The translations under genes were made by a program, and so were the position numbers. A stretch of 64,000 nt of DNA, from the NCBI GenBank assembly GCA_046563655.1, contig CM102286.1, forward strand, positions 14,570,001 to 14,634,000, written 5' to 3'. Position 1 is the stretch's first letter. Each line of letters begins with the position of its first letter. This document shows, piece after piece, positions 1 through 64,000 of the stretch. Under the pieces are notes generated by a model. The model saw only the letters and a list, made by a program, of their open reading frames with translations. It did not search any database and was not told the origin of the DNA. The stretch is from Yuukianura sp. NJ FZ-2021. Its lineage: Eukaryota.

Positions 1-1993
1 TCAAAATTTTGAAATTTCAGATGTGGTACATTCCTGTTTGCTCCTCTGTCTGCTTTCCTAATCAAAGAATTCGGCTGGAACAATGCTCTGCTAATCCAGG
101 CTGGTCTATTGTTCTCTTGTCTCATCTTTGGTTCACTCTATCGTCCACTTCGTCCCGTACGAAATCCAAAAGCAGGTAAACATTTTCCCGTCAAAATTTT
201 TTCAAAATTTTGAAATTGCGAAAATTAATTTTCGAAATTCAAACCAAGACTATGACGATGAGGCTTCTGCCAGTGGAACTCCTTTGCTCATGCGCATTAA
301 GCGTGCCAGGGACAATGACATGGAAAAATGGGAGTCTGTTAACAGCGTTAACGAAACCGGAAATGCCAAAGACGGAAACAAGTCTATTCGCAAAAACGCT
401 TCTGCACCGTTGCTCAAAGACAAAATTCGACGCACCTCGGGCGCGTCAAATTCTAACGCGCCCATTGGCTCTTTGGATGTGCAAAGGAAAATTTCGATGC
501 CCAGCAGGCCATCGGCGGGAATGAATTTGAATTTGGCGGGAATTGAAGAAGAGCATGAACATGATCATGAATGGAAGGGGAGACGAAAATGAAAAAACGA
601 TGGACGATCCAGAGAAAATGAGGAGGAGACTTAGTTCAGGTATGGCAAATTTGAAAAAAGTTAAAAATTTTGAAAGAATTCAAAATTTTGAGAAGAATTT
701 TGTTGAAAAGAGGGAAGACGGAGAAGAATTTCGACTGCCATTTCGGTTACTGACTGGGATGAATCTACCGGTGGATTTCGGAAACGCAAACAAAGTGTGA
801 CCTTGATGCTTTCCAATTCTGCACTGCTCAATACAGCTGAAATGTCGCAGTCACGCATTTTGCGACTCCGCGACAAATCGGTACTTAACAAACCGATGTA
901 TCGAGACGACATTTTTCTGGCTGGAAGTTTGCAAGCTATTCCGGAAAAATCCATGTCCAAAACCGACATCAATGTAATTTCTTTCCAAAATTCAAAAAAC
1001 TCTATTTTTGGTTTCTTAGAAAATTTTTAGTTTTGTTTGAACTTTCAAAAAAATTTTTAGGCTAGCACAACGTTAGCTGCACTGGATTTAGAACATGCCA
1101 CGGACACTTCAAATTCAAAAAAATGGAAACTAAAATTCGACGTGATCACAAAAATGCTGGATTTTTCTTTACTAAAATCTCCGACATTTTTGCTTCTGTC
1201 TTTGTCTGGGTTTATAACATTGCTTGGATACTCCATTCCATTTATTTACTTGAAAGGTAAAATCCAAAATTTCGAAATTTCGAAAAGTAAAAATTTCAAA
1301 AATTTTGAATTTAGGATGTGCTGTTAGCAATGGAGTGGATCCAGGTCAAGCCACTCTGTTGATTTCGATTATCGGAGTGACGAATACAATTGGTCGAATA
1401 ATTTCCGGTGGAATTGCAGACAGTCCGCGCGTCAATTCTTTATTTGTTAACAACGCGGCGCTGACTGTCAGCGGTATTGCCACCGCCGCGGTGCCGCTGA
1501 TTGGCCAGCTTGGATTTCCTGCATACATCACCTACTCTTGTGTTTTTGGATTTGCAATGGGTATGACCTTTGACCTTTGACCTTTGGATGACCTTTGTTA
1601 TGTAATCTGATTGTAATTTTTAGCATGTTTTGCCTCTTTGCGTTCCATTTTGCTGGTGGAGTTGCTGGGACTGAATAAGCTGACAAACGCTTTCGGACTT
1701 CTGTTACTCTTCCAAGGTCTTGCAGCAATGTGCGGATCACCACTGGCAGGTATACATGCAAATTATGTGCAAAAATAGTAGCAAATTAAAGTTTTTGCAA
1801 AGAACTTGCAAAAACTGTTTTTTACTTATGTTTTTAATTCCTAGGTGCGTTGTTTGACATGACTGGAACTTTTGACATGTCGTTCTACGTGGCTGGAGGA
1901 CTCATGTTACTTTCTGGAGTCATGTGCTATCCTCTGAATGCAATTAACAACTGGGAGTCAAAGAAAAACGAAACAAAAACAGAAGAAAAATGA
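1..1993 (+). CDS. Monocarboxylate transporter (SLC16/MCT, MFS), 5'-partial, multi-exon
   Basis: Spliced translation gives GTFLFAPL...EFGWNNALLIQAG...GSLYRPL, the loop motif PMYRDDIF, and DFSLLKSPTF, IGVTNTIGRIISG, LNKLTNAFG, GSPLAGALFDMTGTF. Stop TGA at 1991-1993. There is a frame discontinuity near 525-590 (see findings). Confidence 0.85.
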
Positions 1994-2217
1994 GTTTCTT
2001 GCAATATTGCAAATCCAATTTGCAAAATTTCTACTCCTGCTGCTGTAGTACAAGTTGAGATGGAAATAAGTTTGGATTCAGTATTTCACTTTTTGTTTAA
2101 AAGTTACTAGTTTTTAGAACTGTGAATAAAATGTAGAGTTTTAGAGTTTACAAAAGTATTAAAAACCATTTTCCGAAATATTCTGACTTTGTCGAAAACG
2201 AGAAAATTTTGGTTTCT

Positions 2218-2231
2218 GTTCCCATGGAAAC
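2218..2231. promoter_or_regulatory. RFX X-box upstream of the PPP phosphatase
   Basis: GTTCCCATGGAAAC matches the palindromic X-box consensus GTYNCCATGGNAAC and lies 5 nt before the ATG at 2236. Confidence 0.6.
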
Positions 2232-2235
2232 GAAG

Positions 2236-5200
2236 ATGGACACTATTAAAAGGTAAACAAACAAATGATTACTTTGGGTGTGGTTTGGTTTGATGTTACC
2301 TAAAATGTTTTAAAAAAAAGTTGGATTTTTACAAAATTTGAAATTTCGGAATTCTAAATTTTAGTGGACGTGAGTATGGTAACCCCCTTCCATCTCTGAG
2401 ACGCAGTCGCAGCATGACTTCTAGAAATTCCGTCCATGAGGAGCCGTATGTGAATTTGCCACCGGTAGCAGATCGGAACGTGCCGGGCAGTACTAGCGGA
2501 ACTACGGTACCGCTGATCAACTGCGACCACGTGTCACTGCTCGTCTGCTCTCCGCAGGGAACTGGCTATGAGTAAGTTTGGCATTTGACATCTGAGCATA
2601 CGTGTTAATATTATTGTTACATCTACCCATTATAATACTAATGAAAAGTTACAGGTGCGATGTAATTCCGGAATTCCATGTTTCACGAATTGATTTTCTT
2701 ACTGTCAAAAATGATAACCATGTTACAGTTTTGGGTTAAAACTCTCTAAAATTCATTTTCATAATTTATGACAAATTTAAAAAATTCCAAAATATTGTTT
2801 TTTCAAAACACCAAAACGTATTTTAACTTTGTAGCTTTTTACTTTTGGAAAAAGTCACGATTAGGCTAAAAAATTGTAATGCATACTGATTGCCTGAGGC
2901 GGAGCCCCAGCAAGCATGCTTCCCATTATTTATTATTATTATTGTTAGTATTAATTATTATTATTATTAGTTATTATTATGTTAATATTAAAAACTATTA
3001 TTTTGAATCAGGTACTTCCTTGGAGTGGCAGGGCCGTACTCCAGCTACGGCCTGGTCGGCACACGCGCCGTCAATCCTGGCGAAACGTGGAAAACTACGG
3101 CTGATGCCATTCTTCAAAATTCAAAATTGACACTCAAGCTTGGCGGCATTATTCGAATCGACCGGTAACTTTTTATTTCAAATTGAAATATTTGTTCAAA
3201 ATAGTTTTAAAAATTCAAAAAAATGAATTTCTAGGTGGTTTGTTCCAGAAGTGGATCGAATGTCGAGTCACGTGGTTTATTTGACACTGGTCAAACCGGA
3301 ACTCAGAAAATCCGTGTCAGCCGTAAGTACTACAAATAAAATTTTTAGAAAAGATGGATTTTGGAGCTTTTTTTGAAAAGTGTTTCTATTTTTGTCCAGG
3401 CTTTTGCTGGAGTGTGGTTGAGTGGCAATCAATTGTCAGACTACAACCGAGACCACAAGTTGCTGTGTCCGGATGTGCATGAAATTGTGTCCAGCGCCTG
3501 CGTCAGTTGTGTCACTGGAATTCAAGTGGCAGCGGGAAACGAACTCACGGCTGACCAACTTGTTAAAGTTGATTCCAGTGAAAGCGGAAAGAAAATTGTT
3601 GGATTTGACTCAGTTGTTGCAGCGGCTCATTTTTACCAACGCGGTACGGAAATCAAAATTTAAAAAAAAAATTATGAAGTTTTAAAGTTTTGAGTATTTT
3701 TTAAATTTTAGAACAAGAGACTCTGTACAAGGAGTTTATGTTCTACGCCGTACCGTACTTTACGCTGGGAAGAGAACCGTTCTTTGCTCTGATGAAGCAA
3801 ATTGGCTGTGCAAATTCATTAGTTCCGAATTTGTTTCGGTTCGTTGCAAATTCGAGCACCAACATTTTGATAGTACAAAATTTTAAGATTTTCAAATTTT
3901 CAAAATTTTAGAACGTTCGATATGAACAATCGTGGCGGTCTGACTTTTCGAGAGCTTTTGTATGGTCTGTCTGCTATTGAGCCCACGACGACTCACGGCG
4001 GACCTCCAGCCGAAATCCGATGTCGCTACATCTTCCGGTACACGATTCAAAATTTCTAAAAATTTCAAAATTTCAATTTTTTTTAACATTATACATACAG
4101 GTTCTACGACCGAAACAACGATGGGAAGTTGGATTTTGAAGAATTCAAAGGCGTCGTGGCGGATATTCGTCAAGCTCGTGGGTTACCCTACGATCCAGTG
4201 GGAATCCAGCAAGAAGCACAACAAAGTGCAAGGTCATAAAATTTCAAAATTTCGAAAATTGTTCAAATTTTGAAGTTTTTTGGTTTTGAACTCCCAGGAA
4301 CTTCAATTCGGTGACTCCATCTAGCCTAACGTTAGTTGAATTTCTAACAGCCGTTGGCCAGTTAAAATTTCGCGGCACTTCACATCTCCTGCGCTCTCCA
4401 GCTTCCATTTCTGCTTTTCTCAAAATCAAATCTTCGACGCCGTTGACCTTGAGCTATGAACCCTCCCCACCCCCAACCCCCCGCCCCCTCACTCCCCCCA
4501 CCGTCATTTACAAAAAGTCAAACACCAATACTGTCATGGACATGACCATGACAGACGGTAAGATTTCCGCCAATTCAGTTTTTTAGTCAGCCCATTTCAA
4601 AAAAAAAAATGAAAAAATCTAAAAAATTTTAGGGCTCTCAAATTTGTTCGACACTTACGACATTGCTTCACATTCGGTCAAAGTGCGCAAGTCAGGCACC
4701 ATTCTCAACATCAACTCACTCTGGGACATGGAACGTAAATGAAATCAAAATTTCAAAATAAAATTTCAATTTTACTTTCAAAAAAGTTTTTTTTTATTGA
4801 CTAATTTATGGATTTTGACTGAAATTTTTGCAGACAGCGGCGTTTCCGGTCAAGCTCAACATTCCAAGATCCTGATTGGTCCAGACGTGAATCGTCTTCA
4901 GTCAATTGATCGCTTCAACCAAGAAACTCAGCACAACGAAATGCTCAACGGACTCCGATTTTTCCAACGAGTGATTCCGAGTGACCCGAAAAACAGTTTA
5001 GGACCAAAACCAGCTTATGATTGGGGCGAAGTCGACAGAGAATCGCTGGCCAAATGCATTTTAACACTCTGTGCGCAGGTCAAGGATCTCATGAGTGAAG
5101 AACCGCGACTTCTGGAAGTTCCATCTCCATGCTACATCCTGGGTAACTTAACAACTTAACTAATTAACTTAACTAATTAACTAAAATTAAGTTTTTTTGA

Positions 5201-6185
5201 AGGTGATATCCATGGCAACTTCCCCGATTTGCTTAGTTTTGAAAAAGCGTTGTGGAGACTTGGACCGATGTTGACACCTTCAAATTTTCTGTTCCTCGGA
5301 GACTACGTTGACCGTGGGAACTTCGGAGTCGAAGTTGTGTCGTATCTGTTTGCACAAAAAGTCATTGCTCCTGCCAAATTCTACTTGTTGCGTGGCAACC
5401 ACGAAATACGCGAAGTTCAACAAATGTTTACATTCTTCAAGTACGTTTTTCAAAATTTTGAAGTTTTTTCAACTCCCAATGTCACTTGATTTTATTTTCT
5501 AGAGAATGTATTTCAAAATTCGGAGAAAAGTCGGGACGTGAAATTTGGGAGGCCGTAAACTCTGCTTTCGATTGCATGCCATTGGCTGCCGTAGTTGACC
5601 GCAAAGTTTTTTGTGCTCATGGAGGTAACTTCAAAATTTTGAAAAAAGAAGTTCAAAAAAGTTTAACTTTTTTTTCAAGGTATCCCGCCTCCATGGATTG
5701 GCAATGGACTTATTGATGCCATCAATGGCATTCCCTGTCCACTGCCACAACCGGAGGCTGGCAGTGCGTTGGCATGGGAACTCATGTGGGGCGACCCCCT
5801 GCATTTGGACATGCTCACTCCAGAACAGAAGCAGCAACTCGTCATGCGCGATGGATTTGGACCGAATCTGCGTCGTGGAACTGCGCATGTCTTCAACGAG
5901 GAGGGTCTGGACATGTTTCTGGCCAAAAACGGACTTTCCCATGTCATCAGAGCACATGAAGTACAACAGGCTGGGTTCAAGGTAAATTGACCCTGGAAAG
6001 GTCAAAGGTCAAATTAAAAAAAAATTGAAAATTTTGTAATACTATGACTTTTGGTGAAGGTGCAACTAAAAGGGAGACTGCTGACTGTTTTCTCTTCGTC
6101 CAAGTACTGCGGCGGTTCGAATGAAGCTGCCTGCATCCTCGCAGAAAAATATAAACTGAGAACGATCCGAATCGATACTTCTTAA
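2236..6185 (+). CDS. Atypical Ser/Thr phosphatase: degenerate Nudix-like domain, EF-hands and PPP catalytic domain (multi-exon)
   Basis: PPP motifs GDIHG (about 5200), GDYVDRG, RGNHE, HGG, WGDP and RAHE, with FSSSKYCG in place of SAPNY. EF-hand loops [12 protein letters not shown] and [12 protein letters not shown]. An alternative ATG lies at 2224. Stop TAA at 6183-6185. Confidence 0.85.
2925..3002. repeat. Imperfect (ATT)n microsatellite, intronic
   Basis: ttattattattattgttagtattaattattattattattagttattattat. Confidence 0.8.
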
Positions 6186-6427
6186 ATTAAAGTAAAATTT
6201 TAAAATTTTAATTTGCGAAATTAGTTTAGCATTGCCCTTAGGAATTAATTTTTCCAAAACTCCATTTGAGCCAAACTGGACGGAAATAAAATTGGTAAAA
6301 ACTACATAAAGCAACTGGAGGCAGAATTGCGTTAATTAGTAGAAAAAGTTAGGTTAATTAGTATCACAAGTTAATTAGTTAATTAACAGTTTCACAATTT
6401 AGTTGCAAATTGAGTTTGGATATTGGA

Positions 6428-8689
6428 TTATGCCCTCCAACGAACGACAACTTTGTCACCATCTTCAACAGAGTACTGCGATAGATCGTAGTGGTCATTG
6501 TCCAAGGGAAATGTGATTCCAGCATTCTGAAAAATAGGTCGTTTCAAAATTTTGAAAATAATTTCGAAAAAAAGTTGCTCAAAATACCTGTGAACTTATA
6601 ATGCCAAGATATGCAATTGGACCAGATCGTTTGAAGAGTCGTTGAATAAACATTTTCAACTTCTGGACTGTCATGTTCGGCATGATTTTTTTGGAACAAG
6701 GTTTCAAACTAGAGTTTTCTGGAACAAACTGTAGAGCTATAAAAAAGGAACATCAAAATTCAAAAATTGAAATTCGAAAATCAATTTCACTTTGGAAAAC
6801 TTTCATTTTTTGGAACTCACTAATCAGCGTAGACTGGAAAGTTTTTGGAACGTTCGACAATTCTTTTTCAGGTTCTCCAAATTCTGCAACTCACAAGAAC
6901 AAAAAAGTTCAAAGAAAATGTTTTTCGTTTTTGAAAAAAACATTTTTCGCTTGAAATTTTGAAAACATGTTACTTGTGATGAGTTCAACGTAACGCGGAT
7001 GTTCAGCAGCAAATCGTAACTCTGTTCCTTCAGTTCTCCATTTACTACTAAACTTTTTCATGTAATCAATTTCAGAATCGCGTCTCTCTTGCCGAGTAAC
7101 TTCTATGCCTTCCAATTTCTAAAAAAATTCAACAAATTTTGAACAAAAAATTCGGTGATGAGAATTGTTAAAAGTTACATTTAGTTTTGCCATTCGCGCT
7201 ATGATCATTTGCCGATTGTTTTCCTTTGAGTCGTTTGCAAAAACAGGATTTAGTTCAATCCTTAGTTCAGTTAGAGCTTGAAGTTTGCTTAGTTCTGTGA
7301 TTGATATCCACTGAAATGAAAAAATATATTAGAGATTGTTAAATTGTGATTAAGAGTTTAACTAGAACAAAATTCAATACTTACATCTTCAATTGCGTTT
7401 TGGCTAATGTTGAGTCTCTTCAGATTCAAAAAGAAGCGCGTGACCTGACAATTCTTAGGGTCATCGGGGTTCACGGGAAATCGAACATTTGTGATTTTGT
7501 TACCGCATAGGTTCAAATACTCCAACCTAAAAACAGTCTGATATTTATTGGACAGAAAGTACTGGCAGAAAGTTTACTTGAAGCAGCATGTTTGCCGTTA
7601 CTTACTTGTGACAAACATTCAATTTGATAACTTCTTCCCAGTTACAGATTTGATTGGATTCTAAATCTAAACTTGTGAGATGCAAAAGTGATGCTGTTGG
7701 TACTGCCAGTGTTGAGATAATATTGAACGGAACCTGCAAGTATATTTGAACTTCGAATAAGTAAGTCTTTCCGGAACGATGAACTCGCAACTTACCTGTA
7801 AATTAGTTATGTGTGGCCAAAGTATCGAAGTGGTCAGAACATCAGTCCAAGTGTACTTGACATTTCCAAGCACAACGTGCTCCAAGTGGGGAAATGGAAT
7901 TTGACTCTTCTTCATTTCACAGAATGGACCAATCGGATTCCCACTGTAACAATTGAGAAATGTGTAAAAATTTTAGAAATAATTTTGAAAAAAATTTTGA
8001 AAACGTTTTGTCATTTGTTACCTTACATCGATGCCTTTCAAAAGTTCAAATGACTCACAAACTGCTGAAAGAGTGTCCCAATCTTTGACGTAATTCTCGG
8101 CCAGGTTTAAAAATTCAACTTTCGGACACTTTTTGGACAATTCTCCGGGTTTCCCCAGGTCAAAGATACTTCGACCAGCCAAATCCAGAACCTGCAATTC
8201 ACTAATAAAAACACCAATTACCGAAAAATTTCAATTCATATAAATTAATTGAGCAATTGAGCTTACTTACTCATAATGGACCCGACGAGGAGTAATTGCT
8301 TCATCCAGCAGTTTCAATTTACTCATAACTCTCTCATCATATCCATATCGCTCTTCCAGGGCTCTGAATATCGTTTTCAGCAGTGTAGCCTTATGTGGAC
8401 GGATGAATGAAGCAGCATTTGGTGTCGTACTGCGGAAGTACTCAATGTCGCCAACAGTTCCGCTGTGCTTGCCACGACTTGGATCGTCCCATTCAATACC
8501 CAACCAAATCCCAGCATGCGGCTTAACATCTCCAATGTACTTGACTATTCCAGAATACTTGTCAGACCGAATCCTGTCACCAATTTGGTAGTCGATAGTT
8601 TCTTCACTTTTTATCAAATCCTGTGAAATTGATTCGCAAGTGACCGTTCCATTCTGATCTTCCTCTTCGTCAATAAGAAATTGAAACAT
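6428..8689 (-). CDS. TBCE: Tubulin-specific chaperone E (CAP-Gly, LRR and ubiquitin-like domains)
   Basis: CAP-Gly motif WLGIEWDDPSRGKHSG...ASFIRP, leucine-rich repeat exons, ERRDSEIDYMK...HPRY, and a C-terminal UBL ending DGDKVVVRWRA*. Stop at 6428-6430. Confidence 0.9.
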
Positions 8690-8774
8690 GATCTACAATG
8701 CTAATAGAAAAAACAGTTCTTATGACATGACATGACACATTCATGACAAAGACGCATGTCACGGGGTCAAATGA

Positions 8775-8788
8775 GTCGCCATGACAAC
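8775..8788. promoter_or_regulatory. RFX X-box in the divergent TBCE / B9D2-Tectonic promoter
   Basis: GTCGCCATGACAAC matches the X-box consensus. It lies upstream of two transition-zone genes, and a 5' donor GTAAGC follows near 8919. Confidence 0.7.
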
Positions 8789-9225
8789 CAATTTCAGAAA
8801 CAAAACGAAAGTTAGAATCAATAAAGTCATGCACATTTCTTGTTCTCACCGAATTCGGTTTTTCCGTGGACTTTGTCAGGACTGGCAGCTATACTTCCAG
8901 AACCACCGTCTTAAGTTTGGTAAGCGATTAATCGATTAATTTAAACTTAATCAAAGTGTTGACACAAGTAATTGATGAATACAGCTCGTCTGAATGTGTA
9001 AATGACATCATCAGCTGTTCAAATGTCAACTCTTTCTCTTCCCGCGTGAACAGAGTGAAACGCTACGCTAACTTTTAGAAAACACTACTAAAGTAATATT
9101 TGCATATATTTCTATTTATATTATATATTCATTGTTTATTATATATTATATGCAATTTATTTGGCTTTTTAAGAACTGTTTTACTAATTGATGGAGTTTG
9201 GGAAGAGCGGGAGCTTTGAATTTTC

Positions 9226-9994
9226 ATGGCGGAGTTGCATGTGATTGGACGGATTCAGAGTGGCACTGGTTTCGAACAAGATACTGGCTACTTTTGCAAG
9301 TGGACTATTCAAGCAGGTAATTAATTACCAATTAACTAATTAATTGCAAAGTTAATTAACTTTTTACCTTAATTTGTTGCCATCTTGTATCAGGAAGTGG
9401 TTGGAAGAAAGTGGGCGGAGTTAAACAAGGACAGACTCAAGTAGATACGCCATCTATTGTAGATTCTGAAGTTAGAGCTCATTGGTCACATCCAATTGAC
9501 ATCCATTTTGCTGCAAGTGGACTCCAGGGTAATTAATTGATACAAATCAATTAACTTTTGTGATTTTGATTGACTTTTTAACATTAGGTTGGCCTAAACT
9601 GGTCCTGGAAGTGTGTCGTCAAGACAAGTACGGCAGAAGTGACCTCAGCGGGTACGGAATCTGTCACATTCCAGCGTCTCCGGGTACCCACATCATCCAA
9701 GTTCCTACGTGGCGCCCTGCAGGTATTTTTTGAATTTTGAGAACATTTCATGCAGTTTTTGAAAAACGTTTTTGAATTACTGGGAAATTTTTAGACAGTG
9801 TTTTTCATTTTTCAGGGTCAACTCGAGATCAGCTTGAGCGACATTTCCTGGGTGGCGCAGCAGAGTTAAGTGAAACCGACTTTGTTTCGAATACTTCCGA
9901 ACGATACCGACTGCGAACGACACCGTCCGGTACAGTAACGCTCGAGCTTGGAATCATCCTCAAAAACTTTGCCAAATTCCACATCGACACATAA
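9226..9994 (+). CDS. B9D2: B9 domain-containing protein 2 (MKS transition-zone complex), 4 coding exons
   Basis: Not in the ORF track. Spliced translation: [10 protein letters not shown]...FCKW...GQTQVDTP...[20 protein letters not shown]...[13 protein letters not shown]...TWRP...FLGG...RYRLRT...[14 protein letters not shown] at 9226, TAA at 9992-9994. Confidence 0.92.
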
Positions 9995-10003
9995 AATTCA
10001 AAA

Positions 10004-12383
10004 ATGCCCGGGATTCGGTTCACAGCGATTCAAATTCTTTTCGCCATTTTTGTGTATCAAGTTTGTTCGGAATCTACCGAACCAACCTCAATCAGCTCAA
10101 GTTCAGAACCGCCAATGGTCAACAGTAGTACTACAGAAGCGACAATCGCTGAAACTACGTTGGTCGTAAACACAACTATTAGTGCAATTGAAAACAATTC
10201 TACTGCAAACGAATCAACAACAACTAGTTCTACAACTACTTCACCTACAGTTTCTCCTCCGCCAATCACAGAAGGGACTGGCCCTTCTATATTTTGTCCT
10301 TGTGACCATGCTGTAAGTTTTTTTTTAGATTCTTTTTCAATACCTTGACTTGACCTTTGACCTTTGCAGCTCAATACTTGTGAGGTCAACTGCTGTTGTG
10401 ACCCAGACTGTCCAGATAAGTTGCTGAAAACGTTTTGGCCATGCGCAGATGAAGATGCTTTTCGGAAGTACCACGCAGCTCGAGATTCACGTCGCTGCTA
10501 CCGCAGAGATTTTCTGTACCGAAACAACACGATTTACAAATCTGAAATTTCACAAAACGGACTTTTTTGCATAGTCAACCAAAATTTGAAAAAGGAGCAA
10601 CAATTTCCAACTGCAAAAGTAACAAAAAAATGAACAAAAAAGTGTGAAAAAGAGTTTCATTTTGGAAAAAACGGCCAAAACAAGTTTAAAATTTTGTATA
10701 TTTTTCAGCTCAACCTCGCAAGGATTTCGAAATACACGAAATCAAAATTTTCATGGCGGATGATGGACGCTGATAAAAAATTTCCGCAACAACCAGCAAA
10801 AACACATTACAAATATGGACACCAAATTCAAATTGCAAAACGTGTTCTGAATTCAACCGACTCCGATTCGGAAAATTACGTCCGAATTGGAATGAGTACG
10901 ACCACTTTTTCAAAAACTCAAAAAAAAATTATTTTTTTTTTCAAAAATTCAATTTTTTTTGTGTTACTTTCAGCACTGCCTGCCCCAGCATTTGGTCCGA
11001 AATGTATTGCCAAGTCACCGGTCAACTTTTTGAAAAATGAAGAGTTTTCGTGTCCATTCCAAATTTTAAATCTCACCGATCAATGCCAAACTTCAGAAAT
11101 GCTGGATGCTGCTACCTTCATGTCACGTGACTCTTTCATCATTTCAAATCCAAGTGCGGGATTATCCGAACCAAATTTGGTCAACTTGACCTACAGCTTC
11201 TGTCCTACTAAAAATAGCGGTTGCTACGAAACCAAAATTTTGAGGTCACCATTCTACAATTTCGAAACTTCGTCATGTGACAACGTCCTGACTCAAATGG
11301 ACTTGATTTTCAAACATGCCGGGACAGAAGGACTCAAGCACGTCACGGCAGAAATTCACTATGCAAATTTTACTCTGGCGCGAACAAAAACGATTTTGCA
11401 AAAATTTAGCGTCAGTTTCGCCTGGGACGATCCCACTGAAGATCACATTCATCTCCACCCTCCTCGCTTAATCAGTGGAAACCCGGGCTATATCATTGGA
11501 AAACCAGTCATTGTGGGGTCAAAGGTCAAGGTCAATGACCTTGACCTCGTCCAGAACAAAGGTCAAGTACCAAAAGTTGTGCTGGACAGCATCCAGCACG
11601 GGGAACTCATAATCCGACCACCCACTAAACCTCTGACAGTGCTGAATCCTCCGAAATGCGGCCAAGGGCCCAGGAGACCCTTGACATTCGGATTTGACCT
11701 CAAGGTCACTTGTGCTCTGGACTACGGTGACCTCGGGACATGTCAAAATCTGACTTCTGCTGTCGAAACTACTCTTTTTGGAATGTCCGCTGAAAAATTT
11801 ACGTCGAGGTATTCCTGTTTTGAATTCTTGTGTTTTTAGTTTTTTCGAATTTAGAAATTTTTAGAAATTTTGAAAAAAAAAAGTTTTTTCTGATTTTTTT
11901 TGTTGTGTCAGGTACGTTTCTGCACTGGGCGATCCGCATTTGATGCGCAGTGATGACTGGGTGCACTGGACAACTTCTGAAAATCCATTCAAGTCGCTGA
12001 TTGGTTCTCCGAAGTCGATAGACTCCGGATGTCATGGATTGGTCACTTCGATGCATCTTCACTTCTTGTATGCCCATGTCGGATCAGTACACTTTCCACA
12101 ACTGAAAATACTGGCAGCATTTATTCAATACGGCAGCACAATTTCAATTCCTCCAAGGAATGTTAATTCCAGCGAATCAGCGATTACCATAACGACTACT
12201 GCCGAGTTCACTGACGTAACTCCGCCTCCTGTCACGCCCATTCCGAAGTGGCCAATCATCTCCATCCGTCTTCCGCAGGACTTTTTCTATCCATTTTCTA
12301 TCGCTACTTCTGCAGGGTCAAGGTCAACGTCACTCTATAGTCTTAGTGTCGTCATAATTTTCAAAGTTAAACAACTTTTCTAA
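10004..12383 (+). CDS. TCTN: Tectonic (MKS transition-zone complex)
   Basis: Signal peptide, a Thr-rich linker, CPCD...CEVNCCCDPDC, SGNPGYIIGKP, and C-terminal LPQDFFYPF followed by a hydrophobic tail. Confidence 0.92.
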
Positions 12384-13323
12384 AAAATAGTTTCAAAAAA
12401 GTTAGAATTTCAAAGCTAGTTAAAAATTAGTTAAAACTTGGTACAATAATAAATTAAAAAATAAAAACTCCTGCGTTGGTTTTGGAAAGCAAAAAGAGGA
12501 TTTTTATTCATTTTTTTATATTTTGGGTTTTGAAATAAATGTGAAATAAAATTTTGAAGCTTTTTTAAGTAGTATATGGCCACACAGTGTAAATTTTAAA
12601 ATACTGTCAGTAGATTTTGTGAACAAAAATTGGAACAACATTAATCCAGCTCATTGCAACTTAATCCGTTAGTAAGCATTTTTCAGTCTAACATTAAATC
12701 TAATTAATTACAATTAACCAGTGTTAATTAACATGCTTTTTAACTATACTTTTGGAATAAACTTTTAACTGTCCATTTTAGACTAAAGCTGTACAGTTTT
12801 TTTGGAACACCGAGCTGCCAACAAGGTCAAAGACGAGGTCACGAGGTCCCTACGTCCAACATACCTAGTCTTAACAAGTCCATTAACTTAACATGGGTTA
12901 ATTAACACCTAACAAGTTCCTAATTAACACCTACTTCTTAAGTTAATTAACATTTAAGTCAATTAAACTAACATTTTGTCGATTAACGTAGTTAGTAGTT
13001 TCTACAAAAAATCTAGACACAAGACTCGTATTTTGTTAACAACTCCACAGAAATACTAAAAGTGGTTTCATTTTTTTCTTAAATTTAACACGAAGTTATT
13101 ATTAGTTTATACATTTTTATTTTAAATTTTCAATTTTGGATGAATCAAAAAACTAAAATTGTTTTTTAAATGTTAACGTTCGATTTATGGAAAAACAAAG
13201 TTTTTTAACTTTTAACTTTTTAGTGTTTTGAAAAGAGGGGGAAAGGAAAGTGGGGGATGTTTTTTTTTTTCGTTTTTTGTGACTTTTTTGATTTGAAATT
13301 TTTGAAATGCTGAACATTTTTGA

Positions 13324-16300
13324 TTATTTACTTTCAAAATACATGTATGTAGGATTTACGTAGCCATTTACTTGCATATTATGGACATGTTTTTCTTCTG
13401 GAGTGGTTGTCTTCTCATTCAACAAATTCGGTGGGTTCACAGCCAGGAAATCCTGCCCAGAAAAGACAAAAAGTTATCAAAATTTGCGCTTAACTAACTG
13501 AATTAATCGATTACTCGATTAATTCATATTAATCGATTAACTCACGTAGTTTCTGGTAGCAGCTCCTCTCTTTCTCAAAATGATCAAGCCAATGACCATG
13601 GAGACGAAGATGATAATCCCACCAAAGGACATGACGACGTAGATGGACTTGTTAGCATGGTACACCTCACGGTGGACCGAGAAAGTCTGAAATTTTGAAA
13701 ACCAAATTTTGAAAATCAAAATTTTGAAATTTTTTGAAAATTTTACCCTGGCATCCTGTTGGAATTCATTGCTGATCGAATGTGAGTTGTGGATTTCATT
13801 GTTGTAGTAAGCCTCGGCTGGTTCTGGCGTCGACTGTTCCTTCTGGACACTGTTGACGGGTTCCTCCGTGAACTGAATAATGTCGCCATCGTCTGCTTCG
13901 GTGGTCGCCGTAGGCGGAGTCAATGTCGTCGTCGTGGATGAAATGGGCGGAGCCAATGTCGTTCCAGCATTTTCAGCTCCTCCCGTTGTCCTCGTCACTC
14001 CACGAATGTCGTCAATCAGTTTTGCATTTTCCTCGGCCGTTCCCAGCAGTTTGTCATCATTTGAGTGTCCTTGAAGACTCAAAATGTAGTCTTCTATGAG
14101 TGGACGAAGCTCAACATTCAGTTTCGGGTACCTTTGGACACAAAAAAAAGATTAGCATACAATTCAAAATTTCGAAATTTGAATTTCGAAGAACAATGAA
14201 AATGGTAAATTTTGGTTATCGTGCCTCTCCAACATGTCCAATGACTCTTCGGCTGTTCGACTGATGCTATTGAGTCGATGAATAATGAATTCGGGATCTT
14301 CGTCTCTCGAGTGTTTGAAGGAGTTCAAAGTATGGTGTCTGTCTTTGTATAGAACTCGCACGAGTTTTTGCAAACACTTTCTGACACGGTGGAGCTAAAA
14401 ACAAAAAAATGGCGTCAGATTTTGAATTTTGATAACCTAAAACTTTGCAGAACCAAGCAAATAAACATTTGATCCGAAAACATGAAAGCCAAAAAGTCGA
14501 AATCGATAAAAAATCAATAACGGAAAAAAACAAGCGAGTGACTCACAATTTGCGGTCGTTCATTTAGACTTTTCGTGTAGCATTCCATGGATTCCTTTTT
14601 CTTTTCATTGAGGTGACTGAAAAAACAAAGAAAAAAAAACTTTTTAGTTACTTTAAGATTCGAACCTACGACTACAACTTAGGCAACGTCGCGTTAATCC
14701 AGTTAGACGCGTTAATACATTTTTTAACTTTCGTCACCTCTGGATTCGTTGTTGATGAAGAGCCAGAAGTTGTTTCTTCTCTGCTACGGATTCTTCTTCC
14801 AAAGATTTTATTGTTTTCTGAAATCTGAAAAAAAAATTTTTTTTTGGAAATTTTTTTTTCTGAAATTTTTTTTTATTAGATTCCACATTCCATTTGGAAA
14901 AGTGGTATCAAATCATGAGGAGAAAGGTTCATGACACGCTCTTCTGTTCAATCGCTGTTTTTCTAAGAAACTGTTTTTTTGGCAAGAAGCTTTCAATTAC
15001 TTTAAGTGTTTGTGTTTGACCAGCTCCGCAGCGAAAATCAGCGATTGCGCTGACCTGACTTACCTAAGCGTGACTTCATGTTTGAAATCTTCAGCCTTCT
15101 TGACATCCGTGACTCGAAGTCCTTGATAGCGATCTACAGTAAACAAAAATGCATTAACTTTTCATAATTTTGAAATTTTGATAAATTTTTCAAAAATTAC
15201 CTTCGAGAACGTTCCAGTCGTTGATGACATGGTTGATGCGAGCTTTGTGGCGATTCTCCAAGCGATCCTCAGCGTCCAAGTAGTTTTGATGCTCGTGGTG
15301 AACGTCGTAGCGTTGGTAGTATGGATCCAATGTCGGAGGAGGCGGAGTCGTCGTCGTCGTGGTTGTTGTCGTGGTGGTCTGCGGACTCGTCTTGGACATG
15401 TCATATGTATCTAGCCATACAAAACCAAAGATGAAATTCGGAAAAAAATAAAGAGCCGAGTGGGACTCGAACCCATATCTGTTCAATCCGGGAAGAGCTC
15501 TAACCACTGAGCTACCAGGTTCCATTTTTTTTTGTGTTACCGTCATCATCATCCTCGTCGTCGTCATCCTCTTCACTGCTGTCATAGTCGTCATAGTCTT
15601 TTGGACAACAAACGAACTCCACTCCGGTGAAGACCCCGACGCCACAAGGCAGCAAAACTCCATAAGATTTGAGCGTGTAGCTCCTCTTTTCGCACTCAGT
15701 TGATGCAATTTGATTCCAGGTTTTTCCGTTCCAGCAACTCGTGTTGTGGAGATGGTCGAAGAGGCAGGAGTTGGGAACGAGGAGAGCATCGCTTTGGAAG
15801 GGGGACTCTAAGCACTTGTATGACTTCAACCAGAATCTGGACTTGGTTCCAGTGGTGGCGCTGAACGTGATTTGTTGGTTGTGGTTCGACTCCACGACAT
15901 TGTTGATCGTCCGAGTAGGATAGAGACGCTGGCAGAGAGACAACAGTTCCGTCGTGGAGGTCAAGCAAGTTGTGTTGAGGGGGTCAGGAATCCAGCTATT
16001 CGATGCTGGAGAGAAGTAGGAGTTCACGTAGGTCACGGGAGTGGCTGAAGGCGTACAGTACGTGGCGACCTGGAAACAAAATTTAACAATTTTAAACAAA
16101 AATTTCAGAATTTTAAGCAGAAAGTTCAGAATTTTAAACAGGAATTGGAGAGTTTTAAACAAACCTTCCTGATTTTTTAAACTAAAACGTCAGATTTTTA
16201 ACTAAAATGTAAGATTATCAGAATTTTAAACAAAAATTTCAGCATTTTAAACAAATTCGCCTGTTTAAACCGACACGTCAGATTTTAAAATTAAATCGTC

Positions 16301-16705
16301 AGCTTTTTCCAAATCTTCTGAAATGTTTCAGATTTTTAAAAAATTGGTCATAATTTGTCCATATTCAAAGTTAAGTTGGAAATTTTCTTAAATATTTCAT
16401 GCATTTTAGTGGTTTCAAAATTTGAATTTTTAAAAAGTAGCAAAATATGTCACTATTATCATTGTTATCAAAATTCCGGTTAAGTTTACCTGCGGTTCGA
16501 ATGTTGACTTTTCATTTGGAATCTGTGCTGCCTGGATGTGCTGGATCTAGAGCAAAGGTCAAAGGTCACCACTTCACTTTCCACTCTTCCATGACTCATA
16601 CAAAGTCACACCTTCAAGTGTTATTGCCAAAACCACCAAATAAAAAAAGTGTAAAAAAGTACTTACCAGCACCAGAGCTCCAACTACTGTCAAAATTCCG
16701 TTCAT
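13324..16705 (-). CDS. Appl: Amyloid precursor protein family member (APP/APPL)
   Basis: Signal peptide exon MNGILTVVGALVL, EPQVATYC, E1 CuBD motif SDALLVP..C.FDH...LLPCG...GVEFVCCP, an acidic/Thr stretch, E2 helices (ALHQQR, KDRHHT), one TM segment and a tail PEEKHVHNMQVNGYVNPTYMYFE. Confidence 0.92.
15453..15523 (-). ncRNA. tRNA-like Pol III element (degenerate tRNA or tRNA-derived SINE) inside an APP intron
   Basis: Reverse complement has an A-box/D-arm TAGCTCAGTGGTTAGAGC and a B-box/T-arm GGGTTCGAGTCCC, followed by an oligo-T tract. The acceptor and anticodon stems are mismatched. Confidence 0.6.
16075..16295. repeat. Degenerate ~21-bp tandem repeat, intronic
   Basis: Repeated units resembling aaatttcagaattttaaaca. 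Confidence 0.65.
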
Positions 16706-18736
16706 TTTGTCCACTTTTTAGCAGTTTCGTAAAATCTATTGATCTTCGGCGTGTCAAAGGTCAAAAAACGACCAGAATTTTACATGATGAGGATCACCTT
16801 ACTAATTGGCAAAAAGATGAAGTACTATGTGTGTGGGTGTTACTGCAACTGATCTTCTCCCTATACAGAGATCAACTTTTCAAAAACAGAGATGAGGAAG
16901 ATTATTGTTTAGCCCAACCTCTTTTTTTACATGAACTACGTAGACACTCTCCCACCGTGGTGTGTCCTTGGCTATGCCTTTGCAAGATCCTCTTATGTCC
17001 AAAGTGTTTCGCCTTGGACTCGAGTGGGCCACTCGGAAAATAAGAAGTAAAAGTCGGTGTCCTTGGACAGGAGTTGAGAAGGAATTGTGCGTAGGAGGGG
17101 CCCTTAGAAGATGAAAGTGAGTCCCAGGGGGCCCTTTGTTCTGTGGTGAGCCCTTAAGGAGAGAGAAAGTCCACGAATGGCAGCTGGATTAGAACAACAC
17201 AAAGGAGTGAAAAGTGAAAAGCGTTTTAGGAAATGACTTTAGAGAGAAAATAAATATGACGGACCTGGGCTGTGCTTCTTCCAGAAAATCTGGGGAGGTT
17301 CCCTTCTTGTTTCTGGAAGCTTTTTAGCTTAGCTTTTTAGTCTCCCCAAACTTCGACTTGGTTTCATCTTCATCGATTTCTTGCCACTTCGGCCATTTTC
17401 GGAAACTTTCGTTAAGTTTCAAGTGCCAGGTTGGTGGGTGCCCCTCGTCATCGTCACCGTCATAGGTATTTCCCTCCGACTTAAAAAAGTTCTTGGAGAT
17501 GCGTAGTTTGGAGTTTAGTTTCCTGGAAGGGGAGACAAAAAAAGTGAAAGTGAAAAATGCACTAAAAGAGAAAGTTTGGGGAAAGACAAAACTCACGGCG
17601 TCGTCGCACGGTTTCTTACGCAGTAGAACAGCGTCGACCAATCAGCGTCCGAGATTTAACCGCCACAGCGTCCTCAGCCTTATCCACATGAATCCAATGT
17701 GATCTCTAGAAAAAAGCCGGTAGATGAAGAAAATCTTTCAGTTCTAGAGACATGAGTGTTTTGACATCTTCAAATCTGTAACAAAATTTAAAAAAAATCA
17801 AAACAAGGAACATTTGTAAAAAAAAAACTATGAAAAAGTTATTACCGTCATGAATTATCCTTAAGTTGTGCGTCATAGGCAAAAAACCAAAGACGCTCTC
17901 AGCCAGTGAACAAAAAAATTGGAAAGTTTGCAATAACTTTTTTTTAAAGTTTTAGAAAAGTGAAATTTTTTAAAGACTAAACCTCTTTTATTATAATATA
18001 TTGAATAATTTAAATTAAGGTGTGTGATGTTATAGTTGTGGATTTATAATAATAGTTGAGAAGTAAAAGTAAAATTCCACCCAAGTTGTAGGCTTTTTTC
18101 CAAAAACCAAAACTAATAAGCGCGTTTCAACTCAAGGACTAAATGAGCCGAAAAACTAAAAGTTTTCTAGAGTCTACTGGGATGCAAGATTGACGTTAAA
18201 ATTAACAAACTAGAAATTACATTTCAAAAACCTTGTTTGAACAAGGAAGCGAAAAGTTAAAAATATTTGAACAATCACACAATCATGTCAGTCAGAAACA
18301 ATTCAATTCAAGATTCAGAATTATTGCATAAATTCTTTGTCAAATTAACTACAGAAAAAACTAAAATTGAAAATTTTCTAACGGGTGGAACTTTTCAAAT
18401 TTTTCTACTTTCCCTAACTTTGCAGTTTTTTTTTTAGTTTTTTGAATTTGGAAAACAGAAAACCAGGAAAGGCATGAATTTTTGAAGTGACTGAAATCAA
18501 TAAACCTCTGTTTGGAGTGTCTAATTGTTAAACTTAATTGTTAATTGTTAACTTAACTCTGCTATTAGTTTTGAAAATAAAAGGGGGAAAATATCCATCT
18601 TTTTATACACATGCTCGCACTTCGTGTCCAGAATTTGTCAAGAGTCCAACATGCGCAATCCTTCCAACACTTTTCATGAATCCATAGCCTCTGTATCTTG
18701 GCCATGGTCAAGGTCAAAGGTCATTGACCTTTGACC

Positions 18737-20798
18737 TTAGTAATCGAAGAGGTCACCCAGCCCTTCATCGTCGCCTAAAGTAAAGTTATAACTGACGAGG
18801 TCATTCTCCAACTCCATAAATCCAGGAGACAGGGGAGGAGAAGGTGTCATTTGAACCACCTTACAACTTCCAGGAGTTGGACCTAAGAAAAACATGTTTT
18901 TAAAAATACGAAACTTGAAATTTTGAAAATAATTTCGAAATGAATTTTTTGAAAGTTACCGTCGATTAGTAGAGGTTTGACATCCGGAGCAGTTTGTTGT
19001 CTGATAATCCCGTTGCGTCCATCCTCTTCTGGAACCAAGTAAACACCGATTTCTCCTGCCGTTGTCTTCATGTGCATTTGAAGGAGCCCTTTGTTCGTCT
19101 CCGGCGGTGGGACCGTGAGAGCCGTGCTTGGTGGGGCCTTTATCAGGAGCAACGTTGACTTGGTAAAGGCAGGAAGTTGTTTCAAATCATTGTTTGTGAC
19201 GTAGGCCCATCGTTTCTCATCAGTAATTGACGACATTGAGTGTTCCAAATGTTTCATCCAAGCGTCAATCTAGGAGACACAAAAACAGTTATCAAAACAA
19301 GAGTTAAGTTAAATGAGTTTTAACCAGGATCAACTTCAACTAAAGTATAAACAAGTGTAATTGAATCGGCAATTCGGCTGTCATATGATCCTGATAGTGA
19401 GAGAGTAATGTTCATGGGAACTTTTCTACAACTTTATGACAAAATAGTAAAGTCGTAAAATTGACATTGAATTTTCAATTTGAACATAAATTTTGAGAGT
19501 AATGTGAATACCTCGTCCTCCTTCTTCTGGAGCAACGCAATTTCTCTCTCCAGTCGAACTCGTTTCGGCTGATTTTCCTTCTGTTGCAACAACCCGGAAG
19601 CGGCAAGAGTTCCATTTGGAGACAATTTGTCACTGAAAACAAAACACAATATTAGTTTTGTAAACAATCACATGACTATTAAGTTCAGACAAAATTAAGT
19701 CTGCAGAATTCTTAATGGTTGAGCTGAAACTGTTACCTCCACTGAATGTGATTCTTGGACTTTTTACTGAGCACTCCGATTCCCTCGAGTACATTAGTAA
19801 TGTCGTAGATTCGTCGTTTTTGTACTTGGAGTGACCTTGCAGCTGAGTTCAAGTCCAACGACTCTCCGGCGACATTTGGTATGAGGGAAATAAAGCGTTT
19901 CGTTAGTGAAGATAGGCTGGAGTCAATCCGGGTCTTCTTTGGACTCGAATCCAAATCTAACTTCCGTTTCACAGGTTTTCCAGGAGGGATTCGCTGGAAC
20001 TGCGTCTGTTGGTGATAGATTGCTGAGGCTGACGTGATTTGACCTAATGGTTGCATAAACAAACAAAAAGTAATCAGTAATTAGAACCGCAGAAGACTAG
20101 AACATGTGAGTTTGTATAACTAGAGCCAAAGAATCGTAACTCGTAGCTAAACGATGAGCTGACGTTTAGCTGGATTCTTCGAAGAGTGGATAGTGACCTA
20201 GAACTGCTGAGCGTTTATGAAGCCGGGTGACCTTGACCTTGAGGTCAACAAACTAGGTCATTCGGTAAAATCCAACTAAAAACATCTACGTCATGCCTTT
20301 CATATGTTCTGCAAGTATTCAGCCAGTTAGCATGCAAGTATCGTGAACAAAGCGTGCCGGTAAGCTCGGTTAGCAACAGCGACGCGGAGTCCGGCTGACA
20401 ATCTGAGCCGAAACGTCGTGAAATTCCACGACGCAGAACTACTGAAATTCCTGGCCGTATGAAATTGTAGACACAGCGACTCCAGATCCACGTTCCACCG
20501 ACGTTTCAGCCTTCGGCGACACATCGTAAATCTAATTTCTAAAATTTTGGGGGAGGGGCCAGTAGGACCGCCTCCAATCACCTGGTGGACCGAATCTAAA
20601 TTAGTCAATTAAGGAGTACTGCGTACCTCTGGGCGTAACTTCGTTGATGATTTTGACAGAAGTGCCCGTTAGCGGACTTCCATTTGCACTCTGGAGCAGC
20701 AGTAGAGCTTCAGCACCTTCGCTGGTCTCTGGCGTAATGATGATGTCCCGATATGTCGTGCTGGACGGGGTTGACGGTGGGACTTTTTCGCGAGGCAT
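18737..20798 (-). CDS. E2F: Activator-type E2F transcription factor
   Basis: PVKRKLDL (cyclin A/NLS-type motif), DNA-binding domain SLSSLTKRF...[26 protein letters not shown], dimerisation/marked box AYVT..D...IKAP..T.L, and an Rb-binding tail [16 protein letters not shown]. The start exon is inferred from a matching splice phase. Confidence 0.88.
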
Positions 20799-22222
20799 AG
20801 TTTCGGATCCACCGGGCAAGAGCCACCAAGGGGGTTTATGAGGGGTCTGAGGGGGGTTCTGAGGGTCCTTTGAAGGGGTCCTTGGCCAAAGTGACAGAAG
20901 TAACCTGGGTAATTGAGTGGAGCAGCAGTCGGGTAGACAGGAAGAGGCAAGGGAGTTTTGAGTGGTGTTTAAAGTCTGATGTTTACCGTGTCTCCTCGTC
21001 ACTATTTTTTGGAGGGAAGTATTAAAGGGAAGAGGAAGGAGATTCACACAGGCAGAAACTTATCGCGCTCACGAACAGATGGAGAAGTGCCCGAAAATAT
21101 TTAGACAACTGCACAGTATTCAGGAGAAAATTCTTAGAAATAATCAAACTTATTGAAAATCTGGGAAAAAGCGTATTTGATTCCATTTTGTAATGTACTT
21201 TATTTTAAAAAGATTTTTATGTACACGTACAATATGTGCCGGCACAATACTAAACGTCTTTTCGGATAAACTTTGAACACAAATATCCAAAATTTTGAAT
21301 AGGAATTGAGTTTTACAGAAGCAATTTTATACTAAACTGTTGTCGCCAACTCCGATTGTGCGAACAACAATAAAGTTAATGCTTCGTATCTCACTTCCCA
21401 TGTTTTCCAATTTGTAATTAGTTTTTATACCATCCATTTTGTGCTAAAACACAAAAGTTTCTAGCAGTTTTAACGTGGTTTTTAGTTTTGGAAATGTTTA
21501 AAATTAAAAAGCTCATTAAAAGTTCTAACTTCAGGATTCGCCCATATCTACCTCTAAAAAATTTAATCAATTAATATTTTTTATTAAAAACAGACGGTGC
21601 AATGGTCTGAACAAAATAATTTAACTTTGGCGAAAAGTGCCAATATGGCGCTGTTCTCACAAGATGGCGCTACAGCGTTTTCAAAAACAGTGAAACCGAC
21701 GCTACTGAGGCCACAATTCAGAAGCGCCTACCCTATTGTTCCACAAATTCGCATTAGTATCGAGCAAGCCAAAACATGAATTTTGCACGAACTTTCCCCT
21801 TGAATTTCACACCTTCATCCAAAGTAGCGTTCATCCTTAAGTTCACATGTATGAAACTTGTTTCAGATCACAGATTCTGAAGAATGGCCTACAAAAGATC
21901 ATCTTCTCCATTCCCCCCGGGGGTAAAAATCACCAAATATTTGACTCTCTCCCTTCGTACTTGGCAGTATTAAGTAACCTCAATTTCAGTAGGTTTTTCA
22001 ACAGTTGTTTGCAGTGGACATACGGAAACGAACAGTTTGTTTTACTCTATTTGTTCCGTTTTCTTAACTTTTCAAAAAAACAGTTTTTAAGTTCAACTTT
22101 TCATCATTTCAAAAAAATATCTTGTGTCATCTCAGTTTTTTCCCACGGTTTTCAACCAAAATCTCTGCTGAACTTTACTTTTTCTTATCGTGATCCCGTT
22201 TTCCCCACAGACTTTTGTCAAA

Positions 22223-23849
22223 ATGGAATCCGGTCCGATTGTTTCCGACGGAAGTGAGCAAAGTACTGCCAGCATCGACAGTACTGCCAGCATCTTCTGG
22301 CCAATGTCTCCCGCCAAATTCAACTACGTTCCAACCGTGGAGTGGATGGCTCGTAACTACCACTATTCATTCCTTGTGGTGGTGACCTACTTGACCTTGT
22401 GTCACTTTGGACCAAAGTTGATGGCCAACCGAAGTCCCCTGGCCCTTAAGTGGCAACTCTTCGTCTGGAACTTTGTTTTAAGTGCCTTCAGTATCATCGG
22501 CACTAGTTATACTCTGGTGGAGATGATCCAATTATTGTGGACCAAAGGGCTCTATGACAGCATCTGTGATAGTTGGTAAGGGCCCCCTTAGCTGCTAAGG
22601 CTCCCCTGTGGCCACATCACTCCAACACACAAAAACTGAATTAAAACATCCCGCGGAATCCAATTTATCCAAGGGCTCAAGGGGTTTCATAAAACATCGA
22701 CAGAATGGACCCTCAATAACTTCAGTTTAATCAAATTTTCAAAAAATTCCCGGCGGGAAAACCAAAAAACTTCATTTTAATCTCGTTTTCAAAAAATTCC
22801 CAGAGGAAAAAAGTAAAATTTTAATAAACACCCCCAATTTCTCCAAAATTTCTAATTCTTGTCTGAGCATGTGCATATACGAGGCTAAAAAATTTCGAAA
22901 ATACTAGCACATTATGATATGCAGTTTTGAAAAAATTAATTTTATTCAAATTCCAAATTATTTCTCAGCGAGAGTAGAAAATTTACTACAATCTACTACG
23001 AAGAAAAACGACATACGAAATGTCGCTGCGCGCACATGTCTATTTTTCCTCAAATCGGCATTTTAGAAACTTTTGTTTAAAAAATTACAGTTTTTATTTG
23101 ATTTTTTTTCAAAAGTTCATGTTTTTATTATATTTTTTCAAAATTTCAGTTCTTCTGTGAGTCCTTCATCGGCCTACTTTGCCTGGTTGTTCGTCCTGAG
23201 CAAAGTGATTGAACTTGGAGATACGGCATTCATTGTTCTACGAAAACGAAAACTAATTTTCCTCCACTGGTAACAATACAAAAATAAAAATTGAAATTTA
23301 GAATTCGAAACACAAAAGCTCATTTCCAAAATTCAAAAAAAGTTCCTTTGTTCCACAAAAGTTGGCTCGTGTTGTACAATTAAAATTTAAAATAGGTATC
23401 ACCACTGCACTGTTCTTCTGTACACTTGGTACTCCTACTCTGAATATATTGCTCCTGCAAGGTGGTTTGTTGTCATGAACTACACAATTCACTCCATAAT
23501 GTACACTTACTATGCTGTCAAGGTAACCACCACTTTCAATGAAATTTCAACATTTGAAATTCAAAAAAGTTTACTTTTTAATAACTTCCAGTGTCTCCAC
23601 TTTCGAATTCCGCGCTTCATCCCCCTTGCCATTACGACTTTGCAGTTGAGTCAAATGGTCGTAGGAATTCTGATCAACGTCTATGCTTATGCAGCCAAAT
23701 CACAAGGAATTGAATGCAACGTGTCCAAACAAAACTTGGAAATTAGTTTTCTCATTTACGGAAGTTACGCTCTACTGTTCTGGCACTACTTCAGAAACAG
23801 CTACTTGCAGCACAAAGGTCACAAAGGTCAACGACACAAGAGCGACTGA
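22223..23849 (+). CDS. Very-long-chain fatty acid elongase (ELOVL6/baldspot-like), 4 exons
   Basis: [63 protein letters not shown]. Confidence 0.9.
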
Positions 23850-24047
23850 CCTCTGACCTTGAAGTCACGTGACACTAAATTATTCAAATTTTGATATCCA
23901 ATCTAGATTTTCATAACATTACTAAATAAAAATTTACAATAAATTACAAACGAAGTAGTCAATTTTATCTCCCCAAAAATATCTCAAGCTAAAAAATACC
24001 TCAACCTATAGTGAAATCCAGATATTTTTTTCTAATACCTAGAAATT

Positions 24048-24372
24048 CTTGTAGGAGATATATTTCTGAGATAAAGTGGTTGGAGACATACGTCGGAGAT
24101 AGCTACTGTGGGAATTGCCGGAGATATATTTCTGAGATATCTTGGTAGGAGATATATTTCTGGGATATCTTGGTATGAGATATATTTCTGAGATATTTTG
24201 GTGGGAGATATATTTCTGAGATATCTACGATGTTGGTAGGATTTTTCGAGATATCTACCATGTCGGTAAGAGATATGTTTCTGAGATGCCTATATATCGT
24301 TATCGCCGACTAAGAGATAGGCTTAAGAGATATGTATCGGAGATATCTTGGCTGGAGATATTTTGGAGAGAT
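24048..24372. repeat. ~28-bp minisatellite between ELOVL and the 3' end of Delta
   Basis: Repeated unit ggagatatatttctgagatatcttggta, decaying at both ends. Confidence 0.8.
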
Positions 24373-24580
24373 AAAATTGGGTTCAGCGATAGTACAATAC
24401 ACAACTCAAGTAAATTTTTACTCAAATATAACAAATATCAGTTGAGTGAGGATGGAGGACGCCGTAAGAAACAAAAGATCGGCTCCTCATTGCGTCTTTA
24501 CAGTATTTGTGGTAAAGTTATAGTCTATTTTCCATAGTTAACAAAGTTTTAGTCAATAATTTGTAGACTTTGGGTTAACA

Positions 24581-27500
24581 CTACACTTGCGTCATATTCA
24601 AATTAGCTAGACTTAGGTTATTAAGATTACTGGACTTGAAGAGATCATGGGAGTTGGTTCGTGTTAAGTAGGGCGTTGTTGAGCCAGGATCAAGGAAATT
24701 ATTACAGTACTGCTGCTGCTGAGTGCCCCCCAGTCCGGGGGAGTGCTGGTGGACTGAAGGCTGCAGTGACGACGCCAGCCCCGGACCACCAGAAATTGTT
24801 GATGGACTGCAAATCAAACAAGAATAACTTTTAGAATGACATACAAATCAAAGTTACATTGTCAAAATTTCAAAACTATCACAACTCTCTACTCTCCCAG
24901 TTTCATATCATCCGGAAATTCAACAAGACACAAAACTTCCATGTCACACTATTTTCATTCTGGACTACACAAAGTCTACCAAAACTGACACACAAACCAA
25001 CCCAGACTATTAACCAACTCACACAATTCAATTTTCCAAGAATTTAACCAAAACACCAAAAAATTTACCAGCTTCAAATCTAAACTTCTAAAAAAACAGA
25101 TTTCATTCCATTTCTTAAGATGTTTTCAAAAAATTTCAAGCCCCGTTTGAAAACCTTCGGAAAAAAAGTTTTTAAAAACTTGGAAATTCCATTTCGAAAA
25201 GTCCTTCAAGAAAAAAAGTCAAAAATCTTCAAACATCAAAATTCTCCGAAATCAAAATTCAAAACATCAAAATTCAGCAGTTACATCAAATTCACCCGTT
25301 TTTGGCAAAATCTATTCAGATTCTGCAAACTTTTTGTTATTTCGTCCAATGAACAGTAAAACCCGCGTTCCCAAAACACCGAAAAGTCATGGCAGCCTCA
25401 TTTGTTGGCAAATGAATCACATCAAGTGCCTATTCATCAGACGCATTCGGGCATGGTGGTGACCACCATTCTGATGGTGGTGCAATTCAAAATCCTTCTT
25501 TTTAGTACTTAAAAACTCCTTCTGCGCAGCAACGGGCACCAAGTTCTTTGTGCTCCAACGCTTTAATGCTCGCAGTACTTCCAAGTACCTCCCTATTAAA
25601 AACCTGCTCTCACTTTGACTAACTCGGAATAATAAGAAAAAAGTGGAGCCTAGAGCTAAAATTACTATATATAAACCCCCGTTCACTCCCCGCTTCTTTC
25701 AAAAAGCAAGAAAGAACATACTTCGTTCCGGTCGTGAGATTTCTTAATCAAATTTTTTCCTACCTCTTTTCTTCCTTCAGATTCAACAATTTTTTCATCC
25801 CCAACTACAAAATCCATCCCTCCGTACTTTCAAAACTCAAAACTTTCAAACTTGAGCTTCTTAAAAAACTTTTCCAAGTTTATACACAGCAGCAGCTCCC
25901 TTTTCCACCCTCCCTTCTTCCGAAACGGGGCACAAAATCCCTACAAACAGAACGGAAGGGGGATGAAGTCACTTCTTCCCCTTACATTTTCTTACAACTA
26001 AAAAACTCACTTTATAAACTTCAAAAAACACAACTTCCAAAAAAAAACTTCAAAAAAGTTCTCCCGTCATCTCAAAATTGACTCAGAAAATCTCCTAATT
26101 CCGCCCGGACATGCTCCGTTATACCGTAAACCTGGAATTTATCCACGCGCAATCAAAAATGGACACTTAAGGCACAAAAAATCTCTTTCAAAAAAAAATT
26201 CAAAAAACTCTTTTCAAAATCTCATCCATTCTAAGATCTTCTAAGATTCCAAAATGTTTTTGATCATGATCCACGCTTTCCTTTCCGCACGACAGAGTCT
26301 CCCAGAGGAAATCACACCACGGCCACCACACAAACTTCCTTTCTACCGCCTAACCACCAGCATATTCCTCAAAATGCTGTTCAGAAAGCATTAAACTTCA
26401 ATTTCTGGCAAGTATTTTCCAAGTTCTTTGTTCCTTCCACAGTCTCCGTTCCGCTATTCAGTTTCAGTCACTTTCAATGCCAAGGATTCGGTGTCTTAGG
26501 CACGAGGCTTCATCTTCTACTCCTAACTCTCCTACTCACTTATTATTTATGAAATTTTTCCAATATTTTTTTAACAGCTCCAACTTGAAAGCTTTCTGTA
26601 CCCCTCCTTAACTCTTCCATTTTCAACCTCCTCCCCTTCATTCAAATTCAAAAAACAACTTTTCTAAAAGTTTGGGGAAAAAATTACCCTAAATCCTCGC
26701 ATATAGCGCTCATTGTGTATATCGCGCACCAGAAACTTATGATTTCTCTCACAAACACTCTGTAAAATTAAATCTGAAAATGTATTGGCTAAGTTATTGT
26801 AAATAATTATAACCGTCATATAATTTATTATAATTATACGACTTTCCGAATTATAATTATTATAATTATATTGATAATTGTAATTCGGAAAGTCGTATAA
26901 TTATAATAAATTATTATAATTATATGAAATATTGTAGAAATTATAGAAATATTTCTTTTTCTTGTTCTACTCGAAAAAAACATTAGATAGCCCGCGCACT
27001 ATATGCGAGGATTTAGGGTATTTCCAGAAAATAAATTTTTTAGGATGTTGTAGACACAAGGGAGAGTAGAGTAGGGCATTAAAATGAACATAAAATAAGT
27101 TTTAAAGACTCACCATCTCATCTTGTGCTCTCCGCCTCCACCGCCGCCGCCACCGTCAGCATTCTTCCACAGATTGGACTCCTTGAACTTATTGACAACG
27201 ACCAGTTTCCCATCATTTTCGTCATTCTGCAACCGCACAATCTCATCTTCCCTCCTCTTCTCCTTTTCTCTCTTCCGTTTGAGCACAATGATGAAACTGA
27301 CAGCAAATATGATGCCCAAAGGAACTGACAATGAGCCCAAGACGACCAGGATGAGATGCTCTGAACTCAGCTCCGTCTCCACTTCTTTGAGGAGTGACAG
27401 TGTGTAGGTTGCATTGGCCACTGAGCAGTCCCGTCCACTCCACTCCGGCTTGCAGAGACATGTTTCGTTTCTACAGAGACCTCCATTGAGACACTTTGGA

Positions 27501-30500
27501 CAGGAAGTGGAGGGTGACAAGGGGTGACATAAGGGCCCACTGGATCCATCCGGACATGCGCAGGACTTGGAGGCCTCTATGCATGTGGCACCATTTGGAC
27601 AGGGTGAGGAGGCGCAGAACGGCAGTCGACAGTCGGGAGCTAGCGTTGACGGTGGGCAAAGACAAACTCCGGAGCTACATGTCCCGCCTGTCATGAAAAA
27701 ACACAACAAAAATGTAATTAGAAACTTGATCATCACTTAACGTCAATTAACAACACAAAAAACTTTCAATTAACAAAAAAAAACTAAGTTTTTGTATTAC
27801 TGTTCACTTTTTCCCGAGCAAATTCACCCTGAAGCAAATAATTAAGCTGTCGTTTCAATTTGTCTTTGTCAGTTTAAAAAAAAAGTTAGTTGAATTTTTT
27901 CTTTCCAAACTGAAATCAACCGCGCCGTCATCTTTATTTCTCATAATAATTGAATTTGCTCGTTATTTGTCTCCCTTGCTCAAATATCAACATTAAAAAA
28001 CTTTAAAAAGACGAAGATCATTGCTTTGAGTCAACCACTTAAAAGCAAAACAAATAAAAGTTTATCAAAAAGTCAACATTTGATTTTAAACTTGAGATCA
28101 ACACAGAAAAGCGACACTCTCACCCTTCTCTTTCCCACAAAAGAACAAATAAAATAGTCTTTCAACTTCAAAAACTTTGAGCAACTTTTTAAAACTTTGA
28201 ACAACTTTTTTTTAAACTCACCGTTCAAACAAGTGAAGTTCTCACCACAAATTTTCTTTGTGGGATCATCTCCTCCGCCTGTGGAACTGCAGTCTGCACT
28301 CGTACAATTTCCGTTACTTTCTCCAGAGCAGTCGACTCCAGTCCATCCTCCAGTGCAGGAACAAGTGTAACTCCCTTGTCCAGTATTGAAACAAATCCCA
28401 TCATTTTTACATGGTTTGTGATTGGTACAGTAGTTTAAATCCTGGTTGCAGAACAGACCACCCCAACCTTCCTCACATTCACACTGCCATGGAATTGTGC
28501 ATGACCCATGCTTGCATCCTGGATATGTTTGACATTGAGAGCACTGTGGTCCAGTGTAGCCCAGGGAGCAGGAACAAGTATTCGGAGCAGTACACGTTCC
28601 ATGAAGGCACGGCGGGTTACAAGTTGCTGAAAAACAGAAGAAAAGCAAAAATTTAGAAAAAATTTGCATAATTTCTATTAAAAAGTACAAAATTTCCCAT
28701 GAAAAGTACAAAATTTCCCATAAAAAGTGCAAAGTTTCCATTACAAAATACAAAATTTTCATAAAAAACAACAGTAAGTTCTAAAAAGTTCAAAGTTGGA
28801 ATTAATCAATACTTTGTTCCGTTATCAAATAGAAAAAAATTCAAACAATTGCTTTTACTCAACCCTCCCGCTGTCCCTGTCCAAGCACTGACGCATCCAG
28901 GCCACCTGGAATTGCCATTTACAGTACCCCCTCCCCTTAAGTCCCATTAAGAGGGGGGACTTAAGGGATGGGGGCACGATTTGAAATTTATTCCCAATCT
29001 CGATTGAAAACGGACAACAAAACTTAAGCTTCGGCAGGAAACGAAAAACATGAAATCTAAATCCCAGTCCTTGTCAAACATTCAAAAAACGGCTTCCGAA
29101 GTTTGATTTTTGAAAACTCCCGCTCCGGGCACTTTGAAATCGGAAACCACTAACCCTCTCTTCCCACAGCATCTCATAAATCTTCATTCATTTCCAGCCT
29201 TCACTTTAAAATTCATAGTCACAAACTAAAAAACACAAAGTACTATTTGAGCGACATTGAAACAAAAATCAAGTCAGACAAACAGGCAATTCCCTTACCA
29301 ATCTCAACAACTTCCAAAAGTCAAACTTAAGTTTCATTCAATTCAACACAAAAAAGTAACATAAAAAACATAACCTAACAAAAATTACAATGGTCACTTC
29401 CTGTCTCTGCTCTTGAACTCTGAGAAACTAAACTTTTAACATCCAACAACTTTAGACAACTTTTGTATTTCAGTCTCAATTCAATTGAAATTCATAATTC
29501 ACATGTCCACAACTTCCCACAATGTTACTCCACGCCTATTACTCCTTCAACAACACAAAAACCATGTGTACATTTTAACACAACTTTTTTCAAAAACTAA
29601 GAAAAAAGTACAAAAATCACTTTTTACCCAAAAACATCTTTCCTCAAAAGCCAAAAAACTTAAGAAAAAGCAACAGATGAAAAAAAAAGCAAAGCTCTTC
29701 ACACACCCCTCGCATCTTCCATCTGTTTCACAAACCACGCGAAACTAAATTTGTCAAAAACCTACCCCAAAACCCCAACCTACCTCAAAACCAACCCAGT
29801 TTTTAAGCTTTTCTTTTTCAAAAACTTTTTTTTTGTTTTAAAAAAGTACTTTTTGACTTTTTAAAGCCAAGAAGTTTCCTCCGTCCTCCGCCGGCGGCAG
29901 AGGTTAAGAGATCACACAGGGCGTAACCCAATCCCAGAGCAGAGTGAAGATGATGATCTTTAAAACAAGAAATTGTAACCCACATGATCATCACATGGCA
30001 AAGGTTAAGTACTCAAACTAAAAAAAAACACTAAAAAACCATATATTTCTTAAGCCCTGTTTACACTCCCGCGCTTTCTTTTTCACTCCTTCTAAGGAAA
30101 AAAGAAAAAGTCATCACGTTTTGGTCAAAGTCGAGAGTTGTTGGTTAAAAATCACTAAAAAGTGAAAAGAAATCACCAAAACTAAAAAGAAATCACTAAA
30201 AAGAACTTTTTAAAAATCTAAAGCCTTCTTCACACTATTTTTTAACATCCAAAAAAAGAAATGGTGAACATAACACCAAAGTGACAGATGAAAGCGTCAT
30301 ATTTTGTAGGGAGCCTTATTTACGTCTCCCTTCCATAAAACTTTCATGTGCTCTCGTAGTTGTAAAACTTTAAATCTTCCCTCTCAAAGAGTCCCTTTTG
30401 GTCATTTCCCATGGATCTACTATTACTATGTATAGTAAGCCTTCATACTCACAACCATAGAAATCCAGTTGTCGCGTGCCAAAAAATTTGAAACCACCGA

Positions 30501-33500
30501 AATCCTCTAGGCCCTTTTTACAAAACCCAACTAGGAGAGCCCTTATAACCAAATGTAAGGGCCCCCTTCTCTGTTTTTGGCCTGTTGCATCTGCTCTTTC
30601 GGATTTTTATGAATGGAAATGCCCTTATTCCCCGAACTGAGAAAAACATATGCTTTTGCATTCGGTTTTAAGGAAGTACCATCTGCCCTACCATGCCCAT
30701 AGTCTGCTCAACAGCTACCACCGGAGCCCTTAGCTAGCAGGGCCTTATAGGAGGGCCCTTAACTGTTTGGCCTTACAGGGCCCTTGGCCCTTGTGATCTG
30801 CCATCCGTTTCAATCCTCAATCCAGATGGTTCCGTTCCCCGGTATCAACAAGCAGCCGGCCTGCCATCATGCCGTCAGATGCAACAAGAAATCCGATAGA
30901 ATCGCACTTTTCAGCGTAGCAGAAAGCAGAAACAATGAATTTTTTTTTGAAATTTCAAACATCAATCAAGCCATCCTGCTGTGCTGTCGCACTTTTGCAA
31001 TTTCAGAACCATATGCAACTGTGGCACGCGTATGGCTGTGTGCACGGGGCTTAACGTCAATTAAAAATCTAAAATTAGCTGTTCATTTTCTCCTGCTAAA
31101 CAAAAACTGTCAATTTAAAATTTGTAAGTAAAAAGGTGTGAAAATCAATTTAAACCAGACGACAACATGTCTTTTGCTTTTTTTCAACAAAAACTGCCGA
31201 AACTAATGTTACGGTATGGCAGTTTCTTGTTTTTCCCCTTTTCTACCTAATTACAACTGGTACTTGAAAAGTACGTCGCATTTTAGGAATCGGATGAGAG
31301 ATTTTCCTTAAAACTAAAAAGTTTTCAGAAAAAAAAATTAGACAGGACGCCAGGCACACGAAAACACTCACGCAAGCAGCAGCCGGAAGGAATTATTACT
31401 TATTCCAAGTATCCTCCATATCCATGTTAATTCTGGACAAAAACGAACCGCAACTTCAAAATGAACCAAAATTACTTTCTACTAAAAGCAAAAGCGTATG
31501 GCGCTAAAACTCAAACTTTTAGTAAACACGGACATTCCTCGAGTCTGATTTAGTTATGATAATTGCGCTCTAAAACTCTCCAGCTTTTCCACTCCAAATC
31601 CAAAGAACGTAAAAAAATACTTTCAAAATTTCAGTAAACCAAAATTTAAATTTTGATCCCAACATTCCTTCCCGCTTCCCCTAAATTCTGCATAATTTCT
31701 GGATTTGAATTCTCGCCAAGTAGGTGACGATTAATTAAAGGCGGGAAACTTTGAATTTTGTTGAATTTGAACTTAAAAATCTGTGGAAACTTTGCATTTT
31801 TTTTTGAATTTTGAAGTTAAAAGTCTCACCTTCCATGCAGTACTCTCCGCTCCATCCCTGGTGACACAGAATGTCGCCACTCTCTGAGCAGTTGTAGTGT
31901 CCAAACTTGTCGTCCCTGGACTTGCAGTATCGGTTGCACTCCTCACCGTAGTAATTACTCAAACACACTACACGGTAACTGTAATTAAACGTTTGATTGA
32001 GTGGAGTCGTAAATGTTCGGGCTCTCCAGTTGGGGTCGATGGAGTGCCACTGTTGCATGGCCATTCGAGCGATCAGACCTACAACACATAAAACCCAATT
32101 ACTAACTTTGTCTCTTCTGGAAGGGGGAAGATAAATCGTGGCAACTAAAAAGACGACGAGGCTTATATTATTTTTAAGGAGTGACAACTTAAAACTCAAA
32201 ACTAGACCAAGACTCGTTTTTCAAAATATAACGAAGAGCAAAGGTAGAAATTGTCCCCTAGAGTTCAAAATGTAGTTCAGGTTAATGGAAAAGAGATTTG
32301 GAATTTTGGGTGGCAGGGACAAAGAATTGTCATGTCTTGGAAGGCTCCTTTCCGTGGGAGAGTTTTGGGACAAGGAAACGAGATGTCAAGATCCAGAAGA
32401 AGTAAAGGTAAAATACATGAAACAAAAAAGACAAAGTAAACCGGTCACTTTATAATTTATGGCTCTCTTTTCTCTTACCCGTAGTCTGCTGTGGTCCATT
32501 GTCAATCACATTCCAGGCTTCAATGATTAAGCTGAATGTACCCTGAAATCAAAGTCAAAAGATGAGAGACCTCATTAATCGTTCATAATTGGAACTTATA
32601 AAAAAAATTATACAAATTATAGAATTTATGGCGAATGGTGACGAGACTTCACAAAATTTTTACAATAAATTATGAACCCAACTCTTACTACTAAACTTCA
32701 TTAAACCTTATATAGAATCTGAGGTCGCGATAAATTCTATAATTTCTATAATCTACAAATTCCACAACTTCTAGGATCTATAAATTCTATCATTTCTATA
32801 ATCTGCAAAATCCACAATTTCTATAATCTATAAATTCCATCATTTCTGTAATCTTATAAATTCCGTAATTTCTATACTCTACCATAACTTCTATAATCGT
32901 CATAATTAGTTTATGACGCAAATTAATAACCACTTATTGATGTCGTACTGTTGCTAAAGACTAAAAGTATGACCTAAGGCAATAGTCTTTTAGTCTTGTT
33001 AGTTTAGGTTGGCATGTTGCCCTAATGTAAGAATTTAGCACTATGTCAGTGTCAGTGACTCTCTTAAGCCCATTGACTATAAATTATCTCCTAAGTATAA
33101 GTTGGAAATAAGTGAGCTCTTAAGCTGTAGAGGAAGAGTCGGACGGGATGATGAAGGAACGGAAGTGACGGGCAAAGGAGATTAAGAGCATGATTAAATT
33201 GAGGTTACTTACCGGCCACCGGAACTTGAATTCAAAGTCCCACTGGAGATCTTTGACACTATTGGAATTGATTGGAATAGAGTTGGCTTCACCAATGTAG
33301 CAGGGTCCATCTGAGTCAATACTAATTTGGTAGTTTTTGATACAAACTCGAAAGCGGGTTGAGCAGGGTGAGGAACAATTGGCAGTACAACACAACCTAT
33401 TGTCTAGAACTCCGTTGGGATTTGTGAATGAGTTGAGCTTGATACTGAATCGCCCTCCACTGGAAGCACTGGGTTGTGCACAGAGTGTGATGAAGAACAG

Positions 33501-33563
33501 TGTCACTGCTAATCTTAGGAGTTGACATGACTGGAGTAGTGAAGTTGAGCCAGTGATGGCCAT
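24581..33563 (-). CDS. Dl: Delta (DSL-family Notch ligand)
   Basis: Signal peptide, MNNL domain ([23 protein letters not shown]), DSL domain ([22 protein letters not shown]), DOS/EGF repeats ([23 protein letters not shown]) and one TM segment. No vWC domain. The last exon (24581-24807) joins in frame and ends MTQV*. Confidence 0.92.
26685..27020. mobile_element. MITE with 22-bp terminal inverted repeats in the last Delta intron
   Basis: TACCCTAAATCCTCGCATATAG at 26685 and CTATATGCGAGGATTTAGGGTA ending at 27020. The outer TA may be the target-site duplication. There is also an internal inverted repeat TATACGACTTTCCGAATTA / TAATTCGGAAAGTCGTATA. Confidence 0.8.
28678..28765. repeat. 21-bp tandem repeat, intronic
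   Basis: About four copies of aaaagtacaaaatttcccat. Confidence 0.7.
32728..32900. repeat. ~23-bp degenerate tandem repeat, intronic
   Basis: Units resembling ataaattctataatttctataatct. Confidence 0.65.
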
Positions 33564-36500
33564 GGTTCCTGCTTCGGAAGCGGGTAGTTCTGGACTGAAG
33601 TTGAGAATTGAAGTTGAGGGTAGATACAAGGTGGTAGATGGGAGACAGTAGCCTTAGTTCAGTGCTTGTTGCTCCAGTCAGGAGCATCTGTCTCACTGGG
33701 GATGAAAAGTCTGCTGGTCCGAGGCTGCAGATGGTATACACATGAGACACACAAAACAGCCACTTCCCAATAATGATACGCAGAGATGCAGGGCCGGAAC
33801 GCTCCCAACTGAAAATCATAACAAATCACGTTTTTAGTTTCCTCAAATATTGCTCTTTAACACAAACATTACATTTTCATGTATAAGGCAATTAAATTGC
33901 TAAAGCATTGTAGAAAATTTTGGAAATATCACTAACTCGTAGTACCCTATTTTCTAGCAGGCAGCGTGTTCTCTGCGAGAAAATACGGTATCAGCAAGTA
34001 AAAACTAATCGCAAGTTAATGGAATTCCTCAATTCAATTCAATCATTTCTCAAATTCCTTGTTTGCCAATACCTTTGATTTTGCTGATTTAAACTTGCAA
34101 TAAGATTGAGTCAGCTACAATCACTGGTAAAAACGAATGATTTCGAAAGCCATTGATTTGAAATTAAAGAAATTGATATTCCTGCTCTGTAGTAGATAAA
34201 ATACTAATTAATAATTAAAACTTAACTTGGGAATAATCTCTAACGTCACATTGGAAATATTTTTCAATGCAAGTCACTCAAATTACTCTCAAAAGCAAAA
34301 AGTTCCATGAGCAATCCAGCGAGTGATGCAGACCAGCTGACCTGTGACCCAAGATTACATTTATAATAATTTATCAACAACTTTGCAAATAAACGTGTCA
34401 AAATACACACACTCACTCACACAACTTCTTCCTACTTTTAAAGCAAAAGCAAAGCAGAGCATTGATTATTTGTAAGGGTAGGGGGCCCTTAAGTGCCCGT
34501 GCCGGCCCTGCAGTGTCTTGAAAGTTATAGGGAGTACTTAGGGGTTTGTGGGTCGTAGTTTGCAGCTGCTTTAAAGCTTCTTGAGTGGTGTTCGTAGTAA
34601 GAAGCTGCTGTTTGGCCGTTTCCTCTTCGGAAGGAGCTGCTGCTGGGACCTTGGGAAAAAAGAAGCCATGCTCTACAGGATGCAGGCAGCACAAAAAAAC
34701 AACATCCTTGGCTGCCTCCACTTAAACTCAAGCGGGCAACAAGAAACTTCCATGTGGCTCTGCAGTACTAAAAAGTAAAGGGTTGAATTCTACGTTGACA
34801 AAGTCATCTTCCATGATAGAAGTTCTATCAATCCATGTCACACATCATATCAGTCTCCAACTCCCTCCAAACGACACAATCATTCTACTCAATGAACCGC
34901 AAATTAAAGATTTGCACAGCAGTTAACAACGTACAAGCAAAAAATTGGAACAAAAAATACCGAGTCAATGAGTTGTCAATCGCAGCGGCAAGATTCAACT
35001 TCTTCAACTCGAGATTGCGCTGAATTCGCAGCAATATTCTTCCCAGTATCCAGCGATATACTTCCAAGTATCCAGCAATATGCTTCCAAGTATCCAACGA
35101 TACTTTTAGTTAGTGTTGGGTGTAACTTTGTGAGTTTAATGTGCTGGGAACGAAGCACTTTGAGGTCGTTGAAAAGCAGCGCTTGACGAGTCACTTGTTG
35201 ATTGGAGTAGAACGGGAGCTTAATTTGACTTGAAGTCTCGCCTCTTCATCTTGATTAGGAAACTGATAAGATTCACCTGATTAGTGGCACTACAAACAAA
35301 AAGAGAGAGAAAATTATGACTTTTCTCGGAGTAGTTAATAAAAGTTTTAAAAGGCCGTGGGGAATGAGTTCGTAGTCTCCCACAGTAAACAAGCCGGAGG
35401 GATGAAGTTGTGTAAAAGAGACAAGCACATGGGAATTATTTGAGAGATGGGAGTGGATCTTACACAAGCAAAAGTGGAAATGAATGACAACAACAAGTAA
35501 GCAGAGCAGAAGTGGCTTCTGACTATGTACTTCGTCATGACCTGTGGGAGTCAAAACGGGTTAATGGCAGAGTATATCGACTAAAACACTAAGACTAGAA
35601 GCTGAAGTGGCCAGAAGCAGAAGGTTAGCGTTGTTGGATGTTCGCAAAACCAAAAACTTCTTGGAAGTTGTTCACTTGAGCATTGAAGACGGTGAATGAG
35701 TGACACGCGACCAGGCGAGACCAATATCAAACTCCAAGGGGCCGCTGACGATAGTAAAGTTACAGTAAATGGTCCACTGACGATGACGTTCCTTAAGGGC
35801 ATCTGGGTACTTCAGTTTTAGATGATGTGATATGACTTTTGTACTTTTGGTTAGTGTCCAAGCAGTGGATGTTAGTTGGCCCGGATAAAAGTGGTGCGCA
35901 CATAGCCGTGACTAACCATCACATCGTCGCAGTTGGAAAGACGAGGGTGGAATGGCACTCATTCAAAAAACATTTATAAAAATGTAATCCTCGAATCTTA
36001 TTTTTGTTATTAAAGCTGCACATACTTGCAAGTTAGGTCGGCATCTTCTACTTTTTGGTCTTGACTTGACAGGAGCAGCAGAGATTATTTGAAGAATCTT
36101 GAATTTTGAGTTTCCTGATCCACGAACCACGATAAAGAGGATGATGAGAAGATGAGCTGATGGGAGGTGAATTAAATCTTATTAATGTGATTCCAAGATC
36201 ATGTTAGAGGTACTTTGGAAGGAATAAAGAATAAGTTATGAGAATAGATCTAAGTTATGATGGGTTAGTAGGATAGTACAACGGCACCAATCCTCAGCAG
36301 CCAAGAATAACAACAGGTAAGCTTAGTAAAAATGTATGAAGAAGAGGGGAGCCTTTTCCCTTCGTCACTTCTGAAGTACCCAACCGTGGAAGAAGATTCA
36401 AAAAGCAAAAGATGAAGCATTTGGGAAAAGTAGGGAAGCCAAAAGCAACTGGTATCCCTTAAGTCTCCCTGATTCTTGATTCTTTGAGAACCACGACTTC

Positions 36501-38309
36501 CCATAAATTTTCCGATCTTCCACAGCCCTGACTTACTCTACCTTGACGGAGTAGTACTTACCCAGTACTTGCAAGTACTACGCAGTATGTTAGAAGTTGC
36601 TCTCACACCGATGTTCAGGAACTACTCGTCCACCTCCACGGAGTCAACTAATAAGCCAAAATGGGAGGAGATCCAAAGGTAAGTTTTTAAGGCCCGTCTA
36701 CGGTATAATAACAATAACTGCTTCTGTTTTTATCCTTACCTTTTTCGGAGTTAGAGGCTGGCAAGACGAGCCTCTTTTCCCCTCATCTTTTTGTCCAGGA
36801 TAATCATCATTTCATTATGGACGAGAAAATACTCCTGAGAAGATGATGACCTTCGCCCTGTTCAAGGTACCTCTGTCCAAGGGCCCTTCCTACATACATA
36901 CATGGGATTAAACAAAAAACAAAAGAAAACTTAGGAAAAAAGGAGCCCTTGATTCAAGGGTCGTGAATGAAGTCTCTCACGAGTAATGAGAATCCGTTGA
37001 AATTCAATCTAAAACAAAAGATTCTTACCAAAGATTGGTTCGAAGGGACTTGAAACGTACCAAAAGCTTACCAAAGATGAGAAGCAAATCAATTAATTGG
37101 TTTGATGATTAATCGATTGATGAAGTCAACAAAAACAGCAAGAACAATTTCAATTTATGGAAAGACGCAATTTCTCTTGTCATCTCCCTCTTTTCTCCTT
37201 TGTCTTTTGTCTCTTTTTTCCCTCTTTTTGGTTGGAGTACGGTTTAATTATTGTCATTGTAGCCGCACACTGTAGCCCCTTCGCCCGCCCAACTTCTACG
37301 ACTGCAATAGATGGCTGCACATAATGGCAACATTTGTAGCCAAAGAAAATACATCAAAGCTAAAGCAAATCTTACCTAAATCTAACATGTGTAGCCACCC
37401 GCGACCTGCTGCAGCCACAAAGTGGCGTCACCGTGTGGGTACAATTACGACCGTTAAACCGTACTCCAACCCTTTTTTCTCTTGTCACCTTTTTTTTCTC
37501 AAGTGAGAGATCTCATTTTGAGGACGCTACTTTCTCCCGCGAAATTCAAAATCTTCTGGGAAATTCAAAATCTCATGCCGATTTCAAAATGTCTAACGTT
37601 CGATTTTATTACTTTTTGTTAAGATTTATACAAACTTAAATAATTATTCTTTTTACAAGTTAATTAATTATTACTATTAGGTTAATAATTATTGGCAAGT
37701 TGATTTCTTTTACTAATTAACTAAAATCTAATTAACTACTACAAGTATGAACATCTCTCTTCTAAATTTTTGATTCTTTGAGACAAAATTTAAGACACAC
37801 CGCATTCTAAATTAAGACAATCGTGTCGTCGTCGTGATTACTCCTCTTGGACGCCTATTTTTTCCCGCTCTGGGAAGTACCCATACTGCGCATGCCTAAT
37901 TTCCACTGGCATTCTACCCTAACAAACATTCCCAATTCAACGATAAGTCACCAGGTAAGTCCAGTGTATGTGAAAAATTCTTCGTTTCACTAATTAAAAG
38001 TGGATTTCCTGGACATGGTGCCATAAAGTAGACCGCACGACGCAGTCCGTTAGCAACCACATCATGCTCGAAAACTTTTTCTCAAGAGGCTTGAATTTCA
38101 TCTTTTCTTTCCGCCAACCTTTAAAACTTGACTGTTTTTAACAATAGAAAACGTTTTTTTAAGGAGTCGAGGTGTTGAAAAGAGTCGTCCACTTATGAAC
38201 TAGCAACTGAAGCACCAACACTTCACAAAAAAGTGTTTTCTCACAAGTCATTATGACCTTAAACTGAATTTTTTGGACTCAAGTTGGTACCGTTCTTAAC
38301 TTTTTTTTC

Positions 38310-38452
38310 AAAACCGCCCGCCCTTAACTTTTATCAACTGCCCGCCCGTTTTTTTTTAAAACTGCCCGCTTTTAATATTTTAACTGCCCGCCCGTCCTTA
38401 ACTTATGCCCGCCCGTCATTAACTTTTTAAATGCCCGCCCGTCCTTAACTTT
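38310..38452. repeat. Tandem GCCCGCCC-containing repeat
   Basis: About six units of (t/a)gcccgcccg..ttaactttt. Confidence 0.7.
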
Positions 38453-38471
38453 TTTCCTACCTGTTTTTGTC

Positions 38472-38684
38472 TCTATACTAAAAAAAGTGAACTGTCGTCT
38501 GTCTGTCCGTCATGCGTGACTAAACTTGTGTCCAATTTTGGTTCTTGAGGTCCTTAAAGTCGTCACTGATCGTTTCCTAAGTACTTGACTATTGTCTGAT
38601 CAACTCCCCTTTGGTCAGGTATTCAAAAAAAGAGCGGGAATTTCAAAGTCAGTTATAACGAGGAGCAGACGACGGTAAATCTAG
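38472..38684 (+). mobile_element. Putative non-autonomous Helitron
   Basis: Starts TCTATACTAAAA, followed by a (GTCT)n-like tract, and ends with a GC-rich segment then CTAG|T. The hairpin is imperfect and the 5' flank is not A. Confidence 0.35.
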
Positions 38685-39541
38685 TGACAGACACACTCAA
38701 GTATGTGACAGTTTGACCTTTTTTGGAGGATAATAAGGATGCCACTTTTGTTCAAAAAACTGTTTTTGGATGACTTTTGTTCAGAAAATGTCTTTTTAAA
38801 AAGAAACCTTTCTTGCATTGTTCAAAACTTCCACACTCGACTCTTTTTTTAAACTGTTACCCTAAGTAAAAGTTTTACAACGTCATGGTGGGTCATTATC
38901 GTCATCATCATCCAGTATTCAAGTGAATGATGGCAGTAGTAAACTAATTATGTCCAGAGAGGCTTTTTTTCAAAGTTATCAGTATTATTGTTATTGACTT
39001 TTTGGTTTGAAATGTTTTTGAAGTTGGCGCTCTAATTTCAAACTTGCGACCACTACTTTTACTAAATAACTTGGTAAGTAGGAGCCCAAACATTTTAAAT
39101 TTTAGGAATGAGCGCGAAATGCATAGTTAGTACAAAAATGGGTTGCATAACTTTACAAGTGGGAAATTTCACTGCGTATGGCAAATTTACCTGCACATGG
39201 CAAATTTTGCGACTGGCAGATTTACCTGCACATGGCAAATTTTGCGACTGGCAGATTTATATGCGTAGGCGCAAGTGAAGGGCACTGGAAATTGATTGCA
39301 TTCCGACGCACAAAGCTGGAAAATTTTCCCGCTTTTAACTTTTAACATTAAAATTAAAAATTAATGTTAATGTAAATGTTAACACAGTACATGATCTGTA
39401 TAATAACATTATGATCTGTACATGTTTTGCGTAAATTTATACATAATGTATTATGTATAAATTTGCTACAACGCTAATTTTTTTAATAACAACATCTTCG
39501 TGGCAAATTTGCAACAACCTGGCAAATTCTAGTATAGTTCA

Positions 39542-42500
39542 CTACACATACCATTCCTTTACACCGCTTCCCCCCGTTTTGTTAAATCTGCCACCCCCTT
39601 GCCCCCCACTCCCACTCCTCACCCCCGCACCCCCGTAGTCTATAACACTACTCTCCATTTTGAACATACTATCATCCTTCTTTCTAACCATGAAAAATAT
39701 GATCAGCATACAAACGATAATGATAAGAATGAGCGCAATGATGATGATAATGACCAGAGTGGACTCACTAGCCTCTGCAGTGAAGCTGTTCTTGGGGTCA
39801 ATGCCCTTGGGGATTGACCTCTGCGTGGGACTAGTGTGATCCTGCCAGTCGAAGATCCTATTGGTGGGTTGGGGGGTCCAGGAGGGGGTAGTGGGTGGTT
39901 TGAAGGGGGTCTTCTGGGGGGTCACGACGGGGGGAATGATAACGGCGGGGGTGAGCTTGGGGGTCGGCTCGGTGTAATGGTCCGTCCAATCATATGACTT
40001 GGTGATGACTGGTGGTTGACCTTTGGTTGTAGTTGAGGGGTCAAAGGGGGTGGGTTCTTGGCCCCCGGGGGTATAGCGGGGGTACCCCCCAGTGGTTTCG
40101 TTGGGGTAAGGGGATACCCCTGGGGTAACTCCGGGTGTATAGGAGGGAGTGTTGGATGTGATGATATTGTCGCTGGTCGTGGTGAACCAAGTGTTGACGG
40201 GGGGTCCGTCGCCGGAGGAACTGACGACGCAGTCCTCGTCGTCGCAGGGCACACTGGGCTTGAATGTGGAGTAGTTTGGAATGTAGACGGGAGTGATGAG
40301 TTCGTCACCGCCGCCGGCAGGGGGCACACAGTCGTCTTCGTCAATTGGACATGTCACAAGGCCAGACGATATCAAGTCATCTGACGACTTTTCAATTGGC
40401 TGATGAGAGGAGGCGGGAGCCTAAGCGGGAAATACAAAAAAAAAAGTTTCATATACTAAAGAAATCTTACATCCGTTTGTCCGTCTGTTATTGTTTTTGA
40501 AAAATTTTTATAAGCGGGAAAAAACAAAAAATTAAAAAACATAATTTTTATATACTAAAAAAATTTTGTGTGTCCGTCCGTTCTTGTTTTTGGGTTTTAC
40601 TGTAACGGCGATTCGCATTAATGCGAAAAATAATTTGAAAATTATGAAAAAAAAAAAATTATATAGTAAAAAAAAATCTATTTTGTTTGTCCGTAGTCAT
40701 TGTCTTTGGAGTAGTACTGTAATATCGGATTGACACAAAATAATTTGCAAATTATGAAAACAAAAAATTTTTTTCGAATTTTTTTTGATAAGGTGGTTGA
40801 CCCTTAAGCTCCTCCCCTTGCTTACCTTCATCATGAGATCATTGTAGTTATAACTAAAAGGATTTCCAATTAATTGGATCTGCGAATTAGAGTGCTCGTA
40901 CAGTTGCAGAAGATTTACTTTATTGATTATTATCCCAGACATTGAACCCTGGTCAAAACAATACAATCTTTTGTTAAAATCCAGTTTTTTTTTTGCAATT
41001 TTGAAATTTTGAAAAAAGTAGTTTTTTGAGGTACTTACAACAAAGGGTTCAAAAATGCGAGCCTTTTTCTTTGGACCATTACTAAATTTACCTCCAATGA
41101 GAATCTGGTTTAAGTCACGGAATATGGAAGGTGTTGTGCCTATACAAAAAAGATCAGTCAATTAACATTCTAGTTACGCCCCAGCCATCAATCATGTTTT
41201 TTCAAAATCAAGTTTTTCAAAATTCAAGTTTTTTGAATTTTTACCTCCCGGATTTTTCCAAATTTCCAATCCGTTGTCAATTTTTATTGTCCAGTTGCCT
41301 CCGTTTCTTAAAATGTTAACTAGGTGCCAATCTGAAGTTAATTTCGTTGGATGCGTTAGAGTTGTTTTGACAGAGTCAATTGATGAGCGGATACTGAGCA
41401 AACCAGATGACTAGAAAAAAAGGCGGGAAATTTAAATTTTTCAAATTTAAAAAAAAAAATCAAAAAATTCGTCTCGCGCGTTCCACTTTGGTTCTAATTT
41501 GGCTCGCTTGATTCTGATTGGCTCTTGGCGTTCAGGTTTGATTCTAATTGGTTCCCGCTCATTTAGTTTTGAATTTTTTGAATCTCCCGCTCTTTTTGCT
41601 TACCATTTCGACTAGAATGAAGTCATTGTTGTCGAGAGACATGAACTGAATGAGAGCTCCGTTGCTCTTGGAAGATTTCAATTTGAAACTAATTTTGTCT
41701 TCCTTGGACGAGCGTGGAGCGGGCACGGTGTAGACGAGGACCGTGGAATTAAAAAAGTACTCCACATCTGATTCGTTACAAAACTTCCCTTTCATACTCG
41801 TCAGTTCACAGTTGCATTCATTATTGGCACAAGTCCCAGTACATGTGGAGTCTGTACATGTCGGTTCTAAGGCAAACAAAGTTCAAAAAGTTAATTGGAG
41901 TAACTCAATCCCACACTTGGTTCCGCTAGATTTTGAATTAAAAGCGGGTTTTTTAAATTTTTGGAGTAAAATTTCTTTGGCGGGAGTTTTTTTTTTAAAA
42001 CTGACCGTGACATCCTCTCAGAATCCCGTTGCTGCCTAAATTTTCTTGCATCAAGTCGACAATGTCGCCTAGTTGCGTGTTGGCCAAGCACCCATTGAAT
42101 CCGGACGTTCGTTGCATAGACGGCAGCAGCAGGTCGTTCGGCAACCCACCTGAAATGCCCGGCAAATTTTAGGTTTCAGATTTTCAAATTCTCGTACTAA
42201 AACAGCCACAAACAGAAACTAAAAATTCAAAAATGTCAAATCCAGAACCAAAACTACAAAAACTGGAGGGGAAAAGAAATAAAAATCAACCAAAATATTC
42301 TTTTCAATTTTTTTTTCAAGTTCGTACTGAAACGCTCAAAGTTCAAAAGCCCAAAATTAAAAACTTCAAAATTCAAAAGCTCGAAATTGAACAGCTCAAA
42401 ATTCAAAAATCTGGAAACCGCCGAAAAAAAATTGTCAAAATTTTTTAGAAAATTTGTCCCGCCAAATTTTTCGTACCTATGTAGAGGACGCCCTTGAGCT

Positions 42501-45500
42501 TGATGACCCCGCCTGGAGAAACTCTCTTGTTGACCTCATTGTCAACAACTAAAAGGTCAACGCCCTTTAGCTTTTTAACGATCAAGCGATGCCATTTGCC
42601 GTCACTAACATAGACGCTGCTCGTAATCCGAACATCTCCGACGGAACTTTTGTAGCTGTACTCCACATAGCCATTGACCAACTCCAGTAAAATGTGGTCA
42701 TAACCGCCATTATAAAGAATGAGAGCATTGTGGTCATTGGTGATGAGCTTAAATCCAAGGTCAATGGCACTGTACACGTTCAGTTGGGGCAACTTGACAT
42801 AGCTGGTCAAGGTCACGGGGTCAATGACCTCGGAGTCCCCGGGGGGACTTGTGTAGTTAAAAAGATTCAGGTTTGTTAGCAAGTTGAAGTTGTTCAGAAT
42901 GAGCTGAGAAATGTGGCCAATGAAGGGCTGAAACGGCGGCGAGATTTGAAGAGAGTTGTATGATGATGTTATGTTTTTAATTGACAGTTCACCTAATTTG
43001 AAATTCAAATTTCATAAAATTTCATTTTTTTATTTTTTTTTGGAAAAATGTTGATGCTTGCCATTGATGCTTGGTTCGTTGTCAACTTGGAGGCGGATGG
43101 AGTTGCCCAGTCTTGTGTACTTGACTAGATGCCACTGATTGTCATTTAGATTTGAACCTGTGCTTAAAATCTTTTCCCGCCCATTAACATTCACGACGAC
43201 TTTGAGCCGCGTAAAATCCAAACTGAGAAGAAAAGAGTCCTGGGAAACAGAAGATTTGAGCAGCAGAATATTTCCTGTTACACGAAATCACACAAAAAGT
43301 ACAAGGAATTAATTAATAATCTTCATTATTAATCAAAACAGTTCAAAAGTTAAAGAAAAAAGAACAAAAACTGGTTTTTGTGGTTTACTTTTCAAGAGTT
43401 ATCAAAGATAAAGATTGGATCGTGGGAGAGGAAGATTTTGAAAAAGATGTTTGAATTTTAATTTTGAAAAAGGCGCCATTTACCGTGTATTTTATAACTC
43501 CTGAACCTCAGTTTGACTTCCTCGGCCTGAAAAGTGCCGGACCATGCTAGAGTGACTGTGTTGAAGCCATTGAATGACAAAACGTTGTTGGGCAATTGGC
43601 AGTTGATGCCGGTGAAGTTGGTGTGACTGCAGTCACAAATGTAGCGATTCCAGCCGTCAATGCACTTTCCGTTCACACACGGGTTTGACACGCAGAAACC
43701 GCTTGAGCCAGGAGGGCAGTGGGGTCGAAGTGTCGCTAAAACAATGAAAGAACAACATTTTTTTCAAACTCAAAAATCTAGTGAAAAAAATTGTCCGGGG
43801 AAAAATTTTCTGGGAAAGTTGTCCAGGGAGAGAAAAAATTCCATTGGAGAAAATTGTCCGGAGAAAAATTTCCAGGGAAGGTTGCAAATTTATCAAGGGA
43901 GCGAGAAATCCATGAAAAAAAAATTGTCTGAGGAAAAATTTCTTGGGAAAGTTTTCCAGCGAGAAGGAAATCCGTTGAAATATTGCAGAAAAGTTTCCTA
44001 GGAAAGTTTGTCCAGGTTTGTTAGGAAGAAATCCATTAAAACAATTGTCCGGGGAAAACCTTCCTAAGAAAGTTGTACAGGGAGGAAAAATTCCATAGCA
44101 GAAAACTGGTCGGGGAAAATTTTTTAGTGAAGTTGTACAGGGAGAAACGGATTGAAAAAAGGTCGTCCAGGGAAAATTTTCCGCGGACAAAGTTTCTATC
44201 GCACTTTCTAACCTTCATCTTGCTGGACAATGATGGAGTTTAGATTGATCCTTTCATTGTTGATGCTGAGATCTCCGAAGCATCCGATGTAGGAGTAGCC
44301 CATGTTGCTGGCCCAAGATCGGTCGTTGACCCCGCTAATCACGAGGTCACTCCCAAGTGACACGTCGCTGTTGAAGTCAATCGTCACATTGTCTAGCTTG
44401 ATGAACCCAGCTCTCTTGTCCTTGAAGACATGGATTGTATGCCACTTGGAATCAACTACTGTGTCTTCGCTAACCTAAAAATCAACAATTATGTTAAGTT
44501 TAGTTTAGAATTAGGCTAGAGGTCAACTGAGGTCACTGACCTGCGTAAATAAACCACCGAGCAGGAGATAGAGATTGCCCGAGACGAGTTCGATGATGAA
44601 CGTGGTTGATTGGATGAGGATTCCGTTTGGTTCGTTTGTTCTAAAACTGAACTGGATTGACGTTGGAGTAGAGAGCTGCGTGGCCAAGGTCACGTAGGAA
44701 GTGGGGTGGGTCAGAGTGATGATAGAAGAGGTCATCATCTGGTTATGGTAACTTGGACTCACGTGACCTCGCTTGTTCTAAAATTTCGAAAAAGTAAAAA
44801 AAAAATTTTGAATTCGATCACGTTTTCAATTTGGCAAAAAAAAATCAGGTAATTTTTTTTCAGGATCTCAATGACCTGGACAGCAGTTTTTGTAAGGTCA
44901 TTGACCTGAAAAATGTTTTTGAAAGGTCGTTGGCCTGGAAAACATTTTTTCTAAGGTCAAATTGAGGTCATTGACCTCCATTTTGTTGAGAATTACCTCA
45001 GGTGGAGTTTCGATGCAATCAAATGAAACGTCCCCATGAATTCTTATGAGTTGATTTCCATTTCTTGCCAATTCAATGAGGTTCAAAACCAAAGTGTCTG
45101 CTTTGTACGTCACCTAAAAAGAAGTCCAAACAGAGTGACAATAAGTAGACACAGAGTCCATTTGCTATCTGATTCTGGAGTAAATTGGGCACTTTCTCCT
45201 CTCCACTTTCCCTCCTGCCCCAAATTGTGCTTTTTCCAGTACAAAACAGGATGGAGTGAGACTAAATTAGTCCCGAGGGACTAAATTAGGCCTGGGAGAC
45301 AGTAATTTACCTTGCGCAAGCAGCCATTAAATCCATGATGGTACAACTCCTTCGTATTGTTCGTCCAGCCGCCGAGAGTGATGTAATTGGATGATAGGAG
45401 ACTAAATTGACCACTCAGAGTCCAGCGGTCGTAGTGCACTGAATCCAGGATGGTCGTGACCTGAAAACAGGTCAAAGGTCAAATTTTTACAAAAGGTCAC

Positions 45501-48073
45501 GGGGTGACGGCGAAGGGTCTCACTTTGCCCCGAAATTTTAAACTTACGTGACACAAACTGGTCGTTTTGGTCATCTTTGTTAGCAAAAGAGAAAAGAAGA
45601 GAGAAAATTTTTTAAAGAAACTTTTTAGAGAAATATTTAGCGGAAAAGTTAGAGTTGTGCGAATGCAGTTAGTTTTTGATGGTTAGAGTTATGCACATTG
45701 ACTTTTTAAAGATATGCGCATGAGCAGTACTTACTTCTTGCGTTTTTCGTTTGATGATGACGGAATGCCATTGGTTATCATTGAATTTGAGGTTGTTGGG
45801 TCCAATGAGTGTTTCGAGTGGTCCATTGCCCAAGTTGATTGAGATTGTGAGGTGACCAGCGACTAAGTAAATTGAAATGTAGTCGACGTTGTCGCCAGCG
45901 TAGAAAATGAGGCCATTCCCGAGCCTTGTTTTGAACAAAAGTTCAACTTCGTCTTGGGCAGAAATCAGGCCTTGGTTCAACTTTAAGTAAATGTAGGACT
46001 TGGAGTTGAAGTGGGCTGAGGCTGGCGGTTTCTCTAAAAAGTTTTCAAAAAAGTTTAAAGTTTTCTTTTTGAAATTTTGAAAAGTTTTAAAATTTTGAAC
46101 TATGGAAATGTCACCTCGCTCGCAGACGACTCCCTCGTAGTCAATGAGGCTGCAGTCACAGAGTGGACCGTTGTCAGTGGAGATGCAGTAGCCACCGTGG
46201 AGACACGGATCGTAGCGGTCACAGGAACTGTGCGGTGGGTTGCTAAGAAGGCCCTGAAATTTTGAAAAATTTCGAAATTTAAAACACCCGCATTTTTTAA
46301 AACAAATAAAATGTTAAACTCGTTTCTCTTAAAAAATGGTAGCGTTTTAACTCTGACAGAAACTGGAGTGAAATGTTTCCTGCACTTTCTTCGGAAAAAT
46401 AAAATTTTGGCTTTTCGAATGAAAAAATGTGAATTTTTTTTTTGAAAAATCAAATTTCAAAGTCAACCGCCCCGTGCAGTATTGATAACAGTAATTAAAA
46501 TATTGGCTTTCCCATGCGGAGTAATTGATCTGTTGAAAGAGACATTTTGTTCCAAAAATTTTGAAAAGGCTGAACATGAGCATATTTGTTCCACGAAAAT
46601 AAAATTTTGAAAACACGACAGGAATTTGGCAAGTAACTGAAAAGACGAATCAATTTCTTGGCATCGTTCCTTCACTTTTCAGGTTTTACGTTTTAAAAAT
46701 GAGCTCTTAAATTTTGTTTGAAAAGACAAGAAACAGCAAGTTGAACAGAAAGAGAAAATGTAGTTTTTTGAAAACTCAAAATTTGGCACCAAAACAACAG
46801 GAGATGAAAGCGACTTTTTATTCAAAGTGGAAACTCATGTCGTGGGACACTTAATCTTTTTTAAGCCTTTTCCACTTTTTCGGGTTTTTAAAAAACCGAA
46901 AATGTATTATTGACACACAAGGGTCCAAATTATTAAGGCTTTTACTGAAGCCACCGTTGGGAGGAAAAAACAAACAATTTTTGTTTTTAAAAATATTTTT
47001 TTATCAAAACAGGACATAAATCATTGCCAATTTTCATCTGCTCACGAAAATACCGTAATTCCTTGCATATACCACACTGCAAGAAATGCTTTTCAAAATA
47101 TTTCAACATTACAAAACATTCTGTGATACGGGGAAATTTTCTGAAATGAGAATGAACGCCTATGTTATTTTAGAGACTTTACGGTACTATTAAAAATATT
47201 TTTTTAAATATTATTAAATGTTTTTTTTATAAAATATTATTTAAAAAACACGATTGTGTACAACAGTCAGAAATGAAATCGAAAATATTTTGGTAGAGTA
47301 AGCGCCCATGGAATTTGCCAGAATTTACGGTACTTTTTATTTAAAAAAAATACGCACCACTATTTAAAGCATACGACAGTAACGAAAAATGAAATCAATT
47401 TTTTTTAAGAATAGCCGCCCGTGCTATATTCGAGACTTTACGGTACTTTTTATAAAAATAGCCCAATGATGTAGAACAGTACCTTCCACTCAATGACAGT
47501 GACACTTCTGCCTCCATATCCAATGTTTCTGATCCCTCCAGCATATTTCGGTTCGAAGACGACACTCGGTAGAGCCAGTTCGTCCAGTCGACTGTTCCAG
47601 ATATTCGGTAGTCCTCCGACATACACTTTCTCAAAGTACAGGTCACTCAGGTCACTGTCACTCCTGCTCACTCCCACGAATCCATCCACAATCAGTTTAG
47701 TGTTGTAAGTGGTTTTGTTAATTTGGACTCTGTGCCACAGTGCGTTGTTAAGGTGTGAGCCCACTGTGAGAACTTTCGTCCCAGAACCAATGTTGTACCT
47801 CAATCTGAGTGTGGAATCCACCAACTTCAGTTCGTAAAAGTAATTGTCAGCATCAGTGTACAAAATTAGTCCACTCGGAGATGTCGTAGAGAATTCCAGA
47901 GTGAGGGGACTGTTGCTAGGCGACCACGGGGGGTAGAGAGCATAGGAGTCCGGTGACCCAGACAACAACAACGAACAGTCTACTGAAGTCAGCAACCCTA
48001 GTATAGCCAAGGTCAGCACTCCAAGCACTGCTGACCTTTGACCTTTGACCTCTGACCTCCCGTTGACCTCCAT
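39542..48073 (-). CDS. Nrx-1: Alpha-neurexin (LNS/laminin G and EGF repeats, TM, PDZ-binding motif)
   Basis: Signal peptide then LNS1 with LALPSVVFEP, EGF repeats (PCLHGG.CISTDNGP.CDC; PCVNGKCIDGWNRYICDCS), further LNS exons, a Cys-loop CPIDEDDC, a Pro/Thr stalk, one TM segment and the C-terminus KEWYV*. Confidence 0.92.
43785..44190. repeat. Degenerate ~30-bp tandem repeat filling a neurexin intron
   Basis: Repeated aaaattgtccggggaaaaattt / aaagttgtacagggag units. Confidence 0.65.
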
Positions 48074-50280
48074 TTTGACCTTGGCGGAAGTTGTAAAGTG
48101 TCGGATTTTACATGATGATTTAGTTTGGGGAGTGGTCGAAGCACCTCCGAAAGGTTCTAGAGCGACCTTGTCCAGGTCAGGGGTCAATGACCTTCACATG
48201 ACCTTGGGATGAGATATTCTAAGGCGGGAAAATTGAAAATTTGAAAAAGTTGGTGTTTTTTGGAGTAATTGGACCACTTAGAATTAAACTGTGAGTGTAC
48301 TAAAGACGGACACGACAAAAGGAGGGTCTCTCCCTGTTGTCGGGCGCGCAGGAATGAGCTTTCTCTGAATCCACTCCACGAAAAAAAAAGTTTGGAGAAA
48401 GTGGGGCTGGAACCGACGACTGTCGAACTACAACTGCTCGTCTTGCGCCAACACGCTTACTTTTTCTTACCTTAACGACTAACATAGTAGTATGCTTGAC
48501 AATGCTAAAAAGCTCCGAAGAAAAAGGAACTTTGTTCTTATTGGGATTGACATAAGGCCAAGATCAATAACACGTACGGTGTAGCCCGAACCGAACAACG
48601 CCGGGAACACCGAAACTGTTTTGAACAAAGTTTAAAAAAAAATCGGGCTGAGAAACTTTCCTGAGAAACTTTTAGGTGTAGGTTAGGTTTACGTTAGCAC
48701 ATGGAGAAAGTTGAAGTTTAGACAAGCTGACACAAGGCTAAGGCCGAGGACGACTCAGCATAAACACGCTGTTCCATTCGTCATTCGATCCTCATTTGAA
48801 CACGTTTGAACATGCCAAAAAAATCTCAAAACGCTGCTGTTACACGTTGGCAAAAACTTTGGCAAACCGTCCCGACCGATTTTTTTTCGTACTAAACGCA
48901 TTGCCATACATACCTAACACTTACATTATGAATTCGTCTGAATTAGTGTTATAAATTTATAAGAATTATAGAATTTATATTTTTTATAGTTTTTTGTTTG
49001 GAATAGAACTCATAACCGCGAAAAAAAAGGCGTGTAACGTTTTTGCGGTTTGCAAGTCGAAAATTACTCAACTCTTCACCAGGATTTGAGTTGTCCTGTG
49101 CCGGAAGTTGTGTTTTTAGAACAGCGTTTTTAGAACAAAGTTTTTTTAGAACAAAAAATGGCCCAGTTTGTGACATGTGGGACAGCTTCCGTTGTCACCC
49201 AACAATTCATTTTGTCATTAACTCAAAGTGACGGGTGCTAATGGCAAATTCTTTTTGTCACTCTGCACTCGGCGCTGAAACAGATTTAGAAAGTGCAAAA
49301 TCCATAACTTTTAGTCTTCTCCTGCCAGAAGGTGTCAACGACGTGGGCAGGGCGCGAAAATTCAAATTCTCAAGGGCTCCAAAAAATTTGAATTTTTTCT
49401 TTTGAAAATTTGAAACAGTTTTATGACCCCTGGTGACCCTTTGAAATTTTCCCTCCTGCTGGGTGGCAAAAAGTGGCCCTGTTCCTTGGACACCTTTGAG
49501 CAAATAAAGTCATAAACTTTGGACACTTTTAACTTCTGAGCAAATGAGGAGAATAATAGAAAATGAGCGGGGAGATTTAAAATTTTACAGCTTTTTCGTT
49601 TGAAGTTTGGAGGTTGTGAGTGGAGGGAACTTTTGAAATTGGCTGTCAATCACCGTACTTTTCTTTTTGCACAAACTAAGCCTAGCCTTTGACCTTTCTT
49701 TGGTCTACCTTCACCACCTCCCTAGGTGACCAAAGTTTCACCTTAGGCCAATACGTTGTAAATCAATCAAGTAATTGTAAAAGTGTTCAAGTGAATAGGA
49801 AATTGGGTTTTCTGGAAGCGGTGACAGTGGGGCATGTCACCCAACTTTTTCAAAAACAATTTAAAACTGCACTAGGGTGGGACTGGGTGGCACCATAAAC
49901 CCTCAACACACCAATTCCAACAAATTGCTACAAATTGACGTTGATAAATGATAGATTCCTAGCGATTAGTTAACATTAATCGATACAAAACCGGATTTTT
50001 AAAAAAATCGAAAGCACGCAATGAATTTTTGGAACAATAAGAATTTTTAAAACAATAACAAAAGTTTTTAGAAGCTAAATGGGGCGAGGTGAGACAACAA
50101 ATTTTCAGCCCGCGAAGTTCATATTCATCAAAATGTAAACATTGATTTTTCAAATCCTTTTTTCTTTGATTGCAATTTTTCAAGGTTTCTTTTAGAATTA
50201 AATCGGTTTTTACATAATTTTTATGCCATCACGGTAGTGCAGTTAATTAGTTAATCACTGTTAATTGTTAATTAGTTAAG

Positions 50281-51123
50281 ATGCGTGTCAATTGTTTCGC
50301 AAGGGCGCTAAAGATGACCAATTTGGGTTCAGAAGTGAGTATTTCGACTCGGAGCTTCAGTAGTAATCGGATTCCACTTTGGCTGGAATTAAAGATACCG
50401 ACAGTACGGACGATACACTGGCAGTATCCGTACCGAACACTGACAACCTCCGCAGTACTGTTGAACAGTACCGGTACTCAGCCAGAAAAAGTTGATACTG
50501 GCAGTACTCCTCCAGAACTGGAAGACTGGAAAACTATCTATCGTTTCAACCATATTCTACTTGCCAGGTTTATTCAGAGGGTCAAAGTGTATCAAACTGC
50601 ACTTACTTGTGGAATCCTCCTGCCAGCCACCATAGCTTCTACCTATCTTATGGAAACGACTGACGAAACGGCAATGTACTTTGTCTTTGGAGTCTCAACT
50701 TTAGCATGTAAGTGACAGTGACAGTAGTTTCTTAAAAATACTGCCAGATTTAACTCTAACTTTCAATTGACCCTAGGTGTAATGCTTGGAGTAATGGGTA
50801 CAATGGCCTCACGGGTGATTGGCATCATGTATGTCAACCGGAAAGATCCAAGTCAACTGAGAATAGCAAGACTGTCTTTCTTCGGATCCAGAATTGACGA
50901 ATACTTGCCAACCGACAGCTTCTTACCAATTACACACAGTCGGCAGAACATTGGAGATGCTTATGTTGTTCTGGAGACAGTGGATTCTGATAAACCAGAA
51001 GCCTATCCCCTTCTGGAAGGGATCCTTCCGGAAAATAAGTACTACCTTAGCTTAAAATACGGAACAATACTGGACTGGGATGCTTTCACAGAAGTATTCG
51101 GGGATGAAATTATCAAGAAGTAG
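50281..51123 (+). CDS. TMEM186: Transmembrane protein 186 (mitochondrial complex I assembly), 2 exons
   Basis: Presequence-like N-terminus, WKTIYRF....ARFIQRVKVYQT, two TM segments, IGIMY....LRIARLSFFGSR, LKYGTILD...F..VFG. Intron at about 50708-50776. Confidence 0.8.
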
Positions 51124-51130
51124 AAATATT

Positions 51131-51144
51131 GTTGCCATGGGACC
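51131..51144. promoter_or_regulatory. Candidate RFX X-box upstream of the AK-like gene
   Basis: GTTGCCATGGGACC has one mismatch to consensus. A second half-site GTTGCCAAGG lies at 51152. Confidence 0.4.
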
Positions 51145-51342
51145 AAGTACTGTTGCCAAGGAGTCCAGCATATGTTATACTTGTTACAAAACTTGTACTT
51201 TTCAGTTTTCAGTCAAATTGATTGTTTGATTTCAGGTTTTCGGAATTTTGTAGTTTTCACGTTCAGAATAACATGACCCACTTTTGTTATTCTTATTCAC
51301 AGATTTAACTTGATTTTTTGTCAAAATTGATAAGATTTTTTG

Positions 51343-54300
51343 ATGGCTTTTAATTATAAATGTGGTCAGGTGAGATTCATCTAAACAAAAATTGAAAAAA
51401 ATTTCAAAATTTTGACTGATTTTTTTGTTATTTTTTAGTTTGACGATGCTTTTTTGGCCAAGCGACTTGGGAATTGGACTGACCATAGTCGTCCTGCTCG
51501 ACGCTTGCGTACTCGTCGTGGAGTCTATGTTCATCGCAGACGTCAATGCAACCCTAACGACTTTATTGCCAATGACAGTGGACATCTTGTGCCAGAAGTC
51601 AAGGCCAAAGTTTGCAAAAAAGCGAATCACTGGGGATATCCTGTCGTCAGTGTCTGGGATGATCTTTTTCAATGCTGCGATGGACACTCTCAGAAAATGG
51701 AGTGTTCCAAGGAAACTAACCTGTCCATGGGAGGTAAGCTTAACCACGAAATCTAAAATTTTGAATTTGATTTTTGAATTTTCAAAATTTTAGATATGCC
51801 CCACTTTTTTCGATGTCGGAGTCCACTAGCTCAAGTTGCCAATTCCGGTACCTCCATTTTAGACGACTGTAATTTGAAATACGCCCTTGAATTGGAATAC
51901 CGCGTAAGAAAAATTACTTTTCCTCAAAACTTTTTCCAAGTTTTTCATAATTTTTGAAAGTTTTTCATAATTTTTTGAAATTTCAGCGTCTGGTAGAACG
52001 AAGTCCACCAGTTGTTTGGATTTACGGCTACCATCAAAAGAGAATTGAGGATCAGCGATTACGCTTCACTGGAATTCTGGCTAAAAAGCTTGGTTTTGTG
52101 TACATCAATCCCGAACGAGTGCTGGTTGCCCTCGCCATGCGCTACTTGAACTACCGGCCTCGGAAAAACAGGAAAGCCTGGAGCTGGAGCAAAGAAGGAA
52201 ATACTGGCGGTTCGTTCAGCATTTTCATGGACCTTCCAGCGTCACTTGGAAAGTGTCCGCCCAGTATCCAGAGGATTGTGGCTCTCCTCCAGAATATTGC
52301 CTGTAATAACTCCACGGAGGCATTCAACACAAGAGGAATTCTGGAAGTAGTCAAACTCCTGCTCATCACTTTTCCAAATGCCAAGGGATACATTCTGGAC
52401 GGGTTTCCGGGTAAAATCGCTGATTTTGTCATGATTAAATTATGATAGACTATCTTTTATACCAGGAATTCATTAATTTATATCCAAGTTTCATTTTTTT
52501 AGTTTCGCTGGCCGAAGGAGATGAATTTGAGAAAGACTTTTGGCCAATCGCTGCCGGAATTTACTTTACGGCACGGCAATGGAATGAGAAGAGTCGCTGC
52601 GCACCGACCGTGATTCAACCAAGTCTGTTTCTGCGTAGTCATGACTACAAAGAATCGCTGGTCCAGCAAGCTGCCGACCAATTTGGCGACTCCTGTCTCC
52701 AAGTGAACGAAACTGAATGCTTGAATGACCGTGACTTTCTGTACATCCTTTGTGTAGTGAAGAATCTGATAAGGAAGTATACTGCTGGAATGCACCAAGA
52801 AGAGCTGGAATTCGACGAGTCATGTGACATCGAACCGAGGAAAGAACCTAGGAAACCTAGGATTTGCCACTGTGCAGAGACATCCACACCTAGTTCACTT
52901 GAATCCAGTTCTTCAAATACTCCACTCCAATTGGACACTCCAGAACAGCCACTGGAGGAGGAAGTAGAGGAGGAGGTGGAGGAAGAAGAAGAAGAGGAGG
53001 AGGAGGAGGAGGAGCCTCCGATAGCAATGATTCCGGATGATGAGGATGAGACTGTCCAAATAGACGAGGATTTAGAGAGATTGATAATTGAGGAAATCGA
53101 ACCGCCAAAACCGGACAAACCGAGAGCGAAACCTGAATATGTTGAGTTTTTCCGGTTTGAACCGGAATTGTACTCTCATGATATACCGGATTCAGCTGGA
53201 GTGGAAACAGAATTCAGTAGTGCTCTCCGCAACAACTACGTTGCTGATCTTTTGAAGAGGGCACAGGTCAGAAAGTTCAAAATTATGAAGTTTAGTAGAT
53301 TTGTTCCAACAATTTTGCAAACGTTTTCAAATCTTTTCAGACAAGGAAAGACGAGAATCCATTGATGGGTACCGACTTGATATTGGATCCGGCAAAACCG
53401 GAAATTCCGCGACCACAGCACGACAACACTTTGTTTGCCGAAAACAAAGATATCGACAAAGGTGACGTTTATCTAGACGAGGCTGCTTACGTCAGAAGAG
53501 TACTCAAACAGGAACAGGAAAAAATGGCCAAGGATTTGGCCGATCGGGAGTATCGCAGGAGACTATCTCACACCACCTATCGAACTGAACCAGCTGACCA
53601 TCCTAAGGTAAGCTTAGGATAAAACTAAGCTTGAGATAAAACTACACCATAAGTTAAGGATAAAGGTTATCTTAAGATAGCCTTCAGATAAGGCAATCTT
53701 AAATAGCCTTAAAATATGGCTACCTTACGATGTCCTTAAGATAAGGGTATCTTAAGATAAAACCTTAAGATAGCCTTAGGATAATCAAAGATTAAGTAAT
53801 TGCACAAATTCAAATGACTATTTTGATTTTTAGAGTATCCATACTCTCTTTCCACCCGAGAAACGCATGTTCCAAGAAGAGACCGATTTCTCTTATCTCA
53901 AACCGAGACAAGGAGAGGATAAAGTTCGATACGAAGATCAACTCAAAGACGTTTTTCATCCCGAAGAGAAAGAAATTGCACTGGAAGATGCCGATATCAA
54001 GAAGACTTACGTTCCAAACGCAGAGTGGTTCGACAAGCATCCACAGATGCTCAAATACGAAAGGACCAAGAAGGGATTCGATCTACGGAAACTCAAACAG
54101 AAAAAGAAGAAACCGTTGTTTGATAAGGTCAGGGGCAAGTGGGCGAAACTTCGGAAGTACTTGAAACCAACTCCACGTCCGAAAGCAGCCGAAGCAGTTA
54201 ATGCTTCGGACAAGTTGAGTGGATTCGCCAAACACCATTTCTATGATGATAGCCACACGGCTGCCAGGAAATCGCTGGACCAAGGTCTCCAAAACCTTGC

Positions 54301-54421
54301 GCCGTTGTCGTGGCCACAGCCACGGTTTTCTGTTCGACGTTCCGAGATGCATGGGAATGCAGACGACAAAAGAGAGTCTGTCAAACCGCAGCTACTGCCG
54401 GAAGAATTCCGATACGACTGA
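51343..54421 (+). CDS. Uncharacterised protein with a degenerate adenylate-kinase-like domain, poly-Glu tract and basic C-terminus (7 exons)
   Basis: Phase-consistent exons 51343-51369, 51439-51733, 51793-51903, 51988-52410, 52503-53266, 53341-53607, 53834-54421. PPVVWIYG...LAKKLGFVYI...AKGYILDGFPVSLAEGDEFE resembles the AK/NMP-kinase core. Confidence 0.6.
53625..53785. repeat. Palindromic CTTAAG-centred repeat in an intron
   Basis: ggttatcttaagatagcc, gggtatcttaagataaaacc and ccttaagatagcc units. Confidence 0.55.
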
Positions 54422-54680
54422 CGATATTTTTCGTTTCAAAATTTTTGTGAATTTTTTAATTCTTTTTTCGTTTTTTATTTCAAATACACTAATTGTTAAA
54501 ATTCATGTTTAATTAAAACTGCGAATTTTTTGCCCATCTCTGCACGTCGGGTGCCAGTGTTCACCAAAGCAACTTTTTGTCGAACTTCCCGCTCAGCTGA
54601 GCGATATAATTTTGTCTTGCATTTTTTGATTTGTTATTAATTTAATTAATCGATTAGTTAAGTTGGATCTTGTCTGTAGC

Positions 54681-56038
54681 ATGCATATTAACCCTGCAAT
54701 TCTCGATTACTACACGGATATTCCCTGTCATGAGTTTAGTCCATCAGATTCCGGAGGATCTTCCGGAACCGGTACGCGCATGGCCATTGGAACAAACTTT
54801 GGAGACGTTTACTTGATAGGGTGAGAAAAATTAGTCTATTGGATTGATTATTGATTACTCAAATGCTTATTTTCTTTGGATTTTTTAGGAACGATGACAG
54901 TGACAACTCTGACGCAGACTTTGGAATGGACACTGATACGGCAGCAGTTGAAACTGAATTCTCACCGGCTTGTCTCTGGCAGACATCTTTGCCTGGCAGA
55001 CAAGAGGAACCGATTGTCAGCTTATCGTGGGACACTCAAGATAGATTGTTCTTGCTATCAAATAAATTCTTGTATTTGATGGGAGAGGAGGATCTTCTTA
55101 AAGGCCAAACACCGAAGAGGATTTATGGACCACTGCCGGATTCAAACGATTTCATGCACTTTGCCATCTTGTTCAATTCTAGCGATGTATGTCTTGTCAG
55201 TGACGATTGGAAAACGAGAATAGTTGACCTGGAGACACAAAAGACCAAGGTCGACATTCAGGGACATCGAGGGATACCCCAAGTTTGTAAAGCCACGTAA
55301 GAAACCTGTCATCTGGATTAACTCGACATCAATTAACTCAACTCATCTGGATTGGTTTTTAACGTTCTTTTTGCATCCAAGGTCTGAGTATGTCGCAACT
55401 GGTGGCCTGGATGGCTTTGTTCATTTGTATGATCCACAGTTTAGAACGAACAAGAGTGTATGTACGTTCGGAGACTCCAGAAATTCCGTACGTCATGGAG
55501 ACAGGTTCAAAAAATGTAAGCGTCAAATCGTCTGAATAACGTTTGTGTCAACTTCTAGATAAATAACATGGACATCAGTAGAAATTCAAGCTGGCTGGCT
55601 GTAAGTGGAGTCGAATCGTCCGAATTCCCGACTGTGTACAACATTCGGTCTGGTAAAGAAGTTCCTTTTACTCCGTCTGCAACGAAAACTTCAGAGACAG
55701 AACGTATGACTGAAAAACTAAACCATTTATCATGCTTAATTCAATTACTTTCTACTTTTTCAGAGATATCCGCAGTTCACTTTGACTCGAAAGACACTCT
55801 GTACTGGGGCGGAAGTTGCGGCAGTGTTTTTAAGAGCGATGACCTTTTGATTTCCCATTCGGAACTAAAAGCAACTTATGGACTCGGAAGTATCCCACAA
55901 ATCCTGTCTATTCATACAAGAGACTTGGATTCAGGAGGGACACAGTTAAGTGTGGCTGGAGCCACGAATGCAGTACTTTTCTCCAGTCGTGGTCTCTATT
56001 GGGATTCCATGATTCACCTTCAGCCAAAGATTGGATAA
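54681..56038 (+). CDS. THOC6: WD40 protein, THO complex subunit 6-like
   Basis: MAIGTNFGDV, DLET....IQGH, VATGGLDGFVHLYD, SSWLAVSG...YNIRS and a terminal VAG segment. The order of these motifs recalls THOC6. Confidence 0.55.
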
Positions 56039-56348
56039 ATCGTATCCAGCATTTTTTCAGAATGCTTCGGAAGTATCCTTTCCAGCTGCTGGTCGGTCAC
56101 GTTGTTACCAACCACCGTGATTTCGATACGAATTGGTCCAAGTGACTTTGACCAATTCGTATTTTTGGCCGTTCTCGCTCAAACTGACTAATAATCCGCA
56201 TTTTGTATTTTAATGTACATACAAATGATATGGAATACAGATTTAGTTGTAATTGTAAACTAATTCACGTCATGATTTCTTAAACTTTAAAAATTAGTGC
56301 TAACTGTTATTCATCTTTAAAAATTAACTGATTAATCGACTAATTTAA

Positions 56349-57443
56349 TTAAATGATTGTGACGTTCCGCTGACAGCATTGAGAAGGCGGAACTGCCCAG
56401 TTGTACTCATAGCCACTGCGTTTCCTCCACTCTTCAGTACATAGGTGACCTTTTGACCTGAGGTTGGTGTACTTTTCAGCCATCTCAACTTCCTTGACTT
56501 TGTGTTGGATCAAATAGCGATTACTGCATCCTCTCGACTCCCATTCTGTGTCAAATCGCTCGTCATGCCTAGAACAACAAAAATTTAACATTTGACAAAC
56601 TTGTCTTTTTAGAAAAGAGAAAACGTTTTTCAAACGAACTTACTTTCGTTGCGTCGAGATTCCGGACAGCCAAGTGCCCACACTGACGTCTTCGTTGACA
56701 TAAGCTTTCAGTAAATGGTGATTGTTTCGGATAAAGTCTGCGCATGTTTTGGAAATAACGTAGCCACCTCCAAGGGCATACGGAAGGTAGTGGTCACACA
56801 GAACATAAGGATCCTCTTGCTTCCACTTTCCTCTGGATTGGATTGGAGCCCTTCCATCGAAGTACCCCCAGTAGAAACAGGATTTCTTCTTCGAAGAGCT
56901 CTCGATTTCACGTTCCCGTGCTTCAAGTTCGGCAACTATCCTGTCCAGACGGACAAAGGAGTCGTCGTCACACTTGAGAAGATACAACGAAGGGAAGTTC
57001 TTGCTTAGGAGACTTATTCCTTGGTTGACTTTTAGCGTAAGGTTGTGATAAGAATCTTCAAGGTCATTGAGTAATAACAGATCCTCTTCCCTTTCAGCTT
57101 CTTCTTCCAACTTATGACGACTATCGGCTGACAGTCCTGCTTTCCCAATGATAAAGAAGTGCTTGACACGAGTTGACGATGGAGACAGTCTGAGCCATGT
57201 GGAACGAACCATCGTTCGGAGCTTAGTATTGGCTGGTGCTGAAACGATAAGGACCGTTAGGAATAACAATGCTTCGGGGTCATTGGGAATACTGATATGC
57301 ATGTCAGTGTCCATGAGATCCTTCTCGGCTTGAAGTTGATGAAAAAGTGTCAGCCAAGAACCCATGCTGAATCCACCGACGAAACATAGGAAAGAGCTTA
57401 ACGGTAGCCTTCCGCGAGTGAGGAAGAGGTCACCGAAGTACAT
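56349..57443 (-). CDS. B3GALT6: Beta-1,3-galactosyltransferase 6 (GT31), 2 coding exons
   Basis: LLKCDDDSFV, YWGYFDGRA, LCDHYLPYALGGGYVIS, EDVSVGTWL, HDERFDTEWESRGCSN, YNWAVPPSQCC. Confidence 0.92.
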
Positions 57444-57954
57444 CGCGGACACTTCTAGGAAGATCACCAACAGTTAATCTTTACTCAGCTACTTCGTCGC
57501 TTAGCAACAGAATCCGAGAAACGTCCTGCAAATCAATAACAAAAAATTAGCACGTTTTCCAGTTACTAATTAACAAAGTCAATCGATCGCAAAGCTTACC
57601 TCTTCGCAAGTAGACCGTTCCAATGGTTCAGTATAAGTGAAACTCCACCAATTTTCATAGTTTAATTAATTACCGGTGTAGTTAATTAAATTCTAACTTG
57701 AGTTTCTTTCTTTCAACTTTCCAGTTCAACAAAATCAACAAAAACAAAATTTGCATCTCTTTCCCGCGCTTTCTCTTAACGCTTGGGGCACCTTGAGATT
57801 AGAGTGTGAAAAAGTGAGAAATAGGAAAGAGAGAAAACTACAACTTCAATTCATTAATTGTCGCTAAGTAGAAGTTTAATTAATTGCAATAAAACAGTTG
57901 CTGGTACACTGGTACATTTTTTAGTGATATAAAAAATTTCCAAATAAAAAAAGA

Positions 57955-58074
57955 ATGCCAAGAGCACCCGGGGTTCCCAGGCGGTCACCCATCCAAGTAC
58001 TAACCGGGCCCGACGTTGCTTAACTTCAGTGATCGGACGAGAACTGGTGCTTTCAACGTGGTATGGACCTTGGC
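57955..58074 (-). rRNA. 5S: 5S ribosomal RNA, single dispersed copy
   Basis: Reverse complement GCCAAGGTCCATACCACGTTGAAAGCACC...GTACTTGGATGGGTGACCGCCTGGGAAC...CTTGGCAT is 120 nt long and is followed by an oligo-T Pol III terminator. Confidence 0.97.
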
Positions 58075-58394
58075 GAAGGCAAGCACAAAGTTTACTACTT
58101 TTCTCATTCCTCGAATTCCACAATATCCTGTTTGTTGTTGATCAAGTTATGTTAATAAACTAATGTAAACAACATTAGCTCATTTGTTACAGGTCAAACG
58201 CCTCTGTGTTCAAGGTCACCTTCCATTCTCTCTCTCACATCAGATAAACACAGATGCAATTTGTCATTAAGTTATGCCAACAACAGGGTTAGTTTAGCTC
58301 CATTGTTATTTTTTTAGAAGAATTAACACACTTGCCAAAATTTTCACGGAAGTTAGCCAAAACATTTGCAAAATTTGCACGGAAGTCAGCGATC

Positions 58395-59942
58395 ATGATT
58401 TTGTCTCGCTTGCTTCGCAACAATTCGAATCAACTGTGCAAGTTTTCAACGGTTTTTGTCCGAACCAAATCAGCTGATGGCGATTCCGAAGAAATTTTTG
58501 CCGGGGCTAAACCGTACTCCGAAGTTCCGAAACCCAGAGGACTACCGTTTCTCGGTACCGTACCGTTCTACATTTTGAACGGTGGCGGGAAGTACTTGCA
58601 CGACTACGTTCTCCGTCGACACCAACAACTCGGACCAATTTACCGTGAAAAGTACAGTACAGAACCCTTTGAAGTTTTGTTCATCGGAGATGTAGAGGGC
58701 GCCAGAGATGTGTATCGCAACGAAGGCAAAACGCCTCTCTCGTTTGTGATTGGCGGAGAAAAACTTTTTATGAAAGTGAGTGGCGTAAAGCGTGGACTTT
58801 TGTTTTCTCAAGGTCAAGAGTGGCTTCAATTACGGCGACCAATGAATCATCTTCTGCTCAAGCGCAAAGACTACTTTGATAACTTTGACCTCACTAAGCA
58901 GGTCATCGAACAACACTTACAGAAATGGGCAAATGGCTCTCAGGTCAAGGTCAATGACCTCGGGGTCAAAGTAAACGAAATCGGCGTTTGCACTTTTGGA
59001 GCATTTGCGTTTGGCGGGACTTTTGAATCTCATCGCGTCGAAATTGAATCTGACGCCAATGGATTTTATCAGCTGACGAAAGACTACTGGGAAGGCAACA
59101 TGGCCATGCAAATTATCCCGCCAAAGTGGGCCCACTATTTGAAATTACCGCTTTGGTCAAAATTTGAAACCGCCATTTTCAAAATGCTGGCAATTGGAAA
59201 TCGCTGGACGGAATTGGCTCAACGGGATTTGGAAAATTTGGAAGCCTTCAACAAAGGATTTTTGCATATCATGCTGGAAGAATACAACGATCGTGAAAAA
59301 GAATCGGCGCGCAGAGTTTTTGCCGATTTCATCGCAGCTCTAGAAAGTGAAACGACCATGATTCAGTGGATTCTGTACGTCATGGGCCGAAATCCTCAAG
59401 TACAGGAAAAACTTTTTGAAGAACTTGAGGTCACAGGTCAAGGTCAAAGGTCATTGACCTGGAAAGACACCCAACGACTTCCATATCTCAACGCTTGTGT
59501 CAAAGAGGCTCTTCGGATGTTTCCGTCCAATTGTTTCACGGTTCGGATTTTACCGGAAGATTGTTTGGTCAAAGGCTACCGAATTCCTGGCGGAACAATT
59601 GCCGCTGTGGCGCTGATGTCGGTTCAGCGTGACCCCGATATTTTTCCGGATCCGGATAAATTTTGGCCGGAACGTTGGATCCGGTCTACCGACACTGTGG
59701 ACACTTTGGGTTCGGAAGTCGGTAAGCCTCTGGGTGTCCACGGATGTCAACCGTACTTGCCCTTTGCCTGGGGCTCTTCCCGTGGATGCATCTTTCGGCA
59801 AATATCGGTTCGGCGCATGACTCTATTTTTAGCAACTATTGTTAAATTGTATTCTTTTACGACACAAGAAGTTAAGCCGGTCATGAGGTCACTCATGATT
59901 CCTGACAGGGACATCGGATTGACCCTCCAGAAAAGAAACTAA
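58395..59942 (+). CDS. Mitochondrial-clan cytochrome P450, CYP315/shadow-like, intronless
   Basis: Presequence, PKPRGLPFLG, LHDYVLRRHQQLGPIYRE (CYP315-like), GQEW..LR, EALR, PERW and the heme Cys in PFAWGSSRGCIFR. Confidence 0.8.
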   Translation: MILSRLLRNNSNQLCKFSTVFVRTKSADGDSEEIFAGAKPYSEVPKPRGLPFLGTVPFYILNGGGKYLHDYVLRRHQQLGPIYREKYSTEPFEVLFIGDVEGARDVYRNEGKTPLSFVIGGEKLFMKVSGVKRGLLFSQGQEWLQLRRPMNHLLLKRKDYFDNFDLTKQVIEQHLQKWANGSQVKVNDLGVKVNEIGVCTFGAFAFGGTFESHRVEIESDANGFYQLTKDYWEGNMAMQIIPPKWAHYLKLPLWSKFETAIFKMLAIGNRWTELAQRDLENLEAFNKGFLHIMLEEYNDREKESARRVFADFIAALESETTMIQWILYVMGRNPQVQEKLFEELEVTGQGQRSLTWKDTQRLPYLNACVKEALRMFPSNCFTVRILPEDCLVKGYRIPGGTIAAVALMSVQRDPDIFPDPDKFWPERWIRSTDTVDTLGSEVGKPLGVHGCQPYLPFAWGSSRGCIFRQISVRRMTLFLATIVKLYSFTTQEVKPVMRSLMIPDRDIGLTLQKRN

Positions 59943-60723
59943 ACTAACCTTGAACTAAAAAAAAGTAACCTAATCGAAATTTTTATTGAATGAAAATTTT
60001 ATTGATCTGTTCCAAGTATTTTCTTAGAAATTTTGCTATAAGTATTTTCGGAAAAATTGTTATTATTTTCTTTTGGTAGGTATTTTCTAAGAAATTTTGC
60101 TATAAGAATTTTCGGAAAAATTGTTATAAGTATTTTCGAATTTTTGTTTCTGTATCGTACATCTGTTATTTAAAAATTCTGGTTTTTGTTTGTGGTTGTG
60201 TTGAAATTGTAAATAAAAATTGGGACTTTGAAACAAAATATTTTGAAAAAACTAAGTTTAGAAACGCAATTCGGAGTATCGTGAGTCATCGACCATTCAG
60301 TTATCGTGTTCAAACAACAGAATTTGATCCTTCGTGAACTAGATTCTGAAATGGCCTTTCTGGATTCGGATGCTTAGCAAGCATTTTTCTTGTTCTTAGA
60401 TCTCCCCCTATGTTATTCTTATCTTCCTTGTCAACACTTAAATTTTAAGCAATTACTCCCCTTTGTTCCTCAAATTTCACTAACATCAGCATTTACACCC
60501 TCCTCCACCCCTGTCTTCAAGAAACTTCGTTGTTTCAATTTTTCAAACAAGAATTTAGCCACAGTCGACTTTTTTCAGTACAAGGAACAGCTACAAAAAA
60601 TAAAAACTTTTCCAAATCCAAAAATTCCGTTAAAAATATAGTTTGGAAAAAACACAGTTGAAACTGTTGGAAAAATAAACTGGAAAGTGAGTGTAGAAAC
60701 GGCGGGAAAAATTGAAAATCAAG

Positions 60724-63267
60724 ATGGCATATCCTCACACGCGAAAAGATCCGTCGTTCAGGGAACTTTTGTTGGCCATTATTGCATTTGTGGATTTGGT
60801 AATCAAGTTTTAACTAACTTTAACTTCTGTTTTAACTTTAACTTCAGGTTTAACCTTAATTGCAGTTTTAACCTTAATTTCAATTACAATGAAATATTTT
60901 AGTGCCTGGGAGTAATTACATTGTTTGCTACTTTGCCACCCATCATTGTCATTCTGCTCGCTGGTGACTCGGGACCATTTGCATTCAATGCGGGTATTTA
61001 AATTAATTAAATTAGTTAAATATTTAATTGTAATTACTCGTAATTACCTTAATTGTAATTATCTTAATTGTAATTACTGGGTTCAGGGACAATCGACTAT
61101 GTTCGGATCATTGGAACTTTTTCAATTGCATTTTTTGCTGTGGTTGAAGTGCTGAGTGGAGCTACATATTTGTATTGCAGTGACTGCTGTGTAAGTAAAG
61201 GTCAAAGGTCACTTCTTTTTCAAAATTACTTTTTTAAATTTTGAACTATTTTTGTTTTGTCCTTTTAGAGATCAAAGTCCGTTTGTTTCGGTTTCAAATC
61301 CTTCGTGTTCTTGGTTTTGGAAGTTTGTGAATTTGCCATTCCACTTTGCGTTGTTAAAAATTACTCTGAAATGGTCGATTTTCTGATCACTGCTCCAGGA
61401 TTTTATTGTTATGTTCTGTATCTACTCAAATTCAATCCACTTACAATTGGACTCTTTGTGTACCAAGCAATTGCGTGCTTAATTGTCATTTGTTCCAAAA
61501 ATAAGAAAAGTGCGGACCGAAAGCAGCTTCAAATTCCGCAGCGCAGACGCCAGGAAAAGAGTATTCCACTTTTGCCCATCTCTGTCTACTCCCAACCGCC
61601 AATCATCACTCAAGTTCAAAATGGCGCCAATTCTTCTGCTTCAATTTTGTTTCCGACCTTGCGTGTAAGCGATTTAGACAGTGTTGCAATCGCTGGAAGT
61701 TCAAGGACATGCTCATGGAACTACTCCGCAGTAAGATTTTTTTTATTAAAATGTTCAAAAGTTTGAAAACTTTCATTTTGTTTCAAAATTTTTAGAACAA
61801 ACTGGGAACTTTTTCGGATTCATCGTCAGTTTCGCTCTACAAACGGCTGAGATCGAATTGTATCAAAAGTCGCGTACTCTACGAAGATCCAGATTTTCCA
61901 GCCACTTTTGCATCACTTAATACCGAAAATGGAAGACAAATCAAATGGAAACGACCGCATGTAACTCACTGTCATCTGAATTTAATTTAATTAATCAAGA
62001 TTAACTTTAATTGACTTGTATTTTAACAATTTTAATAATTTGACAATTACTCCAGGAGATTCATAGCAATCCTAAGTTTTTCAGCGGAAATGGTGTCAAT
62101 GGCGTTACTAGGTTCGATGTGAAACAGGGAGACCTAGGTGAAAAATCATCCTGGTTAATCTAATTAGTTAATTAATTTTAATGTTAATTAAAATGATAAT
62201 GTTAACTTAACATATTCTTTAGGCGATTGTTGGCTTCTTGCTGCCATTGCCAACTTGACGCTTCACCCTACACTGTTTCATCGTGTAGTGCCTGTAGACA
62301 ATGCAGAGGACTTGAAGGACAGGAAGGAATATGCTGGAATCTGCCACTTCAAGTAATCAAAAATTAACTAACTTGTGTTAATTAATTAAATTTGTTAATT
62401 AATTAAATTTTCATGATTTTAGCTTCTGTGACGTCAGTGGCAACTGGAGAGAAGTGATCATCGACGACCGTTTGCCTACTGTAGATGGACAACTCGTCTT
62501 CATGACCTCTGCAGACGCTGATGAATTCTGGAGTTGCTTATTGGAAAAGGCTTTTGCCAAGTAAAATACCAAAAAAGAACTTTTAGAAAATTTGACCTAT
62601 GACATTTGACCTTGGATTTAGATTTAAAGGGGGCTCTTATGGGGACTTGGAAGGGGGCAACCCTGGAGTGGCCATGCACCACTTCACTGGTGGAACTATT
62701 GAAAACATTGATTTACAAAGAGGTCACAAGGACGTTACTCTTTCTGCTCTCTTTCAAATGATGGACAGTGCTCTCATGGCGGGAAACTTAATTTCAGCTG
62801 CCATTTTACGAATTGTAAGCTTTTTTTTAGTGGTCTTGACCTTTGACCTTTACTTTGTTGACCTTTGACCATTGCATTTTGCTTTCTTTTTAAGCCTGGA
62901 GAAAAGGACGGACTATTTGGGGGTCACGCTTACTCGATCACTGGAGTGAAGCGCCTGTTGCTGCAAAGCAGAGGTGCTGTGATGCTGATTCGAATTCGAA
63001 ATCCCTGGGGAACTGGAGATGAATGGACTGGAGAATGGAAAGATGGGTAAGGTCATTGACCTTTGACATTCAGCTTCACTCTTGATTAATTTGAATAATC
63101 AATTAACTTAAATGTCCAGACACCCCTTGTGGAACCAAGTGGACAAGAGGACTCGGAAGGACCTTGAACTCATCTTTGAAGAAGACGGAGAATTTTGGTT
63201 TCCGATGAAGGAATTCAAAAAATATTTTGATCTTCTGGAAATCTGCTACATCAATTCCACCGTCTAA
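60724..63267 (+). CDS. Calpain catalytic core (CysPc) with an N-terminal multi-pass transmembrane domain, 11 exons, 579 aa
   Basis: Exons 60724-60798, 60903-60993, 61087-61190, 61269-61730, 61796-61960, 62056-62137, 62223-62352, 62423-62560, 62622-62814, 62895-63046, 63120-63267 are all GT-AG and in frame. Motifs: [51 protein letters not shown]. Confidence 0.85.
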
Positions 63268-63757
63268 GGTCACATGTTCCACTCTCTCGGACATTTTAAA
63301 CGCTTTCCGAACGTTTTTATTTTAAAATCTGCCCATCCATACTCCATATTATTTACGTTACAGTTACAATTATTTTAGTTATGGACTTACTTAATTAACT
63401 CAATTTAATTGATGTTGTTACGAAATTTGGTTAATTAAGCGTCATTTCCTTTGATTTGACCTACTGCCCCCGCCATCTAACGACTACAGAATAAAATTAA
63501 ATTGGCGGGAAAAGGTGACAGTGGTTTGAGTGGTAGCTGTTATTAGTGCAACCGCAAAAATAAAAACACACCGCAAAAAAGTTTAATAAATGTGCTTTAT
63601 GATTTTAATTGCAAGCAACTAATCTCGATTAGTTAGTACTTAATTTTTGAAACGATTCATTGATTGTTGCGGTGCGAAGGTCAACTTAATTAATTGCAGC
63701 AACATACTAAAAGCTGCTTTGAATAATCAGCGATTGCCACTGCCTGACACTGAGAGT

Positions 63758-64000
63758 ATGGAGAATGCTGGAGCGAGTTTTGGACGGATGAAGTTGAAGA
63801 ATGCGGTTAACTTGAGGTCAGTTTAATCCTTTAATCGCATTCGTAGTCATGAAATTGATTAGCAAATTATGGATAATTTTTAGAGCAATCGTTTTTATGG
63901 AAAACGTATTTGAATCGTTTCTTCATTCTAGGGAATTTATGGAAACCAGAAGCATGGAATTCGAGTTGGATGCTGATTCTGAAGACATATCCTTTCAAAG
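63758..64000 (+). CDS. 5' part of an unidentified gene, truncated by the window end
   Basis: ATG at 63758 gives MENAGASFGRMKLKNAVNL. A GT-AG intron then leads to an in-frame exon from 63932 (EFMETRSMEFELDADSEDISFQ). Confidence 0.4.

Follow-up and report, generated by a model that had tools for sequence, protein, structure and literature searches.

In a 64,000-nucleotide stretch of the Yuukianura sp. genome (hereafter, the window), the neighboring genes for B9D2 and Tectonic probably form a single transcription unit that gives rise to a dicistronic mRNA on which ribosomes would reach Tectonic by leaky scanning. To judge from sequence and from published records, this unit would be the orthologue of the dicistron that CG42730 (B9d2) and tectonic make up in Drosophila. 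The two coding sequences are separated by a few bases that hold neither a canonical poly(A) signal nor a splice acceptor, the upstream cistron is nearly devoid of ATG triplets, and Drosophila and Hymenoptera show the same gene order.

Gene models and protein identities

An exhaustive GT/AG search yielded a B9D2 model of four exons (179 aa) and a Tectonic model of five exons (683 aa), which together delimit the interval from the B9D2 ATG at 9226 to the end of the Tectonic stop codon at 12383:

9226–9316, plus strand: B9D2 exon 1, with the ATG at 9226–9228 in the context attttcATGG (T at −3)
9394–9528, plus strand: B9D2 exon 2, from the GT/AG model and Pfam
9588–9722, plus strand: B9D2 exon 3, from the GT/AG model and Pfam
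9816–9994, plus strand: B9D2 exon 4, with the stop codon TAA at 9992–9994 followed by A
9995–10003, plus strand: 9-nt spacer AATTCAAAA, without AG, ATG or poly(A) hexamer
10004–10312, plus strand: Tectonic exon 1, with the ATG at 10004–10006 in the context tcaaaaATGC (A at −3)
10370–10618, plus strand: Tectonic exon 2, encoding the Cys-rich DUF1619_N
10709–10895, plus strand: Tectonic exon 3, aligning with the Tectonic parts of Hymenoptera proteins
10974–11808, plus strand: Tectonic exon 4, encoding TCTN_DUF1619
11912–12383, plus strand: Tectonic exon 5, with a hydrophobic C-terminal tail and the stop codon TAA at 12381–12383

The first-pass annotation had described a 9-nt spacer with both genes in the same frame and no room for a poly(A) signal or promoter in between, and direct reading of the plus strand together with the gene models bears this out. 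As the B9D2 stop codon and the Tectonic start codon lie 12 nt apart (10004 − 9992), the two ORFs share a frame—by chance a one-in-three event and unremarkable alone. What goes beyond chance is the adjacency, gene order and tiny spacer, since these are seen again in other arthropods. The two coding sequences do not overlap, lie on one strand and leave no space in which a terminator or promoter could fit, as expected of a candidate dicistronic gene in the FlyBase sense (gene_with_dicistronic_mRNA), a class that also calls for a processed mRNA with both coding sequences.

All four B9D2 exon pieces matched the Pfam family PF07162 (B9-C2), covering in exon order positions 1–27, 30–72, 74–116, and 120–166 of its 166, and hence a single B9-C2 domain fills the model, whose length falls in the range of a B9D2 protein (~175–180 aa). 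The protein matches database sequences from fish, rotifer and ant named ‘B9 domain-containing protein 2’—the fish protein with an E-value of 2e-60 over residues 1–178—and by this comparison with B9D2-named sequences it is a putative B9D2 rather than a B9D1 or MKS1. A 115-aa relative of exon 2 (P0173; 77% identical) supports the exon 1/2 boundary. In the Tectonic model, two of the five pieces matched Pfam families (exon 2, PF25752 DUF1619_N; exon 4, PF07773 TCTN_DUF1619), while exons 1, 3 and 5 gave no Pfam match at E ≤ 0.1. Residues 1 to about 22 form a hydrophobic signal peptide, with the most hydrophobic 11-mers starting at residues 6–12, and the model thus combines the signal peptide, Cys-rich DUF1619_N and TCTN_DUF1619 of a Tectonic. 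It has 147 relatives at E ≤ 1e-3, the best for exon 4 being a protein of 471 aa (P0001). The gene models and Pfam matches support the identities first assigned to both proteins, and the literature confirms their membership in the MKS module of the ciliary transition zone (PMC5087661, PMC5037411).

Signals for transcription and processing

The canonical hexamers AATAAA and ATTAAA are absent from the plus strand between 8820 and 12448, a stretch that spans the whole B9D2–Tectonic unit and is the longest plus-strand gap between such hexamers in the window; 5.8 would be expected in 9000–12447. The first signals past the unit begin 65 nt downstream of the Tectonic stop codon, and it is from here on that the common transcript would end:

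12448–12465, plus strand: first canonical poly(A) signals past the unit (AATAAA at 12448 and 12460, ATTAAA at 12453)

At 9990–9995, the B9D2 stop codon is overlapped by CATAAA, a variant hexamer through which B9D2 might conceivably acquire a 3′ end of its own. Two mRNAs might then be made, with B9D2 polyadenylated right after its stop, Tectonic transcribed from a promoter inside B9D2, and the tight packing reflecting genome compaction. The window is indeed gene-dense, and 45 of 159 dicistronic loci in Drosophila have monocistronic forms for both genes as well (PMC4528330). We nevertheless regard two mRNAs as improbable given the lack of a canonical poly(A) signal throughout the unit and the listing of the Drosophila orthologues with dicistronic transcripts only (PMC4528330). 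Moreover, the fused Hymenoptera models described below would be a natural outcome of continuous transcript coverage, and separate mRNAs would leave the ATG-poor B9D2 cistron unexplained. In Yuukianura sp., both ORFs are probably carried by one mRNA.

Same-strand, functionally related genes with a tiny spacer also look like an operon, whose polycistronic precursor would be trans-spliced ahead of Tectonic into two capped mRNAs, and trans-splicing does occur in some crustacean groups. The first-pass annotation had named a trans-splice site at the spacer as a counter-argument to its proposal. We checked for such a site and found no AG in the 58 nt that precede the Tectonic ATG (the last AG lies at 9945) and no pyrimidine tract in the spacer. 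Spliced-leader operons, including those of nematodes, resemble the window pair in joining co-transcribed, functionally related neighbors, but they produce two mature mRNAs, for which the upstream gene has a poly(A) signal and the downstream one a 3′ acceptor just ahead of it; the window pair has neither the acceptor nor a canonical poly(A) signal in its upstream gene and would yield one mRNA. An Rfam scan of the window returned no spliced-leader RNA (the one match was a 5S rRNA), and the Drosophila orthologue is listed as a processed dicistronic mRNA (PMC4528330), so that trans-splicing of the pair appears scarcely credible. A repeat search of 8600–12900 found nothing touching the B9D2–Tectonic junction.

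The unit is preceded by a 536-nt gap that separates B9D2 from a divergent TBCE-like gene (minus strand, ATG at 8689), and transcription would start in this shared promoter region upstream of 9226. The gap contains one notable motif:

8775–8788, unstranded: X-box-like putative RFX site GTCGCCATGACAAC, in the gap between the TBCE-like gene and B9D2

The strict X-box pattern GTHNYYATRRNAAC has three matches at two sites in the 64 kb, against 0.40 expected, and two of 100 shuffles reached three. The reverse complement of the site also fits the restricted Drosophila consensus (PMC2375033), but this consensus is looser than the strict pattern, occurs across the window at about chance level (6+7+1 matches versus ~9.4 expected) and is thus uninformative here. 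In Drosophila, CG9227/tectonic is an in vivo dRFX target (PMC2375033), and it is for this fly gene that dependence on RFX is established. The RFX control proposed in the first-pass annotation thus gains a strict X-box and a fly precedent, yet the site is nearer to the ATG of the divergent neighbor (86 nt) than to that of B9D2 (438 nt), which makes its assignment to B9D2 tentative. RFX acting through the X-box at 8775 would probably drive the B9D2–Tectonic unit. We do not claim a 5′ non-coding exon at ~8789–8919 (donor 8920, acceptor ~9176), which was picked out by GC content (0.40 versus 0.29) and by eye only.

ATG scarcity and the route to Tectonic

In the spliced mRNA, the 549 nt from the B9D2 start to the Tectonic start contain one ATG in any frame:

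9239–9244, plus strand: sole internal ATG, out of frame and directly followed by TGA (an ATG-TGA mini-ORF)

Base composition predicts 8.9 ATGs for an interval of this length, and shuffling the codon order of the B9D2 interval left 5.5 ± 1.9 (P = 0.0098). The Tectonic coding sequence, by comparison, carries 15.6 ATGs per kb; windows of 549 nt within the Tectonic and P450 coding sequences never held fewer than five, and across the whole 64 kb, windows with one or none made up 0.8% on the plus and 0.36% on the minus strand. When the protein was held fixed and synonymous codons were resampled, 2.96 ± 1.3 out-of-frame ATGs were obtained versus the one observed (P = 0.13), arguing that the depletion is mainly due to missing Met codons and the amino-acid sequence. 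Internal Met is missing from the B9D2 of the window, but the B9D2 proteins of fish and Hymenoptera retain it at an aligned position. Met is scarce in B9D2 proteins generally, with zero to two internal residues in the fused models and fish.

The start codons differ as well: B9D2 has T at −3, in contrast to A in all three other starts examined (Tectonic, TBCE-like, and P450), although G at +4 raises the B9D2 context from very weak to intermediate. The pair hence combines an ATG-poor upstream cistron with a poorer first-AUG context, the sequence features of leaky scanning of the stoned/Snapin type. Some ribosomes would recognize the B9D2 AUG and synthesize cytosolic B9D2, and those that skip it would find no usable AUG along the 549 nt and would initiate at the Tectonic AUG, giving a secreted or membrane Tectonic. 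Upstream of B9D2, the plus strand has ATGs at 8829, 8975, 8994, 9002, 9023, 9150, and 9191, some of which may sit in the leader.

The first-pass annotation had offered re-initiation or leaky scanning as routes to the second protein; the ATG-poor B9D2 cistron favors the latter, and re-initiation becomes the less favored half of that proposal. On a single dicistronic mRNA, ribosomes terminating at the TAA at 9992 could also restart 9 nt downstream. The very short spacer suits such a restart, but the efficiency of reinitiation declines after long ORFs, and B9D2 counts 179 codons; TGGGA, the type of motif used by viral termination–reinitiation elements, is absent from 9850–10003; and the scarce ATGs and weaker start context of B9D2 would serve no purpose. 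We therefore hold reinitiation to be unlikely, even if File S1 of PMC4528330 lists many exclusively dicistronic Drosophila pairs with 1–20-nt spacers or overlaps and this mechanism, too, would accommodate an upstream ORF devoid of ATG (PMC11892635). Based on its sequence features, Tectonic would be fed by leaky scanning instead.

As a kind of element, the insect-type leaky-scanning dicistron is already known. Wall et al. (2005) reportedly described leaky scanning in Drosophila stoned and Snapin. In stoned (stnA/stnB) and CG9960/Snapin, leaky scanning is associated with an AUG-poor upstream ORF and a weak start context (PMC11892635), and the window pair shares with them the nearly AUG-free upstream cistron, the sub-optimal first start and the short spacer (18 nt in Snapin); the proteins, however, are unrelated, and a mechanism that was reporter-tested there is proposed from sequence here. 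Green-algal bicistronic nuclear genes likewise show a weak ORF 1 start and AUG depletion before ORF 2 (PMC7896298, PMC11892635), along with short inter-ORF spacers and leaky scanning (PMC11892635), but they belong to a different kingdom and are unrelated genes.

Drosophila and Hymenoptera counterparts

The Drosophila genes tectonic (FBgn0261697, CG42731) and CG42730 (B9d2, FBgn0261683) were formerly one gene, CG9227. A supplementary table of FlyBase annotations gives them one shared extent with the remarks ‘all di/polycistronic’ and ‘2 nt bet. stop/start’ (Crosby et al. 2015, PMC4528330 File S1, rows 21–22), which bears out the statement of the first-pass annotation that the fly pair is adjacent and annotated as dicistronic. 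B9d2::GFP and tectonic::GFP were cloned with a common upstream (forward) primer (PMC5037411), implying the order B9d2 to tectonic. The fly and window loci thus agree in proteins, order, shared strand and a spacer of a few bases, and differ in that the fly spacer is 2 nt and out of frame whereas that of the window is 9 nt and in frame. The fly locus, for which only dicistronic transcripts are annotated, is under RFX control. It is backed by transcript evidence, whereas the window pair is known from its DNA sequence. In the sources consulted, the fly dicistron is recorded only as the row in the FlyBase supplement and, by one paper, as an ‘overlap in the genome’, and our literature search found no paper discussing it, its conservation or its translation.

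The comparison across arthropods rests on protein models and papers. Among 147 Tectonic representatives, a single one (P0112) also carries B9D2, and the fused models were found through it, so their list is biased to Hymenoptera and silent on other orders. Among 26 long proteins that begin like B9D2, 23 contain Tectonic domains as well, and 22 of these come from named Hymenoptera species; the window B9D2 matches all 26 and the window Tectonic 23 of the 26. The Hymenoptera models measure 542–874 aa and are named tectonic-3, tectonic-1-like or B9 domain-containing protein 2. The 101 arthropod proteins grouped in one Atlas cluster all (100%) carry B9-C2, and 97% of them carry DUF1619_N. The predicted transcripts of the Hymenoptera models each place B9D2 immediately before Tectonic, the order seen in the window; unlike in the window, where TAA intervenes, the two are modeled as one ORF. 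Among the 20 of the 23 fused models listed, eight run without a stop from a complete B9D2 through 2–10 residues to Met and a hydrophobic signal peptide, such that a single B9D2–Tectonic ORF seems to exist elsewhere. In the others, the genes are joined across a predicted intron that leaves out the signal peptide and the last part of B9D2; a splice in the window from B9D2 exon 3 to Tectonic exon 2 would not preserve the frame (phases 1 and 0). The fused models suggest that the linkage is old and sometimes takes the form of one ORF.

This bears on a further proposal of the first-pass annotation, namely that readthrough of the in-frame TAA would give a B9D2–Tectonic fusion, with the signal peptide as an internal membrane anchor, the B9 domain cytosolic and the Tectonic domain outside. 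The shared frame and the in-frame Hymenoptera models speak for it, and the topology would be coherent. Yet TAA followed by A, the B9D2 stop context, is an efficient terminator, and a shared frame has a one-in-three chance. The Hymenoptera models, moreover, are computer predictions known as proteins alone, and the 2-nt fly spacer puts tectonic out of frame with B9d2 (PMC4528330), indicating that relative frame is not conserved. Having found neither a leaky stop context nor a conserved in-frame extension, the marks of programmed readthrough, we consider the fusion very unlikely here, although a counterpart does exist in the fused Hymenoptera models.

More tentatively, and with a small chance of being right, the pair may be an ancient arthropod unit in which one mRNA, from B9D2 to Tectonic, encodes a cytosolic and an extracellular gate subunit and which in Hymenoptera became a true single ORF with a signal-anchor. 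The former signal peptide would then anchor the protein so that its B9 domain and its Tectonic domain sit at one spot on opposite sides of the membrane, inside and outside respectively, and in the window such a product might come from occasional readthrough of the in-frame TAA. If true, the fusion would act as a natural ‘Rosetta stone’, implying that B9D2 and Tectonic face each other across the transition-zone membrane.

The dicistronic unit favored above is a known but uncommon gene arrangement, of which the window pair, by its sequence, is most likely a further example that shares one mRNA. The same order and near-zero spacer in a distant arthropod, the ATG-poor cistron and about a hundred merged arthropod models point to B9D2–Tectonic adjacency as a preserved arrangement and not an accident of packing. 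For genome annotation, a ‘tectonic-3’ model that includes a B9 domain probably combines two separate proteins; otherwise it represents a fusion that merits testing. For cilium biology, the dicistronic arrangement may set the ratio of B9D2 to Tectonic, and it would offer a simple natural handle on how the amounts of MKS-module subunits are set.

The B9D2–Tectonic junction

Gene models were built by trying all GT/AG pairs near visible boundaries and keeping the open-frame combinations. This left eight junction combinations for B9D2 and six for Tectonic, from which we chose those with the best-looking splice sites and the closest fit to relatives:

9226–9316, 9394–9528, 9588–9722, 9816–9994, + strand: B9D2, four exons, 179 aa (GT/AG modelling)
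9992–9994, + strand: B9D2 stop codon TAA (read directly)
9995–10003, + strand: spacer AATTCAAAA (read directly)
10004–10006, + strand: Tectonic ATG, twelve bases from the TAA
10004–10312, 10370–10618, 10709–10895, 10974–11808, 11912–12383, + strand: Tectonic, five exons, 683 aa (GT/AG modelling)

The B9D2 model is fixed, since all four exon pieces match the Pfam profile PF07162 (B9-C2; positions 1–27, 30–72, 74–116 and 120–166 of 166). Among the five Tectonic exon pieces searched against Pfam, exon 2 matched PF25752 and exon 4 PF07773, while the other three gave no match at E ≤ 0.1. The first part of Tectonic forms a hydrophobic signal peptide, and a second Met comes only after this peptide; the ATG at 10004 is therefore the sole start yielding a secreted protein. 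Beneath the two genes, the minus strand holds no ORF longer than 92 aa.

Direct reading of 9992–10006 bore out the 9-nt spacer described in the first-pass annotation and, because TAA and ATG are offset by twelve bases, the common frame; the observation itself is confirmed. The stretch between 9946 and the Tectonic start is free of AG, which rules out a new 5′ end made at the spacer by either cis- or trans-splicing, and the trans-splice site that would have spoken against the pair is not there. A spliced-leader operon was rejected on both the acceptor and the poly(A) test.

AATAAA and ATTAAA are absent from the + strand between 8820 and 12448, the longest gap among the 107 such hexamers on this strand of the window. 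About 5.8 were expected in 9000–12447, and the first poly(A) signals lie 65 nt past the Tectonic stop. The claim that no poly(A) signal separates the genes thus holds for the canonical hexamers but not for the weak variant CATAAA, which overlaps the B9D2 stop and is a caveat to the single-transcript evidence. Production of the two proteins from separate mRNAs would depend on this weak hexamer plus an unseen internal promoter, and would run contrary to the fly annotation; we consider it quite improbable.

Repeated sequence was also seen at the locus. Introns 1 and 2 of B9D2 share the opening GTAATTAATT and are rich in TAATTA/CAATTAAC (at 9317–9345 and 9529–9560), with a similar motif cluster downstream of Tectonic (12694–12717). 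An exact 15-nt repeat links the B9D2 start codon region (9219–9233) to Tectonic exon 3 (10746–10760), probably by chance.

Promoter region and surrounding features

The following features bear on the promoter region and on the rest of the window:

8775–8788: strict X-box GTHNYYATRRNAAC (pattern search of the window)
about 6500–8689, − strand: TBCE-like gene (CAP-Gly PF01302, E = 7e-21)
57956–58074, − strand: single, complete 5S rRNA gene (Rfam RF00001, 108 bits)

The strict X-box pattern matched three times, at two sites in the window; 0.40 matches were expected, and three were reached in 2 of 100 shuffles. In reverse complement, the 8775–8788 site also matches the restricted fly consensus (14 occurrences in the window, about 9.4 expected); it lies 86 nt from the TBCE-like ATG and 438 nt from that of B9D2. 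GC content is 0.40 in 8789–8919 versus 0.29 in 8920–9176, hinting at a conceivable non-coding first exon from a shared promoter. The strict X-box and the fly homologue favour the proposed RFX-driven unit; the X-box is nearer the divergent neighbour, however, and the loose consensus is not rare. Homology makes RFX control likely, and the sequence is compatible with it.

The TBCE-like gene is head-to-head with B9D2, the 536-nt promoter region with its X-box being common to both. Judged by eye, its exons after CAP-Gly encode a leucine-rich-repeat-like part and a ubiquitin-like end, the layout of tubulin-folding cofactor E. The second strict X-box (2218–2231), a perfect palindrome, lies upstream of + strand exons at about 3.9–6.1 kb; in their translations, also read by eye, there is something like an EF-hand, and the catalytic core of a PPP-type phosphatase.

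Elsewhere, the 5S rRNA gene, the only match in an Rfam scan of the whole window, stands by itself, flanked by a galactosyltransferase-like ORF and a P450 gene. In the protein Atlas, a P450 gene of the window falls among clusters from arthropods. AGGTCA/TGACCT was counted 135 times in the 64 kb (27 expected) and is the commonest hexamer of its composition (median 23), frequently as palindromes or as direct repeats spaced by 0–1 nt, coding exons included (11523–11547, 10351–10364, 48032–48059; AGGTCA-A-TGACCT in Tectonic exon 4, 11529–11541). The motif resembles nuclear-receptor half-sites.

Translation of Tectonic

The 549 spliced nt separating the two starts contain a single ATG in any frame (9239), followed immediately by TGA. 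Codon-order shuffles of this stretch gave 5.5 ± 1.9 ATGs (P = 0.0098), and base composition predicts 8.9. At most one ATG was found in 0.8% (+ strand) and 0.36% (− strand) of 549-nt windows across the 64 kb; such windows of Tectonic and P450 coding sequence never held fewer than five, and the Tectonic CDS carries 15.6 per kb. The depletion signal is weaker than these figures suggest: synonymous resampling with the B9D2 protein fixed expects 2.96 ± 1.3 (P = 0.13), and B9D2 is generally Met-poor, with 0–2 internal Met in each of 26 long models compared. The window protein has none, carrying Ser where fish and Hymenoptera have Met.

At −3, the B9D2 ATG has T (with G at +4) and the Tectonic ATG has A, as do two further confident starts examined. 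Wall et al. (2005) reportedly described leaky scanning in Drosophila stoned and Snapin. A later paper treats it as shown for both, and the ATG-poor upstream cistron and first-start context seen here are features reported there for these genes (PMC11892635).

Between the two routes first proposed, leaky scanning is thus favoured by ATG scarcity and start contexts, and the pair is most likely of this type. Termination–reinitiation on the dicistronic mRNA would agree with the short spacer but is at odds with the long upstream ORF as well as with both of these features, and we hold it to be improbable. Short spacers are frequent among exclusive fly dicistrons in File S1 of PMC4528330 (Snapin, 18 nt).

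Should the B9D2 leader extend to 9191, an upstream ATG there (+ strand, T at −3) opens a 17-codon ORF that runs across the B9D2 start in a different frame and terminates with TGA 9242–9244, the stop also used by the lone internal ATG. Such a uORF would allow part of the ribosomes to skip the B9D2 start.

Conservation in Hymenoptera and flies

Tectonic exon 4, used as query in a full HMMER scan, matched 147 proteins (E ≤ 1e-3; the best 43% identical), one of which, P0112, also contains B9D2. With the B9D2 part of P0112 as query, 26 of 138 candidate proteins of 419–1336 aa matched; 23 combine B9-C2 and DUF1619 domains, and in the other three (fish, rotifer and an ENA entry) the sequence fused to B9D2 is unrelated. 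Window B9D2 matches all 26 and window Tectonic the 23 fused models. Of these, 22 come from named Hymenoptera (sawfly, chalcids, braconids, vespid, ants, bees), a status verified in taxonomy for two of the names. Fourteen of the 23 have a complete B9D2 part, with the alignment reaching residue 172 or beyond (of 179).

Junctions were viewed in 20 fused models (P0166–P0168 omitted). Eight, comprising six bee genera, one of them represented by two species, plus a chalcid-like entry, run from the B9D2 C-terminus through 2–10 residues straight to a Met and hydrophobic signal peptide; in the others a predicted intron omits the B9D2 end and signal peptide. An Atlas cluster of 101 arthropod proteins has B9-C2 in 100%, DUF1619_N in 97% and TCTN_DUF1619 in 76%. 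These predictions show that, in species across Hymenoptera, B9D2 sits immediately ahead of Tectonic on a single predicted transcript; a real single ORF is a possibility in some. The closest B9D2 relative found, P0173 (115 aa, 77% identical over exon 2), reads through the counterpart of window intron 1 and is a mis-prediction in the database record.

As first noted, both proteins are subunits of the ciliary transition-zone MKS module, according to PMC5087661 and PMC5037411. The first-pass statement that the Drosophila genes are adjacent and dicistronic is borne out by the File S1 entry of Crosby et al. 2015, which gives tectonic (FBgn0261697) and CG42730 (FBgn0261683) one extent on 2L, "all di/polycistronic", "unrelated" proteins and "2 nt bet. 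stop/start", with no reference (PMC4528330). In the cloning by Vieillard et al., B9d2::GFP (primers F-3/R-4) and tectonic::GFP (F-3/R-5) share F-3, placing B9d2 upstream of tectonic behind the same driving DNA (PMC5037411). For Laurençon et al. 2007, CG9227 (tectonic) is one of the genes whose restricted X-box is conserved; they report its reporter as down-regulated in vivo in dRfx mutants and count it among fly B9-domain genes, implying that one gene model then covered both ORFs (PMC2375033). Our literature search found no paper joining B9d2, tectonic and dicistronic, and none that discusses the arrangement, whether it is conserved, or a fusion.

The fly spacer of 2 nt is out of frame, whereas the 9-nt spacer here is in frame (PMC4528330). 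The fusion by readthrough of the B9D2 stop, raised in the first-pass annotation, is unlikely: the frame is not kept, and TAA followed by A is unlikely to be read through.

The locus is the orthologue of the dicistronic pair already annotated in FlyBase, and the dicistronic interpretation is supported. It adds to the record that the pair is conserved beyond flies, that its upstream cistron is poor in ATG, and that Hymenoptera have models fusing the two.

Follow-up and report, generated by a model that had tools for sequence, protein, structure and literature searches.

Animal calpains are treated as cytosolic proteases, membrane-anchored calpains are placed in plants and protists, and transmembrane (TM) calpains were reportedly lost in the ancestor of Opisthokonta, according to the available parts of two surveys (PMC3563603, PMC10762896). 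Does a locus in an animal genome, in which exons for several hydrophobic segments lead in frame into a calpain catalytic core (CysPc), nevertheless encode a membrane-anchored calpain, and if so, of which kind? Here, we analyse this locus within the 64,000-nucleotide stretch of DNA that contains it (the window) and arrive at a compact metazoan gene for four, possibly five, TM helices, a basic segment, a disordered linker of about 100 residues and an intact CysPc core without CBSW or PEF domains, a reading to which we assign a probability of roughly 0.68.

Rebuilt from the window sequence, the gene occupies 60724-63267 on the forward strand and comprises 11 exons that join into 1740 nt of open frame, encoding 579 residues that end in ...EICYINSTV and are followed by TAA (Table 1). 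All 10 introns are of the GT...AG type and measure between 61 and 104 nt, and the GC content is 44.2% in exons, with 42.3% for those of the TM part and 45.5% for those of the calpain part, versus 23.0% in introns. This reproduces the 11-exon model of the preliminary description exactly, including the predicted phase-0 splice junction at 61730/61796, and every hydrophobic stretch that it had claimed, together with the SKNKK...RRR segment, could be located in the translated model.

Table 1. Positions in the window of the exons, domains and signals of the TM-calpain gene.
Feature	Position	Strand	Content
Exon 1	60724..60798	+	ATG, aa 1-25: short N-terminal tail, start of TM1, conserved D24
Exon 2	60903..60993	+	aa 26-55: remainder of TM1 (aa ~15-46), loop 1
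Exon 3	61087..61190	+	aa 56-90: TM2, then Cys-rich loop (CSDCC)
TM2	61107-61175	+	aa 63-85, conserved E76, exon 3
Exon 4	61269..61730	+	aa 91-244: TM3, weak segment, last TM, basic segment, linker
TM3	61287-61355	+	aa 97-119, conserved E108, exon 4
Weak hydrophobic segment	61371-61427	+	aa 125-143, exon 4
Last TM	61440-61493	+	aa 148-165, conserved Q156, exon 4
Basic segment (SKNKK...RRR)	61494-61559	+	directly after last TM; followed by Ser/Pro/Gln-rich linker
Intron 4	61731..61795	+	65 nt, phase 0, between TM/linker exon and first calpain exon
In-frame TAG	61793-61795	+	abuts exon 5
Exon 5	61796..61960	+	aa 245-299: linker end, pre-core segment, CysPc start; no Met
Exon 6	62056-62137	+	CysPc
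Exon 7	62223-62352	+	CysPc
Exon 8	62423-62560	+	CysPc
Exon 9	62622-62814	+	CysPc
Exon 10	62895-63046	+	CysPc
Exon 11	63120-63267	+	CysPc end, stop
CysPc core (Peptidase_C2)	61880..63246	+	aa ~273-573, exons 5-11
Catalytic Cys329 codon (GDCW)	62228..62230	+	aligned to solved calpain cores
Catalytic His491 codon (GHAYS)	62925..62927	+	aligned to solved calpain cores
Catalytic Asn516 codon (RNPWG)	63000..63002	+	aligned to solved calpain cores
Stop TAA	63265..63267	+	six codons past LEIC, the motif closing CysPc in classical calpains
AATAAA, candidate polyadenylation signal	63490..63495	+	first after the stop, 223 nt downstream; motif only

The same window also encodes APP (APP_N/APP_Cu_bd/APP_E2) and a Delta/Jagged-type ligand (MNNL+DSL+EGF), in addition to LamG/EGF, tectonic and E2F genes. 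Because the APP and Delta/Jagged-type genes adjoin the calpain gene, the genome is metazoan, and the earlier attribution to an animal is thus borne out by gene content. Its short introns and a spacing of roughly 5 kb per gene point to an invertebrate with a compact genome. No second calpain and no further copy of the TM domain was found in the window by tblastn of the model; an Rfam scan of the window returned a single 5S rRNA.

That the protein belongs to the calpain superfamily (peptidase C2) is evident from the match of its translated exons to the full length of Pfam Peptidase_C2 (PF00648). When exons 4-11 were searched separately as eight pieces, one per exon, exon 5 and exons 7-11 matched colinearly over profile positions 1-296 of 297 (in order 1-32, 57-94, 99-139, 143-196, 209-253 and 256-296), and five of these six matches exceeded the 23.8-bit gathering score unaided. 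The 27-residue exon 6 matched neither Peptidase_C2 in Pfam nor any PDB entry by phmmer, and exon 4, which had no Peptidase_C2 match in Pfam, is non-calpain. Solved calpain cores in the PDB match each of exons 7, 8, 9, 10 and 11; the best match is a classical core for four of the five, while for exon 9 calpain-5 scores higher. Over residues 255-577, identity with animal calpains of the classical type (CAPN1/2/8/9, CalpA/B) is 42-44% (E 1e-71 to 1e-75), exon 5 aligns with residues 30-71 of a classical calpain, and the pre-core motif LYEDPDFPA is also held in common. In a protein search with exon 10, 6 of 11 candidates reached E <= 0.001 (four full-length classical calpains and two short fragments), none of them an annotated ortholog and none closer than 60% identity over 50 residues; with exon 9, none of the 28 longer candidate proteins scored.

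The catalytic triad announced in the preliminary description (GDCW, GHAY, RNPW) is indeed complete, as C329, H491 and N516 align with the corresponding motifs of solved cores. Most of the presumed core Ca2+-site residues are likewise common to classical calpains and the window protein: the Arg and Asp of ...TRFD..., the Glu and Asp of NPWG..EW...W.D, and EDGEFW are conserved, and we take them to be Ca2+ ligands of the two core sites with roles as in mini-calpain structures. The acidic residue of GG...E/D.. before FTGG, which is Glu in one classical calpain (P0002) and Asp in P0007, is replaced by Val; this position presumably corresponds to an acidic ligand of core site 1. Bare classical calpain cores are weak enzymes, so activity of the bare core is not assured.

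What precedes the core? Where classical calpains carry their N-terminal anchor region, the window protein has a TM bundle and a linker. Five Kyte-Doolittle peaks (19-residue window) lie between residues 15 and 166, with heights of 1.57-2.73, the weakest at residues 125-143 (1.57). In a metagenomic ortholog described below, four peaks are seen. The proposed count of four to five helices is therefore sound as to the location of the hydrophobic segments and less certain as to their number, and the side of the membrane faced by the N-terminus depends on whether there are four or five. The linker between the basic segment and CysPc spans about 100 residues. An AlphaFold2 model of exon 4 alone, built on a two-sequence alignment and of low confidence (mean pLDDT 48.7), shows helical stretches at residues 3-28, 32-54 and 57-88 of the exon and leaves the rest unstructured. 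In neither ortholog do the exons for the TM segments and the linker match a Pfam family; DUF5480 (E 0.12) and DUF5765 (E 0.11) appeared below threshold and were rejected as noise. Exons 1-3 are too short for protein-scale phmmer, so that the protein scan rests on exon 4: among 1.84 billion representative proteins it returned a single match, a 144-residue fragment of the same ortholog (P0001; E 7e-6; by BLASTP 33% identity, E 5e-12), and none of 231 longer candidate proteins scored. The linker contains a possible motif of the ALIX-type YPxL kind, LFPTL in the window protein and LYPTL in the ortholog.

This ortholog lies on a 2679-bp metagenome contig (L001), the one locus found in the metagenome scan. 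The preliminary description had proposed to look for the same architecture elsewhere, and L001 carries it: an ATG, TM exons, a linker and CysPc exons follow each other in the same order on one strand in an uninterrupted frame. The contig is partial, with six exons in an intact frame that ends just past the GDCW exon, short of the C-terminus. Over the aligned region 132 of 347 residues (38%) are identical to the window protein, and about 30% in the TM region. The N-terminal hydrophobic part aligns far better than chance: its Smith-Waterman score is 68, whereas shuffled sequences give 26.8 +/- 5.0 and none of 1000 reaches 68, and the TM2 regions share T[IM]D.V..IG..SI...A..EV.SG. Five of the first seven introns of the window gene are common to L001 in position and phase, intron 3 matching in the alignment only to within about a codon. 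The ATG exon of L001 and exon 1 share their end point, after V-D-[LV], and its phase; intron 2 is absent from L001, in which a single exon corresponds to exons 2 and 3; and the linker intron has a phase-0 equivalent (1944-2022) within unalignable sequence.

Might the model nonetheless join two neighbouring genes, a small tetraspan gene (exons 1-4, reading through into intron 4) and a soluble calpain consisting of CysPc only? The 61730/61796 junction is a prediction from genomic sequence, the frame of exon 4 meets a stop only after 11 codons of intron 4, ATTAAA sits inside this intron at 61745, and the linker sequence near the junction is not conserved with L001. Yet only 65 nt separate the TM and calpain parts, and exon 5 has an in-frame TAG directly upstream and no Met. 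In-frame Met residues are found only at positions 1, 125, 397 and beyond; because none falls between 125 and 397, the calpain exons lack a start of their own from which the triad would be kept, the next Met lying past Cys329. The short intron 4, the TAG before exon 5 and this Met gap therefore make it very unlikely that the calpain part, with its core intact, is a gene of its own, and L001, at 38% protein identity, retains the same collinear and frame-keeping order with a short phase-0 intron. We accordingly hold a misjoining to be quite improbable. From the sequence, the TM exons thus form a single gene with those of the calpain, a second organism retains its layout, and the observation of a membrane-anchored calpain is probably real. 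A TM-only isoform, arising through retention of intron 4 and early polyadenylation, is conceivable, although motifs such as ATTAAA occur in five of the AT-rich introns.

The 3' end calls for similar scrutiny, as the gene could be spliced from a donor before the TAA to CBSW and possibly PEF exons beyond 64000, giving a TM-CysPc-CBSW protein. Neither CBSW (Calpain_III, PF01067) nor PEF was matched by Pfam in 63268-64000, and when two full-length classical calpains were compared with the window by tblastn, only their CysPc parts matched. The claimed absence of both domains, which sets the protein apart from classical calpains with their CBSW/C2L and PEF domains, thus stands within the window, which closes 733 nt after the stop; this short reach, a GT two codons before the stop and the reported rarity of CysPc-only calpains in multicellular organisms (available part of PMC3563603) speak for a continuation. 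However, the GT belongs to a poor donor (GTCTAA), an AATAAA follows at 63490, a new exon that includes an ATG, lies in an acceptor and donor context of its own and shows no calpain similarity starts near 63700-63817, and CBSW/PEF similarity is found nowhere in the window. A longer gene is thus unlikely, and we retain a predicted protein that ends with its core.

How does this protein relate to membrane-bound calpains elsewhere? In the available part of a 2023 survey, MEM-Linker-CysPc is a named category of protist calpains, Type 1, defined by architecture, and most of its members retain the catalytic C/H/N, as is the case here (PMC10762896). In the order of its domains, an N-terminal membrane domain, a linker and CysPc without CBSW, the window protein is of this type in an architectural sense. 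The Type 1 members listed in the accessible part of the survey are all from protists, with 21-24 predicted TM segments and 1319-1888 residues (PMC10762896), whereas the window protein, from an animal genome, has four to five TM segments within about 165 residues and 579 residues in total; the exon 4 scan of 1.84 billion representatives matched no Type 1 or DEK1-like protein. Plant DEK1 (Type 2, MEM-Linker(LGL)-CysPc-CBSW) also tethers a calpain core to the membrane via a long linker. Its 21-24 TM segments, the large loop in this region, its LGL and its CBSW, as given in the parts of PMC10762896 at hand, have no counterpart in the window protein. According to the portions available, TML-calpain membrane domains have more than 15 TM segments (Zhao 2012, PMC3563603; Safranek 2023, PMC10762896), the listed TML calpains mostly have 19-24, and the plant DEK1 proteins listed have 2100-2300 residues (Table S1, PMC10762896). 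Here there are four to five hydropathy peaks, and neither phmmer with exon 4 nor a Pfam comparison of the exons for TM segments and linker detected homology to DEK1/TML membrane domains or LGL. Ciliate CysPc-TMS calpains, shared by Tetrahymena and Paramecium in the accessible part of Zhao et al. 2012 (PMC3563603), likewise combine a core with few TM helices, but the window protein comes from an animal and carries its TM segments at the N-terminus.

The preliminary description was therefore right to separate this protein from DEK1, its TM domain sharing neither size nor sequence with the DEK1-type anchors, which have about 20 or more TM segments. It knew of no described animal example, and no animal TM calpain was found in the literature searched; the terms Metazoa, Animalia, Opisthokonta, Rotifera, Nematoda and Arthropoda are absent from the whole of Table S1 of PMC10762896. 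The MEM-Linker-CysPc order itself is already known as Type 1 in protists, and what is new is a small anchor of four to five helices with a bare core in an animal. Independent evolution of such a calpain is a reasonable inference from these comparisons, which for CysPc covered PDB cores and six database hits.

What might the membrane domain do? By the positive-inside rule, an N-in/C-in topology would follow from basic residues in the N-terminal tail, in loop 2 and after the last TM segment, and from the acidic or neutral loops 1 and 3. The protease would then be held by its flexible linker at the cytosolic face, where substrates may be restricted to proteins close to that membrane. By analogy with isolated classical cores, activation would probably occur through Ca2+ binding within the core, and the core may be freed by self-cleavage of the linker, a mechanism proposed for DEK1. 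Both such autolysis and a local control by Ca2+ are plausible analogies with that protein. DEK1 has been linked with mechanosensitive Ca2+ channel activity (available part of PMC5647327). D24, E76, E108 and Q156 lie within predicted helices and are kept in both orthologs, which suggests that the TM domain may be more than an anchor and serve, for instance, in cation binding or partner assembly. A more specific proposal, that the tetraspan is a cation-binding or ion-conducting sensor or a channel-docking subunit in which D24, E76 and E108, with Q156, connect the core directly to local signals from Ca2+ or the membrane, is doubtful at present. Conversely, the fusion may be real and its N-terminus passive, serving solely to anchor the protein or to target it to an organelle; alternatively, the gene may be a lineage-specific, weakly expressed or decaying copy without important function. 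The family appears very narrow, with one match among the protein representatives and one metagenome locus, and its TM region evolves fast. Nonetheless, the frames are intact across 11 exons in the window and six in L001, the triad is complete, and the buried residues and several loop motifs are conserved despite low identity, so that we regard a passive N-terminus or a dispensable gene as distinctly improbable.

In conclusion, an intact calpain core tethered to the membrane in an animal would mean that calpain tethering arose again, with a different and small anchor. If the sensor reading were true, the protein would be a miniaturised, independently invented animal counterpart of the DEK1 combination of sensor and calpain, in a little-sampled invertebrate lineage. 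At 579 residues and without CBSW, PEF or a small subunit, it would offer a minimal system suited to the question, hard to address with the large DEK1, of what part membrane proximity and local Ca2+ play in controlling a calpain core.

Rebuilding the gene from the window, by three-frame translation of 60600–63400 and explicit exon joining, yielded 11 exons totalling 1740 nt, which encode 579 aa and a TAA stop after ...EICYINSTV*. The rebuilt model is identical to that of the preliminary description, including its phase-0 junction at 61730/61796, and contains all peptides quoted there. All 10 introns are GT...AG and measure 61–104 nt. GC content is 44.2% in exons vs 23.0% in introns, and with 42.3% in exons 1–4 (TM exons: hydrophobic helices, basic segment and linker) and 45.5% in exons 5–11 (calpain exons) both parts look like coding sequence by this measure. 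Short repeated words (ttaac/ttaattaa; gacctttgacc) make up most of the intron sequence, for example at 60800–60900, 61000–61080, 62570–62620 and 62820–62890.

Features of the window, of the 579-aa protein and of the metagenome contig L001
Feature	Position	Strand	Remark
Exon 1	60724-60798	+	
Exon 2	60903-60993	+	
Exon 3	61087-61190	+	
Exon 4	61269-61730	+	
Exon 5	61796-61960	+	
Exon 6	62056-62137	+	
Exon 7	62223-62352	+	
Exon 8	62423-62560	+	
Exon 9	62622-62814	+	
Exon 10	62895-63046	+	
Exon 11	63120-63267	+	
Hydropathy peak	aa 15-33		2.73
Hydropathy peak	aa 63-81		1.95
Hydropathy peak	aa 101-119		2.25
Hydropathy peak	aa 125-143		1.57, weakest
Hydropathy peak	aa 148-166		2.24, basic 22-aa segment next
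L001 exon model (GT-AG)	1017-1082, 1198-1377, 1467-1943, 2023-2205, 2299-2368, 2433-2556		
APP-family gene (APP_N, APP_Cu_bd, APP_E2)	13540-16189	-	first of three listed spans
Delta/Jagged-type Notch ligand (MNNL, DSL, EGF repeats)	27113-33653	-	second listed span
LamG/EGF-repeat gene	42448-48193	-	third listed span
5S rRNA gene, complete	57956-58074	-	Rfam RF00001, 108 bits, model positions 1-120 of 120
P450 gene	58293-59939	+	one uninterrupted 549-aa frame, Pfam p450 E 1e-56
Direct repeats	60017-60130	+	two to three copies, ~45-60 nt unit (…gtattttcttagaaattttgctataag.attttcggaaaaattgtta…)
Next gene, probable first coding exon	63699-63817	+	ATG...MENAGASFGRMKLKNAVNLR, donor GTCAGT; no Pfam family match
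Next gene, following exon	63880-64000	+	continues past window end; no Pfam family match

By its protease domain and catalytic triad, the predicted protein is a calpain. Per-exon translations of exons 5, 7, 8, 9, 10 and 11 match Pfam Peptidase_C2 colinearly (profile positions 1–32, 57–94, 99–139, 143–196, 209–253 and 256–296 of 297), and the claimed triad is complete, with C329 in GDCW, H491 in GHAYS and N516 in RNPWG. Exons 7–11 match calpain protease cores among PDB sequences (phmmer), while exon 6 (27 aa), searched alone, gave neither a Pfam nor a PDB match. The best PDB matches of exons 7, 8, 10 and 11 are classical cores (calpain-1, -2, -8, -9); that of exon 9 is calpain-5 (E 3.9e-4, vs 0.014 for calpain-1), which ranks below the classical cores for exons 8, 10 and 11 and is not among the matches listed for exon 7. 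Across aa 255–577 the spliced model is 42–44% identical (E 1e-71 to 1e-75) to four full-length classical calpains, namely fish calpain-9-type proteins and a Priapulus calpain-B-like protein. Residues that we take, from mini-calpain structures, to be core Ca2+ ligands are kept in ...TRFD..., NPWG..EW...W.D and EDGEFW; at the acidic putative ligand position before FTGG the model has Val.

Do the TM exons and the calpain exons belong to one gene? Were two genes mis-joined, the calpain exons would have to supply their own start, yet exon 5 opens right behind an in-frame TAG, and the model has Met at aa 1, 125, 397 and later, with the catalytic Cys at 329. Since no Met lies between aa 125 and 397, the calpain exons as predicted need coding exons ahead of them to encode an intact core, and the nearest are the TM exons, across an intron 4 of just 65 nt. 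The same layout occurs on L001, a partial 2679-bp contig, where tblastn with the model places a TM/linker homolog at 1494–1883 and calpain segments at 2080–2442 and 2429–2554 on the same strand. Starting at an ATG, the frame of its exon model is uninterrupted across four hydrophobic segments, then a basic segment, a linker and LYEDLEFPA...GDCWFIAALANLTLH...YAGIFHF, up to the contig end, and 132/347 aligned positions (38%) are identical to the window protein. The two genes share five intron positions together with their phases: one behind V-D-[LV], one that precedes the TM3 exon, one in KRP[HS]/E[IV]H, one in G/DCW (phase 1; slashes mark intron sites) and one behind HF (phase 2). Both have a phase-0 intron between linker and core, and L001 lacks the window's intron 2. 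Beyond the tblastn match, the first 96 aa score 68 by Smith–Waterman vs 26.8 +/- 5.0 for shuffled sequences (0/1000 shuffles reached 68). Because two diverged genomes keep the same collinear, frame-preserving layout, the evidence for a single fused protein is good, though indirect, and a mis-join appears very unlikely.

A further alternative is that the model misses a 3' extension encoding CBSW. The window covers only 733 nt after the stop, and a weak donor sits two codons before the TAA. However, the TAA lies six codons past LEIC, the motif ending CysPc in aligned classical calpains, AATAAA follows at 63490, and an ATG-bearing exon near 63700–63817, with its own splice context, is unrelated to the calpain gene. 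Of all open frames in 63268–64000, none matched Calpain_III or an EF-hand in Pfam, and the CBSW/PEF parts of two full-length classical calpains had no tblastn match anywhere in the window, in which only their CysPc parts matched. The claimed absence of CBSW and PEF thus holds within the window, and a missed extension is quite unlikely.

Kyte–Doolittle hydropathy (19-residue window) gives five peaks in the window protein, one of them weak, and only four in the L001 ortholog, where the stretch aligned with the weak fourth peak is broken by K-H-K and K; the 4–5 TM helices proposed earlier stand as a range. A four-helix layout would group three basic parts on one side (the N-tail, the Cys-containing loop 2 and the post-TM segment, which is very basic) and place loops 1 and 3, which are acidic or neutral, on the other; this distribution fits a predicted N-in/C-in tetraspan with a cytosolic protease. 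A five-helix count would put the N-terminus outside. The intrahelical polar residues D24, E76, E108 and Q156 are identical in both orthologs despite ~30% identity, as are the motifs NY (after TM3) and LLK.N; conservation of buried acidic residues argues that the membrane domain may have a role beyond anchoring. The TM exons match no Pfam family. Exon 4 (154 aa), scanned with HMMER against 1.84 billion representative proteins, matched no DEK1-type protein and a single sequence, P0001 (E 7.1e-6, 36% identity), an unnamed 144-aa metagenome ORF encoded on L001 (BLASTP: 33%, E 5e-12). AlphaFold2 on exon 4 only, from a 2-sequence alignment, placed helices with low confidence (pLDDT 48.7) at exon-4 residues 3–28, 32–54 and 57–88 and left the remainder unstructured, a weak hint that the linker may be disordered. 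Short motifs are kept in the two otherwise unconserved linkers (about 61635–61690; L001 about 1845–1885): IPLLP, NG..SA and, ahead of an acidic D.DS cluster, L[FY]PTL. The YPTL of L001 resembles an ALIX-binding motif of the YPxL type.

Genes for APP and DSL ligands belong to animals, and finding them in the same window supports an animal origin of the genome, in agreement with the earlier assignment; with the LamG/EGF gene they represent metazoan signalling and adhesion genes, and the three tabulated spans follow listing order. The window also holds tectonic, E2F, ELO, CAP-Gly, galactosyltransferase and P450 genes, at about one gene per 5 kb. The P450 gene, directly upstream of the calpain gene, is intronless among intron-rich neighbours. 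The 5S rRNA gene stands alone between the galactosyltransferase-like and P450 genes and appears to be a dispersed copy, not an array member. The direct repeats fall within what may be the promoter, ~600 nt before the start codon of the calpain gene.

How does this protein relate to known membrane calpains? A database screen for TM-domain calpains defined four types (Safranek et al, 2023; PMC10762896). The preliminary description had allowed for an already annotated family, and MEM-Linker-CysPc is indeed named there, as Type 1, which the window protein fits by architecture alone; Type 1 members among those listed in Table S1 are protists with 21–24 TM segments and 1319–1888 aa. A search of the whole table for six animal taxon words gave no match. 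From DEK1/TML-calpains the window protein differs in TM number, in showing no CBSW or LGL within the window, and in having no TM-domain homology, and on these sequence features it is not a member. Passages of Zhao et al (2012; PMC3563603) describe the ancestors of Amoebozoa and Opisthokonta as having lost TML-calpains, short-TM variants (CysPc-TMS) as common to ciliates and CysPc-only calpains as rare in multicellular organisms, and part of a 2026 review (PMC13413365) sets cytosolic animal calpains against TM calpains of plants and algae. The word "transmembrane" is absent from Joyce et al (2012), on atypical animal calpains. The preliminary description knew of no described animal example, in agreement with our search of the literature on transmembrane, membrane-anchored and membrane-bound calpain, which gave no genome-encoded animal TM calpain among the papers listed; databases beyond those searched may contain such proteins as unannotated predictions.

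What might the fused protein do? In the boldest reading, which seems unlikely, the tetraspan domain (its buried D/E/E conserved) would itself control the protease, either as a cation sensor or as a module associated with a channel. A real fusion that is functionally minor and lineage-specific is highly improbable. We favor, at a probability of roughly two in three, a membrane-tethered, Ca2+-responsive calpain: the TM domain would hold the core at the membrane, where it would respond to Ca2+ and act on membrane-proximal proteins, and self-cleavage of the linker may free it.
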